Below, in pieces: positions 1 to 64,000 of a DNA stretch of 64,000 nt. A program made the translations under genes and the position numbers. Under the pieces are notes generated by a model that did not search any database, was not told where the DNA came from, and saw only the letters and a program-made list of their open reading frames with translations. The first letter of the stretch is position 1, and the number at the start of each line of letters is the position of its first letter. The DNA comes from Bacteroidales bacterium UBA4814 (GTDB lineage: Bacteria > Bacteroidota > Bacteroidia > Bacteroidales > UBA7960): NCBI GenBank assembly GCA_002402465.1, contig DHFW01000052.1, forward strand, positions 71,971 through 135,970, given 5' to 3'.

Positions 1-270
1 GGAGCCAGGCGCGAAGTGGCCGAGTCGTACATCAAGCGGCTTAACGACCTTGAAGAACTGGCACTTTCCTATCCCGGGGTAGTTAAAACATATGCCATTC
101 AGGCTGGTCGTGAGCTCCGCGTTATTGTTGGAAGTGAAAAAGTGTCCGATAAAGATGCTGAACAAATCTCGTACGACCTGAGTAAGAAAATCCAAACCGA
201 AATGACCTATCCCGGACAAATTAAAATTACTGTGATCAGGGAAACCAGGGCTGTGGCTTTTGCCAAATGA
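1..270 (+). CDS. rny: ribonuclease Y, C-terminal fragment (5' part lies upstream of the window)
   Basis: Frame is open from nt 1. The tail ...[17 protein letters not shown]...[17 protein letters not shown] matches the RNase Y C-terminus. A hairpin plus T-run follows. Confidence 0.8.
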
Positions 271-294
271 CCCACCATTCTGCAATCATCAAAA

Positions 295-323
295 GGCCAT
301 CCTCATGATGGTCTTTTTTTTTT
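295..323 (+). terminator. intrinsic terminator after rny
   Basis: Stem ggccatc/gatggtc followed by T10 (314-323). Confidence 0.7.
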
Positions 324-459
324 GCATAGTATGTTAATATTTCTCCCTGGCATTAAACAAACATATTATTTTGGTGTTAAACCCTGTACCATTAAACTTT
401 ATTCTTTTTTTGATATCAAAATAAACAAGTAGTTTAAAAGCCATTAAATCACTTTAAAT

Positions 460-960
460 ATGCCCCGATTTTTCAGGAATCTAAGGTTGATTTTAATTCT
501 TCTTTTGGGAGTTCAATCCATAGTGGTTGCGCAAAGCCAGAAGACCATCAGGATGATGAGTTTTGATGATTTTGAGCCCATGCTCTACCGCGAAACTGAC
601 AGTTTGTACGTGGTAAACTTTTGGGCTACCTGGTGTGCCCCTTGCGTGCGTGAGATTCCTGCTTTTGAGAAGCTTAACGAGATGTATGCTCATCGAAAAG
701 TAAAAGTGCTTTTGGTGAGCCTCGATTTTCCGAATCAATTGGAATCCAGGGTAATACCCTTTGTACAGGATATGAAAGTACAAAGCGAAGTAATTCTGCT
801 CGACGAAAGAAACCCCAACCGCTGGATTCCCTTGGTGGACGAGGCCTGGACCGGAGCCATACCTGCCACTGTAATCTATGGGACGGAATTCAGGGGCTTT
901 TACCAGCGCGAATTTCACTTTGAAGAACTGGAAGAAATAATTCAACCATTAATAAACTAA
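460..960 (+). CDS. TlpA-family thiol:disulfide oxidoreductase (thioredoxin fold), secreted
   Basis: N-terminal signal peptide and a WATWCAPC redox motif. Confidence 0.75.
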   Translation: MPRFFRNLRLILILLLGVQSIVVAQSQKTIRMMSFDDFEPMLYRETDSLYVVNFWATWCAPCVREIPAFEKLNEMYAHRKVKVLLVSLDFPNQLESRVIPFVQDMKVQSEVILLDERNPNRWIPLVDEAWTGAIPATVIYGTEFRGFYQREFHFEELEEIIQPLIN

Positions 961-971
961 ATCCATTCCCA

Positions 972-1574
972 ATGAAGCGAGTAAGTATTTTTTTAAGCAT
1001 TGTTTTTCTGGCATTGGCCGCATTTTCCCAAGGCTATAAGGTAGGTGATGTGGCCACTGATTTCCGCCTGCTGAATGTAGATGGCAATTATGTATCGATG
1101 GCTGATTATCCTGATGCAAAGGGATTTATTGTAATCTTTTCGTGCAACCACTGTCCATTTGTGGTGGCCTATGAAGACCGGATGATTGACCTGCACAATG
1201 AATTTGCCCCCAAAGGCTTTCCCATTATTGCCATTAACCCCAACGACCCCGAGGTACAACCACAGGATTCGTATGAGCTGATGCAGGTTAGGGCCAAGGA
1301 AAAAGGTTTCCCTTTTGCCTACGTTTTTGACGATGGTCAGAAAATTTATCCCCAATACGGTGCCACACACACTCCTCACGTATATTTGCTCGAACGTGTT
1401 GGCACAGACCTCAAAGTAGCCTATATCGGTGGTATTGACGATAGTCCGCGCGATGCCAGCCAGGTTAGCGAAAGGTATCTTGCCAACGCCATCAATGCAC
1501 TGCTCGAGGGCAAGCGCCCTGAGCCGGATGTTACCAGAGCTATTGGTTGCACCATTAAGGTAAAAGCAAACTAA
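972..1574 (+). CDS. thioredoxin-fold (redoxin/AhpC-TSA-like) protein
   Basis: Signal peptide, FSCNHCPFV motif and redoxin-like layout. Confidence 0.7.
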   Translation: MKRVSIFLSIVFLALAAFSQGYKVGDVATDFRLLNVDGNYVSMADYPDAKGFIVIFSCNHCPFVVAYEDRMIDLHNEFAPKGFPIIAINPNDPEVQPQDSYELMQVRAKEKGFPFAYVFDDGQKIYPQYGATHTPHVYLLERVGTDLKVAYIGGIDDSPRDASQVSERYLANAINALLEGKRPEPDVTRAIGCTIKVKAN

Positions 1575-1611
1575 GGTCTCGGGCGGTGTGAAAAACACCC
1601 ATGACATTATT

Positions 1612-1647
1612 AAAGCCATTTTCGGGAAGACCGGGAATGGCTTTTTT
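1612..1647. terminator. bidirectional hairpin terminator between convergent genes
   Basis: Stem aaagccatt...aatggcttt followed by a T-run (1642-1647). Confidence 0.6.
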
Positions 1648-1648
1648 G

Positions 1649-2104
1649 TTAGTTTTCGCGCATGACGTATTCGTCGTATTCAAGTTCGAAGCGCAGTTTG
1701 TGCTTTGACTCTTCTATGGCAAGGGCCTTGAATACCTTGCTTAGTTCAAGGTTGTCGGTACGCTCAGCAAGGGCAGTGTAGAGCTTGAAGGCTGCTTTTT
1801 CCTTTTTCATGGCAAGCACCAAGGCATCGGCATATTCCATGTTGGCCGAAGGTTTGGCGCGGACCACATAATCGGCAATTTTAAGGTCGGTCACTTTCTC
1901 CACTTCCATATCGAAAAGCCGCTCGTCTTTAATTTTTTGCAAACGAGCCTTGTGGTTCACTTCCTCGCGTGCAAATTCCAGGAAAACTTCCCTTATTTGC
2001 TGGTTTTTCTGCTGTGTGGCAAGCTGAGTATAGAAATCAACGGCTTCCTGTTCGGCATTCATGGCAAAGTCGAGAATCTCGTCGAGCGAACTGAAGGTTT
2101 TCAT
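1649..2104 (-). CDS. ferritin-like / rubrerythrin-family diiron protein
   Basis: Two E..EExxH-type motifs (EEVNH, EESKH) in a 151-aa helical protein. Confidence 0.65.
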   Translation of the reverse strand: MKTFSSLDEILDFAMNAEQEAVDFYTQLATQQKNQQIREVFLEFAREEVNHKARLQKIKDERLFDMEVEKVTDLKIADYVVRAKPSANMEYADALVLAMKKEKAAFKLYTALAERTDNLELSKVFKALAIEESKHKLRFELEYDEYVMREN

Positions 2105-2115
2105 GTTTTTTCTTT

Positions 2116-5100
2116 TTAATGGTTAAATGCTATTTTCCATTCATCGTCAAAATATTTCACCAGGTAGTCGCATCCATGGTTGAACCGGGCGGGCGGGTGT
2201 GCCTTGCCGGGTGAAACAAAACGGTAAGGTGCCCATCCATTTTCAGGTGCGCGCTGAATTACAGACGCAGCTTCCAGCAGCACATCGGCCGGACTATCAT
2301 AGTGTAAATCCAAACCCAATGATTTGCCCATCTCAAGCAGCTGTTCAAGACTGCTCATTTCAATGGGCGATGGCATGGTGGCGTCAAACTGCTGGATAAA
2401 TTTCTGGGTGTTGGTAAAACTTCCCCCGGTTTCGAAGTGCAGTGAGGCCGGCAAAACCAGGTCGGCCATGGCTGCCGTATCGCTTATGAAGAGATCCTGT
2501 ACCACGAGAAAATCAACTTTCTCTAATACTTGCTGCATTTCTAGCTTGTTAATTGCACATCCCACGGGATCTTCGCCAAAAATGAAAGCATTTTTAATAT
2601 TGCCTGATTGCAGCAGTTCCCATTGATTTTGGTTAATTTCGGCTGGCAGGGTGTCGATTTTCCATTCAGAAATGAGATGCTTCTGAACCTTATCGCTGGT
2701 CAGACTTTTTCCGCCGGGAGCCATGGCCGCGCATGCGCCCATATCGAACAAGCCCTGGGCATTGTTTTTTTCTTTGAGGCTGATCAACCCGCTGGCATTT
2801 TTACCCGATTTACCGGTAAGATAGGCCAGGTTGTGCATTTCGTGGCAGGCTTCTGAGCTCAGATGTTTTTCTGAAAAAAGGATGATGGTCTGATGTTCGC
2901 TGTCGAAATCTCCCACAAAAGTGGCGAGCTCATTTTGATTGCACCCGGCTTTTTCGAGCAAGTCTTCAAAATCCATTGCCAGTAACTTTTCGCTGTATTC
3001 TTCAAAGCCCTGGCAGTGGTCATCGATAAAGATGCTGTTTTGCAATTGTTTGCTAAGAATGTAATGGTTTGCAGCCCTGAGGAAATATTCGTATGATTTG
3101 ATGCGGAGTACCGCGTTGGCCTTGTGCTCCATGCTGCTGGCCTCTTCGGTGGTAATTACCGCAACCGGTACTTCCATTTTTTGATTCAGCTTGTTGATGT
3201 AAAAACCTGGAACCGCGTTTTCCATATTTAGCTCGCTGCCCATAATATATATCCGGCATGCAGCGTAGATCTGTTCGAAAGGCACGTTGTTGCGGCTGTT
3301 TTCAAAATAGCCAGAGCCCCTGTCTATATAATGAAAGCTGGATATATTGTTGGTTCTTGCCCCGGCCCTTGCAATTTTCTGAATCAGGTACATCTCCTCA
3401 TTGGTAAGGCGTGCGCCCACATAAAATCCGTTTTGGGCGGGATTTGCCTTCGAAATCTTCTCTTTGATAACCTCCAGCGCGTGTTGGAAGCTAATTTCCC
3501 TGAATGTTCCGTTTTCTTTAAGCAAAGGTTTTGTAATGCGGCTTTTGTCGTTCAGATAACGATAGCCGAACTTGCCGTAGCGACAAATGCTGCCATCTTT
3601 GTTTATCAGGCCTTTGCTGCCTGTGGCCCTGGCGAAAAAATCTGACTTATGATGCAGGTTTATTTGGCAGCCGACAGCGCAATAATTACAAATGGTTTTG
3701 AATGCGTCGAGTGGCACAGGGCCTGGTTTGAAAGGCACGTTCTCAGTAATGGCTCCGGTGGGGCAAGTGTCGATACACATGCCGCACGACTCGCAATCGG
3801 TATGCAGCAGCGATTCGTCCAGGCTGGGAGCCACGTATGTTTCAAAGCCCCGGTTAATCAGTCCCAACGCATGAGCGCCAACTACCTCGCTGCAGATGCG
3901 CAAGCAACGGCTGCAAAGAATGCACTTGTTGTTGTCGATCTCAATAAAGGGATGATCAAAGCGAAGCGGATAATTGCGAAAATCGCCTTTGAAATGATCT
4001 TGCCGGGCCTGATACTGGGTGGAATACTTTTTCAGGCTGCAGGTGTAAAGTTCGCTGCAGCCGCATTCCATGCAGCGCAGGGTTTCTTTAAGGGCGGCTT
4101 CGGGAGTATAACCCAGTTCAACCTCCTCAAAGTTGTTTCTTAACGCAGGGTCGAGGGTGGGCATTTCTTGGCGGGGCTGTTTCTCATACCATGCCTCGTA
4201 ATCTTCCATGAGCTGTTCACGGAAGTTGTCGCGTTTGCTCAGGAATTCATAAGGTGGAGGAGTAACTTCTTTCCCGTGAAGGTATTTGTTGCAGCTCTGC
4301 GCCGCCAAACGTCCCTGGGCAATGGCTTCTATGAGTGTGGCGGGTCCGGTTACCCCATCGCCGCAGGCAAACACATTGGCGATGCTGGTGCCAAGGGTTT
4401 TCGGGTTGGCGTCGATATTGCCCCACTTGTTTAGGATGAGCTCCTGGCCGGCATGGTTATTTATATCGTTAATAAAATTCACATTGGTTTTCTGACCAAT
4501 GGCAGCCAGCACAATGTCAAGGTGCACATCAAATTCAGAGCCCTCAACCTTTACCGGACGGCGCCGGCCTGAGGCATCAGGCTCTCCCAGCTGCATGCGA
4601 AAGCAGGTCAAGGACTTGATGTTGCCGTTTTCGTCGGGGTTTACCCTGGCAGGTGCAGTAAGGAAAAGATATTGTATGCCTTCCAGCTTCGATTCATGGA
4701 TTTCGATGGGGTTGGCGGGCATTTCTTTTTCGGTTCGGCGATAAATGACGGTTACTTCTTCGGCCCCGCAGCGCATGGCCGCACGGCAGCAGTCCATGGC
4801 CGTATTTCCTCCGCCAATCACACCCACTTTTTTGCCGGAAAAGTCATATTTCTGTCCGGTGGCTTCCATGTTGCGCAAAAAGTCAATACCCGAAAAGATA
4901 TTTCCTGCATCATCGTTTTCGCAGCCAATGCGGGTGCCATTTTGCGATCCAATGGCCAGAATTACGGCATCGAAGTTGCTTTTCAGCTCGGCGTAACTGA
5001 GGTTCTCGCCCAGTTTCATATTGTAGTGGATTTCCACGCCCAGAGCAGTAATGCCTTCCACCTCCTTATCAATAATGTCGTTGGGCAGGCGGTATGGCGG

Positions 5101-5811
5101 AATGCCATACCTGAGCATTCCGCCAGCCTGTGCGTGGGCTTCAAAAATTTCCACGTGATGTCCTTCCTTTGCCAGAAAAAATGCGGCACTAAGGCCTCCG
5201 GGGCCCGCTCCAATAATGGCAACTCTTTTGCCGGTTGCCGGTTTCTTTTGAGGGAAAAAGCGATTGGGCGACTCCAGGTCGATATCGGAAGTGTAGCGTT
5301 TCAGGTAGTCGATACCCACACCTACATCTTCCACCAGGTTTCGACGGCAGGCAAGCTCGCATGGGCGCACGCATACCCTGCCACATATAGCTGGCAGGGG
5401 ATTGGTGTTTTTGATCAGCTCCACGGCTTCGCGATGCATGCCCTTGTTGATCATGGCAATATAGCCCTGCACATCCACACCGGCGGGGCAGGTTTCGCGG
5501 CATGGGGCGATGCAGTCGGCATAATGGTTGCTGGCCATGAGCTCAAGCGACATCTTTCGCGACTTTTTTACTCTTTCGTTTTCCGTTTCGATGCGCATGC
5601 CTTCGGTAATTCGGGTAGAGCAGGAGGGTTGCAGGCCGCGCATGCCCTCCACTTCCACCACGCAAACGTAGCAAGAGGAGAAAGGCTCCAGGCGGTCGTC
5701 GTGGCAAAGGGTAGGTATTTCAATGTGGTGACGACAGGCCAGTTCAAGTATGGTTTCACCGGGAAGGCCCTGCACTATACGTCCGTTGAGAATTATATTG
5801 AGTTTGCTCAT
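2116..5811 (-). CDS. multidomain FeS flavoprotein: NuoG-type 2Fe-2S N-terminus + GltD-like NAD(P)H/FAD module + 4Fe-4S clusters + truncated molybdopterin-oxidoreductase-like domain
   Basis: N-terminal CHDDRLEPFSSCYVCVVEV. GltD-like CPAGVDV...CGRVCVRPCELACRRN and IIGAGPGGLSAAFFLA...GGMLRYGIPPYRLP. Further CILCSRCLRIC, CESCGMCIDTCPTGAI and CNYCAVGCQI motifs. Confidence 0.75.
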   Translation of the reverse strand: MSKLNIILNGRIVQGLPGETILELACRHHIEIPTLCHDDRLEPFSSCYVCVVEVEGMRGLQPSCSTRITEGMRIETENERVKKSRKMSLELMASNHYADCIAPCRETCPAGVDVQGYIAMINKGMHREAVELIKNTNPLPAICGRVCVRPCELACRRNLVEDVGVGIDYLKRYTSDIDLESPNRFFPQKKPATGKRVAIIGAGPGGLSAAFFLAKEGHHVEIFEAHAQAGGMLRYGIPPYRLPNDIIDKEVEGITALGVEIHYNMKLGENLSYAELKSNFDAVILAIGSQNGTRIGCENDDAGNIFSGIDFLRNMEATGQKYDFSGKKVGVIGGGNTAMDCCRAAMRCGAEEVTVIYRRTEKEMPANPIEIHESKLEGIQYLFLTAPARVNPDENGNIKSLTCFRMQLGEPDASGRRRPVKVEGSEFDVHLDIVLAAIGQKTNVNFINDINNHAGQELILNKWGNIDANPKTLGTSIANVFACGDGVTGPATLIEAIAQGRLAAQSCNKYLHGKEVTPPPYEFLSKRDNFREQLMEDYEAWYEKQPRQEMPTLDPALRNNFEEVELGYTPEAALKETLRCMECGCSELYTCSLKKYSTQYQARQDHFKGDFRNYPLRFDHPFIEIDNNKCILCSRCLRICSEVVGAHALGLINRGFETYVAPSLDESLLHTDCESCGMCIDTCPTGAITENVPFKPGPVPLDAFKTICNYCAVGCQINLHHKSDFFARATGSKGLINKDGSICRYGKFGYRYLNDKSRITKPLLKENGTFREISFQHALEVIKEKISKANPAQNGFYVGARLTNEEMYLIQKIARAGARTNNISSFHYIDRGSGYFENSRNNVPFEQIYAACRIYIMGSELNMENAVPGFYINKLNQKMEVPVAVITTEEASSMEHKANAVLRIKSYEYFLRAANHYILSKQLQNSIFIDDHCQGFEEYSEKLLAMDFEDLLEKAGCNQNELATFVGDFDSEHQTIILFSEKHLSSEACHEMHNLAYLTGKSGKNASGLISLKEKNNAQGLFDMGACAAMAPGGKSLTSDKVQKHLISEWKIDTLPAEINQNQWELLQSGNIKNAFIFGEDPVGCAINKLEMQQVLEKVDFLVVQDLFISDTAAMADLVLPASLHFETGGSFTNTQKFIQQFDATMPSPIEMSSLEQLLEMGKSLGLDLHYDSPADVLLEAASVIQRAPENGWAPYRFVSPGKAHPPARFNHGCDYLVKYFDDEWKIAFNH

Positions 5812-5838
5812 AATCTTTATTTTTCGGAACGGAAAGAC

Positions 5839-7617
5839 TTAACTTAACTGAATGGCTCCAAACTTGCATTTGGTATAGCATGCGCCGCATTTAATGCAAA
5901 TGTCTTGCAGGATAAAGTGTGGTTCGCGCTTACCACCTTCAATGGCATCCACCGTGCAGCCCTTGGTACAGGACATGCAACCGGTACATTTCTCCTGGTC
6001 GACCGTGTAGGTAAGCAATTTTTTGCAACTCAGTGCCGGACATTTTTTATCGCGGATATGGGCCTCGTATTCGTTGCGGAAGTATTTTATCGTAGTTAGC
6101 ACCGGGTTGGGTGCTGTTTGTCCCAGCCCGCACAGCGACCCATCCTTTATGTTGTGGGCCAGCTCTTCGAGCAGCTCAATGTCGCCTTCGTGCCCTTCGC
6201 CTTCGGTGATCCGCGTTAGGATTTCGAGCATGCGCTTGGTGCCAATGCGGCAAAAAGTACATTTGCCGCACGACTCCTTCTGGGTAAAATCGAGAAAGAA
6301 ACGTGCAATATCGACCACGCAAGTGGTTTCGTCCATAACCACCATGCCGCCCGATCCCATTATTGCACCGGTAGCGTTCACAGAGTCGTAATCGACCTGG
6401 GTGTGTGAGAGGTATTCGGGCACACAACCTCCCGAGGGTCCGCCCAGTTGCACCGCCTTAAATTTTTTGCCCCCCGCAATGCCTCCGCCCAGGTTGTAAA
6501 TAATGTCTTTGATGGAAATGCCCATTGGAACCTCCACCAGCCCGCCGTGCTTTATTTTCCCGGTAAGGGCAAAAACCTTGGTGCCTTTGCTCTTTTCAGT
6601 TCCCATGGCAGCATAGGCTTGGGGGCCGGTGAAGATGATCCAGGGAATGTTTACAAAAGTTTCAACATTGTTGATATTGGTCGGGCTATTCCACAGACCC
6701 GACTGGGCAGGGAACGGAGGCCTTCTGCGGGGCATTCCGCGCCTGCCTTCAATGGAGGCGATCAGAGCGGTTTCTTCACCGCACACAAAAGCACCTGCGC
6801 CTTCTTTAATCTTAATATCGAAATTAAAATGCTCTATGCCAAAAAGGTTTTTACCCAAGTAGCCCTTTTGGCGGGCCTGCTCAATGGCGATGTTCAGGCG
6901 CTTTATGGCCAGTGGGTATTCGGCCCTGCAGTATATATAGCCTTCGCTGGCGCCAATGGCATAGCCGCAAATGATCATGCCTTCAAGCACCCCGTGGGGG
7001 TCGCCTTCCAGAATGGAGCGGTCCATAAAGGCCCCGGGGTCACCCTCGTCGGCATTGCAAATCACGTACTTCTGAGGGGCATCGTAGTTGCGTGCAAACT
7101 TCCATTTCATGCCGGTGGAAAACCCACCGCCTCCGCGCCCACGCAGGCCAGAGTCGATGACCATTTGTATTACCTGGTCGGGCTTAAGGTAGTTGTCGGC
7201 AATTTTTCGAATGGCCGCATAACCATTGCGGGATTCGTACTCATCGATATTTTCGGGGTCCATATGGCCGCAGTTGCGCAAAGCAATTTTTACCTGGCCT
7301 TCGAAAAACGACTGGTCGGCCGATGGGAATTTTTCGCTATGAACAATGTATTCTGGAATAGGGGAGAAGTTTTTAATGTGTTTTTCAATGATTTCGTCGG
7401 CTTTTGCCGGATCGACTTGCCCGTAAAGGTAAGTGCCGCTGTCGTCGATGATTTCGACCAGAGGCTCGCGAAAGCACATACCCACACAGCTGGTTTTTTT
7501 TAGTTCGAAGTCGAGTTTGTCGGCCCCCTTTATACGCTGAAACTCACTGAAGGTTTTGCCTGCCCCGGCAGCAATGCCGCAACTTCCAAGGCCCACTATA
7601 ACTGTTGTTTTTTTCAT
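5839..7617 (-). CDS. NuoF/HydB-like NADH-binding FMN/FeS subunit with C-terminal 2x[4Fe-4S] ferredoxin domain
   Basis: GLRGRGGGGFSTGMKW and CNADEGDPGAF (FMN/NADH site), ESCGKCTFCR (N3 cluster), and C-terminal CTGCMSC/CIKCGAC motifs. Confidence 0.85.
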   Translation of the reverse strand: MKKTTVIVGLGSCGIAAGAGKTFSEFQRIKGADKLDFELKKTSCVGMCFREPLVEIIDDSGTYLYGQVDPAKADEIIEKHIKNFSPIPEYIVHSEKFPSADQSFFEGQVKIALRNCGHMDPENIDEYESRNGYAAIRKIADNYLKPDQVIQMVIDSGLRGRGGGGFSTGMKWKFARNYDAPQKYVICNADEGDPGAFMDRSILEGDPHGVLEGMIICGYAIGASEGYIYCRAEYPLAIKRLNIAIEQARQKGYLGKNLFGIEHFNFDIKIKEGAGAFVCGEETALIASIEGRRGMPRRRPPFPAQSGLWNSPTNINNVETFVNIPWIIFTGPQAYAAMGTEKSKGTKVFALTGKIKHGGLVEVPMGISIKDIIYNLGGGIAGGKKFKAVQLGGPSGGCVPEYLSHTQVDYDSVNATGAIMGSGGMVVMDETTCVVDIARFFLDFTQKESCGKCTFCRIGTKRMLEILTRITEGEGHEGDIELLEELAHNIKDGSLCGLGQTAPNPVLTTIKYFRNEYEAHIRDKKCPALSCKKLLTYTVDQEKCTGCMSCTKGCTVDAIEGGKREPHFILQDICIKCGACYTKCKFGAIQLS

Positions 7618-7635
7618 ACATAAGGCTTTTAAGGT

Positions 7636-8157
7636 TTAAAGGGCTTCGTTGCGCCGTATCTCTTTCACGATTTTCATTGCTTTCTTCGGGGTAAGCTTGC
7701 CATGGGTTTCTTCGTCGATCATCATTACGGGTGCCAGGGAGCAACAACCCAGGCAGGCTACGGTTTCAACGGTAAACAAGCCATCGCTGGTGGTTTCCCC
7801 ATCCTTCACTTCCAGGAAATCGAGCAGCTCGTCGGTAATGGCCGTTACATTTTGCACATGGCAGGCCGTACCATGACACATCTTTATCATGTGTTTGCCG
7901 GAAGGGGTAAGCCTGAACTGGGCATAAAAAGTGGCCACTCCATAGAGCTCGCTCAGGCTCAGGCCGGTGTCGTTATGCAGTTTAAGAAAGGCTTCGCGCG
8001 GGATGAAGCCAAAAAGTTCCTGGGTGCCTTGCAAAAGGGGTATGAGGTTGCCTTGCTTGTATTTGTATTTCGCTATCAATGAGTCCATTAGCGAAATATC
8101 TACGCTGGGTTGTACCAGCAGAGCAGCGGGTTCGGGGGATATCCTTTTTACTCGCAT
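7636..8157 (-). CDS. NuoE/HydC-like [2Fe-2S] subunit
   Basis: CHGTACHV...CLGCCSLAPV motif. It is 18 nt upstream of the NuoF-like gene. Confidence 0.85.
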   Translation of the reverse strand: MRVKRISPEPAALLVQPSVDISLMDSLIAKYKYKQGNLIPLLQGTQELFGFIPREAFLKLHNDTGLSLSELYGVATFYAQFRLTPSGKHMIKMCHGTACHVQNVTAITDELLDFLEVKDGETTSDGLFTVETVACLGCCSLAPVMMIDEETHGKLTPKKAMKIVKEIRRNEAL

Positions 8158-8269
8158 GTAACCTGGGTTTTGGTTTATGGCCGAAAATTAAAGAAAATTG
8201 AACATAATCCTCGGAATATAAAGAATATTTTTTTTGTAAAATATTTCTTGCATATGTCGTTTATTTTTA

Positions 8270-8300
8270 TAAAAAAAGCTGTGCGGAAAACCACACAGCT
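8270..8300 (-). terminator. intrinsic terminator after gdh copy 1
   Basis: Stem agctgtg/cacagct with a T-run on the minus strand (A-run 8271-8276 on the plus strand). Confidence 0.65.
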
Positions 8301-8324
8301 TTTTGTTTTCTGAAATAATTGAGC

Positions 8325-9662
8325 TTAAATAACGCCCTGGTCGATCATGGCATCGGCAACTTTTATAAAGCCGGCCACGTTGGCGCCTTTCACATAGTTC
8401 ACATATCCATCCTCTTCCTTGCCGTATTTCACACAAGCTTCGTGGATGTTGATCATAATCTGGCGAAGTTTTTCTTCCACTTCTTCGGCGGTCCAGTTCA
8501 ATTTCATGGCATTCTGAGTCTGTTCCAGGCCCGAAGTGGCTACACCACCCGCATTGGAGGCTTTACCGGGAGCGTAGAGGATTTTTGCCTTGAGAAATAT
8601 TTCCATGGCTTCGGGAGTGCAGGGCATGTTGGCACCTTCAGAAACGCACATTACGCCGTTGTTTACCAGGTTCTGGGCATCCTCGGCGTTGAGCTCGTTC
8701 TGGATGGCGCAAGGCAGGGCTACGTCGCACTTTACCTCCCACGGACGTTTGCCTTCGAAGAACTGGGCGTTGGGGAATTCGTAGGTGTAAGGTTTTACGA
8801 TGTCCTGGTTGGAGGCACGCAGATCGAGCAGATAGTCGATTTTTTCGCCGCTGATGCCATCGGGATCGTACACATAACCGTCGGGGCCGCTGATAGTAAC
8901 TACCTTAGCACCTAACTGGTTGGCTTTGATAATGGAGCCCCAGGAAACGTTACCAAAACCTGAAACGGCAACAATCTTGCCTTTTATGGATTCTCCTCGG
9001 GTCTTGAGCATTTCTTCGGCAAAGTAAACGTTGCCGAAGCCAGTGGCTTCCGGACGGATGAGGCTGCCACCCCAGTTGCGTCCCTTACCTGTAAACACGC
9101 CATTGTGGGTGTTGGTAAGTTTCTTGTACATTCCATACATATAGCCAATTTCGCGACCACCCACGCCAATGTCGCCTGCGGGAATGTCGGTGTCAGGCCC
9201 AACATATTTGTAAAGTTCTGTCATCAGTGCATGGCAGAAACGCATGATTTCAGCGTTGGATTTTCCCTTGGGGTTAAAATCGCTGCCACCTTTTGCACCA
9301 CCCATTGGCAGGGTTGTAAGGGCGTTCTTGAAGGTTTGCTCAAAACCCAGGAACTTCAAACTACCGAGGGTTACACTGGGGTGAAAGCGCATGCCACCCT
9401 TGTATGGGCCAATGGCGTTGTTGAACTGCACGCGGTAGGCACGGTTTACGTTGACCTTGCCTTTGTCGTCGAGCCATTCTACCTTGAAGGAGATTACCCG
9501 GTCGGGCTCAATAATTCTTTCAATAATGTTGTTGGCCTCGTACTTGGGGTTTTCTTTGATAACGTCTTCAATCGTTTCAAGTACTTCCTTAACCGCCTGG
9601 AGAAACTCTGGTTGTCCCGGATTTTTCTTCTCCAGGTCTGCCATAATCTTTTCTAAGTCCAT
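8325..9662 (-). CDS. gdhA: glutamate dehydrogenase (copy 1)
   Basis: Full-length 445-aa hexameric-type GDH with the KGGMRFHP and LPMGGAKGGSDFNPKGKS motifs. Confidence 0.9.
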   Translation of the reverse strand: MDLEKIMADLEKKNPGQPEFLQAVKEVLETIEDVIKENPKYEANNIIERIIEPDRVISFKVEWLDDKGKVNVNRAYRVQFNNAIGPYKGGMRFHPSVTLGSLKFLGFEQTFKNALTTLPMGGAKGGSDFNPKGKSNAEIMRFCHALMTELYKYVGPDTDIPAGDIGVGGREIGYMYGMYKKLTNTHNGVFTGKGRNWGGSLIRPEATGFGNVYFAEEMLKTRGESIKGKIVAVSGFGNVSWGSIIKANQLGAKVVTISGPDGYVYDPDGISGEKIDYLLDLRASNQDIVKPYTYEFPNAQFFEGKRPWEVKCDVALPCAIQNELNAEDAQNLVNNGVMCVSEGANMPCTPEAMEIFLKAKILYAPGKASNAGGVATSGLEQTQNAMKLNWTAEEVEEKLRQIMINIHEACVKYGKEEDGYVNYVKGANVAGFIKVADAMIDQGVI

Positions 9663-9773
9663 AATTTAACAGATTTAAAAAGTTTTTAATTGGGGTGATG
9701 TTAAAAAATTAACGTTTATTTCCGGGACGAAATTAGCCCTTAATTTTCAGATAACAAAGGAAAGCCAGGAAAT

Positions 9774-12752
9774 TTATTTTTCTGGTTTTAAAACGATTCC
9801 GGCTTTTTTGCTTCCATCTATCTTAACGAGAAGAGGGTCGGAGAATTTCAGATGCCTCACGAACTGATCTTCGTAAACGGCCTTTCTTTGGTTGAGAAAA
9901 TCCAGGTCGTAATGGCCTTCGCCAATAAAAGGATTAATAGTAAAATAGCCGACATTAAATGAGGTAAGGTTTTGGAAGAAATGGGTTCCCTGGCTGGGGT
10001 CGATATGGAAATCTTTCATGCCAGCTTCCACAATAATTCGTGCGGCCGATATCTGGGCCCATTTTACCGGAATGCCCAGCCAGGGATCGGCCGAGCCCCA
10101 GCGCCCGGGACCTACCAGGATGTAGTTGCGACCGTTGTTTACAAATTGGCTGTTGAGCTTGTCGATTACGGCTGCAATTTCTTTGGTATTGGCCGGGTTA
10201 AACGAATCGGGTTTAACATAAATAAAGTCGTGAATGTTTTCAATCAGCCCGTTGCCCAATGCCTGGTGACTGATAATGATGGCCTTGTCGGGGAAACAGG
10301 TATTCACCTTGATGCGATGCTTCTCCTGGGTTTCGACGATCGGTCTGATTTGCAAAAAACAAAAAGCTTTGTTTTGTCCCTGTGGCACATCCAGGTTGGC
10401 CGCAAACTCGATCTCTACCTGGTTGTTCATTTCTTTTTGCCCAATTTCGAGCAGGTGCTGAAGTATGTTTCCAAGCGGAAAAACGTTGTGCCTCAAAATG
10501 TTGGCAAAGGTTACGATCACTTTTCCTGTTTCATACAATCCATCGCGCACCATACGGTCTTCGTAATCGTAAGTAGAAGCCACGTATTTTAGTGATGCAT
10601 CCGAAACGGCTTCTTTAATTCTCAGCTTGAAAAGGTTGTCCGCATCGTCGGTGCTGGGTTTAAACTTTTCAGGGTCGAGGTTAAGGCTGTAGAATTCTTT
10701 CTGGCTGTCGCGCAGGGCAAACTCCGGGTTGGATAGCTGCAGTGTTTTTTCGGGATATTTTGGCGAAAACCTGAGAGAAAGGCCTCCTTCCACTATGGTC
10801 TTGCCCAGGCCAAAAGCAATGTTGGCCACTCCATCCTCATATCGTTCGGGCTCAATGGGATAAAAATTAACCGATCGTGCCACCCCCGAAAGGGTTGGGT
10901 AAAACTTGTTGCCATAAGAGCGGCCCGAAACTTCCTGGATGACAACGGCCATTTTTTCTTCGTCGATTACATTGCTGGTGGCCGCAATATAGGCTTTGCT
11001 TTCGCGGAAAAAAACGGAAGCATATACGCTTTTTATGGCCTGTTCGAGCTGTTGCATTCGCACCGTTTTTTCTGCGTGGTTGTTGGGAATCATGTAGGTT
11101 GAATACACACCCGCAAAAGGCTGATAATGACTGTCTTCTAGCAGGCTGCTGGAGCGTATTGCCAATGGGGCGTTAAAAAACCCTACAATATCTCTGACGT
11201 AGGATTTGAGCCTGGAAGGGGTACGCGCCTGCACAAAACGGTCCAGTATCTGCTCGTCGCTGGTATTGGAGAGGGCCAGGTCGTACAAGCTGTTTTCTTC
11301 CATGAACTCGTCGAACATATCGGTAGTAATTACTACCGTTCGCGGGATAGCTACCGTAACGCCCTTCCATTTGTACATGATTTTGTGCTTGTTGATGACC
11401 GAGTCGATAAAAGCCAGCCCGCGGGCTTTTCCGCCCAGCTGCCCATCGCCCAGGCGCGTAAACACAGCGTATTCGTCGAAGTGACTGGCAATAATGCCGC
11501 GGCCCTTCATGCGGCGGTAGTTGGCAATCGTGTCGATCAGATAGCTTCTTACCTCTTCAATGTTGTTAAAATCTTCACGACTTTTTTCGGCAAACACATT
11601 GGCAATGGAGAAAAGCGCCCGGGCTTTGAGCCAGCGCGAAAAATGGTTGTTCGATACGTGGTATTCGAGGCTTTTTGCCGGCACCCTGGCAATTTTAACC
11701 TGCAGCGAATGCAGGTTGTTGGCTCGGTCTTCCTCGCGGCCGCTGGTCGGATCCTTAAAAACAAAATCGCCAAAGCCATAGTTTTCGCGAATATATTGCT
11801 TGAGTTCTACCAGCAGGGTTTTTGAATACTTATTGATAAAGGCTACCCTGAGCTCCTGCATAATCTCTTCCTGCCAGTCGTCCGACGATTGCAGCATGAT
11901 GGGAATCTGGCTGTCGGTTTTGCGTATGTGTCGGGCAAATCTGATGCCCGCCTGGTTGTCTCTTTTCCCTTTGCGGGAATAACTGATATCGGAGATTACC
12001 CCAAGCAGGTTCTGATTGTATTTTTCATATAAGCTTACAGCTTCCTCGTATGTTTTGGCCAGCAAAATTTTTGGCCTGGCCCGCATGCGCATGGTTTTGC
12101 GGTGTTCGTTGAGGCCTTCGGTCATCAACTCGTTGGTCTGATCGAAAATGACCTTGTAGATAGTTGGAAGGTAGGATGAATAATATCTGACAGAGTCTTC
12201 TACCAGCAAAATTGCTTGTACGCCAATCACATCCACATCGAATTCGGCATTCATCCGGTCTTCGAGCAGCTTAATGATGGCCAGCAGCAGGCTTGAGTTT
12301 CCCAGCCAGGAGAACACATAGTCAATGCCACTGAGGTCTTCATTGGCCAGCTTTATCGACACCTCGCGAGAAAAATGGGTGAGCACCACAATGGGAATTT
12401 TCGGGTAGCGCTTCTTGACCTTTTTGGCCATTTCAAAAGCGTCAATTTTGCCCACGTTCAGCATAGTAATCACCAGGTCGAACTCCTTCTCTTCGAGCAA
12501 TTCAAAGGCTTCTTCGGAAGAGCTTGCTTTGGTAAACTGCGGGGGATAGCGGAGGTTTTTGGAAGTATATTCCAGGAAAATCTTTTCGTTGATACGGCCG
12601 TCTTCCTCCAGCATAAAGGCATCGTAGTTGCTGCAAATCAGCAAAACGTTAATGATGCGCTTCTGCATAAGATCTTCGTAGGCGATCTCAGAGAATTCGT
12701 AATGGTCAGTGGCAAACTGCTCGTTGTATTTATACTTCGATTTCAGCGTCAT
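9774..12752 (-). CDS. receiver-like domains + PPDK_N (PEP/pyruvate-binding, ATP-grasp-like) domain protein, paralog B
   Basis: ILLVEDSVRYYSSYLP receiver-like segment, GGKARGLAF and LAIRSSSLLEDS PPDK_N-type motifs, and a C-terminal GPGRWGSADPWLGIPV module. No phosphohistidine swivel motif was seen. Confidence 0.65.
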   Translation of the reverse strand: MTLKSKYKYNEQFATDHYEFSEIAYEDLMQKRIINVLLICSNYDAFMLEEDGRINEKIFLEYTSKNLRYPPQFTKASSSEEAFELLEEKEFDLVITMLNVGKIDAFEMAKKVKKRYPKIPIVVLTHFSREVSIKLANEDLSGIDYVFSWLGNSSLLLAIIKLLEDRMNAEFDVDVIGVQAILLVEDSVRYYSSYLPTIYKVIFDQTNELMTEGLNEHRKTMRMRARPKILLAKTYEEAVSLYEKYNQNLLGVISDISYSRKGKRDNQAGIRFARHIRKTDSQIPIMLQSSDDWQEEIMQELRVAFINKYSKTLLVELKQYIRENYGFGDFVFKDPTSGREEDRANNLHSLQVKIARVPAKSLEYHVSNNHFSRWLKARALFSIANVFAEKSREDFNNIEEVRSYLIDTIANYRRMKGRGIIASHFDEYAVFTRLGDGQLGGKARGLAFIDSVINKHKIMYKWKGVTVAIPRTVVITTDMFDEFMEENSLYDLALSNTSDEQILDRFVQARTPSRLKSYVRDIVGFFNAPLAIRSSSLLEDSHYQPFAGVYSTYMIPNNHAEKTVRMQQLEQAIKSVYASVFFRESKAYIAATSNVIDEEKMAVVIQEVSGRSYGNKFYPTLSGVARSVNFYPIEPERYEDGVANIAFGLGKTIVEGGLSLRFSPKYPEKTLQLSNPEFALRDSQKEFYSLNLDPEKFKPSTDDADNLFKLRIKEAVSDASLKYVASTYDYEDRMVRDGLYETGKVIVTFANILRHNVFPLGNILQHLLEIGQKEMNNQVEIEFAANLDVPQGQNKAFCFLQIRPIVETQEKHRIKVNTCFPDKAIIISHQALGNGLIENIHDFIYVKPDSFNPANTKEIAAVIDKLNSQFVNNGRNYILVGPGRWGSADPWLGIPVKWAQISAARIIVEAGMKDFHIDPSQGTHFFQNLTSFNVGYFTINPFIGEGHYDLDFLNQRKAVYEDQFVRHLKFSDPLLVKIDGSKKAGIVLKPEK

Positions 12753-15700
12753 AAAATTTCATTTTCTTCAGCGATATCTTCTTTTGGAAAATAAATGAGT
12801 GAGGTTCGTTTTTTGCCATCCATAATCACTTCCATAGGTTTTTCAAACTGCACATGTCTGAAAAAGCGTGTTTGCTGCTTAACGGGGGCTTGTTGCAAGG
12901 CTTCCCAGTTAACGTAATCGATCAGGTCATTGTGTTTTACGGAAAAGTAGCCCACATTCATTGATATTACATTGTGGAAGAAGTGGGAGCCCAGTGAGGC
13001 GTCAAGCGGAAAGTTTTCGAGGCTTACCTCCACGATGATTCTGGCATTTGATATTTGCGACCATACCACAGGGATGCCAATAAAGCGGTCGCGGGTGCCC
13101 CAACGCCCCGGCCCGATAAGTATGTACTTGCGGTTTTCCTTAACCATTTGCTGGTTGAGCATTTCAATTTCATCGCGCATCTTTTCGGTTTTCAGGCGGT
13201 CGAAATGTTGCACATCCACATAAATTACATCATAGAGGTCAGTTATGCGGCCATTGCCCATGCCGTTTTCTGAATAGAGCATCAGACGGTCGTTTTCAAT
13301 CTTGTCAATGGAAATTTCGCTTTCGATAATATTTTTAATCAGGGGTTTGATCTGCAGCAAATAGAAAGCGGCCCGTCCCTGCTTATCTTTGTTGAGGTCG
13401 ACGGCAAATTCAATCTCTACGGGTGTTCCCATCGATTCCGAAACAATATCGAGAATCACTTCAATGGTTTTTGCCAGAGGTATGTAATCGTACTTCAGAA
13501 TGTTGGCAAAATTGATAACTCGGGGCCCGGGCTGGGTGATGCCAGGAATGGTTCGCTCGTTTGAAATATCGAATACCGAAGCACAGTGCTTCAGGGTGCC
13601 ATGGGCCTCGGCTTTGTCAATTTCAAGTTTTATCAGGCCCGCATCTTCGCCTTCGAGCAGGTTGATGTTCTGTTTGTTCATGTCGATGGCATAAAAATGC
13701 ACCTGTGAATTTTTAAACAGATCGCGCGGGGTATAGATCTCCAGTTGGGGATGAACCGGCGAAAAGCGATAGGTTTTCTCACCTTCAACCACATATTTTC
13801 CGAGCCCTACGGCGGCTACGGCAAAGCCTTCGTCGGGCTGCATGTAAGAAAATGGGTAAAAGTTGTACGATTGAGCCACGCCGCTGATGTGGGGATAAAA
13901 ATATCCTTCGTACTCGTTGCCCGCCACCTCCTGAATGATCACGGCCATTTTTTCTTCTTCAATTTTGTAGTTCACAGCTTGGAAATAGGCCGAAGCAGTA
14001 GGGGAGAAGATGGAGGCAAACACCAGTTTTATGGCGTTCATGGTTTGTTCGAGCCTCACCTTCAGGTCGGGATGGTTGTTGGGCAGCAAAAAAGTGTCGA
14101 AAATTCCCGCAAAGGGTTGCATTAAAGAATCTTCAAAAAGGCTGGACGACCTGATGGCCAGCGGCCGGTGAATGATGGAAAGGTAAGTTTTCAGCCTGCG
14201 CTGAAGGGTGTCAGAAAGTTTTCCGGCCACGAAAATTTCTTTCAGGGTTTCGTAGGCGGTTTCGTGGGTTATCTTTTCGGCAATATTATTGTTTAGCAGA
14301 AAGCGTTCAAACTCTTCGGTGCCAATAATGGTGGTTCGGGGCGAAAGGACGCGGATATCGGGCACCAGCTCGGCAAAATTAAAATTGTTGATGAGCATGT
14401 TGATAAAGGCCAAGCCTCGTCCTTTACCTCCCAGTGACCCGCTTGCCATGCTCACGATATTGGTTTCGTCGAGCAGGGCCGATTCTTCAAAGTTGATTAC
14501 CTTGCCTTTTTGCTTGTCGCGAATACATTCTTCTATTACCTGCAAGAGGAACTTGCGCAGGCTGCCGGGCGATTGAAAATCGTCGACTTTCAATGGTTTA
14601 ATACGTTTGGCAATCTGAATTTCGCCGCGTGCCATGAGCCAGTGCGAGAAGTGGTTCTTACGGGCATGGTAAATCAACGATTTTTCCGGAATGGTGCTTA
14701 AATGGTTCTGGAACTCTTTCATGGAGCGGGCAATGGCGATGTCCTTGCGCCCTTCTTCGTCTTTGTAAACAAAATTGCCAAAGCCCAGGTAGTAGTTGAT
14801 GAAACTTTGGAGGTCCTGCTTCAGGTTCTCGGAGTTTTTGTTGATGAAGGTGGCTTTCAGTTCGTAGGCTTTTTGAGCATTGGCGGGGTCGGACGATTGC
14901 AGCACCGTGGGCAAGTCTGGTATCTGTTCCTTGGCATATTTTATCAGGCAAATGCCTGCATCGTCAGTGTAATTGCCGTCCTTTTCAAACCGGGCATCTG
15001 AAATAATGCAAAGCAGGTTATCCTGGAATTTATTGAACAGCTGCACCGCTTCCTTGTAGTTTGATGCCAGCAAAACCTTGGGCCTTACACGCATCTTCAG
15101 CAATTTATAAAGTTCATCGGTATTTACTTCTTCTATCAGCTGCTGGGTCTGCTCAATGACGATGGAATAAAGAATGGGCAGGTAGCGTGAATAATAGCGT
15201 GCAGAATCTTCCACCAGCAGAATGACTCTAACCATCCCAATCCGAATGTCATTTTCTACATTAAAGCGGTCTTCGTTGTATTTTACCATGGCCAGGAAAA
15301 CCTTGGAGTCGCCGTTCCAAACAAAAATTTTGTCGATGGGGGCAATTTGCTTGTTGCCACCTTCAAACATGGCAATGTCGCTGTTGTTGTTTAGGAGCAG
15401 GAAAATGGGAGTGCTGGGATAAATTTGCTTAATGATCCGGCTCAATTGAATCGGGGTTGTTTTGTCAACACCCATCATCACAATAACCAGGTCGAAATGT
15501 TTTTCCTGCAGTTTTTCCAGTGCTTCCTCAGGAGTGGAAACGCCAGTAATGCGCGGGGCTGAAGAGAGGTTGAGTTGGTAGTATTCTCCGGTAACCTGTT
15601 CAAAAAAACGGCCTTCCTGTTCAATGTTGTAGGCATCGTACAGGTTGGCAACCAGCAAAATTTCGCGCACCTTGTATTGCATCAGGTCGTGGTAGATGTC

Positions 15701-16426
15701 GCGGTCGGAGTTGTGCTTTATTAAAAACTTTTGCAGCAGGTGGCGGTTCTTGGCTGCATGTTCCTGCTCTTTGCGCGACTGGGTAGCCTCCTGCAGGTCC
15801 GCCGCCGACTTTTTAAGAAGATTTTTTCCGATCTGAGTATTGAGATGGCCGGTAATGAGGTTGGCAATGTTGCTGATGAGCTGACGCTCTTCCATCAGAA
15901 AGGGGCCTTCGTCCGACGGTGTATGCTCAGTCAGGTAAAACACCTCCACCGATCCTTCGTGCCCATCGATGGTTTCGAACGAGCGGCGCTGCGACCAGCG
16001 GCTTTCGCGAAAGCGATTGCTGCTAAGAAAAACTTCGTTGCCGTATTTTATCCTAGCCACCGCATCTTCCGGAAACTGCCAGGCCGGCGGAAGCACCCTA
16101 ACAATTTCCCGCAACATCTCATTTGCCGGCTTCTCTTCCTTTAGAATGGAAACGGTCTGGTTTATGGCTCCCAGCTCTTTTAGTCGCTCACGCTTCTCGG
16201 CCAGCAAACGCTGTATCTCTTCATGGCTAATGGGAATAGCCTGCTGGCTGCCGCGCGAGAAAAACCCCGACTCCCTGTTGGTACCCGAATCTTCGTCTTT
16301 TTGCATTTTGCAGCAGATTGATTGCTTTTTAATGGCAGCAATAATAAAAATTTCGTGCAATGAAATTACAAAATTACCATCATAAATAGTTTTCTTTTCG
16401 CAAGCCTTATTGTTAAAATATTCCAT
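12749..16426 (-). CDS. receiver-like domains + PPDK_N domain protein with extra N-terminal region, paralog A (start codon uncertain)
   Basis: Same architecture as paralog B (ILLVEDSARYYSRYLP, GGKGRGLAF, LAIRSSSLFEDS, GPGRWGTRDRFIGIPV). Its stop overlaps the paralog B start as ATGA (12749-12752). Confidence 0.65.
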   Translation of the reverse strand: MEYFNNKACEKKTIYDGNFVISLHEIFIIAAIKKQSICCKMQKDEDSGTNRESGFFSRGSQQAIPISHEEIQRLLAEKRERLKELGAINQTVSILKEEKPANEMLREIVRVLPPAWQFPEDAVARIKYGNEVFLSSNRFRESRWSQRRSFETIDGHEGSVEVFYLTEHTPSDEGPFLMEERQLISNIANLITGHLNTQIGKNLLKKSAADLQEATQSRKEQEHAAKNRHLLQKFLIKHNSDRDIYHDLMQYKVREILLVANLYDAYNIEQEGRFFEQVTGEYYQLNLSSAPRITGVSTPEEALEKLQEKHFDLVIVMMGVDKTTPIQLSRIIKQIYPSTPIFLLLNNNSDIAMFEGGNKQIAPIDKIFVWNGDSKVFLAMVKYNEDRFNVENDIRIGMVRVILLVEDSARYYSRYLPILYSIVIEQTQQLIEEVNTDELYKLLKMRVRPKVLLASNYKEAVQLFNKFQDNLLCIISDARFEKDGNYTDDAGICLIKYAKEQIPDLPTVLQSSDPANAQKAYELKATFINKNSENLKQDLQSFINYYLGFGNFVYKDEEGRKDIAIARSMKEFQNHLSTIPEKSLIYHARKNHFSHWLMARGEIQIAKRIKPLKVDDFQSPGSLRKFLLQVIEECIRDKQKGKVINFEESALLDETNIVSMASGSLGGKGRGLAFINMLINNFNFAELVPDIRVLSPRTTIIGTEEFERFLLNNNIAEKITHETAYETLKEIFVAGKLSDTLQRRLKTYLSIIHRPLAIRSSSLFEDSLMQPFAGIFDTFLLPNNHPDLKVRLEQTMNAIKLVFASIFSPTASAYFQAVNYKIEEEKMAVIIQEVAGNEYEGYFYPHISGVAQSYNFYPFSYMQPDEGFAVAAVGLGKYVVEGEKTYRFSPVHPQLEIYTPRDLFKNSQVHFYAIDMNKQNINLLEGEDAGLIKLEIDKAEAHGTLKHCASVFDISNERTIPGITQPGPRVINFANILKYDYIPLAKTIEVILDIVSESMGTPVEIEFAVDLNKDKQGRAAFYLLQIKPLIKNIIESEISIDKIENDRLMLYSENGMGNGRITDLYDVIYVDVQHFDRLKTEKMRDEIEMLNQQMVKENRKYILIGPGRWGTRDRFIGIPVVWSQISNARIIVEVSLENFPLDASLGSHFFHNVISMNVGYFSVKHNDLIDYVNWEALQQAPVKQQTRFFRHVQFEKPMEVIMDGKKRTSLIYFPKEDIAEENEIL

Positions 16427-16556
16427 ATAAAAATTATTGACATATGCAAGAAAAAAATAAAAAAAATATGTTTTCCATAAAAATATTATTCATTTCAAAA
16501 AGTGACTAAAATTGTTTCGTGAACGATATTTTCTTATAACCCAAAAACCAAACCTC

Positions 16557-17900
16557 ATGGAAGCACAATTGAAAAAATTTATGGATTATGTGGTGGCCAA
16601 AAATCCTTCGGAGCCAGAGTTTTACCAGGCTGTTCAGGAAGTGGCCGAAACCATTTTCCCGTTTCTGGACGAAAATCCCAAGTACAAGGCCGCCAAAGTC
16701 TTTGAACGCATGATCGAGCCCGAGCGGATCATTATCTTCAGGGTGCCGTGGGTCGACGACAAGGGCGAGGTGCAGGTCAACCGCGGCTACCGCATCGAAA
16801 TGAACAGCGCTATAGGTCCCTATAAGGGCGGGTTGCGGTTTCACCCCACCGTCAATCTGGGTATTTTGAAGTTCCTGGCTTTTGAGCAGGTGTTTAAAAA
16901 CAGCCTTACCTCGCTGCCTATGGGGGGTGGCAAAGGTGGCAGCGACTTCGACCCCAAAGGCAAAACCGACAATGAAGTGATGCGGTTTTGCCAGAGCTTT
17001 ATGACTGAACTTTGCCGCCACATTGGCCCCGACACCGATGTTCCGGCAGGCGACATTGGCGTGGGTGGACGCGAAGTGGGTTTTATGTTTGGACAATACA
17101 AACGCATCCGCAATGAGTTTACCGGGGTGCTAACCGGAAAGGGCATTGAGTATGGCGGAAGCCTCATAAGGCCCGAAGCTACAGGTTATGGCTGTGTATA
17201 TTTTGCCCAGGAAATGCTGGCCACCATTAACGAGGGCATTAAGGGCAAGGTGGTGGCAGTGAGCGGATCAGGCAATGTGGCCCAATTTGCCACTCAGAAA
17301 GTAATTGAATTGGGCGGGAAAGTGGTAACCCTTTCCGATTCAAATGGTTACATCTACGATAAAGATGGCATTGACGCCGAAAAGCTGGCCTTTGTGATGA
17401 ACCTTAAAAATGTAAAACGTGGCCGTATTCGCGATTATGCCGATCAGTATGGCTGTAAATACATGGAAGGCAGTTCACGCCCCTGGAACGAGGTTTGCGA
17501 TATTGCCCTGCCTTGCGCCACGGAAAACGAACTGAATGAAGAGGAAGCTAATACCTTGGTAAAGAATGGCTGCATTTGTGTGTCGGAAGGAGCCAATATG
17601 CCCTGTACCCCTGCAGCCGTGGAAGTGTTCCTGAAAAACAAAATCCTTTATGGACCCGGGAAAGCAGCCAACGCAGGCGGGGTGGCCACCTCAGGCCTCG
17701 AAATGAGTCAAAATTCACTGAGGCTTTCCTGGACACGCGAAGAGGTAGATCAGCGTTTGCACAATATTATGATAAACATTCACAAAAGTTGTGTGCAGTT
17801 TGGTAAGGAAGAAGATGGGTATGTGAATTATGTAAAAGGCGCCAATATTGGCGGCTTTGTGAAGGTGGCCGATGCCATGATGGCACAGGGTTACGTGTAA
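16557..17900 (+). CDS. glutamate dehydrogenase (copy 2)
   Basis: KGGLRFHP and LPMGGGKGGSDFDPKGKT motifs. I chose the start at MEAQLKKF (ATG 16557) over the upstream 16512 start. Confidence 0.9.
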   Translation: MEAQLKKFMDYVVAKNPSEPEFYQAVQEVAETIFPFLDENPKYKAAKVFERMIEPERIIIFRVPWVDDKGEVQVNRGYRIEMNSAIGPYKGGLRFHPTVNLGILKFLAFEQVFKNSLTSLPMGGGKGGSDFDPKGKTDNEVMRFCQSFMTELCRHIGPDTDVPAGDIGVGGREVGFMFGQYKRIRNEFTGVLTGKGIEYGGSLIRPEATGYGCVYFAQEMLATINEGIKGKVVAVSGSGNVAQFATQKVIELGGKVVTLSDSNGYIYDKDGIDAEKLAFVMNLKNVKRGRIRDYADQYGCKYMEGSSRPWNEVCDIALPCATENELNEEEANTLVKNGCICVSEGANMPCTPAAVEVFLKNKILYGPGKAANAGGVATSGLEMSQNSLRLSWTREEVDQRLHNIMINIHKSCVQFGKEEDGYVNYVKGANIGGFVKVADAMMAQGYV

Positions 17901-17922
17901 ATGGTTGAAGTTGGTTTCCACA

Positions 17923-17951
17923 AGAAAGGGGCCTCGGCCTCTTTCTTTTTT
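17923..17951. terminator. bidirectional terminator between gdh copy 2 and wecB
   Basis: Stem agaaaggggcc/ggcctctttct followed by a T-run. Confidence 0.7.
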
Positions 17952-19030
17952 TACAATTCGGTCTGCTGAAAGGCATCGGCAATCATTCCGGCCGCATTGC
18001 CTATGCCATAGAGGCCGGCATTGAATTTGGGCATTGAGTTAGAAAACCGCTGAAATGCCGCGTAAATATTCTTCTTGCTGCTTCCCGCCACAATGTTGTA
18101 GCCGGCTTCTGCCAGTTCTGTCCATTCGGTTTCGTTGCGAAGTGTAATGCATGGCCTTTCGGCAAAATAGGCTTCTTTTTGCAGGCCGCCGCTGTCGGTG
18201 AGCACCATTTGGCACTTCTCCAGTAGGTAGAGAATTTCCAGATAGCTGACGGGCTCAGACACCGTAATGTTTTTGTGCATGGCAGGGAGTTTGCTGTGGT
18301 TCAGGACTTTAAAGGTGCGTGGATGAACCGGAAGTACCAGTGGCAATTGAACGGCTATCTGGTTAAGTGCTTCCACTATTTGCTTCAAGGTGGCGGGCTG
18401 GTCGGTGTTTTCGGCCCGGTGGAGGGTTACCAGACCGAATTTCTTTGGCAGTTTCAGGTTTTTGGGTGCTTTTCGCAAATCAGAAAAGTGCAGGTAGGCA
18501 TCGTACATTACATCGCCGGTAAGCAGCACCCTGCTTTCGAAGTGTTCGAAACCCTCGCGGTCCAGGTTCTCGAGGGCCGTTTGGGTAGGACAGAAGAGCA
18601 AGTCGGCAATGCGGTCGGTCAGGATACGGTTGATTTCTTCGGGCATACTCATGTTGAACGATCGCAGGCCCGCTTCCACATGGGCAACCGGAAGGCCTAT
18701 TTTCTTTGCAGCCAATGCACCGGCCAGGGTAGAGTTGGTGTCGCCATAAACCATTACCCAGTCAGGGTCTTCGCGCAGCATCACCTCCTCGGCCCGCTCA
18801 AGCATTCGGCCCGTCATAGCCCCGTGCGGAAGGCTGTGTATGCCCAAGTTGTAAGCTGGTGCAGGAATCTGCATTTGTTCAAAAAACACCTGGCTCATGT
18901 TGTGGTCGAAGTGCTGTCCCGTATGGACGATCACTTCCCGCAGTCCTTCCCTTCGCGCAATTTCACGGCTTACGGCTGCTGCCTTAATAAATTGCGGGCG
19001 CGCTCCGATTATCGTTAATATTTTTTTCAT
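17951..19030 (-). CDS. wecB: UDP-N-acetylglucosamine 2-epimerase (non-hydrolysing)
   Basis: The 359-aa protein starts MKKILTIIGARPQFIK and has HTGQHFD, GDTNSTLAGAL and HVEAGLRS motifs. Confidence 0.9.
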   Translation of the reverse strand: MKKILTIIGARPQFIKAAAVSREIARREGLREVIVHTGQHFDHNMSQVFFEQMQIPAPAYNLGIHSLPHGAMTGRMLERAEEVMLREDPDWVMVYGDTNSTLAGALAAKKIGLPVAHVEAGLRSFNMSMPEEINRILTDRIADLLFCPTQTALENLDREGFEHFESRVLLTGDVMYDAYLHFSDLRKAPKNLKLPKKFGLVTLHRAENTDQPATLKQIVEALNQIAVQLPLVLPVHPRTFKVLNHSKLPAMHKNITVSEPVSYLEILYLLEKCQMVLTDSGGLQKEAYFAERPCITLRNETEWTELAEAGYNIVAGSSKKNIYAAFQRFSNSMPKFNAGLYGIGNAAGMIADAFQQTEL

Positions 19031-19064
19031 TTCAATAATGTGTGAGATGATCTGATAATAGTTA

Positions 19065-20351
19065 TTAAGATTGTTCTTTTAAAGGGTGATCTTCCCAATC
19101 CCGGTGGTATTTTTTTACAATACCATTAATCAGAATGAGGTTGATGACATATGCCACCACTTCGACTGCTGCCAGTATGGCAATGAACTGCATCACGGGC
19201 AAGTTTCGGAAAAAAACCAGGGAGCAAACCAATAAAAAATAAGTGATTTGCCAGGCAGCCTGGGTTTTTAACTTTCGCAGGCCCACATAAACCATGGTGA
19301 GCGGCGAAACGGCCATGCGGGCCAGGGTGCTCCAGACTAAAATCTGGGCATAGTGGCCCGATTCGGTATAGGGTGCTCCGGCATACCAGCCGAGAAGTTT
19401 GGGCCCCCAAAAGGTAAGAATAAGAGCAAATGCCAATCCCAAAATACTCAGGACGCCCAGCAGTTGCCTGTATTCGCGCAAAAAGGACTCGCCCTTACGT
19501 TTTTTCTCCGAAACCTCCTGCAGAAAAACCTGCCCCACGCTCATGGTGAGCAGGGCCGAGGGTACCACAAGTACCAGCCGGGTGAGGTCGAAATACCCCG
19601 CCACCTCCTGGCTGTAAAACTTGTTGATAAAAACAGTGGGAATCATAAGGCAAAACACATTGAGCGTCATCGGCAACATACTGTAAAGGGGATAGTCGGC
19701 ATACTGCTTCACCAGTTTTTTTTGCAACGCCCATGAATGCATGGTTGCCTTAAAATTGGCTCGCCGTAGTTGCAGCAAGGCGCTCACAACATTTGCCAGG
19801 TGTCCGAAAACATCGCCAACCACAAGCCCTGCCGGCCAGCGCAACTGTCCTAATCCGAGCTGAACTCCGCCTTCGGCCACCCGCCTCACGCCCTTGTTGA
19901 CCGAAATGGCCCTGAACCTCTTTTTTCGGATCAGGTAATAGTTCATGGTTTGGTAGGTTCCGAGCATAAACACGCTGGCAGGCAAGAAAAGCAACCACCA
20001 GGCGTGGGTTTGGCTGATGTTGAGAAACGATGCCAGGTTATCCCTGAAATGAGACACAATAAGCAAAAGCAAAATGCTGAAAATCAGGTTGAAGTAAAAG
20101 GCAACGAAAAACAAATTAACGGCTTCTGGTTTCTTTTCGGGTTGAACTATGGCGGGCTCGTAGCGGAGGGTCGAGAGGGTTACCAGGATGCTGACCATGC
20201 TGAGGTAAACGGCATAGGCTCCAAACTCCTCGGGGGTGTAAAGTCTGCGCAGAAATGGCTGCAGCAGAATTGCCACCAGCTGGGCAGCGGCAGTTCCGGT
20301 AAAAAGGGTGAGGATACCTGAAAATAGCGACTTGTTGAGCCGGAGCTTCAT
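19065..20351 (-). CDS. polysaccharide/oligosaccharide flippase (Wzx/MOP superfamily)
   Basis: A 428-aa polytopic membrane protein next to wecB. Confidence 0.65.
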   Translation of the reverse strand: MKLRLNKSLFSGILTLFTGTAAAQLVAILLQPFLRRLYTPEEFGAYAVYLSMVSILVTLSTLRYEPAIVQPEKKPEAVNLFFVAFYFNLIFSILLLLIVSHFRDNLASFLNISQTHAWWLLFLPASVFMLGTYQTMNYYLIRKKRFRAISVNKGVRRVAEGGVQLGLGQLRWPAGLVVGDVFGHLANVVSALLQLRRANFKATMHSWALQKKLVKQYADYPLYSMLPMTLNVFCLMIPTVFINKFYSQEVAGYFDLTRLVLVVPSALLTMSVGQVFLQEVSEKKRKGESFLREYRQLLGVLSILGLAFALILTFWGPKLLGWYAGAPYTESGHYAQILVWSTLARMAVSPLTMVYVGLRKLKTQAAWQITYFLLVCSLVFFRNLPVMQFIAILAAVEVVAYVINLILINGIVKKYHRDWEDHPLKEQS

Positions 20352-20449
20352 CGGGTTTTCCCTGTTAAAAGGCTTTCACGCAAAGGTAGTTGATTTTGCG
20401 AATGAGCTTATATCGTCTTTTTGCCTTAAATTTATCAAAAAATTACCTT

Positions 20450-20953
20450 ATGCGCATTTACCTGCTTGGCTTTATGGGCAGCGGAAAAAGCTCGCTGGGC
20501 AAACGCCTGGCAAAAAAACTGAACTATCCTTTTTCTGACATCGACGAGGAGGTGGAAGCCCTTGCCGGGATGAGTATTCCGGATATTTTCCTCAAATATG
20601 GAGAAAGCCGTTTCAGGCAACTCGAGCAGCAGGCTTTGCATAAAAGCATTCATTTTCATAAAGCGGTAATTGCTACAGGGGGTGGCACACCCTGTTTTTT
20701 TGATAATATGGAATTTATCAACACCCACGGCGTTTCGGTTTACCTGCGGATGAGTTCAGCCAGCCTGGCTTACAGGCTTGAACATGCGCAAAAGCAGCGA
20801 CCCTTGGTAGAGAATTTCGCTGGCGAAAAGTTGCTGAGTTATATTGAAGAGAAATTGCAGGAACGGGAGCCCTATTACATGCAATCAAAATGCATAATTA
20901 AAGGTGAAACGGTAAAAGTTGACCAGATCATCTCACTGGTTTTCGGGCATTGA
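20450..20953 (+). CDS. aroK: shikimate kinase
   Basis: MRIYLLGFMGSGKSSLGK Walker A and an ATGGG motif. The start was moved to ATG 20450. Confidence 0.85.
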   Translation: MRIYLLGFMGSGKSSLGKRLAKKLNYPFSDIDEEVEALAGMSIPDIFLKYGESRFRQLEQQALHKSIHFHKAVIATGGGTPCFFDNMEFINTHGVSVYLRMSSASLAYRLEHAQKQRPLVENFAGEKLLSYIEEKLQEREPYYMQSKCIIKGETVKVDQIISLVFGH

Positions 20954-21604
20954 AGCCACGCTTGGTTTTTCTGGCAATAGTCGTCCTGCTTTTACGAATC
21001 TGCGCCGGTAGTAAAAAGCTGACATCTCGCTGATGGTGACCCCGCTGCTTGCTGAGGTATGAATAAAGCGCCCGTTTCCGAGATAAATCCCCACATGGTC
21101 GATCCGGCTTTGATGGTATATTCTGAAAAACACCAGGTCGCCTTCCTTCAACTCTTCAACATTAATTGGATTTGCCAACCTGGAAATGTCTTGGGAGCTT
21201 CCTTTTAACTCCATACCATATACTTTGCGGAAAATGATCTTTACCAGCCCGGAGCAGTCGATGCCGCCTTGACCCCTGCTGCGCAAAACATGGGGAGTGC
21301 CCAGCCACTTATGGAGTTCTGTGTAAAGCATTGGGTTGCTGAGGTAGTTGATGTCCACACCATTTTCTGCGAAAGTGCCAATTACCTCAATATAAGCCGA
21401 GTCGAGCAAAAGCGGAACCTCCTCGCTACCGACCGATGGGGCTTGCCAGAAAACCGGCGGAATTAGCAAAACCATTAAAACAAATGATTTGCGTAATCCA
21501 TTAAAAAGTTTTCTGAAGACTTTCCTTGCCAAAAGAGGTTTGTTTTTTGTTGGAAATGGAACTTCGTTTAGTTCAGAATAGGGTCTGTGGGATAGTTTGA
21601 CCAA
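20933..21604 (-). CDS. NlpC/P60 (C40) family peptidase (start uncertain)
   Basis: GGIDCSGLV catalytic Cys motif and DHVGIYLGNGRFIH. Confidence 0.75.
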   Translation of the reverse strand: MVKLSHRPYSELNEVPFPTKNKPLLARKVFRKLFNGLRKSFVLMVLLIPPVFWQAPSVGSEEVPLLLDSAYIEVIGTFAENGVDINYLSNPMLYTELHKWLGTPHVLRSRGQGGIDCSGLVKIIFRKVYGMELKGSSQDISRLANPINVEELKEGDLVFFRIYHQSRIDHVGIYLGNGRFIHTSASSGVTISEMSAFYYRRRFVKAGRLLPEKPSVASMPENQ

Positions 21605-22134
21605 ATGGCGTAGTCGTCGCCCAGCTCTTTCAGCATATTACTCCAGAGCTTTTCGGGTTTGTCGCCCATCACGGTTTCCAGGGTGCACTGGGTTACAATC
21701 CAGGAGTCTTCTTTCAGTTCACGGTCGAGCTGGCTAGGCTCCCAGCCAGAGTAGCCGATAAAGAAGCGCACCTCCTCGGGGCTAACCAGTTTCAGATCAA
21801 TGAGCTCCATGAGCTTTTCTATTTCGCCGCCCCAAAAGAGACCTTTTAAAATCTCCATGCTTCCCGTAACACGCTCGCCCAGGGTGTGCAGGTAAAAAAG
21901 CCGGTCGGGATGTACAGGTCCTCCCAAAAACAAAGGAAATTCGTTGGTGGGAAACTCTTTTACCACATCCTTAAGTTTGAGGTTGATGGGTTTATTTAGG
22001 ATCAAACCGACACTGCCTTCTTCTTCGCTATGCTCAGCCAAAAGCACCACGCTGCGACTGAAATAGAAGTCGCGCAGGGTCGGTTCGCTTACGAGCAGTT
22101 TGCCTCGTGAAGGCGCTGTCATTTTCTTATTCAT
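21568..22134 (-). CDS. YqgE/AlgH family protein (UPF0301)
   Basis: GKLLVSEP...FSRSVVLL...GGPV...GYSGWEPSQLDREL motifs. The start was set to MNKKM (22134). Confidence 0.8.
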   Translation of the reverse strand: MNKKMTAPSRGKLLVSEPTLRDFYFSRSVVLLAEHSEEEGSVGLILNKPINLKLKDVVKEFPTNEFPLFLGGPVHPDRLFYLHTLGERVTGSMEILKGLFWGGEIEKLMELIDLKLVSPEEVRFFIGYSGWEPSQLDRELKEDSWIVTQCTLETVMGDKPEKLWSNMLKELGDDYAIWSNYPTDPILN

Positions 22135-22242
22135 ATTAAGAAAGATATTACTTTTATTTTGAATTACGGCTCCTAAAACTGTTTTTGTTACTTTTGGAGC
22201 TGAAATCAGCAGTAAAACAACAAATTCTTTGCCATTGTTCAA

Positions 22243-23625
22243 ATGCGCCAAACTGACAATTCCTCAAAATATCATCAACTGAGGGCGGCCTTTCCGCGCT
22301 TTGTGTATGAATCGGCAAGGGCCGAAAAGACTGCTGAAGGCGTTAGCTTGCAATTCGTTTTCAGGCTGAACGAGGAGTTGGTTTTCAGGCCGACAATGTT
22401 TTTCTCCGACAAGGGGCGCTTTTTTAATCTGTCTGATGAGCTGCTGCAAACCTTTGCTTTTCATGTGGGCATGGTGGAAATGATCAGCTACTGGAAGGCA
22501 TTTTGCTCGCCACGCATTCTGGTAATGCCTTTCAGACTTAACACAGGGCAAGAGCAGTGGTGGAAAAAACTTTTTCGTTACGGCTTGGGTGAGTTTTTCC
22601 ATACCAATGGCATTGAGGTGCCCGGTGAAGAAATGCTGTCGTTTGAGTACCCGGCAGAAGCAGCTTATTTTAAGAGATCTGAACTGGAGCATTTCTCTGA
22701 AAGCATCATAATTCCCGTGGGGGGTGGCAAAGATTCAGTGGTTACGCTTGAGTTGCTTAAAAACCCGGGTGCTGACATTTTGCCGCTGGTTATGAACCAG
22801 CGCGGGGCCACCCGGCAGGTGCTGGCGGCGGCTGGCTTCGGGCCAGAAGACACCCTGGAAGTAAAACGTACGCTCGATCCTTTGCTGCTTAAACTCAACG
22901 AGCAGGGATTTCTGAACGGGCACACCCCTTTTTCGGCTTTGCTGGCTTTTGTGACCGTGTTTTCGGCTGCCCTTACGGGGAAAAAGCATGTGGCTCTCTC
23001 GAACGAATCGAGTGCTAATGAGGCCAGCATTCCCGGCTCAAAGATCAATCACCAGTATTCAAAATCTTTTGAGTTTGAGCAGGATTTCAGAGATTATCTT
23101 TCGGCGCATTTGCAGAGGGGGGTAAACTACTTCAGTTTCCTTAGGCCGCTCAACGAATTGCAAATAGGGGCTCTGTTTTCAGGCTTCACTCAATATCACG
23201 GGGTTTTTAAAAGTTGCAACGCCGGCAGTAAAACCGACTCTTGGTGCTGCAACTGTTCTAAATGCCTTTTCACATACACCATGCTGGCGCCATTTGTAAG
23301 GGAAGAAAAAATGACAGCCATTTTTGGAGAAAACCTTTTTGAGAAAGTCAGGCTTGCCCCAATACTTGACCAGCTAACCGGGGTGGCCGAAAACAAACCA
23401 TTTGAATGCGTGGGAACCATCGACGAGGTGAATGCCGCCCTGCAGGAAGTCATTCGTCAGAAAAAGAAAGTTCAGCTCCCTGTTTTGTTACAGCATTACC
23501 AACAGCAGCAGCCTGCAGCAGCCGGATTGAAAAATTTTAAGGACTTCCTGCACGAATTTCACCAGCCCCATGCCCTTCAGCCACGATTCAAAAACCTGCT
23601 TCAAAAGTCAATAAATAACTTATAA
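22243..23625 (+). CDS. PP-loop-like ATP-utilising protein; candidate UDP-MurNAc-L-Ala-L-Glu epimerase (MurL-like)
   Basis: IIIPVGGGKDSVV (SGGxDS-like PP-loop). The 460-aa gene lies 27 nt upstream of a MurD-family ligase gene. Confidence 0.45.
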   Translation: MRQTDNSSKYHQLRAAFPRFVYESARAEKTAEGVSLQFVFRLNEELVFRPTMFFSDKGRFFNLSDELLQTFAFHVGMVEMISYWKAFCSPRILVMPFRLNTGQEQWWKKLFRYGLGEFFHTNGIEVPGEEMLSFEYPAEAAYFKRSELEHFSESIIIPVGGGKDSVVTLELLKNPGADILPLVMNQRGATRQVLAAAGFGPEDTLEVKRTLDPLLLKLNEQGFLNGHTPFSALLAFVTVFSAALTGKKHVALSNESSANEASIPGSKINHQYSKSFEFEQDFRDYLSAHLQRGVNYFSFLRPLNELQIGALFSGFTQYHGVFKSCNAGSKTDSWCCNCSKCLFTYTMLAPFVREEKMTAIFGENLFEKVRLAPILDQLTGVAENKPFECVGTIDEVNAALQEVIRQKKKVQLPVLLQHYQQQQPAAAGLKNFKDFLHEFHQPHALQPRFKNLLQKSINNL

Positions 23626-23652
23626 TCAATCATTAATAATTAACAATTACCC

Positions 23653-25053
23653 GTGAACCCTCAGCCATTTCAGGAATTTTTCCATAACAAAAGGGTTGCT
23701 GTTCTTGGTTTTGCCAGGGAGGGACAGTCAACTTTCCGGGCCATTCGCAAGGCCTTGCCTGAATTTCCGCTAGTGGTTTGCGACCGTCAGGTTCCGGGTA
23801 GGGAAGCTTTCCCCGAAAGGGAAAAAGACCAGCAAACCAAATGGTATTTTGGTGAACACTACCTGGAAGGGATTCAGGATGCGGATATTATTATTAAGTC
23901 GCCAGGGATTCCGTTTCGGGTCATTGAAAACGAGGAGCTTCGTGATCGGGTGGTGTCGCAAACGGGTTTGTTTTTGCAGCTTTTCAGACATCAGGTCGTG
24001 GGCATTACGGGCACCAAGGGGAAAAGCACTACCTCAAGCCTGTTATTTCACATCCTTAGAACTGCGGGCCGCTCCGCCTTGCTTGCCGGCAATATTGGCA
24101 TTCCGCCCCTCGACCTGATTGATGAAATGACAGAGGAAACCGTGGTGGTTTTTGAAATGAGCAGCCATCAGCTCGAGCATTTGAGGGTTAGCCCACATAT
24201 TGCCATTTTGCTGAATATTTTTGAGGAGCACCTGGACCATTATGCCAGTTATCGCGACTATCAGATGGCCAAGATGAACATTGTCCGGTGGCAGCAAACC
24301 GGCGATATTTTTATTTATAACCCTTTTAATGAACTGATTTCGGGCCTGGTAGAGGAGCTTGAAATAGCCTCAGACTTTTATTTGCTGGGCAACGCTCCTG
24401 GCAGCAGAAATCTGATTTTTTGCGACAAGGGCAGCCTGGTGCTGAGCCTGGCCGGGCGAGAATCGCGCATTCGCGATATTTGCCGGGTGCGAAAGCTCCC
24501 GGGTAACCATAACCTGCTAAACATTTCGGCAGCCAGCGCCGCAGCCTATCTGCTGAAGGTGGCTCCCTTGCAAATTACAAGAGCCGTTGCAAGTTTCGAC
24601 GGATTGCCACACCGGCTTGAGTTTGTGGGTTTCTACCGTGGCATTTCGTTTTACAACGATTCCATATCCACGATTCCTGAATCGACTATCGAAGCCCTGA
24701 AGACATTTCCGAGAACAAGCACCCTGCTGTTGGGCGGCTTCGACCGGGGCGTGAATTACTCGTCGCTGATTGCTTTCCTTGCAGAATCGAAAGTGCAAAA
24801 CCTGATCTTTATAGGAAAAGCCGGACGCCGGATGTATGAAGAAGGGAGAGACCTGCCCGGCATTAAAGGTAAAAACTGTTTTTTTCCTGAAACCTTTGAG
24901 CAGGCAGTCGAAATGGCCATGAATAATACACCTGCTGCGGGTATTTGCATGCTTTCGCCTGCTGCGGCCAGCTACGATTCCTTCAGGAACTTCGAGCACA
25001 GGGGCGATACGTTTAAGGAGCTGGTAAGGAAGGTTGAAAGTTCAAGCAAGTAG
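23653..25053 (+). CDS. MurD-family UDP-N-acetylmuramoyl-L-alanine--glutamate ligase (possibly the L-Glu-adding MurD2 type)
   Basis: GTG start, VLGFAREGQS Rossmann segment, GITGTKGKSTT P-loop and Mur ligase middle and C-terminal domains. It is not in a dcw-cluster context. Confidence 0.8.
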   Translation: MNPQPFQEFFHNKRVAVLGFAREGQSTFRAIRKALPEFPLVVCDRQVPGREAFPEREKDQQTKWYFGEHYLEGIQDADIIIKSPGIPFRVIENEELRDRVVSQTGLFLQLFRHQVVGITGTKGKSTTSSLLFHILRTAGRSALLAGNIGIPPLDLIDEMTEETVVVFEMSSHQLEHLRVSPHIAILLNIFEEHLDHYASYRDYQMAKMNIVRWQQTGDIFIYNPFNELISGLVEELEIASDFYLLGNAPGSRNLIFCDKGSLVLSLAGRESRIRDICRVRKLPGNHNLLNISAASAAAYLLKVAPLQITRAVASFDGLPHRLEFVGFYRGISFYNDSISTIPESTIEALKTFPRTSTLLLGGFDRGVNYSSLIAFLAESKVQNLIFIGKAGRRMYEEGRDLPGIKGKNCFFPETFEQAVEMAMNNTPAAGICMLSPAAASYDSFRNFEHRGDTFKELVRKVESSSK

Positions 25054-25130
25054 CAATAGCAGGTAGTGGAAGTAATGGCTCAGAGCACAGAGCTTAGGGT
25101 TTCCTGATTTTATTCCAGACAATTTTGGGT

Positions 25131-25158
25131 AAAAAAACAGCAGGTTTTTTCCTGCTGC
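25131..25158 (-). terminator. intrinsic terminator after the THX gene
   Basis: Stem cagcagg/cctgctg with a T6 loop. The A7 on the plus strand gives a T7 tail on the minus strand. Confidence 0.65.
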
Positions 25159-25180
25159 TACTTTTGTCTTTTAAGAAAAT

Positions 25181-25321
25181 TTATTTTTTGGTGGTTCTTT
25201 TTTTGGGTGCTGGCGGGGGAGGCGCGGCCACGCTGGGTTTACTGGTGTTGCGGGGCCTGGTTTTTCCGTAAGTTCCCCTGAAAAGTTTTCCGCGACGGGT
25301 TTTCTGATCTCCTTTTCCCAT
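25181..25321 (-). CDS. 30S ribosomal protein THX (46 aa; below the ORF-track length cut-off)
   Basis: My manual translation of the minus strand gives [46 protein letters not shown], the typical Bacteroidota THX N-terminus. Confidence 0.8.
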
Positions 25322-25384
25322 AACAAATATGTTTTAGGTTAAAAAAAATTCCTGCCATAAAATTAAGAAATCTGTGTGTGAAAG

Positions 25385-26089
25385 TCAATGTTTTGCTTGC
25401 CGGGTTTCAAGAAATCTTTTAATAAGCAATTCTGGCGTTTTAATGGATGCGCTGAGCCATTCAAGGTGCAGCTCGTCATACTGTTCTTCGGAGAGTTGCC
25501 AGGGAATGTTGCTTTTCTTAAGCCGGTTGGTTAATTCAAAGAGGCAAATGGCTGCCGACACAGAAATGTTGAAGCTTTCAGTAAAACCAGCCATGGGGAT
25601 GCGCATAAAAAAATCGGCTGCCTGCAGGGCCTGAGCTGAAAGTCCTTCTTGTTCGGTGCCAAATAAGATTGCCACAGGCTTATCCAGGGGCAGGCCCACA
25701 GGGTTGAAGTCGTGTTCGTGCGGACTGGTGGCTACCAGCTGGTAGCCTTCCTGTTTCAGATGATTGAGGCAGGCCCCGATGTTGAACTCTCCATCGCGGT
25801 AACGGTGCAGGCTCAGCCACTTGCTGGCGCCCATATCCACTTCGGGGTTAATTTCGTAATCGTAGCGGTTCTCAATGATATGTACATCTTGCACTCCAAA
25901 ACATTCGCACGAGCGCAGCACAGCGCTGGCATTGTGGGGCTGGTAAATATCTTCGAGCACTACGGTAAGGTGGCGGGTGCGTTGCGAAAGTACCTGCTGT
26001 ATTTTTTGTAATCGCGAAGGTGTAACAAAATCGCCCAGGTAATTAATCACCTGCTTACGCGTTTGGCTGTCCATCTGGGTTGTGCTCAA
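25385..26089 (-). CDS. trmH: SpoU/TrmH-family RNA 2'-O-methyltransferase
   Basis: NASAVLRSCECFG, FGTEQEGLS and the IPMAGFTESFNISVSAAI knot motif. Confidence 0.8.
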   Translation of the reverse strand: MSTTQMDSQTRKQVINYLGDFVTPSRLQKIQQVLSQRTRHLTVVLEDIYQPHNASAVLRSCECFGVQDVHIIENRYDYEINPEVDMGASKWLSLHRYRDGEFNIGACLNHLKQEGYQLVATSPHEHDFNPVGLPLDKPVAILFGTEQEGLSAQALQAADFFMRIPMAGFTESFNISVSAAICLFELTNRLKKSNIPWQLSEEQYDELHLEWLSASIKTPELLIKRFLETRQAKH

Positions 26090-27138
26090 TCTTTTTGGCT
26101 TTTTATGATCATTCCTGCCAAGCGAAAAAGCAAGCGGCTTGACACAATGCCATCCATTTCACCGGGTCCGGTTTCCACCAGGTCGGCTCCAATGATTTTC
26201 TTTCCCTGGTTTATGATGGTTTCGAGCAGGTAGGTGGCCTGGTTAAACGACAGTCCACCCGGCAGAGGAGTGCCGGTACCCGGGCATAGGGCAGAGTCGA
26301 GGCCATCCACATCGAAACTTACGTAAACCTCTTCGGGTAACTTTTTCACTATTTCCTGGCATATCTCCATCCAATTTTCTCCCTCGAACAGGCGGCTGTA
26401 AATGTCGCGGTCGAAATAGGTGCGAATTTTTCCCGGATTTTTACTGATCACTTGCACCTCCTCCGGGCATAGTTCGCGAATCCCCACCTGCACCAGATTC
26501 TCCACACCCTCTGTTTTTAAAGCATTGTGCATGATGGAGGCATGTGAGTGGGTAAACCCTTGGTATGCCTCGCGCAGATCGGCATGGGCATCAATCTGAA
26601 GGATGCCGAAACCAGGGCGTTTGCGGGCCAGCGCCCTGATAAGGCCAAGGGGCACACTGTGTTCGCCACCAAGCACTACGGGCACCTTTCCTTGCTCAAG
26701 ATACATCAGTGATTTAAACTCGAGTTCCAGACTCAGCGCTTCACTGGCTTCATTTATCTCCTTCAAAACAGCGATCATCTCCTCATTGTCTTCTAACTGC
26801 CCGCCCAGTTCAAGAAAGTTGATATACTTGCTCGATTTCTTCCTGAGTTGATTGTTGCGGTTAACCATGGCCGGATCGATACTTTCCATGGCCATGCCTT
26901 GTTTCCAGGCGTCCGGGGCAAAGGGATCGAAAAGATCGATCTGAAACGACGATTCAAAAATCTTTTTCGGACCGGCCGAGGTTCCGTCAAAGTTCGATAC
27001 GGTTACATCCCAGGGCATGGGAATAAAAACCACCCTGGCGTTTTCGGGCGTGAAAGGCAGGCTGAAAATGTTGTTGTTGGCGTTGCCCGTGGCGTTGGGG
27101 TTATAACCTTCGAGGGCATCTGGGTTTGTCATGGCCAT
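26086..27138 (-). CDS. arginase/agmatinase/formiminoglutamase-family hydrolase
   Basis: GGEHSV, IDAHADL and SFDVDGLD Mn-binding motifs. Confidence 0.8.
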   Translation of the reverse strand: MAMTNPDALEGYNPNATGNANNNIFSLPFTPENARVVFIPMPWDVTVSNFDGTSAGPKKIFESSFQIDLFDPFAPDAWKQGMAMESIDPAMVNRNNQLRKKSSKYINFLELGGQLEDNEEMIAVLKEINEASEALSLELEFKSLMYLEQGKVPVVLGGEHSVPLGLIRALARKRPGFGILQIDAHADLREAYQGFTHSHASIMHNALKTEGVENLVQVGIRELCPEEVQVISKNPGKIRTYFDRDIYSRLFEGENWMEICQEIVKKLPEEVYVSFDVDGLDSALCPGTGTPLPGGLSFNQATYLLETIINQGKKIIGADLVETGPGEMDGIVSSRLLFRLAGMIIKSQKD

Positions 27139-27169
27139 TCATTTAAACAAAAACCGGCGTTAGTTTGTG

Positions 27170-27204
27170 GAAAAAATAAAAAAAGCCCCGGAAATTCCGG
27201 AGCT
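27170..27204 (-). terminator. intrinsic terminator after the HU gene
   Basis: Stem agccccgg/ccggagct with a long T-run on the minus strand. Confidence 0.65.
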
Positions 27205-27226
27205 TTTCAATGCTTGTTTCAAGTGT

Positions 27227-27499
27227 TTACTTAACCACTTTTGCCAACTCAGCACCGGCCTTAAATTTAACAACCTTCTTGGCTGGAATGGTGATTTCCT
27301 TGCCAGACTGGGGGTTGCGGCCTTTGCGGGCTTCTCTTTGGGAAACGGCAAATGATCCGAATCCTACAAGAGCTACCCTCTCACCTTTTTTCAGCGCCTT
27401 GGAAGTGGCACCAATGAATGCGTCCAATGCTTTTTTTGCGTCGGCTTTGGTTAAACCTGCTCCTGATGCCATGGCATCGATCAATTCTGCTTTGTTCAT
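27227..27499 (-). CDS. hup: HU-family DNA-binding protein
   Basis: The 90-aa protein has [11 protein letters not shown]...GFGSF...[15 protein letters not shown] motifs. Confidence 0.9.
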
Positions 27500-27598
27500 T
27501 TTTCGTTTGTTTTAGTTACACGAGTAATTGGTTGCTTCCATTAAACATTGCAAATATAGGCCATTTCTAAGAAAATGCAAGTCAAGCGCGCGAAATGT

Positions 27599-27630
27599 GC
27601 CGATTTTGTTGAAAAATCGGCGTTTTTGTT
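27599..27630. terminator. 9-bp hairpin between fmt and the HU gene; the T-run is on the plus-strand side only
   Basis: Stem gccgatttt/aaaatcggc followed by gtttttgtt. Confidence 0.4.
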
Positions 27631-27684
27631 AATAACTCAGGGCTAAAACAGGCGGTATCAAACGATTTTAAGGGTAAAATAACC

Positions 27685-28659
27685 TTAAATGGGCATGTAA
27701 TGCAAGTCTTCCAGTTGGAATCCGCGAAGAAAATCGGCGGTACTCATGCGCTTTTTTCCGGCCATTTGCAGGCTTTTTACCGCTACCAGGCCATCGGGAG
27801 TAGCAAAAGATAAGCTGGTTTTTCCATCCGAAAGAAGCTCACCGTATTTATACGTATGAATGAATTCCCTGGCTTCTGCCTCATAAATCTTCAGTATTTG
27901 CTCCTTTCCGCCCACTCTGAGCAGGGTAAAAGCACCGGGGAATGGGCTCATGCCATGGATGTGGTTAACCGCTTTCTGGCAGGGCTTTTCCCAGTCAATC
28001 AAACAATCTTCCTTGAATATCTTTGGGGCTTTTTTTAGTTGAGTCGTTTCGGCAAGCAGCGCCGACTGGTCAAGTGGTTCAACTTGGTTCTGAGCAAGGG
28101 CATCAATGGTTTTCAGCACCAGGTCTGCACCAGCTATCATGATGCGGTCGTGCAGGCTGCCTGCGGTTTCGTTTTCAAAGATGGCCAGTCTTTCCTGAAA
28201 CAGGATCTTGCCGGTATCAATTTCGCGGTCGAGCAAAAAGGTGGTCACCCCGGTTTCCTTTTCACCGTTGATGATGACCCAGTTGATGGGCGCTGCGCCA
28301 CGGTACTGGGGCAGCAAGGAGGCATGCATATTGAAAGTGCCCAGAGGGGGTTGGCTCCATACGGCTTCGGGTAACATGCGAAAGGCTACTACCACCTGCA
28401 CATCGGGCGAAAGGCTTTTCAGTTGTTCAAGAAATTCGGGCGATTTGAGCTTCTCGGGCTGAAGTACCGGGATGGTTTTTTCATGGGCATACTTTTTAAC
28501 CTCCGAAGGTTGCAGTTTTAACCCACGTCCTGCCGGTTTGTCGGGAGCCGTAACCACACCCACCACATTGTATCCCTCTTGGCACAGCCTTTTGAGTGAG
28601 AACGCGGCCAGGGCAGGGGTGCCCATAAATACAATACGCAGGTCTTTAGGGTTCATCAT
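27685..28659 (-). CDS. fmt: methionyl-tRNA formyltransferase
   Basis: IVFMGTP..., HASLLPQYRGAAPINW and a C-terminal FMT domain. Confidence 0.9.
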   Translation of the reverse strand: MMNPKDLRIVFMGTPALAAFSLKRLCQEGYNVVGVVTAPDKPAGRGLKLQPSEVKKYAHEKTIPVLQPEKLKSPEFLEQLKSLSPDVQVVVAFRMLPEAVWSQPPLGTFNMHASLLPQYRGAAPINWVIINGEKETGVTTFLLDREIDTGKILFQERLAIFENETAGSLHDRIMIAGADLVLKTIDALAQNQVEPLDQSALLAETTQLKKAPKIFKEDCLIDWEKPCQKAVNHIHGMSPFPGAFTLLRVGGKEQILKIYEAEAREFIHTYKYGELLSDGKTSLSFATPDGLVAVKSLQMAGKKRMSTADFLRGFQLEDLHYMPI

Positions 28660-28663
28660 CTTT

Positions 28664-29158
28664 TCAGGCGCCCAGCCTGTTTTTCAGGTCCACCATTTTA
28701 ATGGCAGTAATGGCTGCTTCATCGCCTTTGTTTCCATGCACGCCGCCAGCCCGCTCGCGTGCCTGCGAGAAATTATCTGTGGTGAGCACACCAAAGATTA
28801 CGGGGATGCCTGAGTCGAGACCCAGTTTCATTAAACCCTGGCTCACGGCCTGGCAAATAAACTCGAAATGACGCGTTTCGCCCTGGATTACGCAACCCAA
28901 ACAGATTACGGCATCCACCTCGAGCTGGTCGATGAGGTAGGCGGCGCCTTGCGGCAACTCGTAACTGCCCGGAACATAATGTACATGCAGATTTTCTTCG
29001 GGCATGCCATGCTTTTTCAGTGTCTCAATGGCTCCCTTGAGCAGGGTTCCGGTTATTTCTGCATTCCACTCAGAAACGACAATGCCCATGCGCATCTTTG
29101 CTGCGCCGGGCACCGTTGCTGGATCGTAAATTGAAAGATTCTGTTTCTTTCCGTCCAT
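28664..29158 (-). CDS. ribH: 6,7-dimethyl-8-ribityllumazine synthase
   Basis: 164-aa protein with VPGSYELP and GCVIQGETRHFEF motifs. Confidence 0.9.
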   Translation of the reverse strand: MDGKKQNLSIYDPATVPGAAKMRMGIVVSEWNAEITGTLLKGAIETLKKHGMPEENLHVHYVPGSYELPQGAAYLIDQLEVDAVICLGCVIQGETRHFEFICQAVSQGLMKLGLDSGIPVIFGVLTTDNFSQARERAGGVHGNKGDEAAITAIKMVDLKNRLGA

Positions 29159-29167
29159 TAAATGCTT

Positions 29168-29857
29168 TTATTTCTGAATACTGGTACGTCCAATGTACCT
29201 TTCAATATTGCGGCCTTCGGCCGAGTTTTGGTATTCGTTGTGAATGCGTTCGTAAAGGCTGAGTGCTTCGCCGGGCTGTCCCATTTCTTCAAAGAGCAAG
29301 CCAGCCTTGAAAAGGAATAGGGGAGTAGTAAGATTGTTGGGTTTGTAGCGATAAGCCTTTCGATAATAGCGCGCTGCTGCACTCTGGTCGCCAAGCTCCA
29401 GGTGGGCATCGCCAATGGCACCATAGGTCATGGCACCAAGAAACTGGTCAGTTCCGCGGAATTTTTTCAAATGCTTAATGGCATCCTCATAATCGCCTAT
29501 TTTAAGGTAGCTCATGCCGGCATAGTAATGCGCCAGGTTGGCCGTTTTGGTAAAGCGATAGGAGGAAATAACATCGAGAAAGCCAGGATATTCTGCATCG
29601 CCATACAGGGCAAGTTGCAGGCTGTCCTGCTCAAAATATATTTCGGCCATAAACATTTCGGCGCGGGCTTCCCTTTCGCGAGGAACCAGGATAAAACGGG
29701 TGTAACCAATGTAGCCGGCAATGACCAGTACTATAATGGCCACGGCCCACATGATGGTGTTCTGGTTGCGCTCAATAAACTGCTCGGAGCGGCTCAGTGC
29801 CTCCTCAACCGCCAAAATGTTCTTTTCCTCTTCGGGATGCTTTTTGCTTTTTGACAT
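29168..29857 (-). CDS. membrane-anchored tetratricopeptide-repeat protein
   Basis: One transmembrane helix followed by TPR-like repeats (AHYYAGMSYLKIGDYEDAIKHL). Confidence 0.6.
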   Translation of the reverse strand: MSKSKKHPEEEKNILAVEEALSRSEQFIERNQNTIMWAVAIIVLVIAGYIGYTRFILVPREREARAEMFMAEIYFEQDSLQLALYGDAEYPGFLDVISSYRFTKTANLAHYYAGMSYLKIGDYEDAIKHLKKFRGTDQFLGAMTYGAIGDAHLELGDQSAAARYYRKAYRYKPNNLTTPLFLFKAGLLFEEMGQPGEALSLYERIHNEYQNSAEGRNIERYIGRTSIQK

Positions 29858-30039
29858 ATTTTCTGATTTTAGGCTGCAAAATTAATTTATTTTTGCGTGT
29901 TTCAAATGTTTTTGCGGTTTTTTTTGGAAACCCCTTTCGGGGAATACAGCGAAAGCCTTTTCCAATAAAAAGCAAAGCAAAGCAAATATTTGACCCCGCA
30001 ATGGCGTTTCTGAATAAAGTCTGATAATTATTTTTGCCG

Positions 30040-31497
30040 ATGCGCAGCACCCGCCTGTTTATATTATTGTTGTTTGTGCCTTTTATGGCCAGCCTGATTT
30101 ATTCCTGCCGCGACGACAGCTTTGATGCCAGCCCGGACATTACCTTGGGTTTTTCAGTCGACTCGCTGCTGTTCGATACGGTTTTTACCACCGTGGGCAC
30201 GTCCACCCGGTCTTTCAGGGTGTATAACAACCACAGCCGGCGCATACGCATTTCTTCGGTTGGCTTGGGCAGGGGCTCAGAATCTTTTTTTAGGGTGAAC
30301 GTGGATGGCCGCTCAGGAAGCCAGCTGCACGATATTGAAATTGGGGCCAACGACAGCATCTTTGTTTTTGTAGAAGTAACCGTTGACCCTGTTAACCAGA
30401 ACCTGCCATTGATCATAACCGACAGCCTGGTATTCAACATTAATAATAATGTTCAGGATGTAAAGCTGGTGGCCTGGGGGCAGGACGCCAATTTTATTCA
30501 ACCTAATTATACTGAGCCATCTGGTTTGTCGTACCACCTGATTTCCGAAAACACCGTTTGGACTGCCGATTTGCCCTATGTGGTTTATGGGCTGGCGGTG
30601 GTGGCTCCAAACACAACCCTTACAGTGAGCGAGGGCACATGCGTGCATTTTCACAACAATGCCAGCTTGGTTTTTCTTGCCGAATCTTCTTTTAAGGTTA
30701 ACGGCACCATGGAGCAGCCGGTAAGCTTTCAGGGCGACCGCCTCGAATCGTTTTATGAAAATCAGCCCGGGCAATGGGGACGCATTTGGCTCACTGCCAC
30801 CAGCAAAGATCATGAAATTAATTATGCCGTTATAAAAAACGGCAGTGTGGGGCTGCATGTCGACAGCATTGGCAGCCAAACTTCGCCAACTTTAACCATT
30901 CGCAATACCATTATCAAAAATATGAGTCTGGTGGGCCTGCTGGCACAGGGCAGTCATGTGGTGGCCGAAAATACCGTGATTGCTAATTGTGGCGAAAACA
31001 CTCTTTATCTTGCCCTTGGCGGGAAATACGATTTCAGGCACTGCACTTTTGCCAATTATTACAACCTGCCCAATACCCCTCTGCGGCAGATCCCTTCGGT
31101 GTGGTTTAATAACTATTACCACGATGTGGATGGCAACATTCAGCAGCGCGACTTTGAATCGGTGTTTTTTGGCAACTCCATCATTTACGGCAGCCTGCAA
31201 GAAGAGTTTGTTTTCGATTTGGTGCCCGGGTCTGATTTCAATTTTACCTTTGACCACTGCCTTGTGCGCACTCAGCGCGACACTTTTAATCCCAGCTACA
31301 TTAATATCATTAAAAACCAGGTGCCGCAATTCAACAACCTCTCGGTTCAGGATTATCGCCTGCGTGAAAACTCACCTGCCATTGATGCCGGCAAAAGAAC
31401 CATAGCCCAGGGTGTGCCCTTCGATATTTTGGGCCGTAACCGTGTTCAGCGACCTGACCTGGGAGCGTATCAATACTATGAAATAGAAGAAGAATGA
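30040..31497 (+). CDS. lipoprotein of unknown function (possible beta-helix fold)
   Basis: Signal peptide plus lipobox (LIYSC). The ATG at 30040 is preferred over the TTG at 30034. Confidence 0.55.
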   Translation: MRSTRLFILLLFVPFMASLIYSCRDDSFDASPDITLGFSVDSLLFDTVFTTVGTSTRSFRVYNNHSRRIRISSVGLGRGSESFFRVNVDGRSGSQLHDIEIGANDSIFVFVEVTVDPVNQNLPLIITDSLVFNINNNVQDVKLVAWGQDANFIQPNYTEPSGLSYHLISENTVWTADLPYVVYGLAVVAPNTTLTVSEGTCVHFHNNASLVFLAESSFKVNGTMEQPVSFQGDRLESFYENQPGQWGRIWLTATSKDHEINYAVIKNGSVGLHVDSIGSQTSPTLTIRNTIIKNMSLVGLLAQGSHVVAENTVIANCGENTLYLALGGKYDFRHCTFANYYNLPNTPLRQIPSVWFNNYYHDVDGNIQQRDFESVFFGNSIIYGSLQEEFVFDLVPGSDFNFTFDHCLVRTQRDTFNPSYINIIKNQVPQFNNLSVQDYRLRENSPAIDAGKRTIAQGVPFDILGRNRVQRPDLGAYQYYEIEEE

Positions 31498-31614
31498 GGG
31501 TGTGGAGTTGGGAAGATGAGAAAATTAGAAAGGGATAAGTTGAGATAATGAAAAATGAGAAAATTTGAGAATTAGAGGATTAACAATTAATCCCTAATCC
31601 CTTATCACTTACCC

Positions 31615-32484
31615 TTAATTCAAAATTTCCTTCATTTTTTTGCCGATGTCGGCGGGTGAATCGACCACAAATACACCGCATTCGGTAAGGATTTTCTTTT
31701 TGGCCTCGGCGGTGTCGTCTTTGCCCCCGATTATGGCGCCGGCATGGCCCATGGTGCGGCCTTTTGGAGCGGTTGCGCCGGCAATGAAACTTACCACGGG
31801 CTTGGTGCCGTGATCGCGAATATAATAAGCAGCTTCGGCTTCCATGTTTCCGCCAATCTCGCCAATCATAATTATACCTTCCGTTTCCGGGTCATTCATT
31901 AGCAATTCTACCGCCTCTTTCATGGTAGTGCCTGGGATTGGGTCGCCGCCAATGCCGATGCAGGTCGATTGCCCCATGCCGGCCTTGGTTACCTGGTCAA
32001 CGGCTTCGTAGGTTAAGGTGCCCGATCGCGACACAATGCCGATGGTGCCCTTGCGGTGTATAAAGCCGGGCATAATGCCCACCTTGGCTTCGCCTGGAGT
32101 TATTATGCCGGGGCAGTTGGGGCCGATCAAGCGCACGGGTCTGCCTTTCAAATATTCCTTCACTTTGAGCATGTCTTGTACTGGAATGCCTTCGGTAATA
32201 CACACGATCACCTCAATGCCTGCTTCAGCCGCTTCCATAATTGCGTCGGCGGCAAAAGCCGGCGGAACAAAAATCAAACTAACATTGGCTCCTGCCTGTT
32301 TCACCGCATCTGACACACTGTTGAACACCGGTCGGTCAAGGTGGGTCTGTCCACCCTTGCCAGGCGTTACACCACCCACCACATGGGTGCCGTATTCAAT
32401 CATTTGACTGGCATGAAAAGTACCTTCGCTGCCGGTAAAGCCCTGCACAATCACTCTGGAATCCTTGTTGACAAGCACGCTCAT
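31615..32484 (-). CDS. sucD: succinate--CoA ligase subunit alpha
   Basis: [23 protein letters not shown] and GHAGAII motifs. Confidence 0.9.
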
Positions 32485-32656
32485 GGGTCTGTTTCTTTTT
32501 TTTGTTTTTCTGTATTTGAAAGATCAAAAATAATGTTTTCCGGCAAAAGAAAGATGAAAAGATGAAGGATTGAAAAGTTGAAAAGTTTATTTTTTTTTGG
32601 CAGTGGCCTTTATATTCGTTTAAATTTGTAATACCCACCAATGAAAGGAGGCCCCC

Positions 32657-34057
32657 ATGCACCAGTATAACACCAGGGATACCATTTGTGCGCCTGCCAC
32701 AGCCCCCGGCATGGCCGCCATAGCAGTGATCAGGATTTCGGGCCCGGAAGCCTTTGCCATAGCTCAGGTCTGTTTCGAACCGCAGAAAAAAGGACTGGCT
32801 TTTTCCGAAATTTCTACCCATAAAGTTATTCTTGGGCAGTTTCATGAAGGGGAAAGGCCAGTGGATGAGGTGCTACTGACAAAATTTCAACATCCTCATA
32901 CTTATACGGGCGAAGACCTGGTCGAAATTTCTTGTCACGGTTCACCATTTATTCAGCAAGAAATTATACGGATACTTATCGATAAGGGCGCTCGTATGGC
33001 CAAACCCGGTGAGTTTACCATGCGTGCTTTTCTGAACGGACGCATGGACCTCTCGCAGGCCGAAGCAGTAGCCGATCTGATTGCTTCCAACTCTTCTGCA
33101 TCACACAAAATGGCCTTCAGGCAAATGCGCGGGCACTTCTCCGAAAGGATCAGGGAACTGCGGCAGCAACTGGTAACCTTTGCCGGATTGATTGAGCTGG
33201 AACTTGATTTCAGCGAGGAGGATGTGGAATTTGCCGACCGCGGCAGCCTTAACACCTTGCTCGATACCATTGAAAACGAAATCGGTCGCCTTAAGCAAAG
33301 CTTCTCAATGGGCAATGTGCTGAAAAACGGCATCCCCGTTGCCATAATAGGAAAACCCAATGTGGGTAAATCAACCCTGCTCAATGCACTGCTAAACGAA
33401 GAACGGGCCATTGTCTCCGACATCCCCGGAACTACCCGCGACACCATTGAAGATACCATCGCGATCAATGGGGTAGCTTTCCGCTTTATTGATACTGCCG
33501 GGCTTCGGCACAGCGAGGATACCATTGAGACCTTCGGTATTGAGCGCACTTATGAAAAGATAAGGCAAGCGGCAATAATCCTTTACCTGTTTGATGCCAG
33601 CGGAACTACCCTGGAAGAAATCACGGAAACCCTGAATGACTTCCGCGAAAAGTTTTATGATGAAAATAAGCGGCTGATTCTGATTGCCAATAAGATTGAC
33701 CTGCTCGAGGAGATACCCCATCACTTCCGCAACCTGGTGGAACTGGAAACCATTTTTGTTTCGGCCAAGCGCAAGGAAAATATCAATATGATTGCCGAAA
33801 GCCTTTTAAGTTCGGTCAGTACGGCCAGCGAAGAAGAGAACCAGGCCATAGTAAGCAACAGCCGCCACTACGAAGCCCTGGCAAAAACCGCCGAAGCCAT
33901 TGCCGCAGTGCGCCGGGGTATTGAAGAAAACCTGCCCGGCGACCTGATGGCCATCGACCTGCGCTCGGCCCTGCACCACCTGGGCACTATCACCGGCGAG
34001 GTGACGAATGAAGAGATTTTGGGGAACATCTTTGAGAAGTTCTGCATCGGGAAGTAA
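32657..34057 (+). CDS. mnmE: tRNA modification GTPase MnmE
   Basis: DTICAPATAPG, GKPNVGKSTLLN, DTAGLR and C-terminal FCIGK motifs. Confidence 0.9.
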   Translation: MHQYNTRDTICAPATAPGMAAIAVIRISGPEAFAIAQVCFEPQKKGLAFSEISTHKVILGQFHEGERPVDEVLLTKFQHPHTYTGEDLVEISCHGSPFIQQEIIRILIDKGARMAKPGEFTMRAFLNGRMDLSQAEAVADLIASNSSASHKMAFRQMRGHFSERIRELRQQLVTFAGLIELELDFSEEDVEFADRGSLNTLLDTIENEIGRLKQSFSMGNVLKNGIPVAIIGKPNVGKSTLLNALLNEERAIVSDIPGTTRDTIEDTIAINGVAFRFIDTAGLRHSEDTIETFGIERTYEKIRQAAIILYLFDASGTTLEEITETLNDFREKFYDENKRLILIANKIDLLEEIPHHFRNLVELETIFVSAKRKENINMIAESLLSSVSTASEEENQAIVSNSRHYEALAKTAEAIAAVRRGIEENLPGDLMAIDLRSALHHLGTITGEVTNEEILGNIFEKFCIGK

Positions 34058-34158
34058 TTACATTTCCTTTACTACTCTAAACCCTTATTTTTCTTGCTTT
34101 TAGGCGGTTATTACTTCCTTTGTTTGTTGCTAAGTTTCCCTTTTTTTGCTTATATTTG

Positions 34159-34178
34159 TTTCTAATCTGTTGTTGATA
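34159..34178 (+). repeat. left att-like repeat (attL candidate)
   Basis: tttCTAATCTGTTGttgata, next to two TTGATAGCAACA(G/A) direct repeats (34173-34185, 34191-34204) and GTTGCTAA/TTAGCAAC motifs (34126-34133, 34209-34216). Confidence 0.5.
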
Positions 34179-34299
34179 GCAACAGGTTTGTTGATAGCAA
34201 CAAGATTTTTAGCAACAGGCGAAATCATGTTACATAGAGATACGCCCCGATAAAAAGGGATATTCTACGATACATTTTTGAGCCAAAAAGGAAAACACT

Positions 34300-34653
34300 A
34301 TGAGCAGCAGTATAGAAGTTCCAAAGATTTGTCAGGACTGCGGAAAGTCTTTCATCGCAAAGACTACCGTTACCAAATTTTGCAGCCACAAGTGCGCCTC
34401 CCGAAACTACAAGAAGCGTAAGCGAGAAGGAAAGATTGAGGAGGTTGCCCCTATTGTGGTTCAGAGAATTGAATACAATCAGGAACAGTTAAAGCACAAA
34501 GATTTTTTGAGTGTTGATGAAACCTGCAAGCTCTTAGGTGCAAGCCGCATGACAATCTATCGACAGATAAAAGCCGGAAACATCAGAGCGGCAAAGATTG
34601 GCAGTCGCACAATCATCAAGAGAACCGAAATCGATAAACTGTTTCAGATATGA
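34300..34653 (+). CDS. zinc-ribbon + excisionase-family (HTH_17) DNA-binding protein
   Basis: CQDCGKSF...CSHKC zinc ribbon and a C-terminal LSVDETCKLLGASRMTIYRQIKAG HTH. An ATGA overlap joins it to the integrase gene. Confidence 0.6.
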   Translation: MSSSIEVPKICQDCGKSFIAKTTVTKFCSHKCASRNYKKRKREGKIEEVAPIVVQRIEYNQEQLKHKDFLSVDETCKLLGASRMTIYRQIKAGNIRAAKIGSRTIIKRTEIDKLFQI

Positions 34654-35744
34654 AGGTAACACTAAGACAACGCAACCAGGGCGGACAGACCAGCTTATAC
34701 CTCGACTATTACCATAAAGGAAAGCGGAAAACCGAGTACCTAAAATTGTACCTCGACCCCAATGCAAAGACCAAGGAGGAAAAAGAGGTCAACAAAAAGA
34801 CCATGCAATTAGCCGAAACCATCAGGGCGCAAAGACAAATCGAAATCCAAAACGGTGTTTATGGCTTTCGTGATCAGGAGAAGCAAAAAGGGAGCTTCCT
34901 TTCCTACATTGAATTGCTTGCGCAGCAAAGAGACGACAGCCCCGGCAATCATGGCAACTGGACGAGCATGATTAAGCACCTCAAGGCTTTTTGCTCTTAT
35001 GATATTTCATTCTCAGAAGTGGACAGGCAATTTGTTCAGGACTTCAAACTATTCCTTGATAAGAAAGCCATAGCCCACGGAAATCAGAAGCTATCCCAAA
35101 ACTCCAAGTACTCCTATTTCAACAAGCTCAGAGCAGCCCTAAAACAAGCAGTGAAAGACGGCATCATTCCAACCAATCCTTCTGAAGGTGTTGAAGCATT
35201 CAAACAAGGAGAACCGGAAAGAGAGTTTTTGACACTGGAAGAATTGCAATCCGCAGTAAAGGCAGATTGCGAAATCCCTATCCTGAAAACGGCATTCATT
35301 TTTTCATGCCTTACAGGGCTTCGCTGGTCAGATATAAACAAGCTCGTTTGGTCTGAGGTGCAGCACTCAAATGAAATGGGCTACTACATCCGATTCAGGC
35401 AAAAGAAAACCAAAGGAGCAGAAACTCTCCCCATTTCAGAACAAGCCTTTGGCTTGCTTGGTGAGCGAGAAGATAAAGACGAGCGAGTTTTCAAGGGATT
35501 GAAATACTCAGCTTGGCACAACCTCAAATTGCAGCAATGGATGATGAAAGCAGGAATATCCAAAACCATCACGTTCCATTGCGCCCGTCATACCTATGCC
35601 ACCTTGCAGCTTACAATGGGAACGGACATTTACACAGTATCAAAGCTCTTAGGCCATAGAGAATTGAAAACCACCCAAGTCTATGCGAAAATCATAGATG
35701 ATAAGAAGAAGGAAGCAGCCAGTAAAATCAAACTCGACCTATGA
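34650..35744 (+). CDS. int: tyrosine site-specific integrase
   Basis: N-terminal arm-binding-like domain, GLRWSD (Arg), HCARHTYAT (HxxR) and LGHRELKTTQVYAKI (catalytic Tyr). Confidence 0.9.
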   Translation: MKVTLRQRNQGGQTSLYLDYYHKGKRKTEYLKLYLDPNAKTKEEKEVNKKTMQLAETIRAQRQIEIQNGVYGFRDQEKQKGSFLSYIELLAQQRDDSPGNHGNWTSMIKHLKAFCSYDISFSEVDRQFVQDFKLFLDKKAIAHGNQKLSQNSKYSYFNKLRAALKQAVKDGIIPTNPSEGVEAFKQGEPEREFLTLEELQSAVKADCEIPILKTAFIFSCLTGLRWSDINKLVWSEVQHSNEMGYYIRFRQKKTKGAETLPISEQAFGLLGEREDKDERVFKGLKYSAWHNLKLQQWMMKAGISKTITFHCARHTYATLQLTMGTDIYTVSKLLGHRELKTTQVYAKIIDDKKKEAASKIKLDL

Positions 35745-36757
35745 GCAATCAAACCAAGATACTTGATGATATTCTAAACCAGGGGCTGCGCCCTTGGTTA
35801 GAAAAGAACAGCTTGGACGACAAGTTTGCTCCCAAGCTCCGTTCCTTGAAAGAAACCTCCACGGATTATCCGTTCAGGTATGAAATCAACTTTCTAAGGC
35901 CATTCGACAACAAGACCAAATACTATTCAAAGCTGATTCTGAATACAGTCAAAGCAGACGTTGAAAGGCTCTACAACCTCATCAGTGAAGATGATACTGA
36001 AAACCTCATCCGCTATTGGCTGGAAGATACTTTGAACAAGCGTTTAAAGACTCGTTTAAAGGACATTGGAAAGCTGATTAAAGAGAAGGAATTTGATTTG
36101 ACATTCATAGATCCCAATAAAGCTTCCATTGAGTTTGACCAGGCACACAAAGCCAACACCTATATCATTCAATTGCTAAAGCTTGCATACATGCAGCTTT
36201 ACCTCGAAATCCAAGATGCTTTCAGTACTTGGATTGATGATAAGTTGGTGATAGAGGATTTTTACACCCAGCTACTACTTGAACCAATACCGCAAAAAGT
36301 TTTATTGACCGAGATTCAAATCATTGAAGTTGAAGCCAAGGACGAACCAACTAAAAAGTCCCACCCCGAACCAACAGTAAATTCATTTCATTCATTTACC
36401 TACAAGCAATTCAGCACAAGTCCAGACAAGCTTACTGATTTATGCGACAGCCTCAAAAAGAACAATTTCATTAGCAAAGAAACTCAGCTATCCAATTTCA
36501 GAAAGATCTTTTCAGGAGACGAAATTAAAACACCTGTTATCTGGACAGGAAATGTAAGTGAGTTCTATTACTTCATCAAATTACTTTACACTAAACACAA
36601 GCTGGTTGCAGACCTAAAGCAAAATCAATGGAAAGTTGCTTGCAAATGCTTTATTAAAACTGATGGCTCATTCTTCGAATATGAAGGTCTCAGGAAAAAT
36701 CAAGCTCCCAAGTCAACAGGCCATTTATTGGAATCCGCTATTTCATTGCTGAAATAA
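35741..36757 (+). CDS. hypothetical protein co-transcribed with the integrase
   Basis: 338-aa ORF whose start overlaps the integrase stop as ATGA. I recognised no motif. Confidence 0.5.
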   Translation: MSNQTKILDDILNQGLRPWLEKNSLDDKFAPKLRSLKETSTDYPFRYEINFLRPFDNKTKYYSKLILNTVKADVERLYNLISEDDTENLIRYWLEDTLNKRLKTRLKDIGKLIKEKEFDLTFIDPNKASIEFDQAHKANTYIIQLLKLAYMQLYLEIQDAFSTWIDDKLVIEDFYTQLLLEPIPQKVLLTEIQIIEVEAKDEPTKKSHPEPTVNSFHSFTYKQFSTSPDKLTDLCDSLKKNNFISKETQLSNFRKIFSGDEIKTPVIWTGNVSEFYYFIKLLYTKHKLVADLKQNQWKVACKCFIKTDGSFFEYEGLRKNQAPKSTGHLLESAISLLK

Positions 36758-36801
36758 GCCGCTCGACACTTTACTCCTATTATCTTTTTTCTGTTTTTAT
36801 T

Positions 36802-36840
36802 TAGCCCTCTTTTTCAAAAAAAGCGGGCTATTCTTTTTTT
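36802..36840 (+). terminator. possible terminator (6-bp stem, large loop, T-run)
   Basis: Stem tagccc...gggcta followed by ttcttttttt. Confidence 0.35.
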
Positions 36841-36846
36841 CAGCCC

Positions 36847-36870
36847 ACTCGACACTCGACACTCGACACT
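36847..36870. repeat. tandem heptamer ACTCGAC x3.4; a further CTCGACACT copy at 36762-36770
   Basis: Read directly from the sequence: actcgacactcgacactcgacact. It lies 120 nt upstream of the HTH gene at 36989. Confidence 0.8.
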
Positions 36871-36988
36871 CCCCCTGCTATTCGGCACTCATAATGCCCT
36901 ATTAGCCACTCTAATTTAGCACTGTATTCGGGAATCGAATATGGCTTTACCGGTGAAGTCCATTCATTAATTCTTAACACAATTAAAG

Positions 36989-37288
36989 ATGGACGAAATA
37001 ATTGAACGTCTTGATAATCTCCAACGCCTAATTGAGAGCCAGGGGATTTACACAAAGGAAGTTTTAAACTTCAATGAGGCTTGCCAGTATCTGGAGCTTT
37101 CCCAATCTCACTTGTACAAGCTGACAAGTGCAGGGAACATTCCACACTACAAGCCCAATGGAAAGAAGCTCTATTTCAAAAGAAGCGAGTTGGAAGGCTG
37201 GTTGCTTCGCAACCGCAATGCCACTCAGGATGAAATAGACCAGCGAGCAGCAGATTATCTAATAAAAAAAGGGAGGATAAAGCTATGA
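36989..37288 (+). CDS. excisionase-family helix-turn-helix (HTH_17) protein
   Basis: FNEACQYLELSQSHLYKLTSAGNIPHYKPNGKKLYFKRSELEGWL. Confidence 0.7.
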   Translation: MDEIIERLDNLQRLIESQGIYTKEVLNFNEACQYLELSQSHLYKLTSAGNIPHYKPNGKKLYFKRSELEGWLLRNRNATQDEIDQRAADYLIKKGRIKL

Positions 37289-37581
37289 CGGAGATATTCG
37301 ATATGCTCCTGACTCTTTCTCAGGACATTAAAACAGTCAAAGCCTACCTCCTCAACTTCCATAAGTCACGCTTAGAGCAGTTCAGTGATGAGTGGATTGA
37401 TGGTCAGGTAGTGATGCAAACGCTGCATATCAGTAAAAGAACCCTCCAATCCCTTCGGGATAGTGGGGTTCTTCCCTACAGCCGAATCAATGGCAAATTC
37501 TACTACAAGGTTTCTGATATAGAAGCCTTACTGGAATCCAATTACTCACCTTCAAAATCAAAGCACTATGGAGGTAAGTAG
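37285..37581 (+). CDS. excisionase-family helix-turn-helix (HTH_17) protein
   Basis: VMQTLHISKRTLQSLRDSGVLPYSRINGKFYYKVSDIEALL. Its start overlaps the previous gene as ATGA. Confidence 0.7.
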   Translation: MTEIFDMLLTLSQDIKTVKAYLLNFHKSRLEQFSDEWIDGQVVMQTLHISKRTLQSLRDSGVLPYSRINGKFYYKVSDIEALLESNYSPSKSKHYGGK

Positions 37582-38488
37582 AAAAGCCATTCTCGACAAA
37601 ACGCACTATGGCCTGAATATTTATTCCCATGTGCTGCGCCACTACTATCCGGGCGAAACAGTCCTTTCCTTTTCGGGAAGGGACTGCAAACCTGCGAAGA
37701 ACCCATTCAATGCAGACAAGCCTACATTGTTAGTAAAGGTTGTTGACGGTTGTGCTACGCACACCGATTCAGAAGAAGCCATTGCACGAGGCAATGTCTT
37801 TGATTTTGCAGCATTGCATTTCAGCCTCGAAGGGCAAGCCCTTCTCGACAAGCTGAATGAAGAACTGCATTTGCGTATCGGTAAGCAACAAGGCTTTTAC
37901 AGACAGGCAGAATCGCAACCTGCGGTTGCTCTTCCTGAAATAGTCAAACCAGCTCCGCCAGTTTTCAGCTATTTCAACAAACCTGTCACCAACACAATCC
38001 CAAGTCGGCAAGCTTCCTTGGTTGAGGTGTACCACCTTATCAAAGGCAATGAATTTGCTTCGTGTACAAGTACACTTCGCAACATTCCCAACCCGAAGGA
38101 AGCCCGAAAGTATAAGGCTCAAAATTTCGATTATGTGACCTTCTCAGGCACTTTCTCCAAGAGAAATGATGCAAACCTCCAAAGACATTCAGGCTTGCTC
38201 ACAATCGATTTTGACCACATTCAGGACATTCCTTCACTCAGGGCGGCATTACTCAACGACCATTATTTTGAAACGGAGCTACTGTTTGTGTCTCCTTCAG
38301 GTGATGGCCTCAAATGGGTAATCCCAATCGACTTGACACAGGCAAAACACCAGGACTATTTCAAGGCAGTGGCAAACTACGTTTCCCACACCTACCAACT
38401 CGAAATAGATCAATCCGGAAAGGACATATCAAGAGCATGTTTCCTTCCGCATGATTCAGAAATATTCATCAATCCTAAATACTTGTAG
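37568..38488 (+). CDS. VirE_N / BT4734-like primase-related protein
   Basis: LLTIDFDHI...LLFVSPSGDGLKWVIPI...ACFLPHD pattern, typical of Bacteroides mobile-element primase-like proteins. Confidence 0.55.
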   Translation: MEVSRKAILDKTHYGLNIYSHVLRHYYPGETVLSFSGRDCKPAKNPFNADKPTLLVKVVDGCATHTDSEEAIARGNVFDFAALHFSLEGQALLDKLNEELHLRIGKQQGFYRQAESQPAVALPEIVKPAPPVFSYFNKPVTNTIPSRQASLVEVYHLIKGNEFASCTSTLRNIPNPKEARKYKAQNFDYVTFSGTFSKRNDANLQRHSGLLTIDFDHIQDIPSLRAALLNDHYFETELLFVSPSGDGLKWVIPIDLTQAKHQDYFKAVANYVSHTYQLEIDQSGKDISRACFLPHDSEIFINPKYL

Positions 38489-38491
38489 GAC

Positions 38492-40309
38492 ATGGAAAGA
38501 AAAACATTCAATCCGCAGGATTGGCTTAATCAGCCAACCCCGCAACCGAAAGTTACAGAGCAACAAACTTTCAATACAGATTCTCAAATAGATGAAGTAG
38601 AACGCATCATTCAAAGCATTGAAGCCAACCGTACAGATATTACCTCCTCTTACAGCAATTGGGTCAATATCGGCTTTGCCTTTGCTGATGAGTTTGGTGA
38701 GAAAGGCAGAAACCTATTTCATAGAGTAAGCCAGTTCTATCCCGATTATTCCGCTACGGAGTGCGACAAGCAATTTGACAATTGCCTGAAATCAAAAGGT
38801 CATGGCGTTTCACTAAAGACCTTTTTCTACCTCGCCAAAGATGCAGGAATTGACATTGCCCCTCCACGGACAGAAAAACAGGATAAGCACACCTTCAAAA
38901 GTGAAAAGCTGAAGGACAGTCAAACAGATCACCGACAGCCCGAGAAGCAGGAACCGGAAGAAATGCCAACTTTTCCAGATTCCTTGTTTCCTGAACTTCC
39001 TGAATTTCTTCAAAAGGTTGTGGCGGTTGCCACTTCCAATGAGGAACGGGATATTCTTCTCCTTGGCTCTATTGGTGCTATCAGTGCATGTTTACCCAAA
39101 GTATCAGGCATCTATGACGGTAAGCGAGTATTTGCCAATCTATTCCTATTCATAACCGCCCAGGCATCCGCAGGAAAAGGCCGCTTGGTGCATTGCCGCC
39201 AGTTGGTCAATCCGGTTCATAAAGAACTACGGGAACAAGCCAAACTCCACAAGCAGCACTATGAATTGGAAATGGCAGAATACAACGCCAAGAAAGGCAA
39301 GGAAGAAGGCATTGAGAAACCAGCCAAACCACCTGAAAAGATGCTGTTCATTCCAGCCAACAACAGTTCAACGGGTGCTTACCAATTGTTGGGTGATAGT
39401 GATGGCAGAGGGCTGATATTCGAGACCGAAGGTGACACCTTAGCCCATGCCTTCAAGAGCGATTATGGAAATTACAGTGACGGCTTTAGAAAAGCCTTTC
39501 ACCATGAAACCATATCCTACTACCGCAGAACCGACCGTGAGTTTGTGGACATAGAAAGCCCTTGTCTTTCTACGGTCCTGTCAGGTACGCCAAAACAAGT
39601 TTCGGCATTGATACCCAACGCTGAAAACGGCTTATTCAGCCGTTTCATCTTCTATTTCATGAACGTTCGCCCGGTATGGAAAAATGTCTTTGCAAGCCAA
39701 ACGGATAATGGATTAGATGATTACTTTGAAGCCCTGGGCAATGAGTTCTATGAACTCTACAAAGTCATCATGCAGGATGAACCAAGGCAGTTCTACCTTA
39801 CGGCAGACCAGCAAGAGCAGTTCAATCAGTTCTTTGGGCAAATACAGGAAAAGTACCTTAATCTTCAGGGCTTGGACTACATGGCAACCATCAGAAGATT
39901 GGGTTTGATAGCCTTCCGTATCAGCATGATATTCTCCGCTTTGCGGATCATGGAAACGGGCGACACTTCCAAGAAGCTGATTTGTGAGGAAAGGGATTTT
40001 CAAGCTGCGCTTGAAATGGTGAAAGTATTGGTAAAGCACTCAAGCAAGGTATTTGGAGAGCTACCTCAAGAGGAATCCAAACCAAGCAGGATGAACAAGA
40101 AAGAAAAGTTCCTCTATGCACTACCGTACAACTTCAACCGCCAGAAGTATCTTGAAGTAGCCAATACCCTGAACATTCCGGCAAAGACAGCCGAAGGCTA
40201 TATCACCGCTTTTGCCAAATCGGGAATGGTTCACCGTGAATCTCAGGACAATTACATCAATACCTCACTTGAGGATATTCAGGATTCTAAGGATGCTGAG
40301 GACGTATAG
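38492..40309 (+). CDS. PriCT-2 + DUF3987-like P-loop (replicative helicase-like) protein
   Basis: WVNIGFAFADEFGEKGRNLFHRVSQ (PriCT-like) and ITAQASAGKGRL (Walker A-like). Confidence 0.55.
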   Translation: MERKTFNPQDWLNQPTPQPKVTEQQTFNTDSQIDEVERIIQSIEANRTDITSSYSNWVNIGFAFADEFGEKGRNLFHRVSQFYPDYSATECDKQFDNCLKSKGHGVSLKTFFYLAKDAGIDIAPPRTEKQDKHTFKSEKLKDSQTDHRQPEKQEPEEMPTFPDSLFPELPEFLQKVVAVATSNEERDILLLGSIGAISACLPKVSGIYDGKRVFANLFLFITAQASAGKGRLVHCRQLVNPVHKELREQAKLHKQHYELEMAEYNAKKGKEEGIEKPAKPPEKMLFIPANNSSTGAYQLLGDSDGRGLIFETEGDTLAHAFKSDYGNYSDGFRKAFHHETISYYRRTDREFVDIESPCLSTVLSGTPKQVSALIPNAENGLFSRFIFYFMNVRPVWKNVFASQTDNGLDDYFEALGNEFYELYKVIMQDEPRQFYLTADQQEQFNQFFGQIQEKYLNLQGLDYMATIRRLGLIAFRISMIFSALRIMETGDTSKKLICEERDFQAALEMVKVLVKHSSKVFGELPQEESKPSRMNKKEKFLYALPYNFNRQKYLEVANTLNIPAKTAEGYITAFAKSGMVHRESQDNYINTSLEDIQDSKDAEDV

Positions 40310-40428
40310 TCCTTGGCATCCTCCATTTCCTCAAAATCCTGAAATCAGTTTACCACTATAATTTGCTTTTACTATCGTTTTCTTTTCTTATATTAGCCAA
40401 ATATTGACAAGTCATAAATTAACAGGTC

Positions 40429-40722
40429 ATGTTTTTCGGTGAAAGAATTAGAGAGCTAAGAGAAAGCCAGGGATTGTTGCAACGGCAGTTAGCAGCAAAC
40501 CTTGAAATAGACACCCCCATGTTTAGTAAAATTGAACGTGGTGAACGGAAAGCCAAACGGGAACAGGTCCTGAAAATTGCCGAAATCCTCAAAGCAAGTC
40601 AGCAGGAATTATTGGCTTTATGGTTGGCAGACCAAATCAAGGAAATAGTAACAGACGAAGATCAGGCATTACAAGCCTTGAAAATCGCTCAAAAGGATAT
40701 AAACCAAGCAAACACCAAATAA
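40429..40722 (+). CDS. XRE-family HTH regulator (candidate controller protein of the R-M operon)
   Basis: FGERIRELRESQGLLQRQLAANLEIDTPMFSKIERGERKA. It ends 2 nt before the hsdM ATG. Confidence 0.8.
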   Translation: MFFGERIRELRESQGLLQRQLAANLEIDTPMFSKIERGERKAKREQVLKIAEILKASQQELLALWLADQIKEIVTDEDQALQALKIAQKDINQANTK

Positions 40723-40724
40723 GA

Positions 40725-42494
40725 ATGAACCAAGTACAACATAACGCTATTGTTAATTTCATCTGGAGTATTGCTGATGATGTGTTACGTGATGTTTATA
40801 CACGTGGAAAATACAGAGATATAATTTTACCATTTACCGTATTACGCAGACTGGATGCCATTTTGGAGCCTACCAAAGACAAAGTTTTGGAGATGCACCA
40901 AAAATTGAACGAAATGAAGATTGACAACCAATCTGCCCAATTACGCAAAACCAGTGGCTATGTGTTTTACAATACCTCTAACTACACCTTCAAAAGGTTG
41001 TTGAACGAACCGGGCAACATTCGCCAAAACTTAGAAACCTACTTGGATGGCTTTAGCAGCAACGTGCAAGACATCATCAGTAAGTTCAAGCTAAGAAACC
41101 AATTAGAGACCTTAGAAGAAGGCAACATCACCTTTCCATTGATTGAAAAGTTCTGCTCAAGCACCATTAACCTAAGCCCAATGCCTGTCACTGATAAAGA
41201 CGGTAATGTGGTAATGGAAGGCTTGACCAATTTAGGGATGGGCTATGTGTTTGAAGAATTGATACGAAAGTTCAACGAGGAGAACAACGAAGAAGCGGGA
41301 GAACACTTTACACCAAGGGAAATCATTCGCTTAATGACCCACCTGATTTTTGAACCGCTCAAAGGAAAGATAAAGGACGGAACGTATCTCATTTACGACC
41401 CTGCTTGTGGTAGTGGTGGTATGCTTACAGAAGCGGAACACTTCGCCAAAAAACTGAACCCAAAAGCTACTTTCCATTTGTACGGTCAGGAGGTAAACCC
41501 TGAAACCTATGCCATCTGTAAAGCAGACATGCTCATAAAAGATGAAGACCCTGAGAAGATTGCTTTCGGTTCTACACTGAGCAAAGACGGCTTTCCAAAC
41601 CTGCAATTTGACTTTATGATCAGTAACCCACCGTATGGGAAAACATGGAAAGTAGATGCAGATGCCATACTGGATAAAAAAGACATTATAGATCCTCGCT
41701 TTACCGTGGGTGTTCCCCGAGTAAATGACGGTCAATTGCTGTTTGTCATGAACATTGTTTCCAAGCTGAAAACCAACAGCGAATTGGGCAGCAGGGCAGC
41801 TACCATTCATAATGGTTCAGCGTTGTTTACAGGTGATGCAGGACAAGGAGAAACGGAAATACGAAAGTATCTCTTTGAGCATGATTTGCTGGAAGCGGTA
41901 ATTGCCTTACCCAACGATTTGTTTTACAACACGGGCATACCCACCTACATTTTTATCCTCAACAACAAGAAGGAAGAAAAACGAAAAGGGAAACTACAAC
42001 TCATCAATGTTACTTCTGAGGCTTTCTACAGCAAAATGCGCAAGCCATTAGGGAAAAAGCGGGTAGAGTTCAGCAAAGACCATATCCGCAAGATTACCGA
42101 CCTGTTTTTGAACTTCGAGAACAATGAGCACAGCATCATTCTCGATAACGAAGATTTTGGCTACAGCCAGATAACCGTACACCGTCCGCAGCGTGATGAA
42201 GACGGAAATATCATCAAAGATGCCAAAGGCAAACCGAAAAGCGACAATGCCCTCAAAGACAAAGAAAACATTCCTTTAAAGGACGACATTGATGCCTTTT
42301 TTGCCAAAGAGGTTACCCCTTTTGTGCCGGACGCCTGGTATAAAAAGAGCGAAACCAAAATTGGTTATGAAATAAACTTTGCCAAGTACTTCTACCAACA
42401 CAAAGCCCCAAGGAGCTTGGAGGAAATATCTGCCGATATTTTCAAGATTGAGGAAGAAACCGAGCATCTATTAAAAGAAATTGTTGAAGCGTAA
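40725..42494 (+). CDS. hsdM: Type I restriction-modification system methyltransferase subunit
   Basis: HsdM_N-like N-terminus, DPACGSGGML (AdoMet site) and NPPYGKTW (motif IV). I chose the start at ATG 40725 over 40620, which overlaps the XRE gene. Confidence 0.9.
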   Translation: MNQVQHNAIVNFIWSIADDVLRDVYTRGKYRDIILPFTVLRRLDAILEPTKDKVLEMHQKLNEMKIDNQSAQLRKTSGYVFYNTSNYTFKRLLNEPGNIRQNLETYLDGFSSNVQDIISKFKLRNQLETLEEGNITFPLIEKFCSSTINLSPMPVTDKDGNVVMEGLTNLGMGYVFEELIRKFNEENNEEAGEHFTPREIIRLMTHLIFEPLKGKIKDGTYLIYDPACGSGGMLTEAEHFAKKLNPKATFHLYGQEVNPETYAICKADMLIKDEDPEKIAFGSTLSKDGFPNLQFDFMISNPPYGKTWKVDADAILDKKDIIDPRFTVGVPRVNDGQLLFVMNIVSKLKTNSELGSRAATIHNGSALFTGDAGQGETEIRKYLFEHDLLEAVIALPNDLFYNTGIPTYIFILNNKKEEKRKGKLQLINVTSEAFYSKMRKPLGKKRVEFSKDHIRKITDLFLNFENNEHSIILDNEDFGYSQITVHRPQRDEDGNIIKDAKGKPKSDNALKDKENIPLKDDIDAFFAKEVTPFVPDAWYKKSETKIGYEINFAKYFYQHKAPRSLEEISADIFKIEEETEHLLKEIVEA

Positions 42495-43826
42495 ATGATG
42501 GTACACGATATACATACAGCAACTTGGCTATCCACTGTTCCGCAGCATTGGAAGACTTTGCGCATCAAAAATCTCTTTGCCGAGATAGATGAAAGAAGCG
42601 AAACAGGCGAAGAAGAATTGCTCTCAGTTTCTCATTATACCGGAGTAACCAAAAAGAGAGACAGCCTTGAAAACGAGGATGATTTTATCAGCAATGCCAA
42701 AACACTCGTGGGCTACAAAAAAGTAGCAGAGAATGATTTGGTTAGCAATATCATGTTGGCGTGGAATGGCAGCTTGGGCATTTCAAAATACGAGGGCATT
42801 ACAAGCCCTGCCTATTGTGTGTATCGCATCAAAGGAGACAATAACCCACACTATTACGGCTATTTGTTTTCTACAGCCATTATGAAGGCAGAGTTTAGAA
42901 AAAAATCCTTTGGCATTATAGATAGCCGCTTGCGCTTATACTCCGATAAGTTTTTCAGTATTCCGGTTACTGTTCCTCCAAAGGATGAGCAAGACCAAAT
43001 AGTGAATTACATAAAAGCCAAGTCCAAAAAAATAAAGCACTTCATCCAGAAAAAGCAAGCCTTTATTGAGTTGCTCAAAGAGCAACGGCAGGCGGTTATT
43101 AGCAAAGCAGTTACCAAAGGTATTAACCCAGAAGTTACCTTAAAGGAAAGCGGCATTAAATGGTTGGGTGATATTCCTGAGCATTGGGGTATTAGGCGAT
43201 TGAAATTTTGTTTGGAAGAAAAACTTAAATATGGTGCTAATGAAAGTGGTTTTGAATACAACCCGGATTGGTATAGATATATTAGGATCACAGACTTTAG
43301 TAAAGGGGGCATTTTAAGTGAAGAAAATAAATTATTCCTCCCAGTAGAAATTGGTAAAGAATACGAATTGAAGGATGGTGATATACTATTTGCCAGAAGT
43401 GGTGCTACTGTAGGCAAGACTTACCAGTTCAAGAAACAGGATGATTCGGAAAAATACTGCTATGCAGGATATTTGATAAAGGCTACTCCCGATGGCGAGA
43501 TAGTGTCATCTGACTTTTTGATGTTGTATTCAGAATCATTGGCTTTTGAGAATTGGAAAAATTCAATATTCAACAAAGCCACGATTGAAAATATTGGAGC
43601 GGACAAATACTCTGTATTACCAATTACAATACCCCCTAAAGAAGAACAAGCGGATATAATTCAATTTATCAAAGCCGAAACCGCCAAAATAGACCAGACC
43701 ATTGCGAAAGCAGAGAAAGAAATAGAACTCATCAAAGAATATCGGGAAGCCATGATAGCCGAAGCGGTATTGGGGAAACTGGATGTAAAGGTTCACACTA
43801 AAAAAGTATTGGAAAATGCCAAGTAA
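42495..43826 (+). CDS. hsdS: Type I R-M specificity subunit (two target-recognition domains)
   Basis: 443-aa protein with duplicated TRD/coiled-coil layout (PPKDEQDQIVNYI..., PPKEEQADIIQFI...). It directly abuts the hsdM stop. Confidence 0.85.
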   Translation: MMVHDIHTATWLSTVPQHWKTLRIKNLFAEIDERSETGEEELLSVSHYTGVTKKRDSLENEDDFISNAKTLVGYKKVAENDLVSNIMLAWNGSLGISKYEGITSPAYCVYRIKGDNNPHYYGYLFSTAIMKAEFRKKSFGIIDSRLRLYSDKFFSIPVTVPPKDEQDQIVNYIKAKSKKIKHFIQKKQAFIELLKEQRQAVISKAVTKGINPEVTLKESGIKWLGDIPEHWGIRRLKFCLEEKLKYGANESGFEYNPDWYRYIRITDFSKGGILSEENKLFLPVEIGKEYELKDGDILFARSGATVGKTYQFKKQDDSEKYCYAGYLIKATPDGEIVSSDFLMLYSESLAFENWKNSIFNKATIENIGADKYSVLPITIPPKEEQADIIQFIKAETAKIDQTIAKAEKEIELIKEYREAMIAEAVLGKLDVKVHTKKVLENAK

Positions 43827-45942
43827 AAGGATAACCAGACATATAGACCGTCTGATACTTGACCCTAACAATTATAGGTTCAAAGACAAACCAGAGTACA
43901 AGCCTGTAGATCAGGCCAACCTTGCTGATACCCGTGTTCAGCAGAGAACGCTAAACTTTATCCTTGGCAAAAACAATGGTAATGTAAAAGACCTCATTAG
44001 CAGCTTTACTACCAATGGCTTTTTGGATATTGACCAAATACAGGTCACTGAGGTAGGCGAAAACCTCTTGGTGCTAGAAGGCAACAGACGTATTGCCACT
44101 TTAAAGTATCTGTATGACGAATTTAAAAAGGGCAATGATGTAGGTCGCCTTACGGAATCCGACTTTAAAAGTGTCAACCTGGTATTGATAGAAGATGAGG
44201 AGCCAATTCAGCACTTAATCGCTATGGGGCTTCACCACATTAGTGGTAAAAAGAGATGGAGTGCCGTAAACGAATCTCAATTGGTAAGTGACCTCATCAG
44301 TAACTATAACAAAACAGAGCAAGAGGTATGTGATGCCCTTGGTATATCTACAGTAAAACTGCGTAGAGGTTTAAGAACACTTAGCCTTATCCAACAATAC
44401 AAGCAAAGCGACTATGGCGACCAATTTGAATCGCCTATGTACACCATTTTTGAGACTGTTATTTCAACACCGGAAATGCGTAATTGGATTGAGTGGAGCA
44501 ATGAAGATATGACCGCCCATAATGCAGTAAACTTAGAACGACTGTTTGGCTGGGTATCTCAAACCGAGGATATTGAAATTGATGAAGATGGAAATGAACG
44601 GGTCGCAACCAAAGAAGCGATTATCAGCCAATACAGGCAAATAAAGGAAATTGCTAAGTTCATAAACGACCCCAAAGCAATTGAACTGATGGAAGAAAGC
44701 CGTAGCATCGCTGAGGCTTATTCTTACAGTGATGTAATTGGTGAAAACAGGCTAAGAAATGCTTTAGATACCCTTCGCAAAGAAGTACAAGTCGCATTCA
44801 ATTTCAGCGAGCATTTAACTGAACCCGATTATGGCGAAATACAAAGGCTAAAAGACAAGTTAGACCGACTGATTCCTTCAAGTAAGGCAGTGGTGGCCAT
44901 CAATGATAAAAGATTGGCAAGCTACTTTACCACAGTTGATAATCATTTCAGCGAAATATTCGTCCACAGCTACAGAAAGCTCCACAAAATCAGAGTTAAG
45001 AACCTGTCTAAGGTCAACATATTTGTAGGTGGCAATAACTTGGGTAAAACCTCCCTACTGGAATGTTTTTACCTATTGAGCCAACTGAATGACATCAATG
45101 CATTCCTGGATTTAGAAAAATACAGGGGCAAATTCTATTCAGATTTTCATTCTAAATGGATTCACAAAAATTTCATTTCAGATATTGAATTAGAAGGCTC
45201 ATTTAACGGGGCTGAAACCAGTCTGCTCCTTTCAAAGACAGAAACCGAGGAGAATATAGAAAAGTCTGGATACCTATCTACCATAGAATCAGAAGGCAAA
45301 GTAAAGGACCTTACATTAGAGAGTTCTATTCATCTTTATACCAATAAAGCCCCGGAGCTTCACTTTACAAAGTCTCAGGTATTGTGTCCTGCCACTTTTA
45401 CAAGTCCATTCAGATACAACACCGAGTTGCTCAAAAAAGCTCACGCCAATGCAGTAACAGAGAAATATTTTGACCGGGTGATAGAGTTCATACAGACTCA
45501 TTTAGACCCAAGCATTGAAAAAATTGAGATGATCAGTGATGAAGGCGAAAGTAGGTTTATGGTTTCTTCTTCTCGCATAAATGAGGTGGTAGATATTACC
45601 AAGTATGGTGAGGGCTTACAACGGGTGTTCGAGATAGCCCTATTGATGGTTTACAGCAAAGATGGTGTGATATGTATTGATGAGGTTGATAGTGCAATCC
45701 ACAAGTCCTTATTGATTGGGTTTACTAAGTTCATACAACAAACAGCAGAGCAATTTAATGTTCAGGTGTTCCTTTCTACCCACAGCAAAGAGTGTATTGA
45801 TGCCTTCGTAAAGAATGACTACCACAATGATTTCATAAGAGCCTACGCCCTATCGGAATTAGATGGCGAAATAGCTTGCAAGTACATTGAGGGAGGCCGT
45901 TTAGAAAAGTTAATTGATTCAATAAATTTTGATATAAGATAA
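43816..45942 (+). CDS. ParB/Srx-like N-terminal domain + HTH + ABC-type (AAA_15/21, OLD/AriA-like) ATPase fusion
   Basis: LVLEGNRRIATLKYL (aa 88-92, nt 44077-44091), GISTVKLRRGLR HTH-like segment, Walker A GGNNLGKTS (nt 45028-45051), GEGLQRVF signature-like motif, Walker B ICIDEVDSAIH and an LSTHS H-loop. Confidence 0.65.
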   Translation: MPSKRITRHIDRLILDPNNYRFKDKPEYKPVDQANLADTRVQQRTLNFILGKNNGNVKDLISSFTTNGFLDIDQIQVTEVGENLLVLEGNRRIATLKYLYDEFKKGNDVGRLTESDFKSVNLVLIEDEEPIQHLIAMGLHHISGKKRWSAVNESQLVSDLISNYNKTEQEVCDALGISTVKLRRGLRTLSLIQQYKQSDYGDQFESPMYTIFETVISTPEMRNWIEWSNEDMTAHNAVNLERLFGWVSQTEDIEIDEDGNERVATKEAIISQYRQIKEIAKFINDPKAIELMEESRSIAEAYSYSDVIGENRLRNALDTLRKEVQVAFNFSEHLTEPDYGEIQRLKDKLDRLIPSSKAVVAINDKRLASYFTTVDNHFSEIFVHSYRKLHKIRVKNLSKVNIFVGGNNLGKTSLLECFYLLSQLNDINAFLDLEKYRGKFYSDFHSKWIHKNFISDIELEGSFNGAETSLLLSKTETEENIEKSGYLSTIESEGKVKDLTLESSIHLYTNKAPELHFTKSQVLCPATFTSPFRYNTELLKKAHANAVTEKYFDRVIEFIQTHLDPSIEKIEMISDEGESRFMVSSSRINEVVDITKYGEGLQRVFEIALLMVYSKDGVICIDEVDSAIHKSLLIGFTKFIQQTAEQFNVQVFLSTHSKECIDAFVKNDYHNDFIRAYALSELDGEIACKYIEGGRLEKLIDSINFDIR

Positions 45943-46814
45943 TGGCTCAGAATTTATTGTACATACTCACAGAGGGGTCTCATGATGCTGCGTTTGTTTA
46001 CCGGATACTTAAAACAAACGGCTTTACCACAAACAATGAGTTAATCAAGAATTATCCTCAACCGTTGAATGACTTTCTCTCAAGAGACATACTGAATGTA
46101 AGCATTCCAGAGGTAAAAATTCAGGAGGCTCGTTCAAGGTTTCTACCAGCCTATGTGATGAACAGAGGCAACAATCTTGTTCTTATCTATTCGATTGGTG
46201 GTGAAAGTAAAGCTGACATTAGAATTTCATTGATAAAGGCACTAAACGCCCTGAATGAACCCGACCCGGATGCTATACAAGCTATTCCAGACACATCCAT
46301 ATCAGTGCTTTACTTTTTTGATGCCGATAACTTAGGTACTGAAGCAAGAATGAACCAGGTGATCGAAGAATGCAAATTGGCATTTCCAAAAGTCGCCTTT
46401 GAGGAAAAGTATGACCCTGCTGAATTTCATCTGTTTGAGGATATACAGGTTGGTGCATACATATTTAGAAAGCCTGATGCAGATGAAGGAATGTTAGAAG
46501 ACGTACTGTTGCCTTTAATGAGAGATGGCAATGATGATATTTTTCAAGCTGCGGAAGGCTTTTTGGCTGTTAATCATACCTGCACACTATTCAGTGCTTC
46601 CTTAAAATTGGACGCCTCAGGTCAAATTTTAAAAGTGAATGGCGAAAAGTACAGTCATAAAAAATCCTTGGTAGGCACTGTAGGCCAACTAAGAAAAAGC
46701 GGAAAATCCAATACTGTTTGCATCAGTGATGCTGAATACATTACAGATGCCAAAATCAATGCAAACGGTACTTGTCTGGATATTATGAGTAGAATAAACA
46801 AAGTATTGATTTAA
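45942..46814 (+). CDS. TOPRIM-like protein (DUF4435/DUF3226/RloB-like), partner of the preceding ATPase
   Basis: N-terminal YILTEGSHDAAF (E-G-x-x-D) and a downstream YFFDADN (DxD). TAATG overlap with the ATPase gene. Confidence 0.5.
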   Translation: MAQNLLYILTEGSHDAAFVYRILKTNGFTTNNELIKNYPQPLNDFLSRDILNVSIPEVKIQEARSRFLPAYVMNRGNNLVLIYSIGGESKADIRISLIKALNALNEPDPDAIQAIPDTSISVLYFFDADNLGTEARMNQVIEECKLAFPKVAFEEKYDPAEFHLFEDIQVGAYIFRKPDADEGMLEDVLLPLMRDGNDDIFQAAEGFLAVNHTCTLFSASLKLDASGQILKVNGEKYSHKKSLVGTVGQLRKSGKSNTVCISDAEYITDAKINANGTCLDIMSRINKVLI

Positions 46815-46818
46815 GGAA

Positions 46819-49773
46819 ATGCATACAACAGATACATCAGAAAAGGGCTTAGAAACGATCATAGAAAAGCATTTAATCAATCACAATGGCTTTATTGCAA
46901 GCTATAGTGCCGACTATGACCGTGACCTCTGCATCAATGAAAAGCTGTTGTTCGAGTTTTTGGCAGCAACGCAACCCAATGCCCATGACACTATTATCAA
47001 AAGAGGTAAAGACAAATTCCTGAAACGCCTTTCAGACCAAATTCGTCAGAAAGGTATCATTGAAATATTGCGCAATGGGGTCAAGGATTTGGATTTAAGA
47101 GTACAGCTCTACTTTAAAAAGCCAACCTCTCTACTTAACGATAAAGCTCAGAAGCAATACAGCAGCAATATTTTTTCTGTTACCCGACAGTTATACTACA
47201 GTCTGGAAAACAGCAACTCTTTAGACATGGTGTTATTTATCAATGGTTTACCATTGAGCACCTTTGAATTAAAGAACCAATGGACCGGTCAGAATGTAAA
47301 ACACGCCATACGCCAATACCAAACTGACAGAGATCCGAAAGAACCCTTATTTGCCTTTGGCAGATGTATGGTTCACTTCGCTGTAGATGCCGATTTGGTT
47401 TACATGACCACTCACCTCAACAGTACAAAGACATTTTTCTTACCCTTTAATAAGGGAAATAATGATGGTGCAGGCAATCCGGTAAACCCCGAAGGTTTAA
47501 AAACTGATTACCTCTGGAAAGATATTTTGACCAAAGACAGCTTGAGCAACATATTGGAAAACTTCGCTCAAATTGTTGAGGAAAAGGACGAAGACACTGG
47601 AAAGGTTAAACGTAAACTGATTTTTCCTCGATACCACCAACTCAGAGCGGTAAAAAAACTGCTGCATCATTCCAAAGAAAACGGTGTTGGCCAGAAATAC
47701 CTCATTCAACATTCGGCTGGTTCAGGCAAATCAAATTCAATTACCTGGTTAGCCCACCAGTTGGTGAGTTTACACGATAGTGAAAATACAGAGACCGTTT
47801 TTGATAGTGTTATTGTAGTAACGGACAGGCGTGTCCTGGACAAGCAAATTAGAGATAACATCAAGCAATTTGCTCAGGTCAGTAGTGTTGTTGAAGCGAT
47901 TGATAAAGGAAGCCGACAATTAAAACAGGCCCTTGAAGATGGAAAGAAAATCATTGTTACCACAGTTCAGAAGTTCCCATTCATCATAGATGAAATCGGA
48001 GCTTTACAGGCAAAGAAATTTGCCATCATTATTGATGAAGCACACAGCAGCCAAAGTGGTGAAACGGCCAGTAAAATGAATTGGGTGCTGTCCGATAAAG
48101 AAGTTACATACGGTGAAGAACCCGAACCACCAACCTCTGAGGATATTGTCAATAACTTGATAGAGAACCGTAAAATGCTGAAAAACGGAAGCTATTTTGC
48201 ATTTACGGCCACCCCAAAAAACAAGACATTGGAAACCTTTGGAGAAAAAACAGCCGAAGGTAAATTCATAGCTTTTGATAATTACACCATGAAGCAGGCC
48301 ATTGAGGAGGAATTTATCCTTGATGTGCTAAAGAATTACACCACCTATCAATCCTACTATAAATTAGATAAAGCTGTTGAAGACAACCCTGAGTTTGAAA
48401 CACGGCAAGCCAACAAAAAGCTACGTGCTTATGTAGAAAGCCACCCTTTCTCCATCATGGAAAAATCAAAAATCATGTTAGACCACTTCCATGCGGACAT
48501 TAGAAAGCTCATCAATGGTCAGGCAAAAGCAATGGTTGTTTGCAAAAGCATTAAAAACGCCATTCTTTACTATCAGGCTTTCAACGAGTATCTGAAAGAA
48601 ATAAACTCGCCATACAAAGCCATTGTAGCTTTTTCAGGCACAAAAGAAATAGACGGAGAAGATTGGGATGAAGCCAGATTAAACGGTTTCCCGAGCAATG
48701 ACATTCCAACTGAGTTCAAGAAAAAAGAGTACCGCTTCCTGATAGTTGCCAATAAGTTTCAAACAGGTTTCGATCAGCCACTATTACATACCATGTATGT
48801 AGATAAAAAATTGGCGGATGTTCAGGCAGTACAAACTTTATCAAGACTCAATAGAGCTTACAAACCTTACAAAGAAGACACCTTTGTGATGGATTTCTTT
48901 AATACCACAGAGGATATTAAAAAAGCATTTGAGCCTTTCTATACCACCACCATTTTAAGTGAAGAAACAGACGCTAATAAACTCAATGATTTACAAGATG
49001 CCTTAGACAATGCTCAGGTCTATTCTCAGGATGATGTTGTCAACTTCACCGACTTGTATTTCAAGGAAGCAGACAGGCAGGAATTAGACCCAATCATTGA
49101 TAAGTGTGTTGCAGAGTTTAAAACTGAACTGAATGAAGATGCACAGATTGATTTCTATGTAAAGGCGAAATCCTTCTTTAGAACGTATGCATTCCTTTCT
49201 AAGCTGCTATCCTTCAATAATTCTTATTGGGAAAGGTTGTATTGGTTTCTGAAATTCCTGATTCCTAAAATCAAGCCGGAGGAAATTGAGGATTTAGCCA
49301 AGGGCATTCTGGAAGCAATAGACCTTGATAGTTACAGACTAACCCGAACAACCCAAGAGAACATCAAACTAAGTGGTGATGAAGAATTAGACCCTACTCC
49401 GCCAGTAATGAAGGGTAAAAAGGGAGAACTTGGTTTTAATGAGTTGGACGCTATCCTCAAAGAATTTAATACAAAGTTTGGCATTGATAACTGGACGGAT
49501 GATGATAAGGTAAAGAAATTCCTGTTCGAGCAATTACCAGCCGATTTTGCCCGTGATGAGGCCACAGTCAATGCTGTTAAAAACAGTGACAAACAGAATG
49601 CAAAAATCACCTCTGATAAAAAGGTTGAGGATTTGATGCAGGATGTGATTTTCCAATACACCGACTTGTATAAAAAATTCACGGATGATCCAGACTTCAA
49701 ACGCCAGTATTTAGACTTTGTATTTGATAAGATTTGGAATCAGCAAACTAATCTTCAAAACAGACCTAAATAA
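46819..49773 (+). CDS. hsdR: Type I restriction endonuclease subunit R
   Basis: N-terminal PD-(D/E)xK (LDMVLFINGLPLSTFELKN), helicase motif I HSAGSGKSNS, motif II IIIDEAHSSQ and SRLNR. Confidence 0.9.
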   Translation: MHTTDTSEKGLETIIEKHLINHNGFIASYSADYDRDLCINEKLLFEFLAATQPNAHDTIIKRGKDKFLKRLSDQIRQKGIIEILRNGVKDLDLRVQLYFKKPTSLLNDKAQKQYSSNIFSVTRQLYYSLENSNSLDMVLFINGLPLSTFELKNQWTGQNVKHAIRQYQTDRDPKEPLFAFGRCMVHFAVDADLVYMTTHLNSTKTFFLPFNKGNNDGAGNPVNPEGLKTDYLWKDILTKDSLSNILENFAQIVEEKDEDTGKVKRKLIFPRYHQLRAVKKLLHHSKENGVGQKYLIQHSAGSGKSNSITWLAHQLVSLHDSENTETVFDSVIVVTDRRVLDKQIRDNIKQFAQVSSVVEAIDKGSRQLKQALEDGKKIIVTTVQKFPFIIDEIGALQAKKFAIIIDEAHSSQSGETASKMNWVLSDKEVTYGEEPEPPTSEDIVNNLIENRKMLKNGSYFAFTATPKNKTLETFGEKTAEGKFIAFDNYTMKQAIEEEFILDVLKNYTTYQSYYKLDKAVEDNPEFETRQANKKLRAYVESHPFSIMEKSKIMLDHFHADIRKLINGQAKAMVVCKSIKNAILYYQAFNEYLKEINSPYKAIVAFSGTKEIDGEDWDEARLNGFPSNDIPTEFKKKEYRFLIVANKFQTGFDQPLLHTMYVDKKLADVQAVQTLSRLNRAYKPYKEDTFVMDFFNTTEDIKKAFEPFYTTTILSEETDANKLNDLQDALDNAQVYSQDDVVNFTDLYFKEADRQELDPIIDKCVAEFKTELNEDAQIDFYVKAKSFFRTYAFLSKLLSFNNSYWERLYWFLKFLIPKIKPEEIEDLAKGILEAIDLDSYRLTRTTQENIKLSGDEELDPTPPVMKGKKGELGFNELDAILKEFNTKFGIDNWTDDDKVKKFLFEQLPADFARDEATVNAVKNSDKQNAKITSDKKVEDLMQDVIFQYTDLYKKFTDDPDFKRQYLDFVFDKIWNQQTNLQNRPK

Positions 49774-51872
49774 TGCCAAAACACTGTTTCAACATACTAA
49801 CATTCAATCACCCAAGTGAGGAATTTACCTTCTACTTTACAGATAAAGAGCAGGAAGGAGTTACAAGGATATTCCATGCTTTAGTTCCTAAAGAGGTCAT
49901 TGAAAAGTATGGTGAACAGGAGCATTTTTACACTTCATTCGGGCAGCAGTTAGATGGTTTCTTGCCAATCAACAAATCAACCGCACCCACATTTGAAACC
50001 ATTAAAACCAAGGAAGGAATTGAAAAATCCGTTCCGGTTTCCAATTCAGCTTTTTCCTCATCCATTCTCAAGCGATACTACAACGGGCTAATTCACAATC
50101 ACTTCAAGTCCAACGGCTTCTTGGTCAAACCTAATTTTGTAAGCGATACAGAAGTATGGTTGCCAAGTGAGGTACAGGATTCAGAAGGCACATACAAAAT
50201 CTTCGACCGCTATTCCTTGAAGGTTCAATTCAAAACAGTTTCCACCAGCTTAGAGCTTTTGGTGACATTTGAAGGGAGATCCAAGATTTTCCGAACACCA
50301 GTATCAGAGCTTTTTGAAGAAGTGCCAGTAAAGGCTTTCAATTGGGTAGTTTTTGAAAAAGGATTGTACCGCTTTGATGAATTGCCTGACGAAGGAAAAA
50401 GACAATACGACAAGGTTTATCCAGTATGGAACTTTGAAATCAGGGATGCTTTGCAACAGGAAACGGAAGCACCCGACAAGACCAACAAATACAAGAAGTT
50501 CAAAACTGCCATAGATAAATTCTACAAGCAGCATCTAAATACACAGGAGTTTAAGGCAATTATTCCAATTTCATCCAATGGCTTTATTCCGGTGGAAGAA
50601 GCTCGAATAGGTACAGTAGAAAAGAGCAGTAATAAATTGATTTTCGGAAACCAGAAACCGCATCATATTCCTTACTACGGCATCACAGAACATGGCCCAT
50701 TTGAATTAAGCCCTTCTTCTAAGATTCATTTCTTCTTCATTATCCATGAAGATGATAAGCCCGTAGCAACCACCATCCACAAGTATTTCAATGGCAATCT
50801 GCAAGGCTTCAAAGGGCTGTCAAGATTCATTCATACGCCATACCACCCCGATAAGGACTTGGCAATCTATTTCACCAACAGGGAGAATCCTTGGCCTGAG
50901 TTGTATGAACAAATCAATGACAAAGACTTTGACCCGGACGTTCAGCATTTAGCCATTTACATAAGCCCCATTAGCAAGAATGTTTCAGACAAATCCCGAA
51001 GGATGGTCTATTACAAGCTAAAAGAACTCTTGCTCAAAAAAGGTGTTTCCTCTCAGGTGATTGACCCTGAGAAGGTAATTACCAACGACAAGTATCATTT
51101 CAGCTTGCCAAACATTGCTATTGCCATACTCGCAAAGCTCAATGGCACTCCTTGGCGTTTAGACACAAAGCTGAAGAATGAATTGATTGTTGGTGTAGGA
51201 GCATTCAAACATTCGGAAGTAGATGTGCAATATATCGGTAGTGCTTTCAGTTTTTCCAATACAGGAAAATTCAACCGCTTTGAATGTTTTCAGAAAGACC
51301 AAACAAAAGAGTTGGCAGGCTCAATCCTAAGAGCAGTTAAAGACTATGTGAATGTAAATTCAGGAATCCGAAGGCTTGTAATTCACTTCTACAAGGACAT
51401 GAGTAGAGAGGAAGTAGAACCGATTGAAAACGGCCTGAAAGAATTAGAATTGAATATTCCGGTCTTTATCGTCACCATCAACAAAACGGAATCCTCCGAT
51501 ATTGTTGCTTTTGATTTGGACTGGAAAGATTTGATGCCTGTAAGTGGCACATTCATCAAATTAGGCTACAACAGGTTTCTACTGTTTAACAATACCAGGT
51601 ATTCCGCATCAGAGTTCAATTTCAATGATGGATTTTCATTTCCGGTAAAGCTCAAAATTAATTGCTCCAATCCTGAATTGGTGGATGATTACAAAACAGT
51701 CAAAGAGCTTATCGATCAAGTGTATCAATTCAGTCGCATGTACTGGAAATCAGTAAGACAACAAAATTTGCCCGTAACAATCAAGTACCCTGAAATGGTG
51801 GCAGAAATGCTCCCCTACTTTGAAGGCAACGAGATTCCTGATTACGGAAAAGACAATCTTTGGTTTTTATGA
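49773..51872 (+). CDS. prokaryotic Argonaute (MID-PIWI, long-type, predicted catalytically inactive)
   Basis: MID pocket Y413-x3-K417...Q428...K455 (VYYKLKELLLKKGVSSQVI...IAILAKLNGTPW). The PIWI block ELIVGVGAFKH has G476 (gga 51198-51200) where the first catalytic Asp belongs. C-terminal LPVTIKYPEMVAEM. Confidence 0.8.
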   Translation: MPKHCFNILTFNHPSEEFTFYFTDKEQEGVTRIFHALVPKEVIEKYGEQEHFYTSFGQQLDGFLPINKSTAPTFETIKTKEGIEKSVPVSNSAFSSSILKRYYNGLIHNHFKSNGFLVKPNFVSDTEVWLPSEVQDSEGTYKIFDRYSLKVQFKTVSTSLELLVTFEGRSKIFRTPVSELFEEVPVKAFNWVVFEKGLYRFDELPDEGKRQYDKVYPVWNFEIRDALQQETEAPDKTNKYKKFKTAIDKFYKQHLNTQEFKAIIPISSNGFIPVEEARIGTVEKSSNKLIFGNQKPHHIPYYGITEHGPFELSPSSKIHFFFIIHEDDKPVATTIHKYFNGNLQGFKGLSRFIHTPYHPDKDLAIYFTNRENPWPELYEQINDKDFDPDVQHLAIYISPISKNVSDKSRRMVYYKLKELLLKKGVSSQVIDPEKVITNDKYHFSLPNIAIAILAKLNGTPWRLDTKLKNELIVGVGAFKHSEVDVQYIGSAFSFSNTGKFNRFECFQKDQTKELAGSILRAVKDYVNVNSGIRRLVIHFYKDMSREEVEPIENGLKELELNIPVFIVTINKTESSDIVAFDLDWKDLMPVSGTFIKLGYNRFLLFNNTRYSASEFNFNDGFSFPVKLKINCSNPELVDDYKTVKELIDQVYQFSRMYWKSVRQQNLPVTIKYPEMVAEMLPYFEGNEIPDYGKDNLWFL

Positions 51873-52279
51873 ACACCTCACTAGAAGAAAAACTTAGAAA
51901 GAAATCCATTAAACCAACGGCCATGCGCCTTTTGGTTTTACAATGCTTAATGGAGCAAAACCGTGCATTAAGTTTGAATGAACTAGAAGTGCTTTTCGAA
52001 AATGCTGATAAGTCAACCATATTCAGGACGCTCAAAACATTTCAAGAAAACTACTTGGTACACAGAATCAATGACGGTAGTGGAGCAATCAAATATGCCC
52101 TTTGTGATGATGACTGTATTTGCAGTTTGGAAGATAACCACATTCATTTCTTGTGTACTAAATGCGAAAAAACCTATTGCCTAAAGGATACCCCTATCAC
52201 AACTCCGAATTTACCAAATGGATTTAGAGCAAACTTTGCCAATTACCTGATTGAAGGCATCTGCTCTGCTTGTTCTTAG
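51869..52279 (+). CDS. Fur-family metalloregulator
   Basis: RLLVLQCL...STIFRTLKTFQENYLVHRI winged helix and CxxC pairs (CTKCEK, CSAC). ATG 51869 overlaps the pAgo TGA as ATGA. Confidence 0.75.
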   Translation: MNTSLEEKLRKKSIKPTAMRLLVLQCLMEQNRALSLNELEVLFENADKSTIFRTLKTFQENYLVHRINDGSGAIKYALCDDDCICSLEDNHIHFLCTKCEKTYCLKDTPITTPNLPNGFRANFANYLIEGICSACS

Positions 52280-52340
52280 AACTTTGCAATGGCATTGCAC
52301 TCCTTAATTACTTGCTTTGTGTTCGAATTAAAACTTGAAC

Positions 52341-54509
52341 ATGAAGCACACATTTCTATTTCTATTCATTCTACTAAGCGTTTCGGCTGTCGCACAAAAC
52401 AGCATTTACTTTCAGGTTAATGATGATGAAGGTGAAAGCCTCATTGGAGCAACTATTGTTATTGAGGGTACGACAAATGGTGGTACAACAGACATAGATG
52501 GTAAGTATCATTTTCAAAATATTCCCAACGGCTCAATCAACTTTGTCATAAGCTATGTAGGGTATGAACCGCAATCCAAAACACTCCTTTTTCCTGAATC
52601 AGATGGTAAAACGATTGTTATTGTCATGGAATCCGGTGAAGAGCTTGAAGAAGTAATTGTTTCTGCTACACGTTCTTCAAGAACAATAGAGACCATTCCA
52701 ACACGGATAGAAGCTGTAACTCTAGAAGAACTTGGAGAGAAAGCCGCAATGAACTCAAGTAACATAAGCATGGTACTTAGAGAGTCTCCAGGTATAATGA
52801 TGCAACAAACCTCTTTGAGTTCAGGAAACATGAACATACGTATTCAGGGACTTGACGGTAGATATACCCAAATGCTCCGTGATGGAGCACCGATATATGG
52901 CGGCTTTGCAGGTGGGCTATCAATCTTACAGATCCCGCCACTTGACTTAAAGCAGTTTGAAATCATTAAAGGTGGAAATTCAACACTCTACGGGGGTGGA
53001 GCCATTGCAGGTATCGTAAACTTGGTTTCCAAAACCCCAGAAGAAGAACCTGAACTTACCATAATGATTGACCAAACAAGCGCATTGGGAACTACAGGAA
53101 ATATCTTCTATGCCCAGAAGTATGGAAAGTTGGGACTAACCATGTATGGGTCGGGAAACAATCAAATAGCGTACGATCCAGATGATGATGGTTTCTCGAA
53201 CATGCCTCAATCACAGTCTCTCACTCTAAATCCACGATTATTTTATTATCCCAACAACAACACAGAAGTTTCGCTTGGTGTAGGTGCAACCCTTGATGAA
53301 AGAACAGGTGGAGATATGAAAGTGATTGACGGCAATCCCGAGATAGAAAATGTCTTTACGGAGGTAAATAAATCCGAAAGGTATAATTCTCAATTTCTTT
53401 TGAAGAACCGGAAAGATAACCGTGAGATAATATTAAAAAACAATATTAGCCTGTTCAACCGTGAATTAACTATTCCCGATTATCTATTTGACGGACAGCA
53501 GCTATCCAGTTTTTCAGAAGCATTTCTAAAACTGGACAAATCAGATGAAAATGAATGGCACTTAGGAGTGAATCATTATTACGAATCTTTTACAGACAAC
53601 AATCCTGATAGCCTTGGCGCTCAGGATTACACATTCAATACGTTTGGTGCTTTTATTCAGAACACCAGGAACTTAGGTGAAAGGTTTGTTTTTGAAGGTG
53701 GTTTGCGTACAGATTACAACATTGAGCATGGCCCTTTTGTGCTGCCAAGACTTGCTCTACTTTACAAGCACAGTAATAAGTTTTCTTCAAGGATAAGCGG
53801 TGCAATGGGTTATAAACTTCCAACGCTATTTACAGAAGATGCGGAGCGTATTTTTTATAGAGATATAGCACCGATTAGCACAAGTTCACTCAATCCCGAA
53901 ACCTCCATTGGTGGGAATATTGACTTCAACTATAAAACTATTGTACTAGACAAATTCACTTTTGCCATTAACCAACTCTTCTTTTTCACGCAGCTCAACC
54001 AAGCATTAGTCCTAAGAGAAGATGTACCAAGCAGCACATACTTTTATGAAAATGCCGATGGCCCAATTCAAAGTTCAGGCTTTGAAACTTCGATTAGAAC
54101 CACATACGAAGACTTTAAATTATTTATGTATTACACCTATACCAACACAGAACTGAAATACGACAATATAAATAAGCAGCAGCCCTTAACCCCTGAGAGT
54201 ATGGCAGGTTTCATTCTGATGTATGAATTAGAAGACAATTGGTCAGTTGGCTACGAACTCTACTACACAGGTCGGCAATTTGATAACAGCTTTGATCAAA
54301 AATCGGACTATTGGACAATGGGTTTTATGGTGATGAAACACTTTGAACACATTACCTTATTTGCCAACTTCGAGAATTTCACCAATACAATGCAAACCAA
54401 TTTTGAGCCACTTGTAAATGCTCCAATTTCGAATCCAACCTTTAATGATATATGGGCACCCACTCCAGGCTTTGTATTTAATGGTGGTGTGAAGATTAAC
54501 ATTTTCTAA
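52341..54509 (+). CDS. TonB-dependent receptor
   Basis: Signal peptide, CarbopepD_reg-like N-domain, plug (TIPTRIEAVT...) and a C-terminal beta-barrel ending in F. Confidence 0.85.
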   Translation: MKHTFLFLFILLSVSAVAQNSIYFQVNDDEGESLIGATIVIEGTTNGGTTDIDGKYHFQNIPNGSINFVISYVGYEPQSKTLLFPESDGKTIVIVMESGEELEEVIVSATRSSRTIETIPTRIEAVTLEELGEKAAMNSSNISMVLRESPGIMMQQTSLSSGNMNIRIQGLDGRYTQMLRDGAPIYGGFAGGLSILQIPPLDLKQFEIIKGGNSTLYGGGAIAGIVNLVSKTPEEEPELTIMIDQTSALGTTGNIFYAQKYGKLGLTMYGSGNNQIAYDPDDDGFSNMPQSQSLTLNPRLFYYPNNNTEVSLGVGATLDERTGGDMKVIDGNPEIENVFTEVNKSERYNSQFLLKNRKDNREIILKNNISLFNRELTIPDYLFDGQQLSSFSEAFLKLDKSDENEWHLGVNHYYESFTDNNPDSLGAQDYTFNTFGAFIQNTRNLGERFVFEGGLRTDYNIEHGPFVLPRLALLYKHSNKFSSRISGAMGYKLPTLFTEDAERIFYRDIAPISTSSLNPETSIGGNIDFNYKTIVLDKFTFAINQLFFFTQLNQALVLREDVPSSTYFYENADGPIQSSGFETSIRTTYEDFKLFMYYTYTNTELKYDNINKQQPLTPESMAGFILMYELEDNWSVGYELYYTGRQFDNSFDQKSDYWTMGFMVMKHFEHITLFANFENFTNTMQTNFEPLVNAPISNPTFNDIWAPTPGFVFNGGVKINIF

Positions 54510-54512
54510 ACC

Positions 54513-55112
54513 ATGGACTTTTACCAAATCATAACTCCAATTATCACCGTTGCGTATTTGCTCATAGTCTTTGTGTTTCGATCCATCATAGTGTGGCGGC
54601 AATCGGGTGTTAATCCTTTTGTTTTCAGTTCAACCGAGAATGCACATGACTACCTCGGTTTCATTTACAAAATGGCTGTTCTTTTTATGGCTATAACTAT
54701 TGTCTGCTACTCCTACCTACCAGCTGTTTATCAGTTTTTGAATCCTATTCCTTTTTTATTGCGGGACTCAATACAAATGGTCGGTGTAGCCCTATTGCTA
54801 ATCTCATTTCTTTGGACATTAATCGCTCAAGTTCAAATGTCAGATTCTTGGCGTATTGGAATAGACTATGACGAAAAGACTGAATTAGTAGTTAAAGGGA
54901 TATTTGCTATCTCAAGAAATCCAGTATTCCTAGGCGTAGTGGTATTTTACATTGGCATTTTCCTCATTCTTCCAAACACCCTGAGCTTTACATTGGTACT
55001 AGTGATGTTCATAACCGTACAAGTCCAAGTAAGATTAGAAGAAGTGTACCTACTTGAAACACATGGTGAAGCATATCAAGCATATAAAAACAGTGTGAGA
55101 CGATGGATTTGA
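54513..55112 (+). CDS. isoprenylcysteine carboxyl methyltransferase (ICMT/PEMT)-family membrane protein
   Basis: Polytopic membrane protein with GIFAISRNPVFLGVV...EE..LL..HGEAYQAY motifs. Confidence 0.7.
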   Translation: MDFYQIITPIITVAYLLIVFVFRSIIVWRQSGVNPFVFSSTENAHDYLGFIYKMAVLFMAITIVCYSYLPAVYQFLNPIPFLLRDSIQMVGVALLLISFLWTLIAQVQMSDSWRIGIDYDEKTELVVKGIFAISRNPVFLGVVVFYIGIFLILPNTLSFTLVLVMFITVQVQVRLEEVYLLETHGEAYQAYKNSVRRWI

Positions 55113-55909
55113 TGCAAAAAGCAATATTTCATATTTCAAAAATGGACTGCCCTTCGGAAGAGCAAATGATTCGTATGAAGCTAGCCGACTATGATTCCAT
55201 ACAGCAACTTGATTTTGACATTCAAGACAGAAAACTAACTGTAATGCACCTTGGCAATTCATCTGAAATATTGAATCTACTAGAAGAGCTGAAATTGGAT
55301 ACAAAGTTGGTTTCCGAATCAAAAACGACAGAGTCAATAAACTACTCTACAGACTCCAAAAAAGAGCGAAAACTACTATGGGCAGTACTACTGATTAATT
55401 TCTCATTTTTTGTAATTGAGATACTCTTTGGTTGGATTTCAAAGTCAATGGGGTTAGTGGCTGATTCATTAGATATGTTGGCTGATTCTATTGTGTACGC
55501 ACTCAGTTTAATGGCAGTGGGGCAATCTGCTATCCGCAAAAAGAACGTTGCGAAATGGAGTGGATATTTTCAATTACTCCTAGCCCTAATAGGATTAGTT
55601 GAAGTGATAAGACGTTTTATAGGTTCAGAAGAAATGCCTGTATTTCAAACCATGATTGTAATCTCTATTCTTGCCTTAATAGCCAATGGTCTATCGCTAT
55701 ACCTTATTCAAAAATCCAAAAGCAAAGAAGCCCACATGCAGGCTTCAGCGATTTTTACTTCCAATGATATTATCATAAATATTGGAGTAATTATAGCAGG
55801 CACACTTGTCTATTTTACCAGCAGTCAGATTCCTGACCTTGCAATTGGTTCAATAGTTTTTTTGATAGTCATTCGGGGTGCTTTCCGAATACTTAAATTA
55901 GCAAAGTAA
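55103..55909 (+). CDS. cation diffusion facilitator-type metal transporter with N-terminal metal-binding-like segment
   Basis: FHISKMDCPSEEQMIRMKL, then transmembrane helices with SLDMLADS-type motifs. Confidence 0.7.
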   Translation: MDLMQKAIFHISKMDCPSEEQMIRMKLADYDSIQQLDFDIQDRKLTVMHLGNSSEILNLLEELKLDTKLVSESKTTESINYSTDSKKERKLLWAVLLINFSFFVIEILFGWISKSMGLVADSLDMLADSIVYALSLMAVGQSAIRKKNVAKWSGYFQLLLALIGLVEVIRRFIGSEEMPVFQTMIVISILALIANGLSLYLIQKSKSKEAHMQASAIFTSNDIIINIGVIIAGTLVYFTSSQIPDLAIGSIVFLIVIRGAFRILKLAK

Positions 55910-56900
55910 TCCCTCCCACGGCCATGTGCCTGCGGTAGGTGCATTTCATTCGTTCCTCATTCCATTTACCAACCTTCAGCACCGCACAGCAAGAGTAGCC
56001 CGTTATTCCATTCCGCTGCGCTACATTCCATACCGTGCCACACTTGCTTTCCCCAACGCACCCCCCAACGCAGGTAAAGCGGTGTTCGTCAGTCGTTCCG
56101 TTTTGTTCCGCAAAAACATATCTGCAAGGGTAAAATGCACTCCCTTCGGTCGCCCTTGCATATACCGTTCACTTACCAGTTCGTTTGCGCTCCAGTGGGT
56201 GCTCACTCACTGCCGTTCACTTGTTTTGCTTCACACACTCTCTCCCTCCTCACTCGCAGCTATTTCATCCCCCCAAACCCCTTCTAAGGTGTTCGCTACA
56301 CTCACAATATTTTTTATTGGGGGTCTGCCGCTGCTTATTGTTTTTGCTCGCCTGCGGGTCGCTGCGGGCTGATCGGGCTGTCATGTTTTTTGCTTTCCCC
56401 AATGTGCTTTCAGTCGCTTCGTTTCAGTCAATCGTTCCTCATTCCTTCAACTCAGCCCCTTTCAGCACCGCTCACAAGAGTAGCTCTTTCACTTCACTAC
56501 ACGAGCCAACGCACCGTCATTCCGCAATCTGCCTGCAATCCTCCTCCAAAGGGTTTGTACTCCAATCAAAAAATACAAACCCTACCAAAGCTATTGCAGG
56601 CAGTTATTGCTCCATTCCTTTCCAACAATCGTTTCGTTCCGTTCAGTCGCTACCCTTGCCTTTGCCGACCCTGATGCAAAAAAACACGCCAGCCCTGCCG
56701 TAAACGGTAGGCGTCTGCCGCTCTCATTCTTCGGGCTTTTGCAGCCACCACCCTTGCTCCGCTCGCAGGCGGCTCGCAGAAATGGCTTCGCCTTGGTTTA
56801 CCTGCGTTCACTCAGCTTTCGCAATCAAGCTTATCTCCGATTGATATATTTAAGTATTTGCTTAAATATTAAACTCTTTTTCCTTTCTTTGTATTTATTT
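55910..56900. other. ~1-kb pyrimidine-rich (plus strand) non-coding block with internal imperfect direct repeats
   Basis: Four overlapping low-complexity ORFs occupy all three plus frames and almost none the minus strand. Repeats: cgttcctcattcc (55951/56433), ttcagcaccgc-cac-aagagtagc (55975/56461) and gtctgccgct (56323/56713). Confidence 0.6.
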
Positions 56901-56926
56901 AAGTAATCTCTTAAATACGATTCTAT

Positions 56927-57295
56927 ATGACGGAAACTTGTATTAGGGTTTATGCTGATGAACAACAGATCAAACAGTGTAAGACAGCCATTGAAACAGT
57001 AGAGAATACAATAAACCAAATAGCAAGAACACTTAATCTTGCTGGTAATGAAGTACGCCTAAAGATTCTGTTTCTATTGGAAAAGGAATCCAAAATGTGT
57101 CCATGTGATCTTAGCGATATTCTGGGCATGACAGTTCCTGCTATTTCTCAGCATTTGAGGAAGCTAAAAGATGCAGGTCTGGTTGAAACAAACAAAGTAG
57201 GTCAAACAATATTCTACTCTATTTCCGAATCCAACAACCTCATTCTGAATCCAATATTTGGGCTATTAACACCAGAAAAAGAATCAGCATTATGA
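56927..57295 (+). CDS. ArsR/SmtB-family metalloregulator
   Basis: LAGNEVRLKILFLLEKESKMCPCDLSDILGMTVPAISQHLRKLKDAGLV. Confidence 0.85.
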   Translation: MTETCIRVYADEQQIKQCKTAIETVENTINQIARTLNLAGNEVRLKILFLLEKESKMCPCDLSDILGMTVPAISQHLRKLKDAGLVETNKVGQTIFYSISESNNLILNPIFGLLTPEKESAL

Positions 57296-57900
57296 AAAAC
57301 AAGAAATCAAGCTCATTAGTAATTACAAGCGTATTGACGGCTATTAGTGCATCGCTTTGTTGCATTACACCAGTGTTGGCACTACTTGCAGGTTCAAGTG
57401 GAGTAGCTGCAACATTTTCTTGGTTAGAACCTTTTCGCCCTTGGTTGATTGGAATAACTGTAGTCGTTTTATCATTTGCATGGTATCAGAAATTGAGGCC
57501 AAGAACGGAGGAAGAAATTGCCTGCGTTTGTGATGAAGAAAAGCCCTCTTTTTGGCAGTCAAAGAAATTCCTTGGTATAGTGACGGTATTTGCAGTGATC
57601 ATGCTTGCATTCCCTTTTTACTCAGATACTTTTTATCCCGAAACCAAACTATCAGAATCAGAAAATGTCAATCTCGAATCAACATACGAAATCAATATTA
57701 CTGGAATGACTTGTACCGGATGCGAAGAACATGTTAAACTTGAAATTGGTAAACTTCCAGGTATTTCAGGTTTAGAGGTTTCTTATGAAAACGCTAATGC
57801 AGTGGTAACGTTTGATGAATCTAAAACAGACATTGAGCAAGTAAAATCAGCAGTTAACAAAACAGGTTACAAAGTAGAATCGGTAAACAAATCAAAATGA
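57292..57900 (+). CDS. MerT/MerP-like fusion (mercury/heavy-metal transport protein MerTP)
   Basis: Transmembrane CC pair (SASLCCITPV) and a C-terminal HMA domain (GMTCTGCEEHV). Confidence 0.75.
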   Translation: MKNKKSSSLVITSVLTAISASLCCITPVLALLAGSSGVAATFSWLEPFRPWLIGITVVVLSFAWYQKLRPRTEEEIACVCDEEKPSFWQSKKFLGIVTVFAVIMLAFPFYSDTFYPETKLSESENVNLESTYEINITGMTCTGCEEHVKLEIGKLPGISGLEVSYENANAVVTFDESKTDIEQVKSAVNKTGYKVESVNKSK

Positions 57901-58115
57901 GTGAAGTAGTCCTTAAATCAACAATTACTTGTCCTAAATGTGGACATGAGAAAGAAGAAACCATGCCTACAGATGCGTGTCAGTATTTCTATGAGTGCGA
58001 AAATTGTAAGGAGATACTTAAACCGTTACAAGGTGATTGTTGCGTTTACTGCTCTTATGGTACAGTGGCTTGCCCACCAATCCAAGAAGGTGGTAACAGT
58101 TCATGCTGTAGGTAA
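57897..58115 (+). CDS. GDCCVxC-domain metal-binding protein
   Basis: CPKCGH...CENCKEILKPLQGDCCVYCSYG. Confidence 0.75.
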   Translation: MSEVVLKSTITCPKCGHEKEETMPTDACQYFYECENCKEILKPLQGDCCVYCSYGTVACPPIQEGGNSSCCR

Positions 58116-58200
58116 ATCAGATAATAAATAACTCAAACATAAAGCAAAGTTACAGGCGTGCGGATGCGAGAGCTGCAAGGGTTCGCTTCGCCTGTTTGGT

Positions 58201-58236
58201 AAAAAAATCTCCACCCTACGGGTAGTATTTTTTTCC
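58201..58236. repeat. A-tract / short hairpin / T-tract element, copy 1
   Basis: aaaaaaatctccaccctacgggtagtatttttttcc. Confidence 0.7.
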
Positions 58237-58563
58237 CACAGCCCTTGCTGCAATCGCTCCGTCCTGTATTGACAGGGCATTATGTTTAAGTTATTATTCA
58301 GAGTCCGTTTCGGCAGCCGGTGGTTGTTGGCGGGCGTTCGCACCTCAGGTCGTCCGTTCCATGCAGGCGTCCAGCGTTTCGGTATCACTGATTATACGCT
58401 GCGTGTCTTTTGGTTCGAGTTGTGCCTTTCAGAGCTTCCTTTTTAGGGGGCTCTTTTTTTTACTCGTTAAGGGAAAATTTTAAAAAGAGAAAAGCAAAGA
58501 TAGGCGGGCTCGCACATGCCCACCGCACTTTCGGACAGTCAAGGTCAAGCCCTACGGGTTTTG

Positions 58564-58598
58564 AAAAAAATCTCCACCCTTCGGGTAGTATTTTTTCC
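58564..58598. repeat. A-tract / short hairpin / T-tract element, copy 2
   Basis: aaaaaaatctccacccttcgggtagtattttttcc. It differs from copy 1 only in the hairpin loop (tac versus ttc) and the T-run length. Confidence 0.7.
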
Positions 58599-58688
58599 AA
58601 AAACCTTGACAGCCGAGCCTCACCCGCCTGAAAGACAGCTTTCTCTTTTCTTTTTTTCCCTTTTTTCTTTTCTCTTTTGAAAAAATAT

Positions 58689-59162
58689 ATGCGAAGCGCA
58701 GCGAGCAAAACTTTAATGGCTCACTGTATGAAATCGTTTCGTATCAAAACACACCGACTGGAAACCAGCTACCAACAACCGCACTTCTTTATTCTCAACA
58801 AGGGATTGAACAGCGGAAAACCGCTCAACCGAGCTTGCCCGAATTGCTTTGTTTGCCTCACCGACAACCAAGAGGACAGGGAATTTCTCTTTTGGCTTTG
58901 CTTTGGATTGTGGAGGTCAAAATCCTTTCACTATCTCCTGAAAGGCTCCGTGATTCCATTTGTGACTATTGATGAAATCCGAAAGATGATCCGGGAAAGC
59001 TCTACCAAAGCAAGCTGCAAAGCTCAGGCATTCCAAAAGGCAATTCAAGCTCTTCAACTTCTCGATACCAACGAGCAAAAAATCAGGGTCACACTAAAGA
59101 TGATTGATACTGCCAGACAAGCCATATTTTATGATTTGTTGAAAGGAACAGGTGCAGGATAG
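58689..59162 (+). CDS. hypothetical protein
   Basis: ORF preceded by a 40-nt pure pyrimidine tract. First ATG is at 58689 (the track start 58677 is TTG). I could not place any motif. Confidence 0.4.
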   Translation: MRSAASKTLMAHCMKSFRIKTHRLETSYQQPHFFILNKGLNSGKPLNRACPNCFVCLTDNQEDREFLFWLCFGLWRSKSFHYLLKGSVIPFVTIDEIRKMIRESSTKASCKAQAFQKAIQALQLLDTNEQKIRVTLKMIDTARQAIFYDLLKGTGAG

Positions 59163-59340
59163 ATTCCTGACCTGCCAAAAAAACAGGGCAACAAAAGCAA
59201 AATAAAGCACACTACCGCAACAGCACCCAAGAGAGAACTACCGCCTAATTCTTGAAGTAAATTAGTTGGCGAAGGGCAAATCCATGGTAAGTCCGTGTCA
59301 AGTCCAAGCAAATGTTTAACCCCTAAAAAATCGTAAAGAG

Positions 59341-59982
59341 ATGGGAAAAATTAATCAAGGTATTCTCGGTGGCGTATCAGGCCAGGTTGGGAATGTAATC
59401 GGTGGAACTTGGAAGGGCATCGATTACCTGCGCATCAAACCTTCCAGTGTAGCGAACCCAAGAACTGAAGGTCAGGTTGACCAACGTTCGAAGTTCTCAA
59501 CTGTCTTGCGGTTCTTGCAGCCCATGACAGACTTCCTGAGAGTCGGTTTCTAGTTGTATGCAAACAAAATGACCCAATTCAATGCGGCCATGTCATACAA
59601 CCTGAACAATGCGATTACCGGAGCATATCCAAACTTCATGATTGACTATGCAAGTGCATTGGTTACTCGTGGTAATCTCACAGGATCTGCCAACGGTGCG
59701 GCCACTTCTCCAAGTGCTGGATCAGTGGAAGTGACCTGGACAGATAACTCAGGCAGTGGTAGTGCTCAGGCAACAGACAAGGCGCTGATTGCTCTTTTGA
59801 ACACTACCCGTGGAGAAGCAGTTTTTACAACTGCTGGACCTGCAAGGAGTGCCGCAGCTGCAGCCATTCCAGTACCTTCTGAGTACTCAGGAGAAGATGT
59901 AGAAGTCTTCTTAGGGTTTGTATCAGAAGACGGAACTAAAGTCGCTAGCAGCGTTTATTTAGGCTCTGTAACAGTTGCTTAA
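59341..59982 (+). pseudogene. DUF6266-like gene interrupted by one in-frame TAG (59551-59553)
   Basis: Track ORFs 59341..59553 and 59554..59982 share one frame and read through as ...FLRVGF*LYANKMTQFNAAMSY... Confidence 0.6.
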
Positions 59983-60002
59983 AGCAATTGGTGTTTTCCT
60001 TA

Positions 60003-60033
60003 AAAACCGCTTCCTTTGTGGAGCGGTTTTTTT
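60003..60033 (+). terminator. intrinsic terminator at the right end of the island cargo
   Basis: Stem aaaaccgcttc/gagcggtttt followed by T7. Confidence 0.75.
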
Positions 60034-60096
60034 ATGCCCGCACACTTCGTTTTTCCTTTCTTTAGCCCTTAATTAGTTTAATATCAACACTTCTTG

Positions 60097-60116
60097 TTGC
60101 TAATCTGTTGCTAATA
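60097..60116 (+). repeat. right att-like repeat (attR candidate)
   Basis: ttgCTAATCTGTTGctaata, containing two GTTGCTAA copies (60096-60103, 60107-60114). Confidence 0.5.
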
Positions 60117-60228
60117 CGATATAACTACCTGATATACAGGTATTGAAAAGATATTGTATAGGAAAGTAAATACCCTTCCTTTATTTAGTTAGAGCATTCA
60201 TTATCCAGCGACATTGTGGCTTTTGACT

Positions 60229-60309
60229 CAAGCCCGCATGTACTGGAAATCCGTAAGGCGGCAGAGCCTCCCCGTCACCATTAAATACCCCAAATCGTTT
60301 TTGTTTTAA
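60229..60309 (+). pseudogene. 3'-terminal relic of a second, diverged Argonaute (PIWI C-terminus only)
   Basis: Translates to QARMYWKSVRRQSLPVTIKYPKSFLF*, compared with pAgo QFSRMYWKSVRQQNLPVTIKYPEMV (51738-51794). My hand alignment gives 16/19 aa and about 42/57 nt identical. Confidence 0.6.
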
Positions 60310-60531
60310 GGCTTCACTTTTTCGTTATATTGCATATTTTGCTTTTTTATCCTTGTTGAGATTATATCTTTACTAAATTTTTTGAATGGGAGCATAGTGG
60401 TTTGGTAATATACCACAAGAAACTCGATTGAAGATTAATTATTTAGATGGGTTTTGCAAAAAGGTGCGAAAAACAGACGAACAAATCCCTCCCTGCACTG
60501 TTTTATACATATTATAAAAACAAAAAGAACT

Positions 60532-61566
60532 ATGAAGTACAGATTATTAGGAGACACAGGATTATTCGTTTCAGAGCTATGCTTCGGCGCCATGGGATTT
60601 GGCGGTACCGGCATGTGGAAAAATGTGGGGCAAACCCAACAAGATGAAGCCAACAAACTAGTAAACAGGGCAATAGAAGAAGGCATCAATTTCTTTGATA
60701 CGGCCAATATTTATTCAAATGGCATCTCAGAAGAGATGCTCGGCAAAGCCCTTGGTTCGAGGCGAAAAGACGTGATTCTGGCCACCAAGGTAAGAGGCCG
60801 TATGGGTGAAGGAGTCAATGATATTGGTCTTTCGCGCGTCCACATCCGGCAGCAGGTGGAAGAGAGTTTGACAAGGCTGAATACCGACTACATCGACCTG
60901 TACCAGATTCACGGACTGGATATCTACACTTCATTTGAAGATACCATGCGCACACTCAATGATTTGGTACGTGAAGGCAAGGTGCGCTACATCGGGGCCT
61001 CCAACCATATGGCGTGGCAGTTGATGAAAATGCAGGCTATTGCTGACAAAAACGGCTGGGAGAAATTTAAGAGCCTGCAAGCATACTACTCCATAGGCGG
61101 ACGGGATTTAGAACGCGAAGTGGTTCCTTTGCTGAAAGACCAGAATATGGGACTGATGGTGTGGAGTCCGCTGGCAGGCGGTTTTCTGTCAGGCAAGTAT
61201 CGACGCGGAAAAAACCCCGAAGGCGATTCCAGACGCAAGGAATATGATTTCCCGCCGATTGATAAAGAGAAAGCCTACGACATCATAGAAGTCATGGAAG
61301 AAATTGCCGCCAACCACAAGGCTTCCATTGCACAAATTGCTCTGGCCTGGCTGCTTCACCAGGATGTGGTTACAAGTATCATCATCGGAACCAAGCGGCA
61401 GGAACAACTGGAAGACAACCTGAAAGCGATAGATATTTCTTTCACGGATGATGAACTGCAAAAACTCGATGAAATCAGCCAGCTTAAACCCGAATACCCG
61501 GGCTGGATGACCCAATCGATGCAGAGCGATAGAAATCCGAATGAACTGAAATCATGGAAGGTATGA
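60532..61566 (+). CDS. aldo/keto reductase
   Basis: MKYRLLGDTGLFVSELCFGAMGFGG, FFDTANIYSNG, DLYQIH and GASN motifs. The start was moved to ATG 60532. Confidence 0.85.
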   Translation: MKYRLLGDTGLFVSELCFGAMGFGGTGMWKNVGQTQQDEANKLVNRAIEEGINFFDTANIYSNGISEEMLGKALGSRRKDVILATKVRGRMGEGVNDIGLSRVHIRQQVEESLTRLNTDYIDLYQIHGLDIYTSFEDTMRTLNDLVREGKVRYIGASNHMAWQLMKMQAIADKNGWEKFKSLQAYYSIGGRDLEREVVPLLKDQNMGLMVWSPLAGGFLSGKYRRGKNPEGDSRRKEYDFPPIDKEKAYDIIEVMEEIAANHKASIAQIALAWLLHQDVVTSIIIGTKRQEQLEDNLKAIDISFTDDELQKLDEISQLKPEYPGWMTQSMQSDRNPNELKSWKV

Positions 61567-61768
61567 TTGACGGAGATTGAAAGAGATTGATGGGATGGTT
61601 TTCAATAATAACCTATAAGCTTTAGATGTTCGGGTTCCTGCCGGTATCGAAAATACTGTGCTCGACACTCCGACTTTTACATGAGTTTTTCGGGAAGAAA
61701 AAAAGGGGAAGGGCTTCAAAACCTGAAAGCCTTTCCCCCGTTGATAACCAATATCGTCTTTCGGGTGA

Positions 61769-61995
61769 ATGCTCAATGTGCCAGTAGTTATCGAGGTGCT
61801 TATTTCTGATCATGACCGCTGTTGTAAATGCTGCAAACGCGCAATTAAGAATTGGTAGCGGCGTGGTCGGAGCCATTCACCAGGCTGCCTGAACAGGCAT
61901 CAAAGAAGAAGTGCCGTCTCATGGCTTCGATCAAGCCAGGAGAAGCCGTAATTTCAGGTGCTCATAATCTGCCAAATAAATACATTAGGCAATGT
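61769..61995 (+). pseudogene. macro-domain (ADP-ribose-binding/deacetylase) gene remnant with frameshifts and a premature stop
   Basis: VVIEVLISD / VVNAANAQLRIGSGVVGAIHQAA* / IKPGEAVISGAHNLPNKYI lie in different frames. Confidence 0.5.
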
Positions 61996-61998
61996 AAC

Positions 61999-62318
61999 TT
62001 TTGGCCGGGCGCCCGGCCAAAAGGCATATGCTTGGAGGTGGGCAAACACTACTTGTAACTTACGGCAAAGGATTTTATCAGGGGAAAGGACAACCTGCCC
62101 AAATTAAAAGTAAAGGCGATGTTGCGAAAATTCCTCCTAATGCTGAGCACTGGCATGGAGCTTCTCCCGACATCGGGCTTACCCATATTGCCATTAGTCT
62201 TAATTTGCAAAAAAGGGGTGTGGGATGTTTGAAAGAAGTGACTCCGGATGAATATGAAGTAGCAAAAAGGACCATCGAAAACACCATAAATCACAAACCC
62301 GAATTACCTGTAATCTGA
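61999..62318 (+). pseudogene. cupin-domain gene remnant (N-terminally truncated, frameshifted)
   Basis: FWPGARP is in one frame. GQTLLVTYGKG...GDVAKIPPNAEHWHGASPD...THIAI is in another. Confidence 0.5.
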
Positions 62319-62450
62319 CGGTGGAATTGCCGTATAACTTTCGGTTATGAACCTGTCACCAATTATTGGCATTTACTTTTTAATTGGAAAAAATTCAGAA
62401 TCTCACAAATAGTGTAATGATTCACCAATCTTAACAATATTTTATTTTGA

Positions 62451-63557
62451 ATGAAAAGAATTATGTGGATATCCATCATCATTATTGCAACTCTTTTAAC
62501 CACAACTATTATAGTGATGGGTCAGTCGAAGTTCGGACAATTACCCCGTGGTGAAAGGCTTGCTCGCATCAAACAGTCGCCCAATTATCGAGACGGTGAA
62601 TTCCGCAACTTGACCGAAACGCCCCTCATGACCAACGATGACGGTTTTCTGAAGTCTATTTACAACTTCATGTTCAAGAAAGTTCCGGGTCTGAATCCAA
62701 AGGATTCAATCCCCGTGGTTAAAACCAACCTATGGGAAATACCCATGGACAACAATGTGCTGGTGTGGTTTGGCCATTCATCGTATTATATGCAGATAAA
62801 TGGGAAGCGATTGCTGGTGGACCCGGTACTCAGCAACCATGCTTCGCCTTTTTCCTGGATGATAAAAGCTTTTAAGGGTACCGACCATTACCAGACCGCT
62901 GACATTCCCGACATTGATTACCTAATGATAACGCACGACCACTGGGACCACCTGGATTACCAAACCATCCAAAAAATTCACCCACGGGTAAAACAGTTTA
63001 TCTGTGGGTTAGGCGTTGGCGCACATCTCGAACACTGGGGTGTTAACGCCGAGCGAATCACAGAAATGGATTGGTACGATTCCACTGTCCCAACTGAAGG
63101 TTGGAAGATACACGCTTTACCTGCCCGCCATTTCTCTGGACGGGGTTTGAAACGCAATCAAACACTTTGGGTTTCATTTGTGCTGGAAACGCCTGATTTG
63201 AAACTGTTTTTGGGCGGTGACGGCGGATATGGTTCCCACTTTTCCGAAATTGGAAATCAGTTTGGTCCTTTCGATCTGGCAGTGCTGGAACAAGGCCAAT
63301 ATAACCACAAATGGAAACATATCCATTTGCTGCCCGAACAACTCTTCACTGCGGTTAATGATTTACAGGCTCAAAAGGTTTTACCTGTACACCACTCCAA
63401 GTTTGTGTTGGCAGAGCATCCATGGTCTGAGCCTCTGAGCTTGCTCCAGGAGAATAACGTGAATTTCGTGCCCTTATTGACTCCTATGATAGGTAAGCCT
63501 GCCTTTTTTAATGATACAGTGCATTCCTTTCAGCAATGGTGGTTGGAGTTGAATTAG
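62451..63557 (+). CDS. MBL-fold metallo-hydrolase (NAPE-PLD-like)
   Basis: N-terminal transmembrane/signal segment, ITHDHWDHLD (HxHxDH) and a downstream GGDGGY motif. Confidence 0.8.
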   Translation: MKRIMWISIIIIATLLTTTIIVMGQSKFGQLPRGERLARIKQSPNYRDGEFRNLTETPLMTNDDGFLKSIYNFMFKKVPGLNPKDSIPVVKTNLWEIPMDNNVLVWFGHSSYYMQINGKRLLVDPVLSNHASPFSWMIKAFKGTDHYQTADIPDIDYLMITHDHWDHLDYQTIQKIHPRVKQFICGLGVGAHLEHWGVNAERITEMDWYDSTVPTEGWKIHALPARHFSGRGLKRNQTLWVSFVLETPDLKLFLGGDGGYGSHFSEIGNQFGPFDLAVLEQGQYNHKWKHIHLLPEQLFTAVNDLQAQKVLPVHHSKFVLAEHPWSEPLSLLQENNVNFVPLLTPMIGKPAFFNDTVHSFQQWWLELN

Positions 63558-63560
63558 TGC

Positions 63561-63995
63561 TTGAAGCATTCCCGGAGTGCGCCGGACCCCATGTCAACAT
63601 TTGCTTCGGTGAATGTGGATATTGCAGAGTTCTCTGATGAAGAGATATACATCCGCTTCAGGCATTCCACCAATAATGCGGTGAACTATGCCAAGCCGGT
63701 GGCCATCGATGATATTACGGTTCAGGGTGCCACAGCCTCGCCGGTGCTGTGGATCAACAATGATGCATGGGATGCGGGAAGTATCGCCAACGAAACCTTC
63801 GTGTTCTCTGATGAATTCCGCATCCGAAACATGGGTGCAGCCTTACTCACCATTACATCGGCTGACTTCAACGGGGATTATTCTTATTACGCTGAGCATT
63901 ACACCGTTTATGTATCTACAACCACCAACAGGCTGGACCAGTTCACCCATGTGCTCCATGATGAAACCCTGAAACCTATTCATGTGGAATGGTAG
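63561..63995 (+). pseudogene. fragment resembling the C-terminal part of a choice-of-anchor/MAM-like surface protein
   Basis: TTG start, no signal peptide, and an IRFRHSTNN...VAIDDITVQG motif. It is probably a gene fragment. Confidence 0.3.
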
Positions 63996-64000
63996 CAGCG

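Follow-up and report, generated by a model that had tools for sequence, protein, structure and literature searches.

ABC ATPases are paired with TOPRIM-type effectors in several described two-gene modules, including PARIS (AriA/AriB), lactococcal AbiL (AbiLi/AbiLii) and Campylobacter RloA/RloB, the Rlo genes sitting between hsd genes. In PARIS, for which an Ocr trigger and tRNA cleavage have been shown, the ABC ATPase restrains the TOPRIM effector and the two behave as a type II toxin-antitoxin (TA) pair. OLD and Gabija GajA carry the ATPase and the TOPRIM catalytic motifs (E, DxD) fused. In Menshen (NsnA-NsnB-NsnC) three genes share the work: a ParB-superfamily sensor of DNA or nucleotide that also has a DNA-binding domain, a transducer that is an ABC ATPase of OLD type, and a nuclease effector that is polymorphic and can be a TOPRIM protein (DUF4276, RloB). 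[quoted passage not shown] For RloB and DUF4276, which partner related ATPases, it took structure analysis to recognize them as TOPRIM proteins. Furthermore, PDC-M38, found in BREX, DISARM and type I R-M loci, is listed by the criterion of recurrent embedding as one of '145 untested' "guilt-by-embedding" candidates, under the cassettes FAM_01405>>FAM_00135 and FAM_00005>>FAM_00745 (Payne et al. bioRxiv 10.1101/2024.01.29.577857). When eight HEC/PDC candidates were later tested, only four proved protective, and the ATPase plus TOPRIM candidate HEC-01 gave no defence in its own authors' assays.

We analyzed a gene pair, here called A and B, in a 64,000-nucleotide stretch of Bacteroidales DNA (the window). 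The surrounding features are:

34650-40309, + strand: integrative element backbone (tyrosine integrase, DUF6617, two HTH_17 genes, BT4734-like, DUF3987/PriCT_2; Pfam)
40429-40722, + strand: XRE-type HTH regulator at the operon head (HTH_31, HTH_19, HTH_3), kept in related islands
40620-43826, + strand: hsdM and hsdS (Pfam N6_Mtase and HsdM_N for HsdM, Methylase_S for HsdS), the true hsdM start probably lying near 40725
42495-43826, + strand: hsdS alone (Pfam Methylase_S)
43816-45942, + strand: gene A, 708 aa
45942-46814, + strand: gene B, 290 aa
46819-49773, + strand: hsdR (HSDR_N, ResIII, SWI2_SNF2, T1R_D3-like)
49773-51872, + strand: pAgo (Piwi), the last cargo gene (Pfam Piwi; PADLOC pAgo, E 1e-289)

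As the initial annotation had proposed, the two open reading frames lie between hsdS and hsdR, and the 290-aa gene overlaps the 708-aa gene; HsdM, HsdS and HsdR were identified by Pfam. The overlap of hsdS with A measures 11 nt, that of A with B is a TAATG, and hsdR follows B after a gap of 4 nt; A and B are translationally coupled to the flanking hsdS and hsdR. The pAgo gene overlaps the hsdR stop, and homology of the island to its relatives ends at 51870-51899. The pair in the window sits within a type I R-M operon that belongs to an integrative island, and this mobile island has moved between families, its nucleotide identity being 88-93%. The target-recognition domains of hsdS are swapped among related islands.

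The initial annotation had grouped the pair with PARIS, OLD and Rlo; full-length profile matches instead identify it as PADLOC PDC-M38, an already catalogued defence candidate. Protein A matches PDLC04607 over profile positions 8-714 of 715 (E 2.3e-302) and protein B matches PDLC04615 (E 4e-125), and the order A then B and the embedding in a type I R-M operon are likewise those of PDC-M38. This entry pools a long, ParB-fused A with a short, ATPase-only A, and the A of the window is the long form. A domain description of PDC-M38 was not found in Payne et al. or the searchable literature. More than 120 full-length homologs of protein A share at least 59% identity with it, and 146 relatives were found in genomes. 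Protein A has four parts:

43816-44265, + strand: ParB/Srx-like N-terminal domain (~aa 1-150), by profile matches and invariant residues
44263-44406, + strand: HTH segment (~aa 150-197) with three predicted helices, H150-162, H168-175 and H179-196
44407-44931, + strand: mostly helical middle domain (~aa 198-372), pLDDT 70-91
44941-45942, + strand: compact ABC ATPase (aa 376-708), by Pfam AAA_15 and AAA_21, Foldseek and PADLOC

The ParB-like reading of the N-terminus, which had been made from the letters of the sequence, gained profile support: Pfam ParB_N matched 17 of 44 relatives, the family profile matched Noc (7ol9), PadC (6ryk) and ParB (6t1f) in the PDB, and hhalign aligned the head with canonical ParB (probability 73%, P 3e-5), with both the GERRWRA/EGNRRxAA motif and the HTH in register. 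However, the window's own protein A gave no Pfam ParB_N match, and because the AF2 model is poor in this region (pLDDT <50), the ParB call is solely profile-based. Like ParB, Noc and PadC, the head has a box-I-like motif (LDPNNYR, aa 15-21, containing PNNYR) and a box-II-like motif with the GNRR arginine pair (EGNRR, aa 88-92), followed by an HTH. D16, N19, R21, Q42, E88-R92 (E88, G89, N90, R91 and R92) and W148 are invariant in the fused and standalone head families. In contrast to these proteins, the head has no conserved box III, no ParA partner and no partition context; the catalytic box III motif ENLQR is replaced by GLHHISGKKRW, and therefore CTPase activity of protein A is not to be assumed. 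The proposed HTH-like middle segment was borne out by its three predicted helices, which align with the HTH of canonical ParB, while HTH matches were weak both in relatives and in the PDB. The helical middle domain is common to a standalone family of ~360 aa, the alignment reaching approximately residue 350-365. The nearest defence-annotated ParB-like protein to the head is PD-Lambda-5_A, whose profile matches it at E 7e-9; unlike protein A, PD-lambda-5, a compact system that joins R-M to Abi and includes a methyltransferase, has no ATPase fusion.

The ATPase motifs quoted in the initial annotation are all present: Walker A (aa 405-413), signature-like (aa 598-605), Walker B (aa 618-623) and H-loop (aa 653-657). 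Among 35 homologs, G405, N407, N408, G410, K411 and T412 of Walker A, G598, E599, G600, Q602 and R603 of the signature-like motif, D622, E623 and D625 of Walker B and T655 and H656 of the H-loop are invariant. In the model the ATPase is compact (333 aa) and lacks a coiled-coil insert, and it matches PtuA, Rad50, SMC and GajA at E 1e-9 to 1e-13 (Foldseek), an ABC fold. Judged by PADLOC profile matches, it is nearest, after its own family, to AbiLi (3.7e-30) and AriA (2.7e-20), followed by NsnB (5e-13); HEC-01A and GajA are also among its nearest defence ATPases. PARIS, AbiL and Rlo lack a ParB/HTH head, whereas protein A has one, and the initial annotation had considered this combination foreign to the OLD/Gabija and PARIS architectures. 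Menshen already combines a ParB-family sensor, an ABC ATPase and a nuclease in the same sensor-to-ATPase-to-nuclease logic, which makes the fusion less unprecedented than supposed. The two systems differ in several respects: sensor and ATPase form a single polypeptide in A, the ParB domain of A is ParB_N/Noc-like (EGNRR) and that of Menshen DUF262 (DGxQR), no NsnA match was found for protein A in a PADLOC profile search, the ATPase matches NsnB only at the above level with no DUF3696 match seen, and protein B is a DUF3226 protein without the inPIN domain.

Protein B is probably a divergent TOPRIM-type metal-dependent nuclease. Its Pfam DUF3226 score of 30 bits exceeds the cut-off of 27, and all 41 of its relatives match this family as well; a literature search returned no mention of DUF3226. 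Of the families proposed for B (DUF4435, DUF3226, RloB), DUF3226 therefore held, whereas the models of AriB (DUF4435), AbiLii and RloB did not match. Two motifs are of TOPRIM style:

45969-45986, + strand: motif 1, TEGSHD (aa 10-15), after predicted strand 1, with candidate TOPRIM glutamate E11
46320-46328, + strand: motif 2, DAD (aa 127-129), after predicted strand 3 (E118-127), the candidate TOPRIM DxD

Among 41 homologs, E11, G12, H14, D15, D127 and K241 are invariant, and A128, D129, E186 and D187 are conserved in at least 90%. The predicted order of strands and helices is compatible with TOPRIM, and protein B aligns with the TOPRIM of the P2 Old family at the E, GK and DxD positions: motif 1 with VEGxTE, the G-G-x-S-K turn after strand 2 with DGKGS, and motif 2 with DCD/DxD. 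With an insert removed, hhalign gave P 1.6e-4 and a probability of 50%, and the negative controls P 0.26-0.29, so that homology to the OLD TOPRIM, a weak similarity, is modestly supported; in OLD and GajA the two activities are fused, whereas A and B are separate genes. The AF2 model of B (pLDDT 82.5) had one significant structural match, PH0156 (2p62; Foldseek E 6.6e-7, TM 0.61 on target), an uncharacterized archaeal structural-genomics protein, compared with which B carries an additional insert (aa ~27-68) and is extended at its C-terminus.

A defensive role in which B is no nuclease, DUF3226 being another effector or an adaptor and E...DxD convergent or binding only metal or nucleotide, is unlikely, though it has points in its favour. 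Pfam Toprim-type HMMs matched 1 of 41 relatives (E 0.019) and no others, Foldseek searches of the B model against PDB and BFVD returned no TOPRIM protein, B had no significant HMM or Foldseek match to any characterized nuclease, the Foldseek matches after PH0156 were non-significant, small GTPase-like three-layer folds, and the hhalign probability was 50% only. However, the EGxxD and DxDxxG motifs follow predicted strands 1 and 3, precisely the placement seen in TOPRIM, the turn after strand 2 and both negative controls also argue for homology, and RloB and DUF4276 were likewise identified by structure analysis alone. The distribution of the pair bears on its relation to R-M. Pairing is obligate: gene B follows gene A in 79 of 80 loci, which span Bacteroidota, Campylobacterota, Gammaproteobacteria, Bacillota, Spirochaetota and further groups, and the pairwise identities of A and B correlate (Spearman 0.80); this co-occurrence and the full-length HMM E-values are far beyond chance. 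The hsdM-hsdS-A-B-hsdR arrangement recurs in 22 of the 80 loci (~27%) and in one further locus found independently (L099); other loci have methylases, ResIII or PglZ genes as neighbours. Together with the translational coupling, the recurring embedded position would suit accessory subunits of the type I R-M enzyme that, for example, load, regulate or alleviate HsdR via the ParB-like head. We regard this as very unlikely: ~58 of the 80 loci (~70%) had no hsd genes detectable even by iterative HMM searches, neighbours are diverse, and type I R-M systems function without A-B-like genes. Furthermore, the exchange of B alleles is independent of hsdR, the latter remaining 97-99% identical; in one pair of loci (L003 and L004) protein A is 100% identical and protein B 52%. 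Gene B is thus exchanged as a cassette beside gene A, as expected for an arms-race component.

Such swapping is atypical of housekeeping genes for partition or repair. That the pair serves partition, maintenance or repair of an element or chromosome, with a ParB-like centromere binder, a SMC/Rad50/RecF-like ATPase and an SbcD-like nuclease, is the least probable reading, even though the head resembles ParB, Noc and KorB-type proteins and the ATPase structurally matches Rad50, SMC and RecN heads and, weakly, RecF. The distribution is patchy and shaped by horizontal transfer, the pair is embedded in R-M operons, the ATPase has no coiled-coil insert, a ParA partner is missing, and the best HMM relatives of the ATPase are all defence ATPases. 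Somewhat better placed, if still doubtful, is a chiefly addictive module, with B as toxin and A as antitoxin, stabilizing the island or the R-M operon without dedicated phage sensing. It would draw on the TA behaviour of PARIS, on the spread of the mobile island between families and on the break of gene B into two ORFs in two loci (L020 and L051), as might befall a toxic gene; however, a plain antitoxin does not readily account for a conserved 375-aa head whose nucleotide-pocket-type residues are invariant, and many of the loci are on chromosomes and show no obvious genes of mobile elements. Addiction and defence are not mutually exclusive.

We favour, at a probability of about 0.6, an autonomous two-gene module against phages or mobile elements, of the class that joins an ABC ATPase to a nuclease effector, with the head of A as sensor and B as effector. 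Against this reading speak the ~70% of loci outside hsd operons and the housekeeping genes among many of the neighbours. New here are the portability of the ParB/HTH module, the short ATPase-only A and the cassette-swapped B. The ParB/HTH head also occurs on its own, with a Mrr_cat nuclease gene adjacent and overlapping in 5 of 5 places, and in the P2-like phage Wphi at the old/tin defence hotspot position, which fits a portable sensor coupled to nucleases; since ATPase-only A exists, the core system can do without the head, a further point against the favoured reading. In the favoured reading, the ParB/Srx-HTH-helical module would bind nucleotide and DNA in the manner of ParB, Noc or Menshen NsnA. 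The ABC ATPase fused to it would dimerize on ATP and transduce the signal, and B would be the nuclease, metal-dependent and TOPRIM-like, for which E11, D127/D129 and E186/D187 would be used. Protein A would keep B inactive until the system senses foreign DNA or a product of the phage, and would then free or activate it; an anti-restriction trigger such as Ocr is suggested by pure analogy. Degradation of nucleic acid (DNA or tRNA) would then give abortive or direct immunity in a Menshen- or PARIS-like logic, and the position between hsdS and hsdR would allow co-transcription and co-transfer with the R-M genes and may give the cell a backup if restriction fails.

The two genes under study, which encode a 708-aa protein (A) and a 290-aa protein (B), lie within a series of tightly packed genes on one strand of the window, in the order XRE-type HTH, hsdM, hsdS, A, B, hsdR and pAgo, within the following surroundings:

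32657-34057, host mnmE, upstream of the island
34650-35744, tyrosine integrase, followed by a DUF6617 gene, two HTH_17 genes, a BT4734-like gene and a DUF3987/PriCT_2 gene (Pfam)
40429-40722, forward strand, XRE-type HTH gene
from 40620 as listed, true start probably near 40725, forward strand, hsdM
42495-43826, forward strand, hsdS
43816-45942, forward strand, A, 708 aa
45942-46814, forward strand, B, 290 aa
46819-49773, forward strand, hsdR
49773-51872, forward strand, Piwi-domain pAgo (PADLOC pAgo, E 1e-289), the last gene of the island
51860-52279, Fur-family regulator ORF

Pfam confirmed the identities of HsdM, HsdS, HsdR and the Piwi protein, and this gene order bears out the initial annotation, which had placed the pair between hsdS and hsdR and had given the correct coordinates for both ORFs. 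hsdS and A overlap by 11 nt, A and B share a TAATG overlap, and B is separated from hsdR by a 4-nt gap; the start of pAgo sits on the hsdR stop codon. As mechanically listed, hsdM overlaps the upstream HTH gene by ~100 nt (40620-40725). Since its homologs align only from residue ~28-36, the actual hsdM start is probably a Met near 40725 that immediately follows the stop of the HTH gene.

An integrase-borne element of ~17 kb (34650-51900) lies between mnmE and the Fur-like gene. Near-identical islands, with ~80-93% nucleotide identity, were found in Cyclobacteriaceae, Pedobacter, Algoriphagus, Penaeicola, Sphingobacterium and a Cytophagales genome, and such identity across several Bacteroidota families indicates recent horizontal spread. 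Homology with these islands ends at 51870-51899, just past pAgo. Thus, the ~17-kb integrative element carries type I R-M, A-B and pAgo as cargo in one composite operon. The pAgo stop and the start codon of the Fur-family regulator ORF overlap (ATGA), and it is exactly at this point that homology with most of the related islands is lost. In three related loci (L001, L003 and L006) pAgo is followed by ORFs of similar size (~140 aa), suggesting that the insertion site beside the fur-like gene is shared. A search for att sites revealed no exact direct repeat of at least 12 bp between 34001-34700 and 51601-52400, and no tRNA genes were found in the window. A scan for sigma-70 promoters and intrinsic terminators, which does not cover Bacteroidota promoters, gave no excess compared to shuffled sequence. 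The hsdR-pAgo adjacency was seen again in seven related loci and is missing from L002; in otherwise similar islands nucleotide identity is lower across the pAgo region (63-84%) than across hsdR.

The C-terminal part of A (aa 376-708) scored above the Pfam cut-offs for AAA_15 and AAA_21 and yielded a good AF2 model, for which Foldseek returned the heads of retron/Septu PtuA, Rad50, SMC, RecN and GajA at E 1e-9 to 1e-13. The Walker A, signature-like, Walker B and H-loop motifs, which had been quoted correctly in the initial annotation, were invariant among 35 homologs, as was the D-loop. After its own family, the closest PADLOC models were AbiLi (3.7e-30), AriA (2.7e-20), HEC-02A, NsnB (5e-13), HEC-01A and GajA; phmmer of A against PDB sequences gave nothing useful. 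Thus, the C-terminal part of A is, as had been proposed, a compact ABC ATPase, of the OLD/AbiLi/AriA type, with all defining motifs and the fold present.

We also analyzed the N-terminal region of A, which had been annotated as ParB-like and followed by an HTH-like segment. A single-sequence Pfam scan of aa 1-371 showed no match to ParB_N or any other family, and the AF2 model of A, built from a 35-sequence alignment (at least 59% identity), had pLDDT <50 for residues 1-148, a confidence too low for a structural check of the ParB fold. Residues ~198-372 were confidently modelled as a mostly helical domain. A search with residues 1-375 against 1.8 billion representatives found 956 relatives, including a standalone ~360-aa family at 25-33% identity that has the helical domain in common with A. 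ParB_N matched 17 of 44 head relatives (best 4.9e-5), GmrSD_N matched one of the 44, and the sources name such relatives 'ParB N-terminal domain-containing', 'ParB/Sulfiredoxin' or 'ParB-like nuclease domain'. Against the PDB, the head-family profile matched Noc (7ol9, 5.9e-4), PadC (6ryk) and ParB (6t1f) across an EGNRRxAA motif. Furthermore, hhalign of the head with a canonical ParB that had been picked up by chance (L096) gave 73% probability (P 3.1e-5, 115 columns), pairing GERRWRA with EGNRRvAA and HTH with HTH. Fused and standalone heads share invariant D16, N19 and R21 (a box-I-like PNNYR), Q42, E88-G-N-R-R92 and W148, and the box II-type arginine motif EGNRR(I/V)A(T/A)L is invariant. 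ParB box III (ENLQR) is not conserved in A, where the position reads GLHHISGKKRW, and CTP hydrolysis by the head can therefore not be assumed. Altogether these profile comparisons support a putative ParB-type N-domain followed by an HTH: the HTH call stood, and the ParB call was upheld by the family profiles, with no match for the single query and low model confidence in this region.

For protein B, which had been described as TOPRIM-like of the DUF4435/DUF3226/RloB type, the DUF3226 part of this description held: B matched Pfam DUF3226 at 30.0 bits (cut-off 27), as did all 41 aligned relatives (best 3e-13), but neither B nor these relatives matched DUF4435, and B had no RloB or PIN-type match in Pfam. 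The AF2 model of B (pLDDT 82.5, pTM 0.82) had a single significant PDB neighbor in Foldseek, PH0156 (2p62; E 6.6e-7, TM 0.61 on target). Conserved residues comprise E11/G12/H14/D15 (TEGxHD), K241/S242 and G248/Q249/L250; E11 and D127 are invariant, and A128, D129, E186 and D187 occur in at least 90% of homologs. E11 comes after a predicted strand (E3-10) and D127-A-D129 after another (E118-127), so that the motifs follow predicted strands 1 and 3 in a β1-α1-β2-α2-β3-α3-β4 order, which is typical of TOPRIM.

We then compared the B family by hhalign with the TOPRIM part of 11 OLD proteins (P2 Old and 10 plasmid OLD-family proteins). The unedited comparison gave P 0.0023 with only motif 1 aligned; with a lineage-specific insert (aa 27-68) taken out, P was 1.6e-4 at a probability of 50%, and TEG, GGxSK and DAD of B were paired with VEG, DGKGS and DCD of OLD. 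As controls, the reversed B profile gave P 0.29 and the ATPase part of OLD P 0.26. On the other side, Pfam Toprim touched just one of the 41 B relatives (E 0.019), and no solved TOPRIM protein was significant in Foldseek against the PDB, TOP3B ranking 42nd at E 0.25. Foldseek of B against BFVD gave no match below E 0.001, phmmer of B against PDB sequences gave nothing useful, and the B-family profile found nothing among PDB sequences. Support for the TOPRIM description is thus mixed, with motif placement and, modestly, the profile alignment for it and the domain and structure searches against it; B is probably a divergent TOPRIM-like metal-dependent nuclease and not an established one.

To survey the pair, one genome per species was scanned, which yielded 146 relatives of A, and 80 loci were analyzed. 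The full-length fusion occurs in Bacteroidota, Campylobacterota, Spirochaetota, Ignavibacteria, Acetatifactor, Gammaproteobacteria (Thiolinea, Marithrix and Methyloprofundus) and others. B is the next gene after A in 79 of the 80 loci, the remaining one having a 296-aa ORF at this position, and the pairwise identities of A and B correlate (Spearman 0.80, 73 loci); conservation as a pair was thus borne out. The order hsdM-hsdS-A-B-hsdR was found in 22 of the 80 loci, in seven of which pAgo comes after hsdR, and again in L099, a locus obtained by independent look-up of a distant B relative, where A has 707 aa. The other loci have mixed neighbors, some of them methylases, ResIII, PglZ, SNF2 or HpaII and many of them housekeeping genes. 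Hence, A-B is an autonomous module, for which a position within or beside R-M-type systems is frequent but not universal. In two related loci (L020:10130-11030 and L051:10140-11100) A is intact, whereas the B downstream of it is broken into two ORFs and may represent a frameshifted, inactivated effector. In a short form (L100, 592-2599), a 378-aa A with the ATPase only (AAA_15/AAA_21) precedes a DUF3226 B, and no ParB-like gene is visible in the locus; this B is 36% identical to that of the window, and the locus adjoins a TaqI_C fragment.

Comparison of the related islands with the window revealed that L001, L002, L004 and L006 have 90-96% nucleotide identity on both sides of B but 52-59% exactly across it, whereas L003 and L005 stay at 90-100% across B. 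The same swapped-B pattern was observed in a second lineage (L022 and L025 compared to L032). The two B alleles keep the motif blocks at aa 1-20, 101-120, 181-200 and 241-260 and diverge in the insert and other segments. There was no co-variation of the C-terminus of A with the B allele, as L003 and L004 share a 100% identical A yet have B genes of 52% identity. Thus, B is exchanged as a cassette. The target-recognition domains of hsdS are swapped in the same islands as B. Within hsdS (window 42400-43650), both target-recognition regions show 34-55% nucleotide identity to islands that are otherwise 90-98% identical, a drop that is classic specificity-domain swapping.

The standalone ~360-aa head protein is followed by an overlapping or adjacent gene for an Mrr_cat nuclease (~270-294 aa) in all five places examined, one of which lies in a prophage region. 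Standalone head and Mrr_cat loci are:

L081:6001-7985
L084:6001-7976
L096:3501-5483
L097:3501-5543

In PADLOC, standalone heads match only the N-terminal half of PDC-M38A and, more weakly, PD-Lambda-5_A. The Mrr_cat partner is not a named PADLOC system, and the standalone head with Mrr_cat may therefore be an uncatalogued two-gene defense candidate. The same ParB-like module is present in gp98 of the P2-like phage Wphi (L101:96-2331; 24% identity, E 2e-11), at the place where P2 carries old/tin. Next comes the overlapping gp96 (369 aa), which neither matches Pfam nor resembles Mrr_cat, and after it a C5 DNA methylase. Thus, the ParB/HTH/helical head is a portable module.

The pair corresponds to the PADLOC phage defense candidate PDC-M38: A matched PDC-M38A (PDLC04607) at E 2.3e-302 over profile positions 8-714 of 715, and B, directly adjoining, matched PDC-M38B (PDLC04615) at E 4e-125. 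The HMMs for PDC-M38A comprise a single long one of 715 aa and several short ones of 362-383 aa. There are 145 PDCs, each a candidate because it lies embedded in BREX, DISARM or type I R-M loci ('guilt by embedding'), and the supplement lists PDC-M38 as cassettes FAM_01405>>FAM_00135 and FAM_00005>>FAM_00745 (Payne et al., bioRxiv 10.1101/2024.01.29.577857); ParB is nowhere mentioned in that paper, and a literature search for 'PDC-M38' and 'DUF3226' found no mention. A-B is embedded in this manner between hsdS and hsdR here, in the 22 related loci and in L099.

The initial annotation had likened the pair to PARIS, OLD and Rlo, and membership in these families failed on defining features. For PARIS, AriA would be expected as the best ATPase match, whereas the AriA match of A was partial (2.7e-20) and weaker than those to PDC-M38A and AbiLi, and AriB, a DUF4435 TOPRIM protein, is matched neither by B nor by its 41 relatives. 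PARIS itself responds to Ocr-type anti-restriction proteins and cleaves tRNA. AbiLi matches the ATPase of A (3.7e-30), but the AbiLii (PADLOC) or RloB (Pfam) partner of AbiL/RloAB is absent; PADLOC models gave no AriB, AbiLii or GajA match on B. OLD-family proteins and Gabija GajA carry ATPase and TOPRIM in a single polypeptide, in contrast to the two genes found here. Menshen (NsnA-NsnB-NsnC) has a separate NsnA with ParB-DUF262 (DGxQR) and ParBDB, whereas the head of A is fused to the ATPase and has no NsnA match; NsnB carries a C-terminal DUF3696, which Pfam did not find in A, and is matched by A at only 5e-13; and NsnC has inPIN and nuclease domains, while B has no PIN-type Pfam match. Membership of A-B in PARIS, AbiL/Rlo, OLD/Gabija and Menshen was therefore rejected. 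The novelty of the pair had been overstated, because it is PDC-M38 and the logic of ParB, ABC ATPase and nuclease is known from Menshen.

The best-supported reading is that A-B would act as a sensor-transducer-effector defense module. The ParB/HTH head of A would sense DNA or a nucleotide, the fused ABC ATPase would serve as transducer, and B would be a separate TOPRIM-like nuclease held in check until activation; we infer the sensing, nuclease, sequestration and trigger steps alike. In PARIS and AbiL an ABC ATPase restrains a TOPRIM effector, and the same logic is proposed for A-B. The 22 hsd-embedded loci raise the alternative that A-B belongs to the R-M system. As an obligatory R-M subunit it was rejected, most loci having no hsd genes; as an R-M accessory it would sit less well with the distribution and domain evidence. 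The same evidence is less well matched by a pure addiction module, by a role in partition or repair, for all the ParB-type head, and by B being a non-nuclease.

Extending the sensor-transducer-effector reading, the head could be a portable DNA sensor gated by a nucleotide and the hallmark of a wider, unnamed set of defense systems, coupled to an Mrr_cat nuclease in its standalone form, to a partner at the old/tin hotspot position of Wphi, or via the fused ABC ATPase to a DUF3226 nuclease. The hsd-embedded form would then monitor DNA handled by the type I enzyme (e.g. unmodified or translocated DNA, or restriction failure), and an arms race, in which phage inhibitors target the effector, would explain why B is interchangeable next to an identical A. 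We regard this joint reading as speculative, with a probability of roughly one in four.

Altogether the initial interpretation is partly supported, with good domain calls and weak support for TOPRIM, and among the leads, the portable ParB-type sensor head and the swapping of effector cassettes are of greatest interest. ABC-ATPase and nuclease modules (OLD, Gabija, PARIS, AbiL, Menshen and Septu) form a major, poorly understood class of bacterial immunity, for which the central question is how infection is sensed. The A family fuses a recognizable sensor-type domain directly onto the ATPase, and the fused head, the natural headless short form and the effector alleles swapped next to an identical ATPase make up a clean comparative system, which could address the signal sensed by the head and its route to the effector. 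Even an inactive A-B would provide a well-annotated case of 'guilt by embedding', in an island that combines type I R-M, PDC-M38 and pAgo and is spreading between families. Study of A-B would put to the test a PADLOC candidate that is common in Bacteroidota, and a function for the pair would be the first for DUF3226/PH0156.

Follow-up and report, generated by a model that had tools for sequence, protein, structure and literature searches.

A predicted non-slicing long-B Argonaute in the backbone of an integrative, replicative element of Bacteroidota

The window, a 64,000-nucleotide stretch of DNA from Bacteroidales bacterium UBA4814, encodes a prokaryotic Argonaute (pAgo) whose gene is part of the backbone of a ~26-kb integrative, replicative element in Bacteroidota. 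The protein belongs to the published AgaPP-associated subclade of long-B pAgos (og_54, also termed VirE-N-associated), for which no effector is evident according to the literature (PMC10620215, PMC11724360). In identity it is therefore ordinary, being a member of an already described group. A complete MID pocket combined with the loss of both catalytic aspartates of the PIWI domain predicts that a guide can be held and that slicing is not possible. The features of the gene and of its carrier element are collected in Table 1.

Table 1. Features of the pAgo gene and its carrier element, in window positions
Feature	Coordinates	Strand	Basis or remark
Putative left att core, CTAATCTGTTG	34162..34172	+	11-bp direct repeat
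HTH_17 (excisionase-like) gene	34300-34653		precedes integrase; Pfam
Tyrosine integrase	34650..35744	+	Pfam Phage_integrase, Phage_int_SAM_5, Arm-DNA-bind_5
BT4734-like (formerly VirE_N) AEP primase-polymerase, AgaPP-like	37568..38488	+	PF08800, E=9e-21
PriCT_2-DUF3987 protein, AgaPH-like helicase	38492..40309	+	PF13148, E=5e-63; PF08707
XRE-family HTH	40429..40722	+	Pfam HTH_31/HTH_3
Cargo between HTH and pAgo: type I R-M hsdM, hsdS, hsdR	40620..49773	+	PADLOC, Pfam
PDC-M38A/B pair embedded in R-M cargo	43816-46814		PADLOC, Pfam
pAgo coding sequence, 699 aa plus stop	49773..51872	+	Pfam, PADLOC
N-terminal lobe (N, L1, putative reduced PAZ, L2), residues ~1-300	49773..50672	+	high-confidence AlphaFold model, Foldseek
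Putative reduced PAZ (PAZ*), residues 173-254	50289..50534	+	inferred boundary, transferred from orthologue
MID domain, residues 308-460	50694..51152	+	AfAgo alignment
Pocket residue Y413	51009-51011	+	AfAgo Y123
Pocket residue K417	51021-51023	+	AfAgo K127
Pocket residues S427/Q428	51051-51056	+	AfAgo S136/Q137
Pocket residue K455	51135-51137	+	AfAgo K163
PIWI domain, residues 461-699, predicted catalytically dead, invariant W-F-L end	51153..51869	+	Pfam, alignments
G476 (GGA), first catalytic Asp position	51198..51200	+	TtAgo D478, EcAgo G492
Y540 (TAC), second catalytic Asp position	51390..51392	+	TtAgo D546, EcAgo Q568
E674, fourth tetrad position, in LPVTIKYPEMVA	51792..51794	+	TtAgo D660
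Fur-family regulator, start of metal-resistance cargo, not an effector	51869..52279	+	Pfam
nc1, conserved structured non-coding backbone element	55907..56824	.	comparative

Identity and Fold of the Protein

The open reading frame is present as given in the preliminary description, and the strings quoted there from the protein (VYYKLKELLLKKGVSSQVI, AILAKLNGTPW, IVGVGAFKH and IHFYKDMS) are all correct, as are the residue numbers. It overlaps both neighbours, sharing TAATG with hsdR (the hsdR stop and its own ATG) and ATGA with the gene that follows (the ATG of that gene and its own TGA). The Pfam Piwi model PF02171 gives a significant match to residues 410-679 (E=9e-15; 55 bits, the cut-off being 28.9), and the PADLOC pAgo model PDLC02385 covers the protein end to end with 961 bits. 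An AlphaFold model (pLDDT 86, pTM 0.83) finds its best Foldseek matches in ternary complexes of RsAgo (6d8p, 6d8a and 5awh; E 4e-27, TM 0.66, ~800-840 alignment columns). With E<=0.001 as the limit, 200 PDB chains match the fold, and the 50 matches listed are without exception Argonaute or PIWI proteins. The protein is a genuine bacterial Argonaute, with a full-length Ago fold as modelled.

The PDB sequences nearest to the protein as a single query are AfAgo (1e-16), RsAgo (2e-13) and EcAgo (2e-7), and the nearest to the family profile are the same proteins, all of them long-B (3e-25, 2e-17 and 6e-16, respectively). Short pAgos are weakly similar in the profile search (E about 1e-4 or worse), and TtAgo-type proteins are not retrieved by it at E<=10, with the exception of CtAgo (0.058). 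Searches with tblastn find only relatives of less than 27% identity on plasmids and none in phages.

The long-B assignment is made from the published labels of relatives and from these PDB matches. An orthologue from Algoriphagus sp. XAY3209, WP_100626894.1 (locus L013/P0005), is 81-82% identical, gapless and of equal length, and has been classified as longB with a small PAZ, a YK motif and no tetrad (Ryazansky 2018); a relative from Draconibacterium orientale is also labelled longB in the table of that study. The orthologue's label and the best PDB sequence matches both uphold the long-B placement.

Within the N-terminal lobe, no Pfam match to PAZ, ArgoN or ArgoL is found at E<=1. The earlier remark that no PAZ motif could be recognized in the first ~300 residues holds to this extent, but a small PAZ is annotated at 173-254 in the 82%-identical, equal-length orthologue (Ryazansky 2018, supplementary table). 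As Pfam provides no match, the assignment of a PAZ* here is based on that published annotation and on the fold. By analogy with the hairpin-like PAZ of EcAgo, the domain may further include a long beta-hairpin that the model shows at residues 141-173.

The Guide Pocket and the PIWI Domain

Residues Y413, K417, Q428 and K455 of the MID domain correspond one-to-one to Y123, K127, Q137 and K163 of AfAgo, which either contact the guide 5'-phosphate or stack against base 1 (PMC10104839). The intact pocket proposed in the preliminary description is thereby borne out. These four residues, together with S427 and the C-terminal W-F-L, are invariant in 51 of 51 homologues, and the C-terminal Leu699 aligns with Leu427 of AfAgo, whose carboxylate holds the pocket Mg2+ (PMC10104839). 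Judged from its residues, the pocket for 5'-phosphate and Mg2+ is complete.

The catalytic tetrad was mapped with hhalign, by aligning the family profile to TtAgo (from pTT27). The hhalign probability is low (14.5%) and the alignment is anchored by conserved motifs alone; the mapping was accepted only because these anchors (ELxVG, the strand preceding RDG, and PxPxxxAD) are consistent with the data for AfAgo, RsAgo and EcAgo. The alignment contains no complete DEDX tetrad. A glycine, G476, takes the place of TtAgo D478, as had been proposed from the sequence, although the proposal that the first aspartate is missing fell one short in its count, since the second is also gone: TtAgo D546 is matched by Y540. 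Position 476 is Gly in all 51 homologues, and position 540 is Tyr in 45 and Phe in 6. E674 was equated with TtAgo D660 by extending the alignment by hand with the TtAgo sequence; the position is Glu in 47/51 homologues, and RsAgo also has Glu in the same motif. The Glu-finger loop is shortened, with a 9-residue deletion at the finger position relative to TtAgo, and the finger candidates are E513 (conserved in 49/51) and E504.

The resulting pattern, G476/?/Y540/E674, mirrors G492/E532/Q568/D700 of EcAgo, and the DEDX tetrad is missing from all long-B pAgos. It is very improbable that the protein is still a nuclease through some non-canonical active site: E674 and the acidic E513 near the finger loop are retained and H538, K541, D576 and D581 are invariant among homologues, but both metal-binding Asp positions are occupied by Gly and Tyr/Phe in every homologue, EcAgo shows no cleavage with the same pattern, and no long-B pAgo has the tetrad. 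Pocket, substitutions and long-B relatives together support the original suggestion of a guide-binding, non-slicing Argonaute, as far as sequence can indicate.

Comparison with Characterized Argonautes

RsAgo, a long-B protein of Rhodobacter sphaeroides (PDB 5awh, 6d8a), is the best fold match and shares the YK-type pocket, the Gly at the first Asp position, the Glu in the PVTI.Y.E motif and, putatively, a reduced PAZ. The two proteins differ in that they are only ~16% identical in the structure alignment, RsAgo is 777 residues long, and its finger loop carries a 3-residue insertion bearing E569. RsAgo has a predicted nuclease gene downstream and is not known on an element of this kind. EcAgo (EcBPAN, PDB 23wq), also long-B, has the same pattern of tetrad substitutions and a hairpin-like PAZ of ~60 residues, and uses RNA guides against DNA targets without slicing. 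Its partner is the PD-(D/E)XK nuclease bAgaN, encoded directly downstream; the two proteins form an 8:8 complex by which DNA is degraded and the cell killed. A gene of this kind is absent here. AfAgo of Archaeoglobus fulgidus (AF1318; PDB 1w9h, 6t5t), the nearest PDB sequence, has identical pocket residues, including the C-terminal Leu, and again carries Gly in place of the first Asp (IIGTGAT; here IVGVGAF). However, AfAgo consists of MID and PIWI only, with a separate N-L1-L2 protein, whereas the N-lobe here is in-chain.

The short pAgos (SPARTA, SPARSA, SPARDA and SiAgo), which sense invader nucleic acid through a guide, likewise have a PIWI domain that is inactive, as is predicted here. Their architecture, MID and PIWI alone with an APAZ-containing partner, is not that of this protein, which has its own N-lobe within its 699 residues and no APAZ protein in the window according to PADLOC. 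The complete DEDX tetrad of long-A proteins such as TtAgo and CbAgo is not present, nor is the BPAN, BPAS or BPAM arrangement, as no PD-(D/E)XK, SIR2 or transmembrane gene lies directly downstream to form the 2-3 gene operon of those systems.

The Carrier Element

In order, the element carries an Xis-like HTH gene, a tyrosine integrase, DUF6617, HTH_17, the primase-polymerase, the PriCT-DUF3987 helicase and an XRE HTH; these are followed by variable defence cargo (0-6 R-M or defence genes), pAgo, further variable cargo, DUF6943 and DUF6266. The integrase belongs to the same gene cluster in 11 related loci. The primase-polymerase contains DFD (214-216) and GLK (247-249), as does AgaPP (DFD208-210, GLK241-243; PMC11724360), and the helicase resembles AgaPH, described in the same paper. 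The primase-polymerase is the eighth gene upstream of pAgo on the same strand, within the range of 2-8 genes seen in the subclade. It is found in 18/37 clustered loci and in L038, L039 and L041, the 10-kb flank being too short in most of the others. The XRE HTH, separated from pAgo here by the R-M cargo, lies 22 nt upstream of it in 9 related loci.

The putative att core is repeated at 60100-60110, where homology with related elements stops (60113); both boundaries are putative. The GC content is 0.38-0.42 over 34-56 kb of the element, as against 0.45-0.52 in the left flank. A scan for sigma-70 promoters and terminators over 40-57 kb gave fewer sites than shuffled sequence, with a model that is not suited to Bacteroidota. 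Degraded second copies of pAgo are found beside elements, at 60232-60294 in the window and at locus L041.

The published cluster of Seonamhaeicola sp. S2-3, compared here by its description, is organized in the same way. Both are lower-GC integrated elements with no dedicated effector, in which an integrase and a BT4734-type primase-polymerase (DFD, GLK) are followed directly by a PriCT-DUF3987 helicase and then, on the same strand and 2-8 genes downstream, by pAgo, with an HTH and variable defence genes in between. They differ in their cargo, which here is a type I R-M system with an embedded PDC-M38 followed by metal resistance, and in their site of integration: a tRNA gene marks the end of the cluster in Seonamhaeicola, whereas the element here lies next to mnmE and no tRNA is found in the window.

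The backbone also includes nc1, a highly conserved, covarying element of ~0.75-0.9 kb that is its most conserved non-coding segment. It came to light through two ORFs conserved in 9 loci, c19 (56185-56703) and c20 (58101-58388), which had been considered as small membrane effectors and were rejected because they translate into nonsense rich in S, L and P and lie over non-coding DNA rich in C and T. No match for nc1 is found in Rfam at either the gathering or the E<=10 threshold. A total of 108 pairs is predicted on both strands, and among them G-U and A-C cells (26 and 29) are equal; nc1 may be RNA or single-stranded DNA, on either strand. A metagenome scan with the 15-mer TTTTGCTCGCCTGCG, which is too short for the purpose, recovered genuine nc1-like sequence in 6/120 loci.

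Neighbouring Genes

The preliminary description reported no canonical effector partner, and this is confirmed. Ten further ORFs between 38492 and 56372, from the PriCT-DUF3987 protein to the ORF after the CDF gene, contain no SIR2, TIR, Mrr/Cas4-like or membrane effector in Pfam or PADLOC, and PADLOC has no matches in the four ORFs downstream of pAgo (51860-55909). The cargo after the Fur-family gene encodes a TonB receptor and PEMT-like, CDF, ArsR and MerT-HMA proteins. HsdR and a TOPRIM-like protein had been named as the nearest nuclease-type proteins; they are exchangeable cargo (the latter is PDC-M38B) and not partners, and the same slot elsewhere holds other R-M or defence genes or is empty.

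The comparison was extended to 46 other loci, giving 47 with the window, of which 37 were clustered. The upstream neighbour may be HsdR, RhuM, YgjP, DUF5655 or others, or the HTH directly (9 loci). Downstream are found Fur-like, AraC, GmrSD, an SF1 helicase with DarT, TmtA, PD-T4-1, McrB-like proteins or non-coding DNA. Across the 47 loci there is no conserved partner of the SIR2, TIR, nuclease or membrane type. Proteins with a NOV_C domain directly downstream in L029, L038 and L040 were considered as PD-(D/E)XK effectors and set aside: PADLOC identifies them as stand-alone TmtA and PD-T4-1, and they are missing from most loci.

Selection on the Gene

The dN/dS of pAgo is 0.03-0.08, including in pairs of loci without an adjacent defence gene, which shows that the protein is functional. 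More than 100 residues are invariant among homologues, the entire guide pocket included, and with few exceptions the 120 best-scoring cluster representatives listed are complete proteins of about 700 aa. That it is a decaying relic which has lost its effector is scarcely credible on these grounds, even though it has neither catalytic residues nor a partner and truncated remnants lie nearby.

Mode of Action

Our best guess, to which we give roughly an even chance, is that the protein binds DNA under RNA guidance and interferes with rival DNA without abortive infection. By analogy with RsAgo and EcAgo, it would load 5'-phosphorylated small RNAs drawn from the transcriptome as guides for binding complementary DNA. 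Without a dedicated effector, direct interference with incoming or competing DNA, such as plasmids, phages and rival elements, would be the most likely outcome. Stable guide-directed binding would block replication or transcription and possibly expose the bound target to host nucleases, and the partnership between host and element would thereby be protected. The types of guide and target and the phenotype are extrapolated from proteins that are ~16% identical in structure alignments. Such an effector-free mechanism would be an exception, because the catalytically inactive pAgos that are well understood all act by way of an effector, and even RsAgo is followed by a predicted nuclease gene. The related element L110 has an HTH-ImmA-like gene where pAgo would be expected, which argues that pAgo is accessory and defence-like, and not essential for replication of the element.

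The constant linkage to the replication module would fit equally well with a function in the life cycle of the element itself, although we consider it unlikely that the protein serves this in place of defence. Such a protein could regulate copy number or replication, mediate exclusion or incompatibility of related elements, or cooperate with AgaPP, AgaPH or nc1. Consistent with this, pAgo is a fixed backbone gene whose pairwise divergence correlates with that of the helicase at r=0.71 and with that of the primase-polymerase at r=0.76, as against r=0.30 for the HTH and r=0.29 for the Fur-like gene, and co-evolution with the AgaPP/AgaPH module has also been reported (PMC11724360). In addition, nc1 begins 28-45 nt past the pAgo stop in loci without downstream cargo, and the degraded pAgo copies show encounters between related elements at shared sites. 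However, co-divergence is expected of any two genes on one backbone, nc1-like elements occur without pAgo in L110 and L111, where they follow defence cargo, and L047 keeps pAgo and the right arm with no replication module within 10 kb. Moreover, a catalytically dead Argonaute would be unable to resolve or cut DNA.

The protein might also act as a sensor for abortive infection, in the manner of BPAN, BPAS and BPAM, with an effector elsewhere in the genome or with an adjoining nuclease (HsdR or the PDC-M38 pair); this we regard as quite improbable. Signalling to effectors is common to all characterized inactive pAgos, HsdR carries a PD-(D/E)XK-type N-terminal domain, and its gene, which here overlaps the start of pAgo, precedes pAgo in 13/37 clustered loci. 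Against this, the neighbours vary by locus, with the HTH alone upstream in nine, no SIR2, TIR, bAgaN-like or transmembrane protein recurs, and the NOV_C neighbours are self-contained systems. The effector genes known from other long-B groups (og_15, og_44 and og_100) are always in the operon of their pAgo, in a conserved structure with pAgo upstream. The clade's authors, who list integrase, AgaPP, AgaPH and the long-B pAgo as the conserved components, also judged abortive infection 'less likely' (PMC11724360).

It is more doubtful still that pAgo acts together with the nucleic-acid features of its own element, namely nc1, instead of a protein partner. Here nc1 could be a replication origin or a large non-coding RNA that pAgo reads, guards or regulates, or from which it draws guides, for example in the exclusion of incoming related elements or in the control of replication started by AgaPP/AgaPH. 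If true, the pair would constitute a guide-directed incompatibility or copy-control module without an enzyme effector.

Significance

Almost all catalytically dead prokaryotic Argonautes that are understood to date act as sensors and activate a killer enzyme or a pore. The AgaPP-associated subclade is the main long-B group without such a partner, and how it works is recognized as an open question in the literature (PMC10620215, PMC11724360). The gene is nonetheless under strong purifying selection, even where an HTH gene alone precedes it. Earlier surveys noted apparent 'associations' of pAgo with HsdS, VirE-N proteins and RND efflux pumps; these are accounted for by the joint presence of the genes on a single family of integrative-replicative elements, in which pAgo anchors a slot for swapped defence and resistance cargo. 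If binding alone interferes with DNA, then this pAgo would represent a simple programmable DNA-binding module.

The protein and its clade

The product of the pAgo reading frame is beyond doubt an Argonaute, and the sequence strings and residue numbers quoted for it in the preliminary description are all found in the frame, including the GGA codon 476 at 51198-51200. Residues 410-679 match the Pfam Piwi family (E=9e-15), and the PADLOC pAgo model PDLC02385 matches the protein from end to end with 961 bits. With the protein as query against PDB chains, phmmer retrieves AfAgo (1e-16), RsAgo (2e-13), and EcAgo (2e-7), and a profile of 51 homologues performs better than the single sequence (3e-25, 2e-17, and 6e-16, respectively). 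An AlphaFold2 model from the alignment of these homologues (mean pLDDT 86, pTM 0.83) has RsAgo ternary complexes as its top Foldseek PDB matches (E 4e-27, TM 0.66, around 800-840 alignment columns), with PIWI and AGO proteins next in rank. Taken together, these sequence and fold matches identify a full-length (long) Argonaute rather than one consisting of MID and PIWI alone.

The likeness to long-B types suggested earlier is borne out by a close orthologue. The pAgo in the genome of Algoriphagus sp. XAY3209 aligns gaplessly with the window protein at 81% identity, and this 699-aa protein, WP_100626894.1, is entered as longB in a published supplementary table, with a "small" PAZ at 173-254, MID at 308-460, PIWI at 461-680, a YK motif, and no tetrad. 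A relative from Draconibacterium orientale, whose pAgo is 55% identical to the window protein, is likewise classed as longB; the proteins of this clade all lack the tetrad, have YK almost without exception, and in most cases possess a reduced PAZ* (Ryazansky et al. 2018). The N-terminal part had been described as devoid of a recognizable PAZ motif, and a Pfam search of the window protein also finds no PAZ, an absence explained by a clade that carries just a small PAZ. The PAZ of EcAgo is a hairpin-like structure of around 60 residues, and the model of the window protein has a predicted long beta-hairpin at residues 141-173.

Guide pocket and catalytic site

In the HMMER alignment, Y413, K417, S427, Q428, and K455 pair with Y123, K127, S136, Q137, and K163 of AfAgo. 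In the latter, Lys127, Ser136, Gln137, and Lys163 make the contacts with the 5'-phosphate of the guide, Tyr123 stacks on its first base, and the carboxylate of the C-terminal Leu427 holds a Mg2+ ion (PMC10104839). The window protein, which ends in W-F-L-stop, has this C-terminal Leu in common with AfAgo; Gln159 is the sole AfAgo pocket residue without an equivalent, its place being taken by an invariant Ala451. The five paired residues and the C-terminal Leu are invariant in 51/51 homologues, at identities down to 52%, so that the MID pocket can be regarded as intact, as first proposed, and we infer from these residues that pAgo binds guides by their 5'-phosphate.

As reference for alignment to the family profile we used the genuine TtAgo sequence, encoded on plasmid pTT27. 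TtAgo D478 (GFDAG) aligns with G476 (GVGAF) and D546 (LRDG) with Y540 (HFYK); D660 corresponds to E674 by manual extension of the alignment via the conserved LP.P....D/E motif. The glutamate finger E512 falls within a 9-residue stretch that is missing from this protein family, the closest conserved acidic residues being E513 (49/51) and E504 (45/51). The tetrad mapping has a low hhalign probability (14.5%) and therefore leans on motif anchors; it is accepted because of these anchors and its agreement with the AfAgo (IIGTGAT) and RsAgo (VVGMGLA) alignments. All 51 homologues have Gly at position 476, 45 have Tyr and 6 have Phe at position 540, and 47 of 51 have Glu at position 674; D542 of the "KDMS" string is not conserved among them. 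The reported loss of the first catalytic Asp therefore stands, at G476, but the account was incomplete, as the second is lost too, at Y540. Without either metal-binding Asp, we conclude, pAgo cannot slice, and that it acts as a cryptic nuclease is barely credible. Its substitution pattern matches that of EcAgo, in which the tetrad positions are G492, E532, Q568, and D700 and cleavage is absent (PMC13535254).

The integrated element

The region containing pAgo is an integrated element of around 26 kb, flanked by mnmE on the left and an aldo-keto reductase on the right, and every gene from 34300 to 58115 lies on the + strand. Its GC content is 0.38-0.42 over 34-56 kb, versus 0.45-0.52 in the left flank. 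Both ends of this lower-GC region, which lies by mnmE, carry the 11-bp direct repeat CTAATCTGTTG, the putative attL and attR; the homology of related elements ends at 60113. No tRNA gene was found in the window.

Features of the element and its right border in the window
Feature	Position	Strand	Remarks
Putative attL	34162-34172		11-bp direct repeat
HTH_17	34300-34653	+	
Tyrosine integrase	34650-35744	+	
DUF6617		+	next after integrase
Two HTH_17 genes		+	after DUF6617
BT4734-like_N protein	37568-38488	+	formerly VirE_N
PriCT_2-DUF3987	38492-40309	+	
XRE HTH	40429-40722	+	
hsdM, hsdS		+	after XRE HTH
PDC-M38A	43816-46814 (with PDC-M38B)	+	AAA_15/AAA_21 ATPase, 708 aa, 1003 bits; after hsdS
PDC-M38B		+	DUF3226, 290 aa, 415 bits; after PDC-M38A
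hsdR		+	followed by pAgo
pAgo	49773..51872	+	699 codons
Fur-family regulator, TonB-dependent receptor, PEMT-like protein, CDF transporter	51869-55909	+	downstream of pAgo
nc1	55907-56824		~0.75-0.9 kb non-coding, after CDF; core domain ~56067-56808
Piece repeated within nc1	55946-56004, 56428-56489		~60 nt
ArsR, MerT-HMA			after nc1
Short ORF		opposite	after MerT-HMA; seemingly spurious
DUF6943, DUF6266		+	after the short ORF
33-nt unit	58201-58233, 58564-58596		363 nt apart
Putative attR	60100-60110		11-bp direct repeat
Degraded second pAgo fragment	60232-60294	+	just beyond the right end of the element

The pAgo gene is translationally packed against both neighbors: its start shares TAATG (49770-49775) with the hsdR stop, and its stop shares ATGA (51869-51872) with the start codon of the next gene. 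Across the loci, downstream ORFs of the Fur-like, AraC-like, SF1 helicase, and CDF clusters all begin 13 nt within the 3' end of pAgo, the ATGA start being read directly in the window alone and the overlap elsewhere being taken from ORF clustering. As had been noted, no SIR2, TIR, Mrr/Cas4-like, or membrane effector gene is present in the pAgo surroundings. The protein earlier called "TOPRIM-like" is PDC-M38B, which forms with PDC-M38A a candidate defense pair embedded in the type I R-M operon between hsdS and hsdR; the cassette also occurs in the related loci L001, L003, L008, L014, and L025.

The degraded pAgo fragment encodes SRMYWKSVRRQSLPVTIKYP, which corresponds to residues 654-674 with 81% identity (tblastn E=3e-5), and DIVAFD (residues 576-581) lies before it. 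The fragment is probably what remains of a related element that occupied this site earlier, and a similar one lies at L041:13638-13902. The 33-nt unit, AAAAAAATCTCCACCC(T/A)(A/T)CGGGTAGTATTTTTT, is composed of an A-run, a short hairpin, and a T-run, resembles a bidirectional terminator, and is also found within a variable nc1 hairpin loop of the distant copies L067 and L110.

Related loci and a described subclade

Scanning genomes yielded 36 loci whose pAgos share 54-93% identity with the window protein, and exact-protein look-ups gave ten more, with identity down to 52%; neighborhoods were compared by clustering all ORFs. The pAgo always lies downstream, and on the same strand, of a block comprising DUF6617, HTH_17, BT4734-like_N, PriCT_2-DUF3987, and XRE HTH. 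It follows the HTH by 22 nt with nothing between in 9 loci; in the remainder 1-6 genes are inserted, including type I R-M operons with embedded PDC-M38, RhuM, YgjP-like, DUF3800, and DUF5655 proteins, Eco57I/MmeI-type enzymes, type III-like R-M, and Dnd/HerA-like proteins, among others. Downstream, metal cargo (Czc RND, CDF, or TonB) comes with a Fur-like regulator in around 20 loci; among L001-L036 this cargo includes CzcB, CDF, a TonB receptor, and a ~1450-aa CzcA-like RND carrying a fused outer-membrane domain. Other downstream neighbors are an AraC regulator, GmrSD, TmtA, PD-T4-1, a McrB-like ATPase, an SF1 helicase with a giant DarT-domain protein, or the non-coding element. No candidate for a dedicated effector recurs among the pAgo neighbors of the compared loci, and no close relatives were found on sequenced plasmids or phages. 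An odd neighbor for a long pAgo is the 495-aa protein at L041:8453-9940, directly upstream of a 54%-identical pAgo, which weakly matches the PNTD (APAZ-like) part of PADLOC models for the partners of short pAgos (Aga_SIR2-PNTD1-PNTD2, E=5e-12) and also the N-terminal part of a 1121-position PADLOC pAgo model.

Purifying selection on pAgo is strong, with dN/dS of 0.03-0.08, also for pairs among loci of the HTH-pAgo-Fur arrangement, which contradicts the reading of pAgo as a relic and makes it extremely improbable. The pairwise divergence of pAgo tracks helicase (r=0.71) and primase-polymerase (r=0.76) divergence, both with 0/2000 permutations, and correlates far more weakly with that of the HTH (0.30) and the Fur-like gene (0.29). 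Selection maintains pAgo in the backbone of an integrative replicative element, and no protein partner is conserved with it.

Long-B pAgos have been divided by neighbor into BPAN, BPAS, and BPAM, with a further subclade tied to "og_54, VirE N-terminal domain protein", encoded 2-8 genes upstream, whose function was left for future study (Song et al. 2023, PMC10620215). The og_54 protein is the BT4734-like primase-polymerase AgaPP, with motifs DFD, GLK, and VD, and its PriCT-DUF3987 neighbor is the helicase AgaPH; together with an integrase and the long-B pAgo, they make up the conserved core of a mobile element that is probably replicative and whose remaining genes are variable (Fu et al. 2025, PMC11724360). 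In the window BT4734-like protein, DFD lies at 214-216 and GLK at 247-249, and the gene order is that of the AgaPP-associated cluster, which places the window pAgo in this subclade. A literature search on the name AgaPP found no work after Fu et al. 2025. RND efflux pumps are encoded by 14% of long-B operons, in which HsdS is also enriched, both unexplained (Ryazansky et al. 2018); these are probably cargo of AgaPP-type elements.

The non-coding element nc1

The best-conserved part of the element backbone is nc1, a structured non-coding element. Between the window and L007, nucleotide identity is 96.0% for nc1, 83.7% for the pAgo gene, and 87.1% for the left arm; the values for nc1 and pAgo are 82.6% and 71.8% with L016, and 85.2% and 72.8% with L015. 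Where pAgo has no downstream cargo (L006, L016, L012), nc1 starts 28-45 nt past its stop. ORFs within nc1 are not credible as genes, their translations being S/L/P-rich nonsense, and nc1 has no match in Rfam. RNAalifold, applied to an 18-sequence alignment with divergent copies included, gives 168 pairs that are 90.5% paired, versus 34-45% with partners slid. Both sides have changed in 65 of these pairs, compared with 26.2 +/- 3.4 in shuffles (0/500) and 14-31 with slid partners, and many helices are backed by compensatory changes; a long-range helix, AACGCAGGTAAAGCGGT / GCC.TTGGTTTACCTGCGTT, closes the structure. This nc1 may be a replication origin or a large non-coding RNA, acting as RNA or single-stranded DNA from either strand.

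Divergent nc1-like copies follow defense cargo on two metagenome contigs (L110:5479-6270 and L111:9783-10164), with no pAgo in the 5-10 kb upstream. The cargo consists of HsdR, YgjP, a 106-aa ORF, and an HTH/ImmA-like protein in L110, and of a BREX-like ATPase, a Dam-type methylase, and a Rha-like protein in L111. These copies tie nc1 to the element family and not strictly to pAgo, and they show that pAgo can be missing or replaced. The closeness of nc1 to an effector-less Argonaute is what prompted the reading that pAgo works with nc1, which we regard as distinctly improbable. Additional copies, partial and matching the first ~170 nt of nc1, border cargo modules in several loci (L042:13127-13277, L014:18438-18607, L001:19909-20077, L044:15979-16129, L008:21860-22097); together with the piece repeated inside the window copy, they look like a recombination site for gaining or losing cargo.

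Proposed function

In the related element L110, an HTH-ImmA-like gene occupies the pAgo position, and in L047 pAgo is kept with the replication module missing nearby; both point to an accessory, defense-like role rather than one essential for replication. By analogy with known systems, RNA guides would direct pAgo to complementary DNA of incoming or competing replicons, and the bound protein would hinder the target replicon directly, perhaps with help from a host nuclease, with the host cell surviving. We put the chances of such hindrance of rival DNA without killing of the cell at about even. That pAgo serves the life cycle of its own element, or the exclusion of related elements, seems unlikely. 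It is quite unlikely that pAgo acts as a sensor for abortive infection whose effector is unlinked or opportunistic, HsdR for example; abortive infection was also judged "less likely" for AgaPP-associated pAgos, whose function "should be addressed in future" (PMC11724360).

The window pAgo is a new member of a described subclade, and its existence would not surprise a specialist; the question of how such proteins act is a real one that the literature has already posed.
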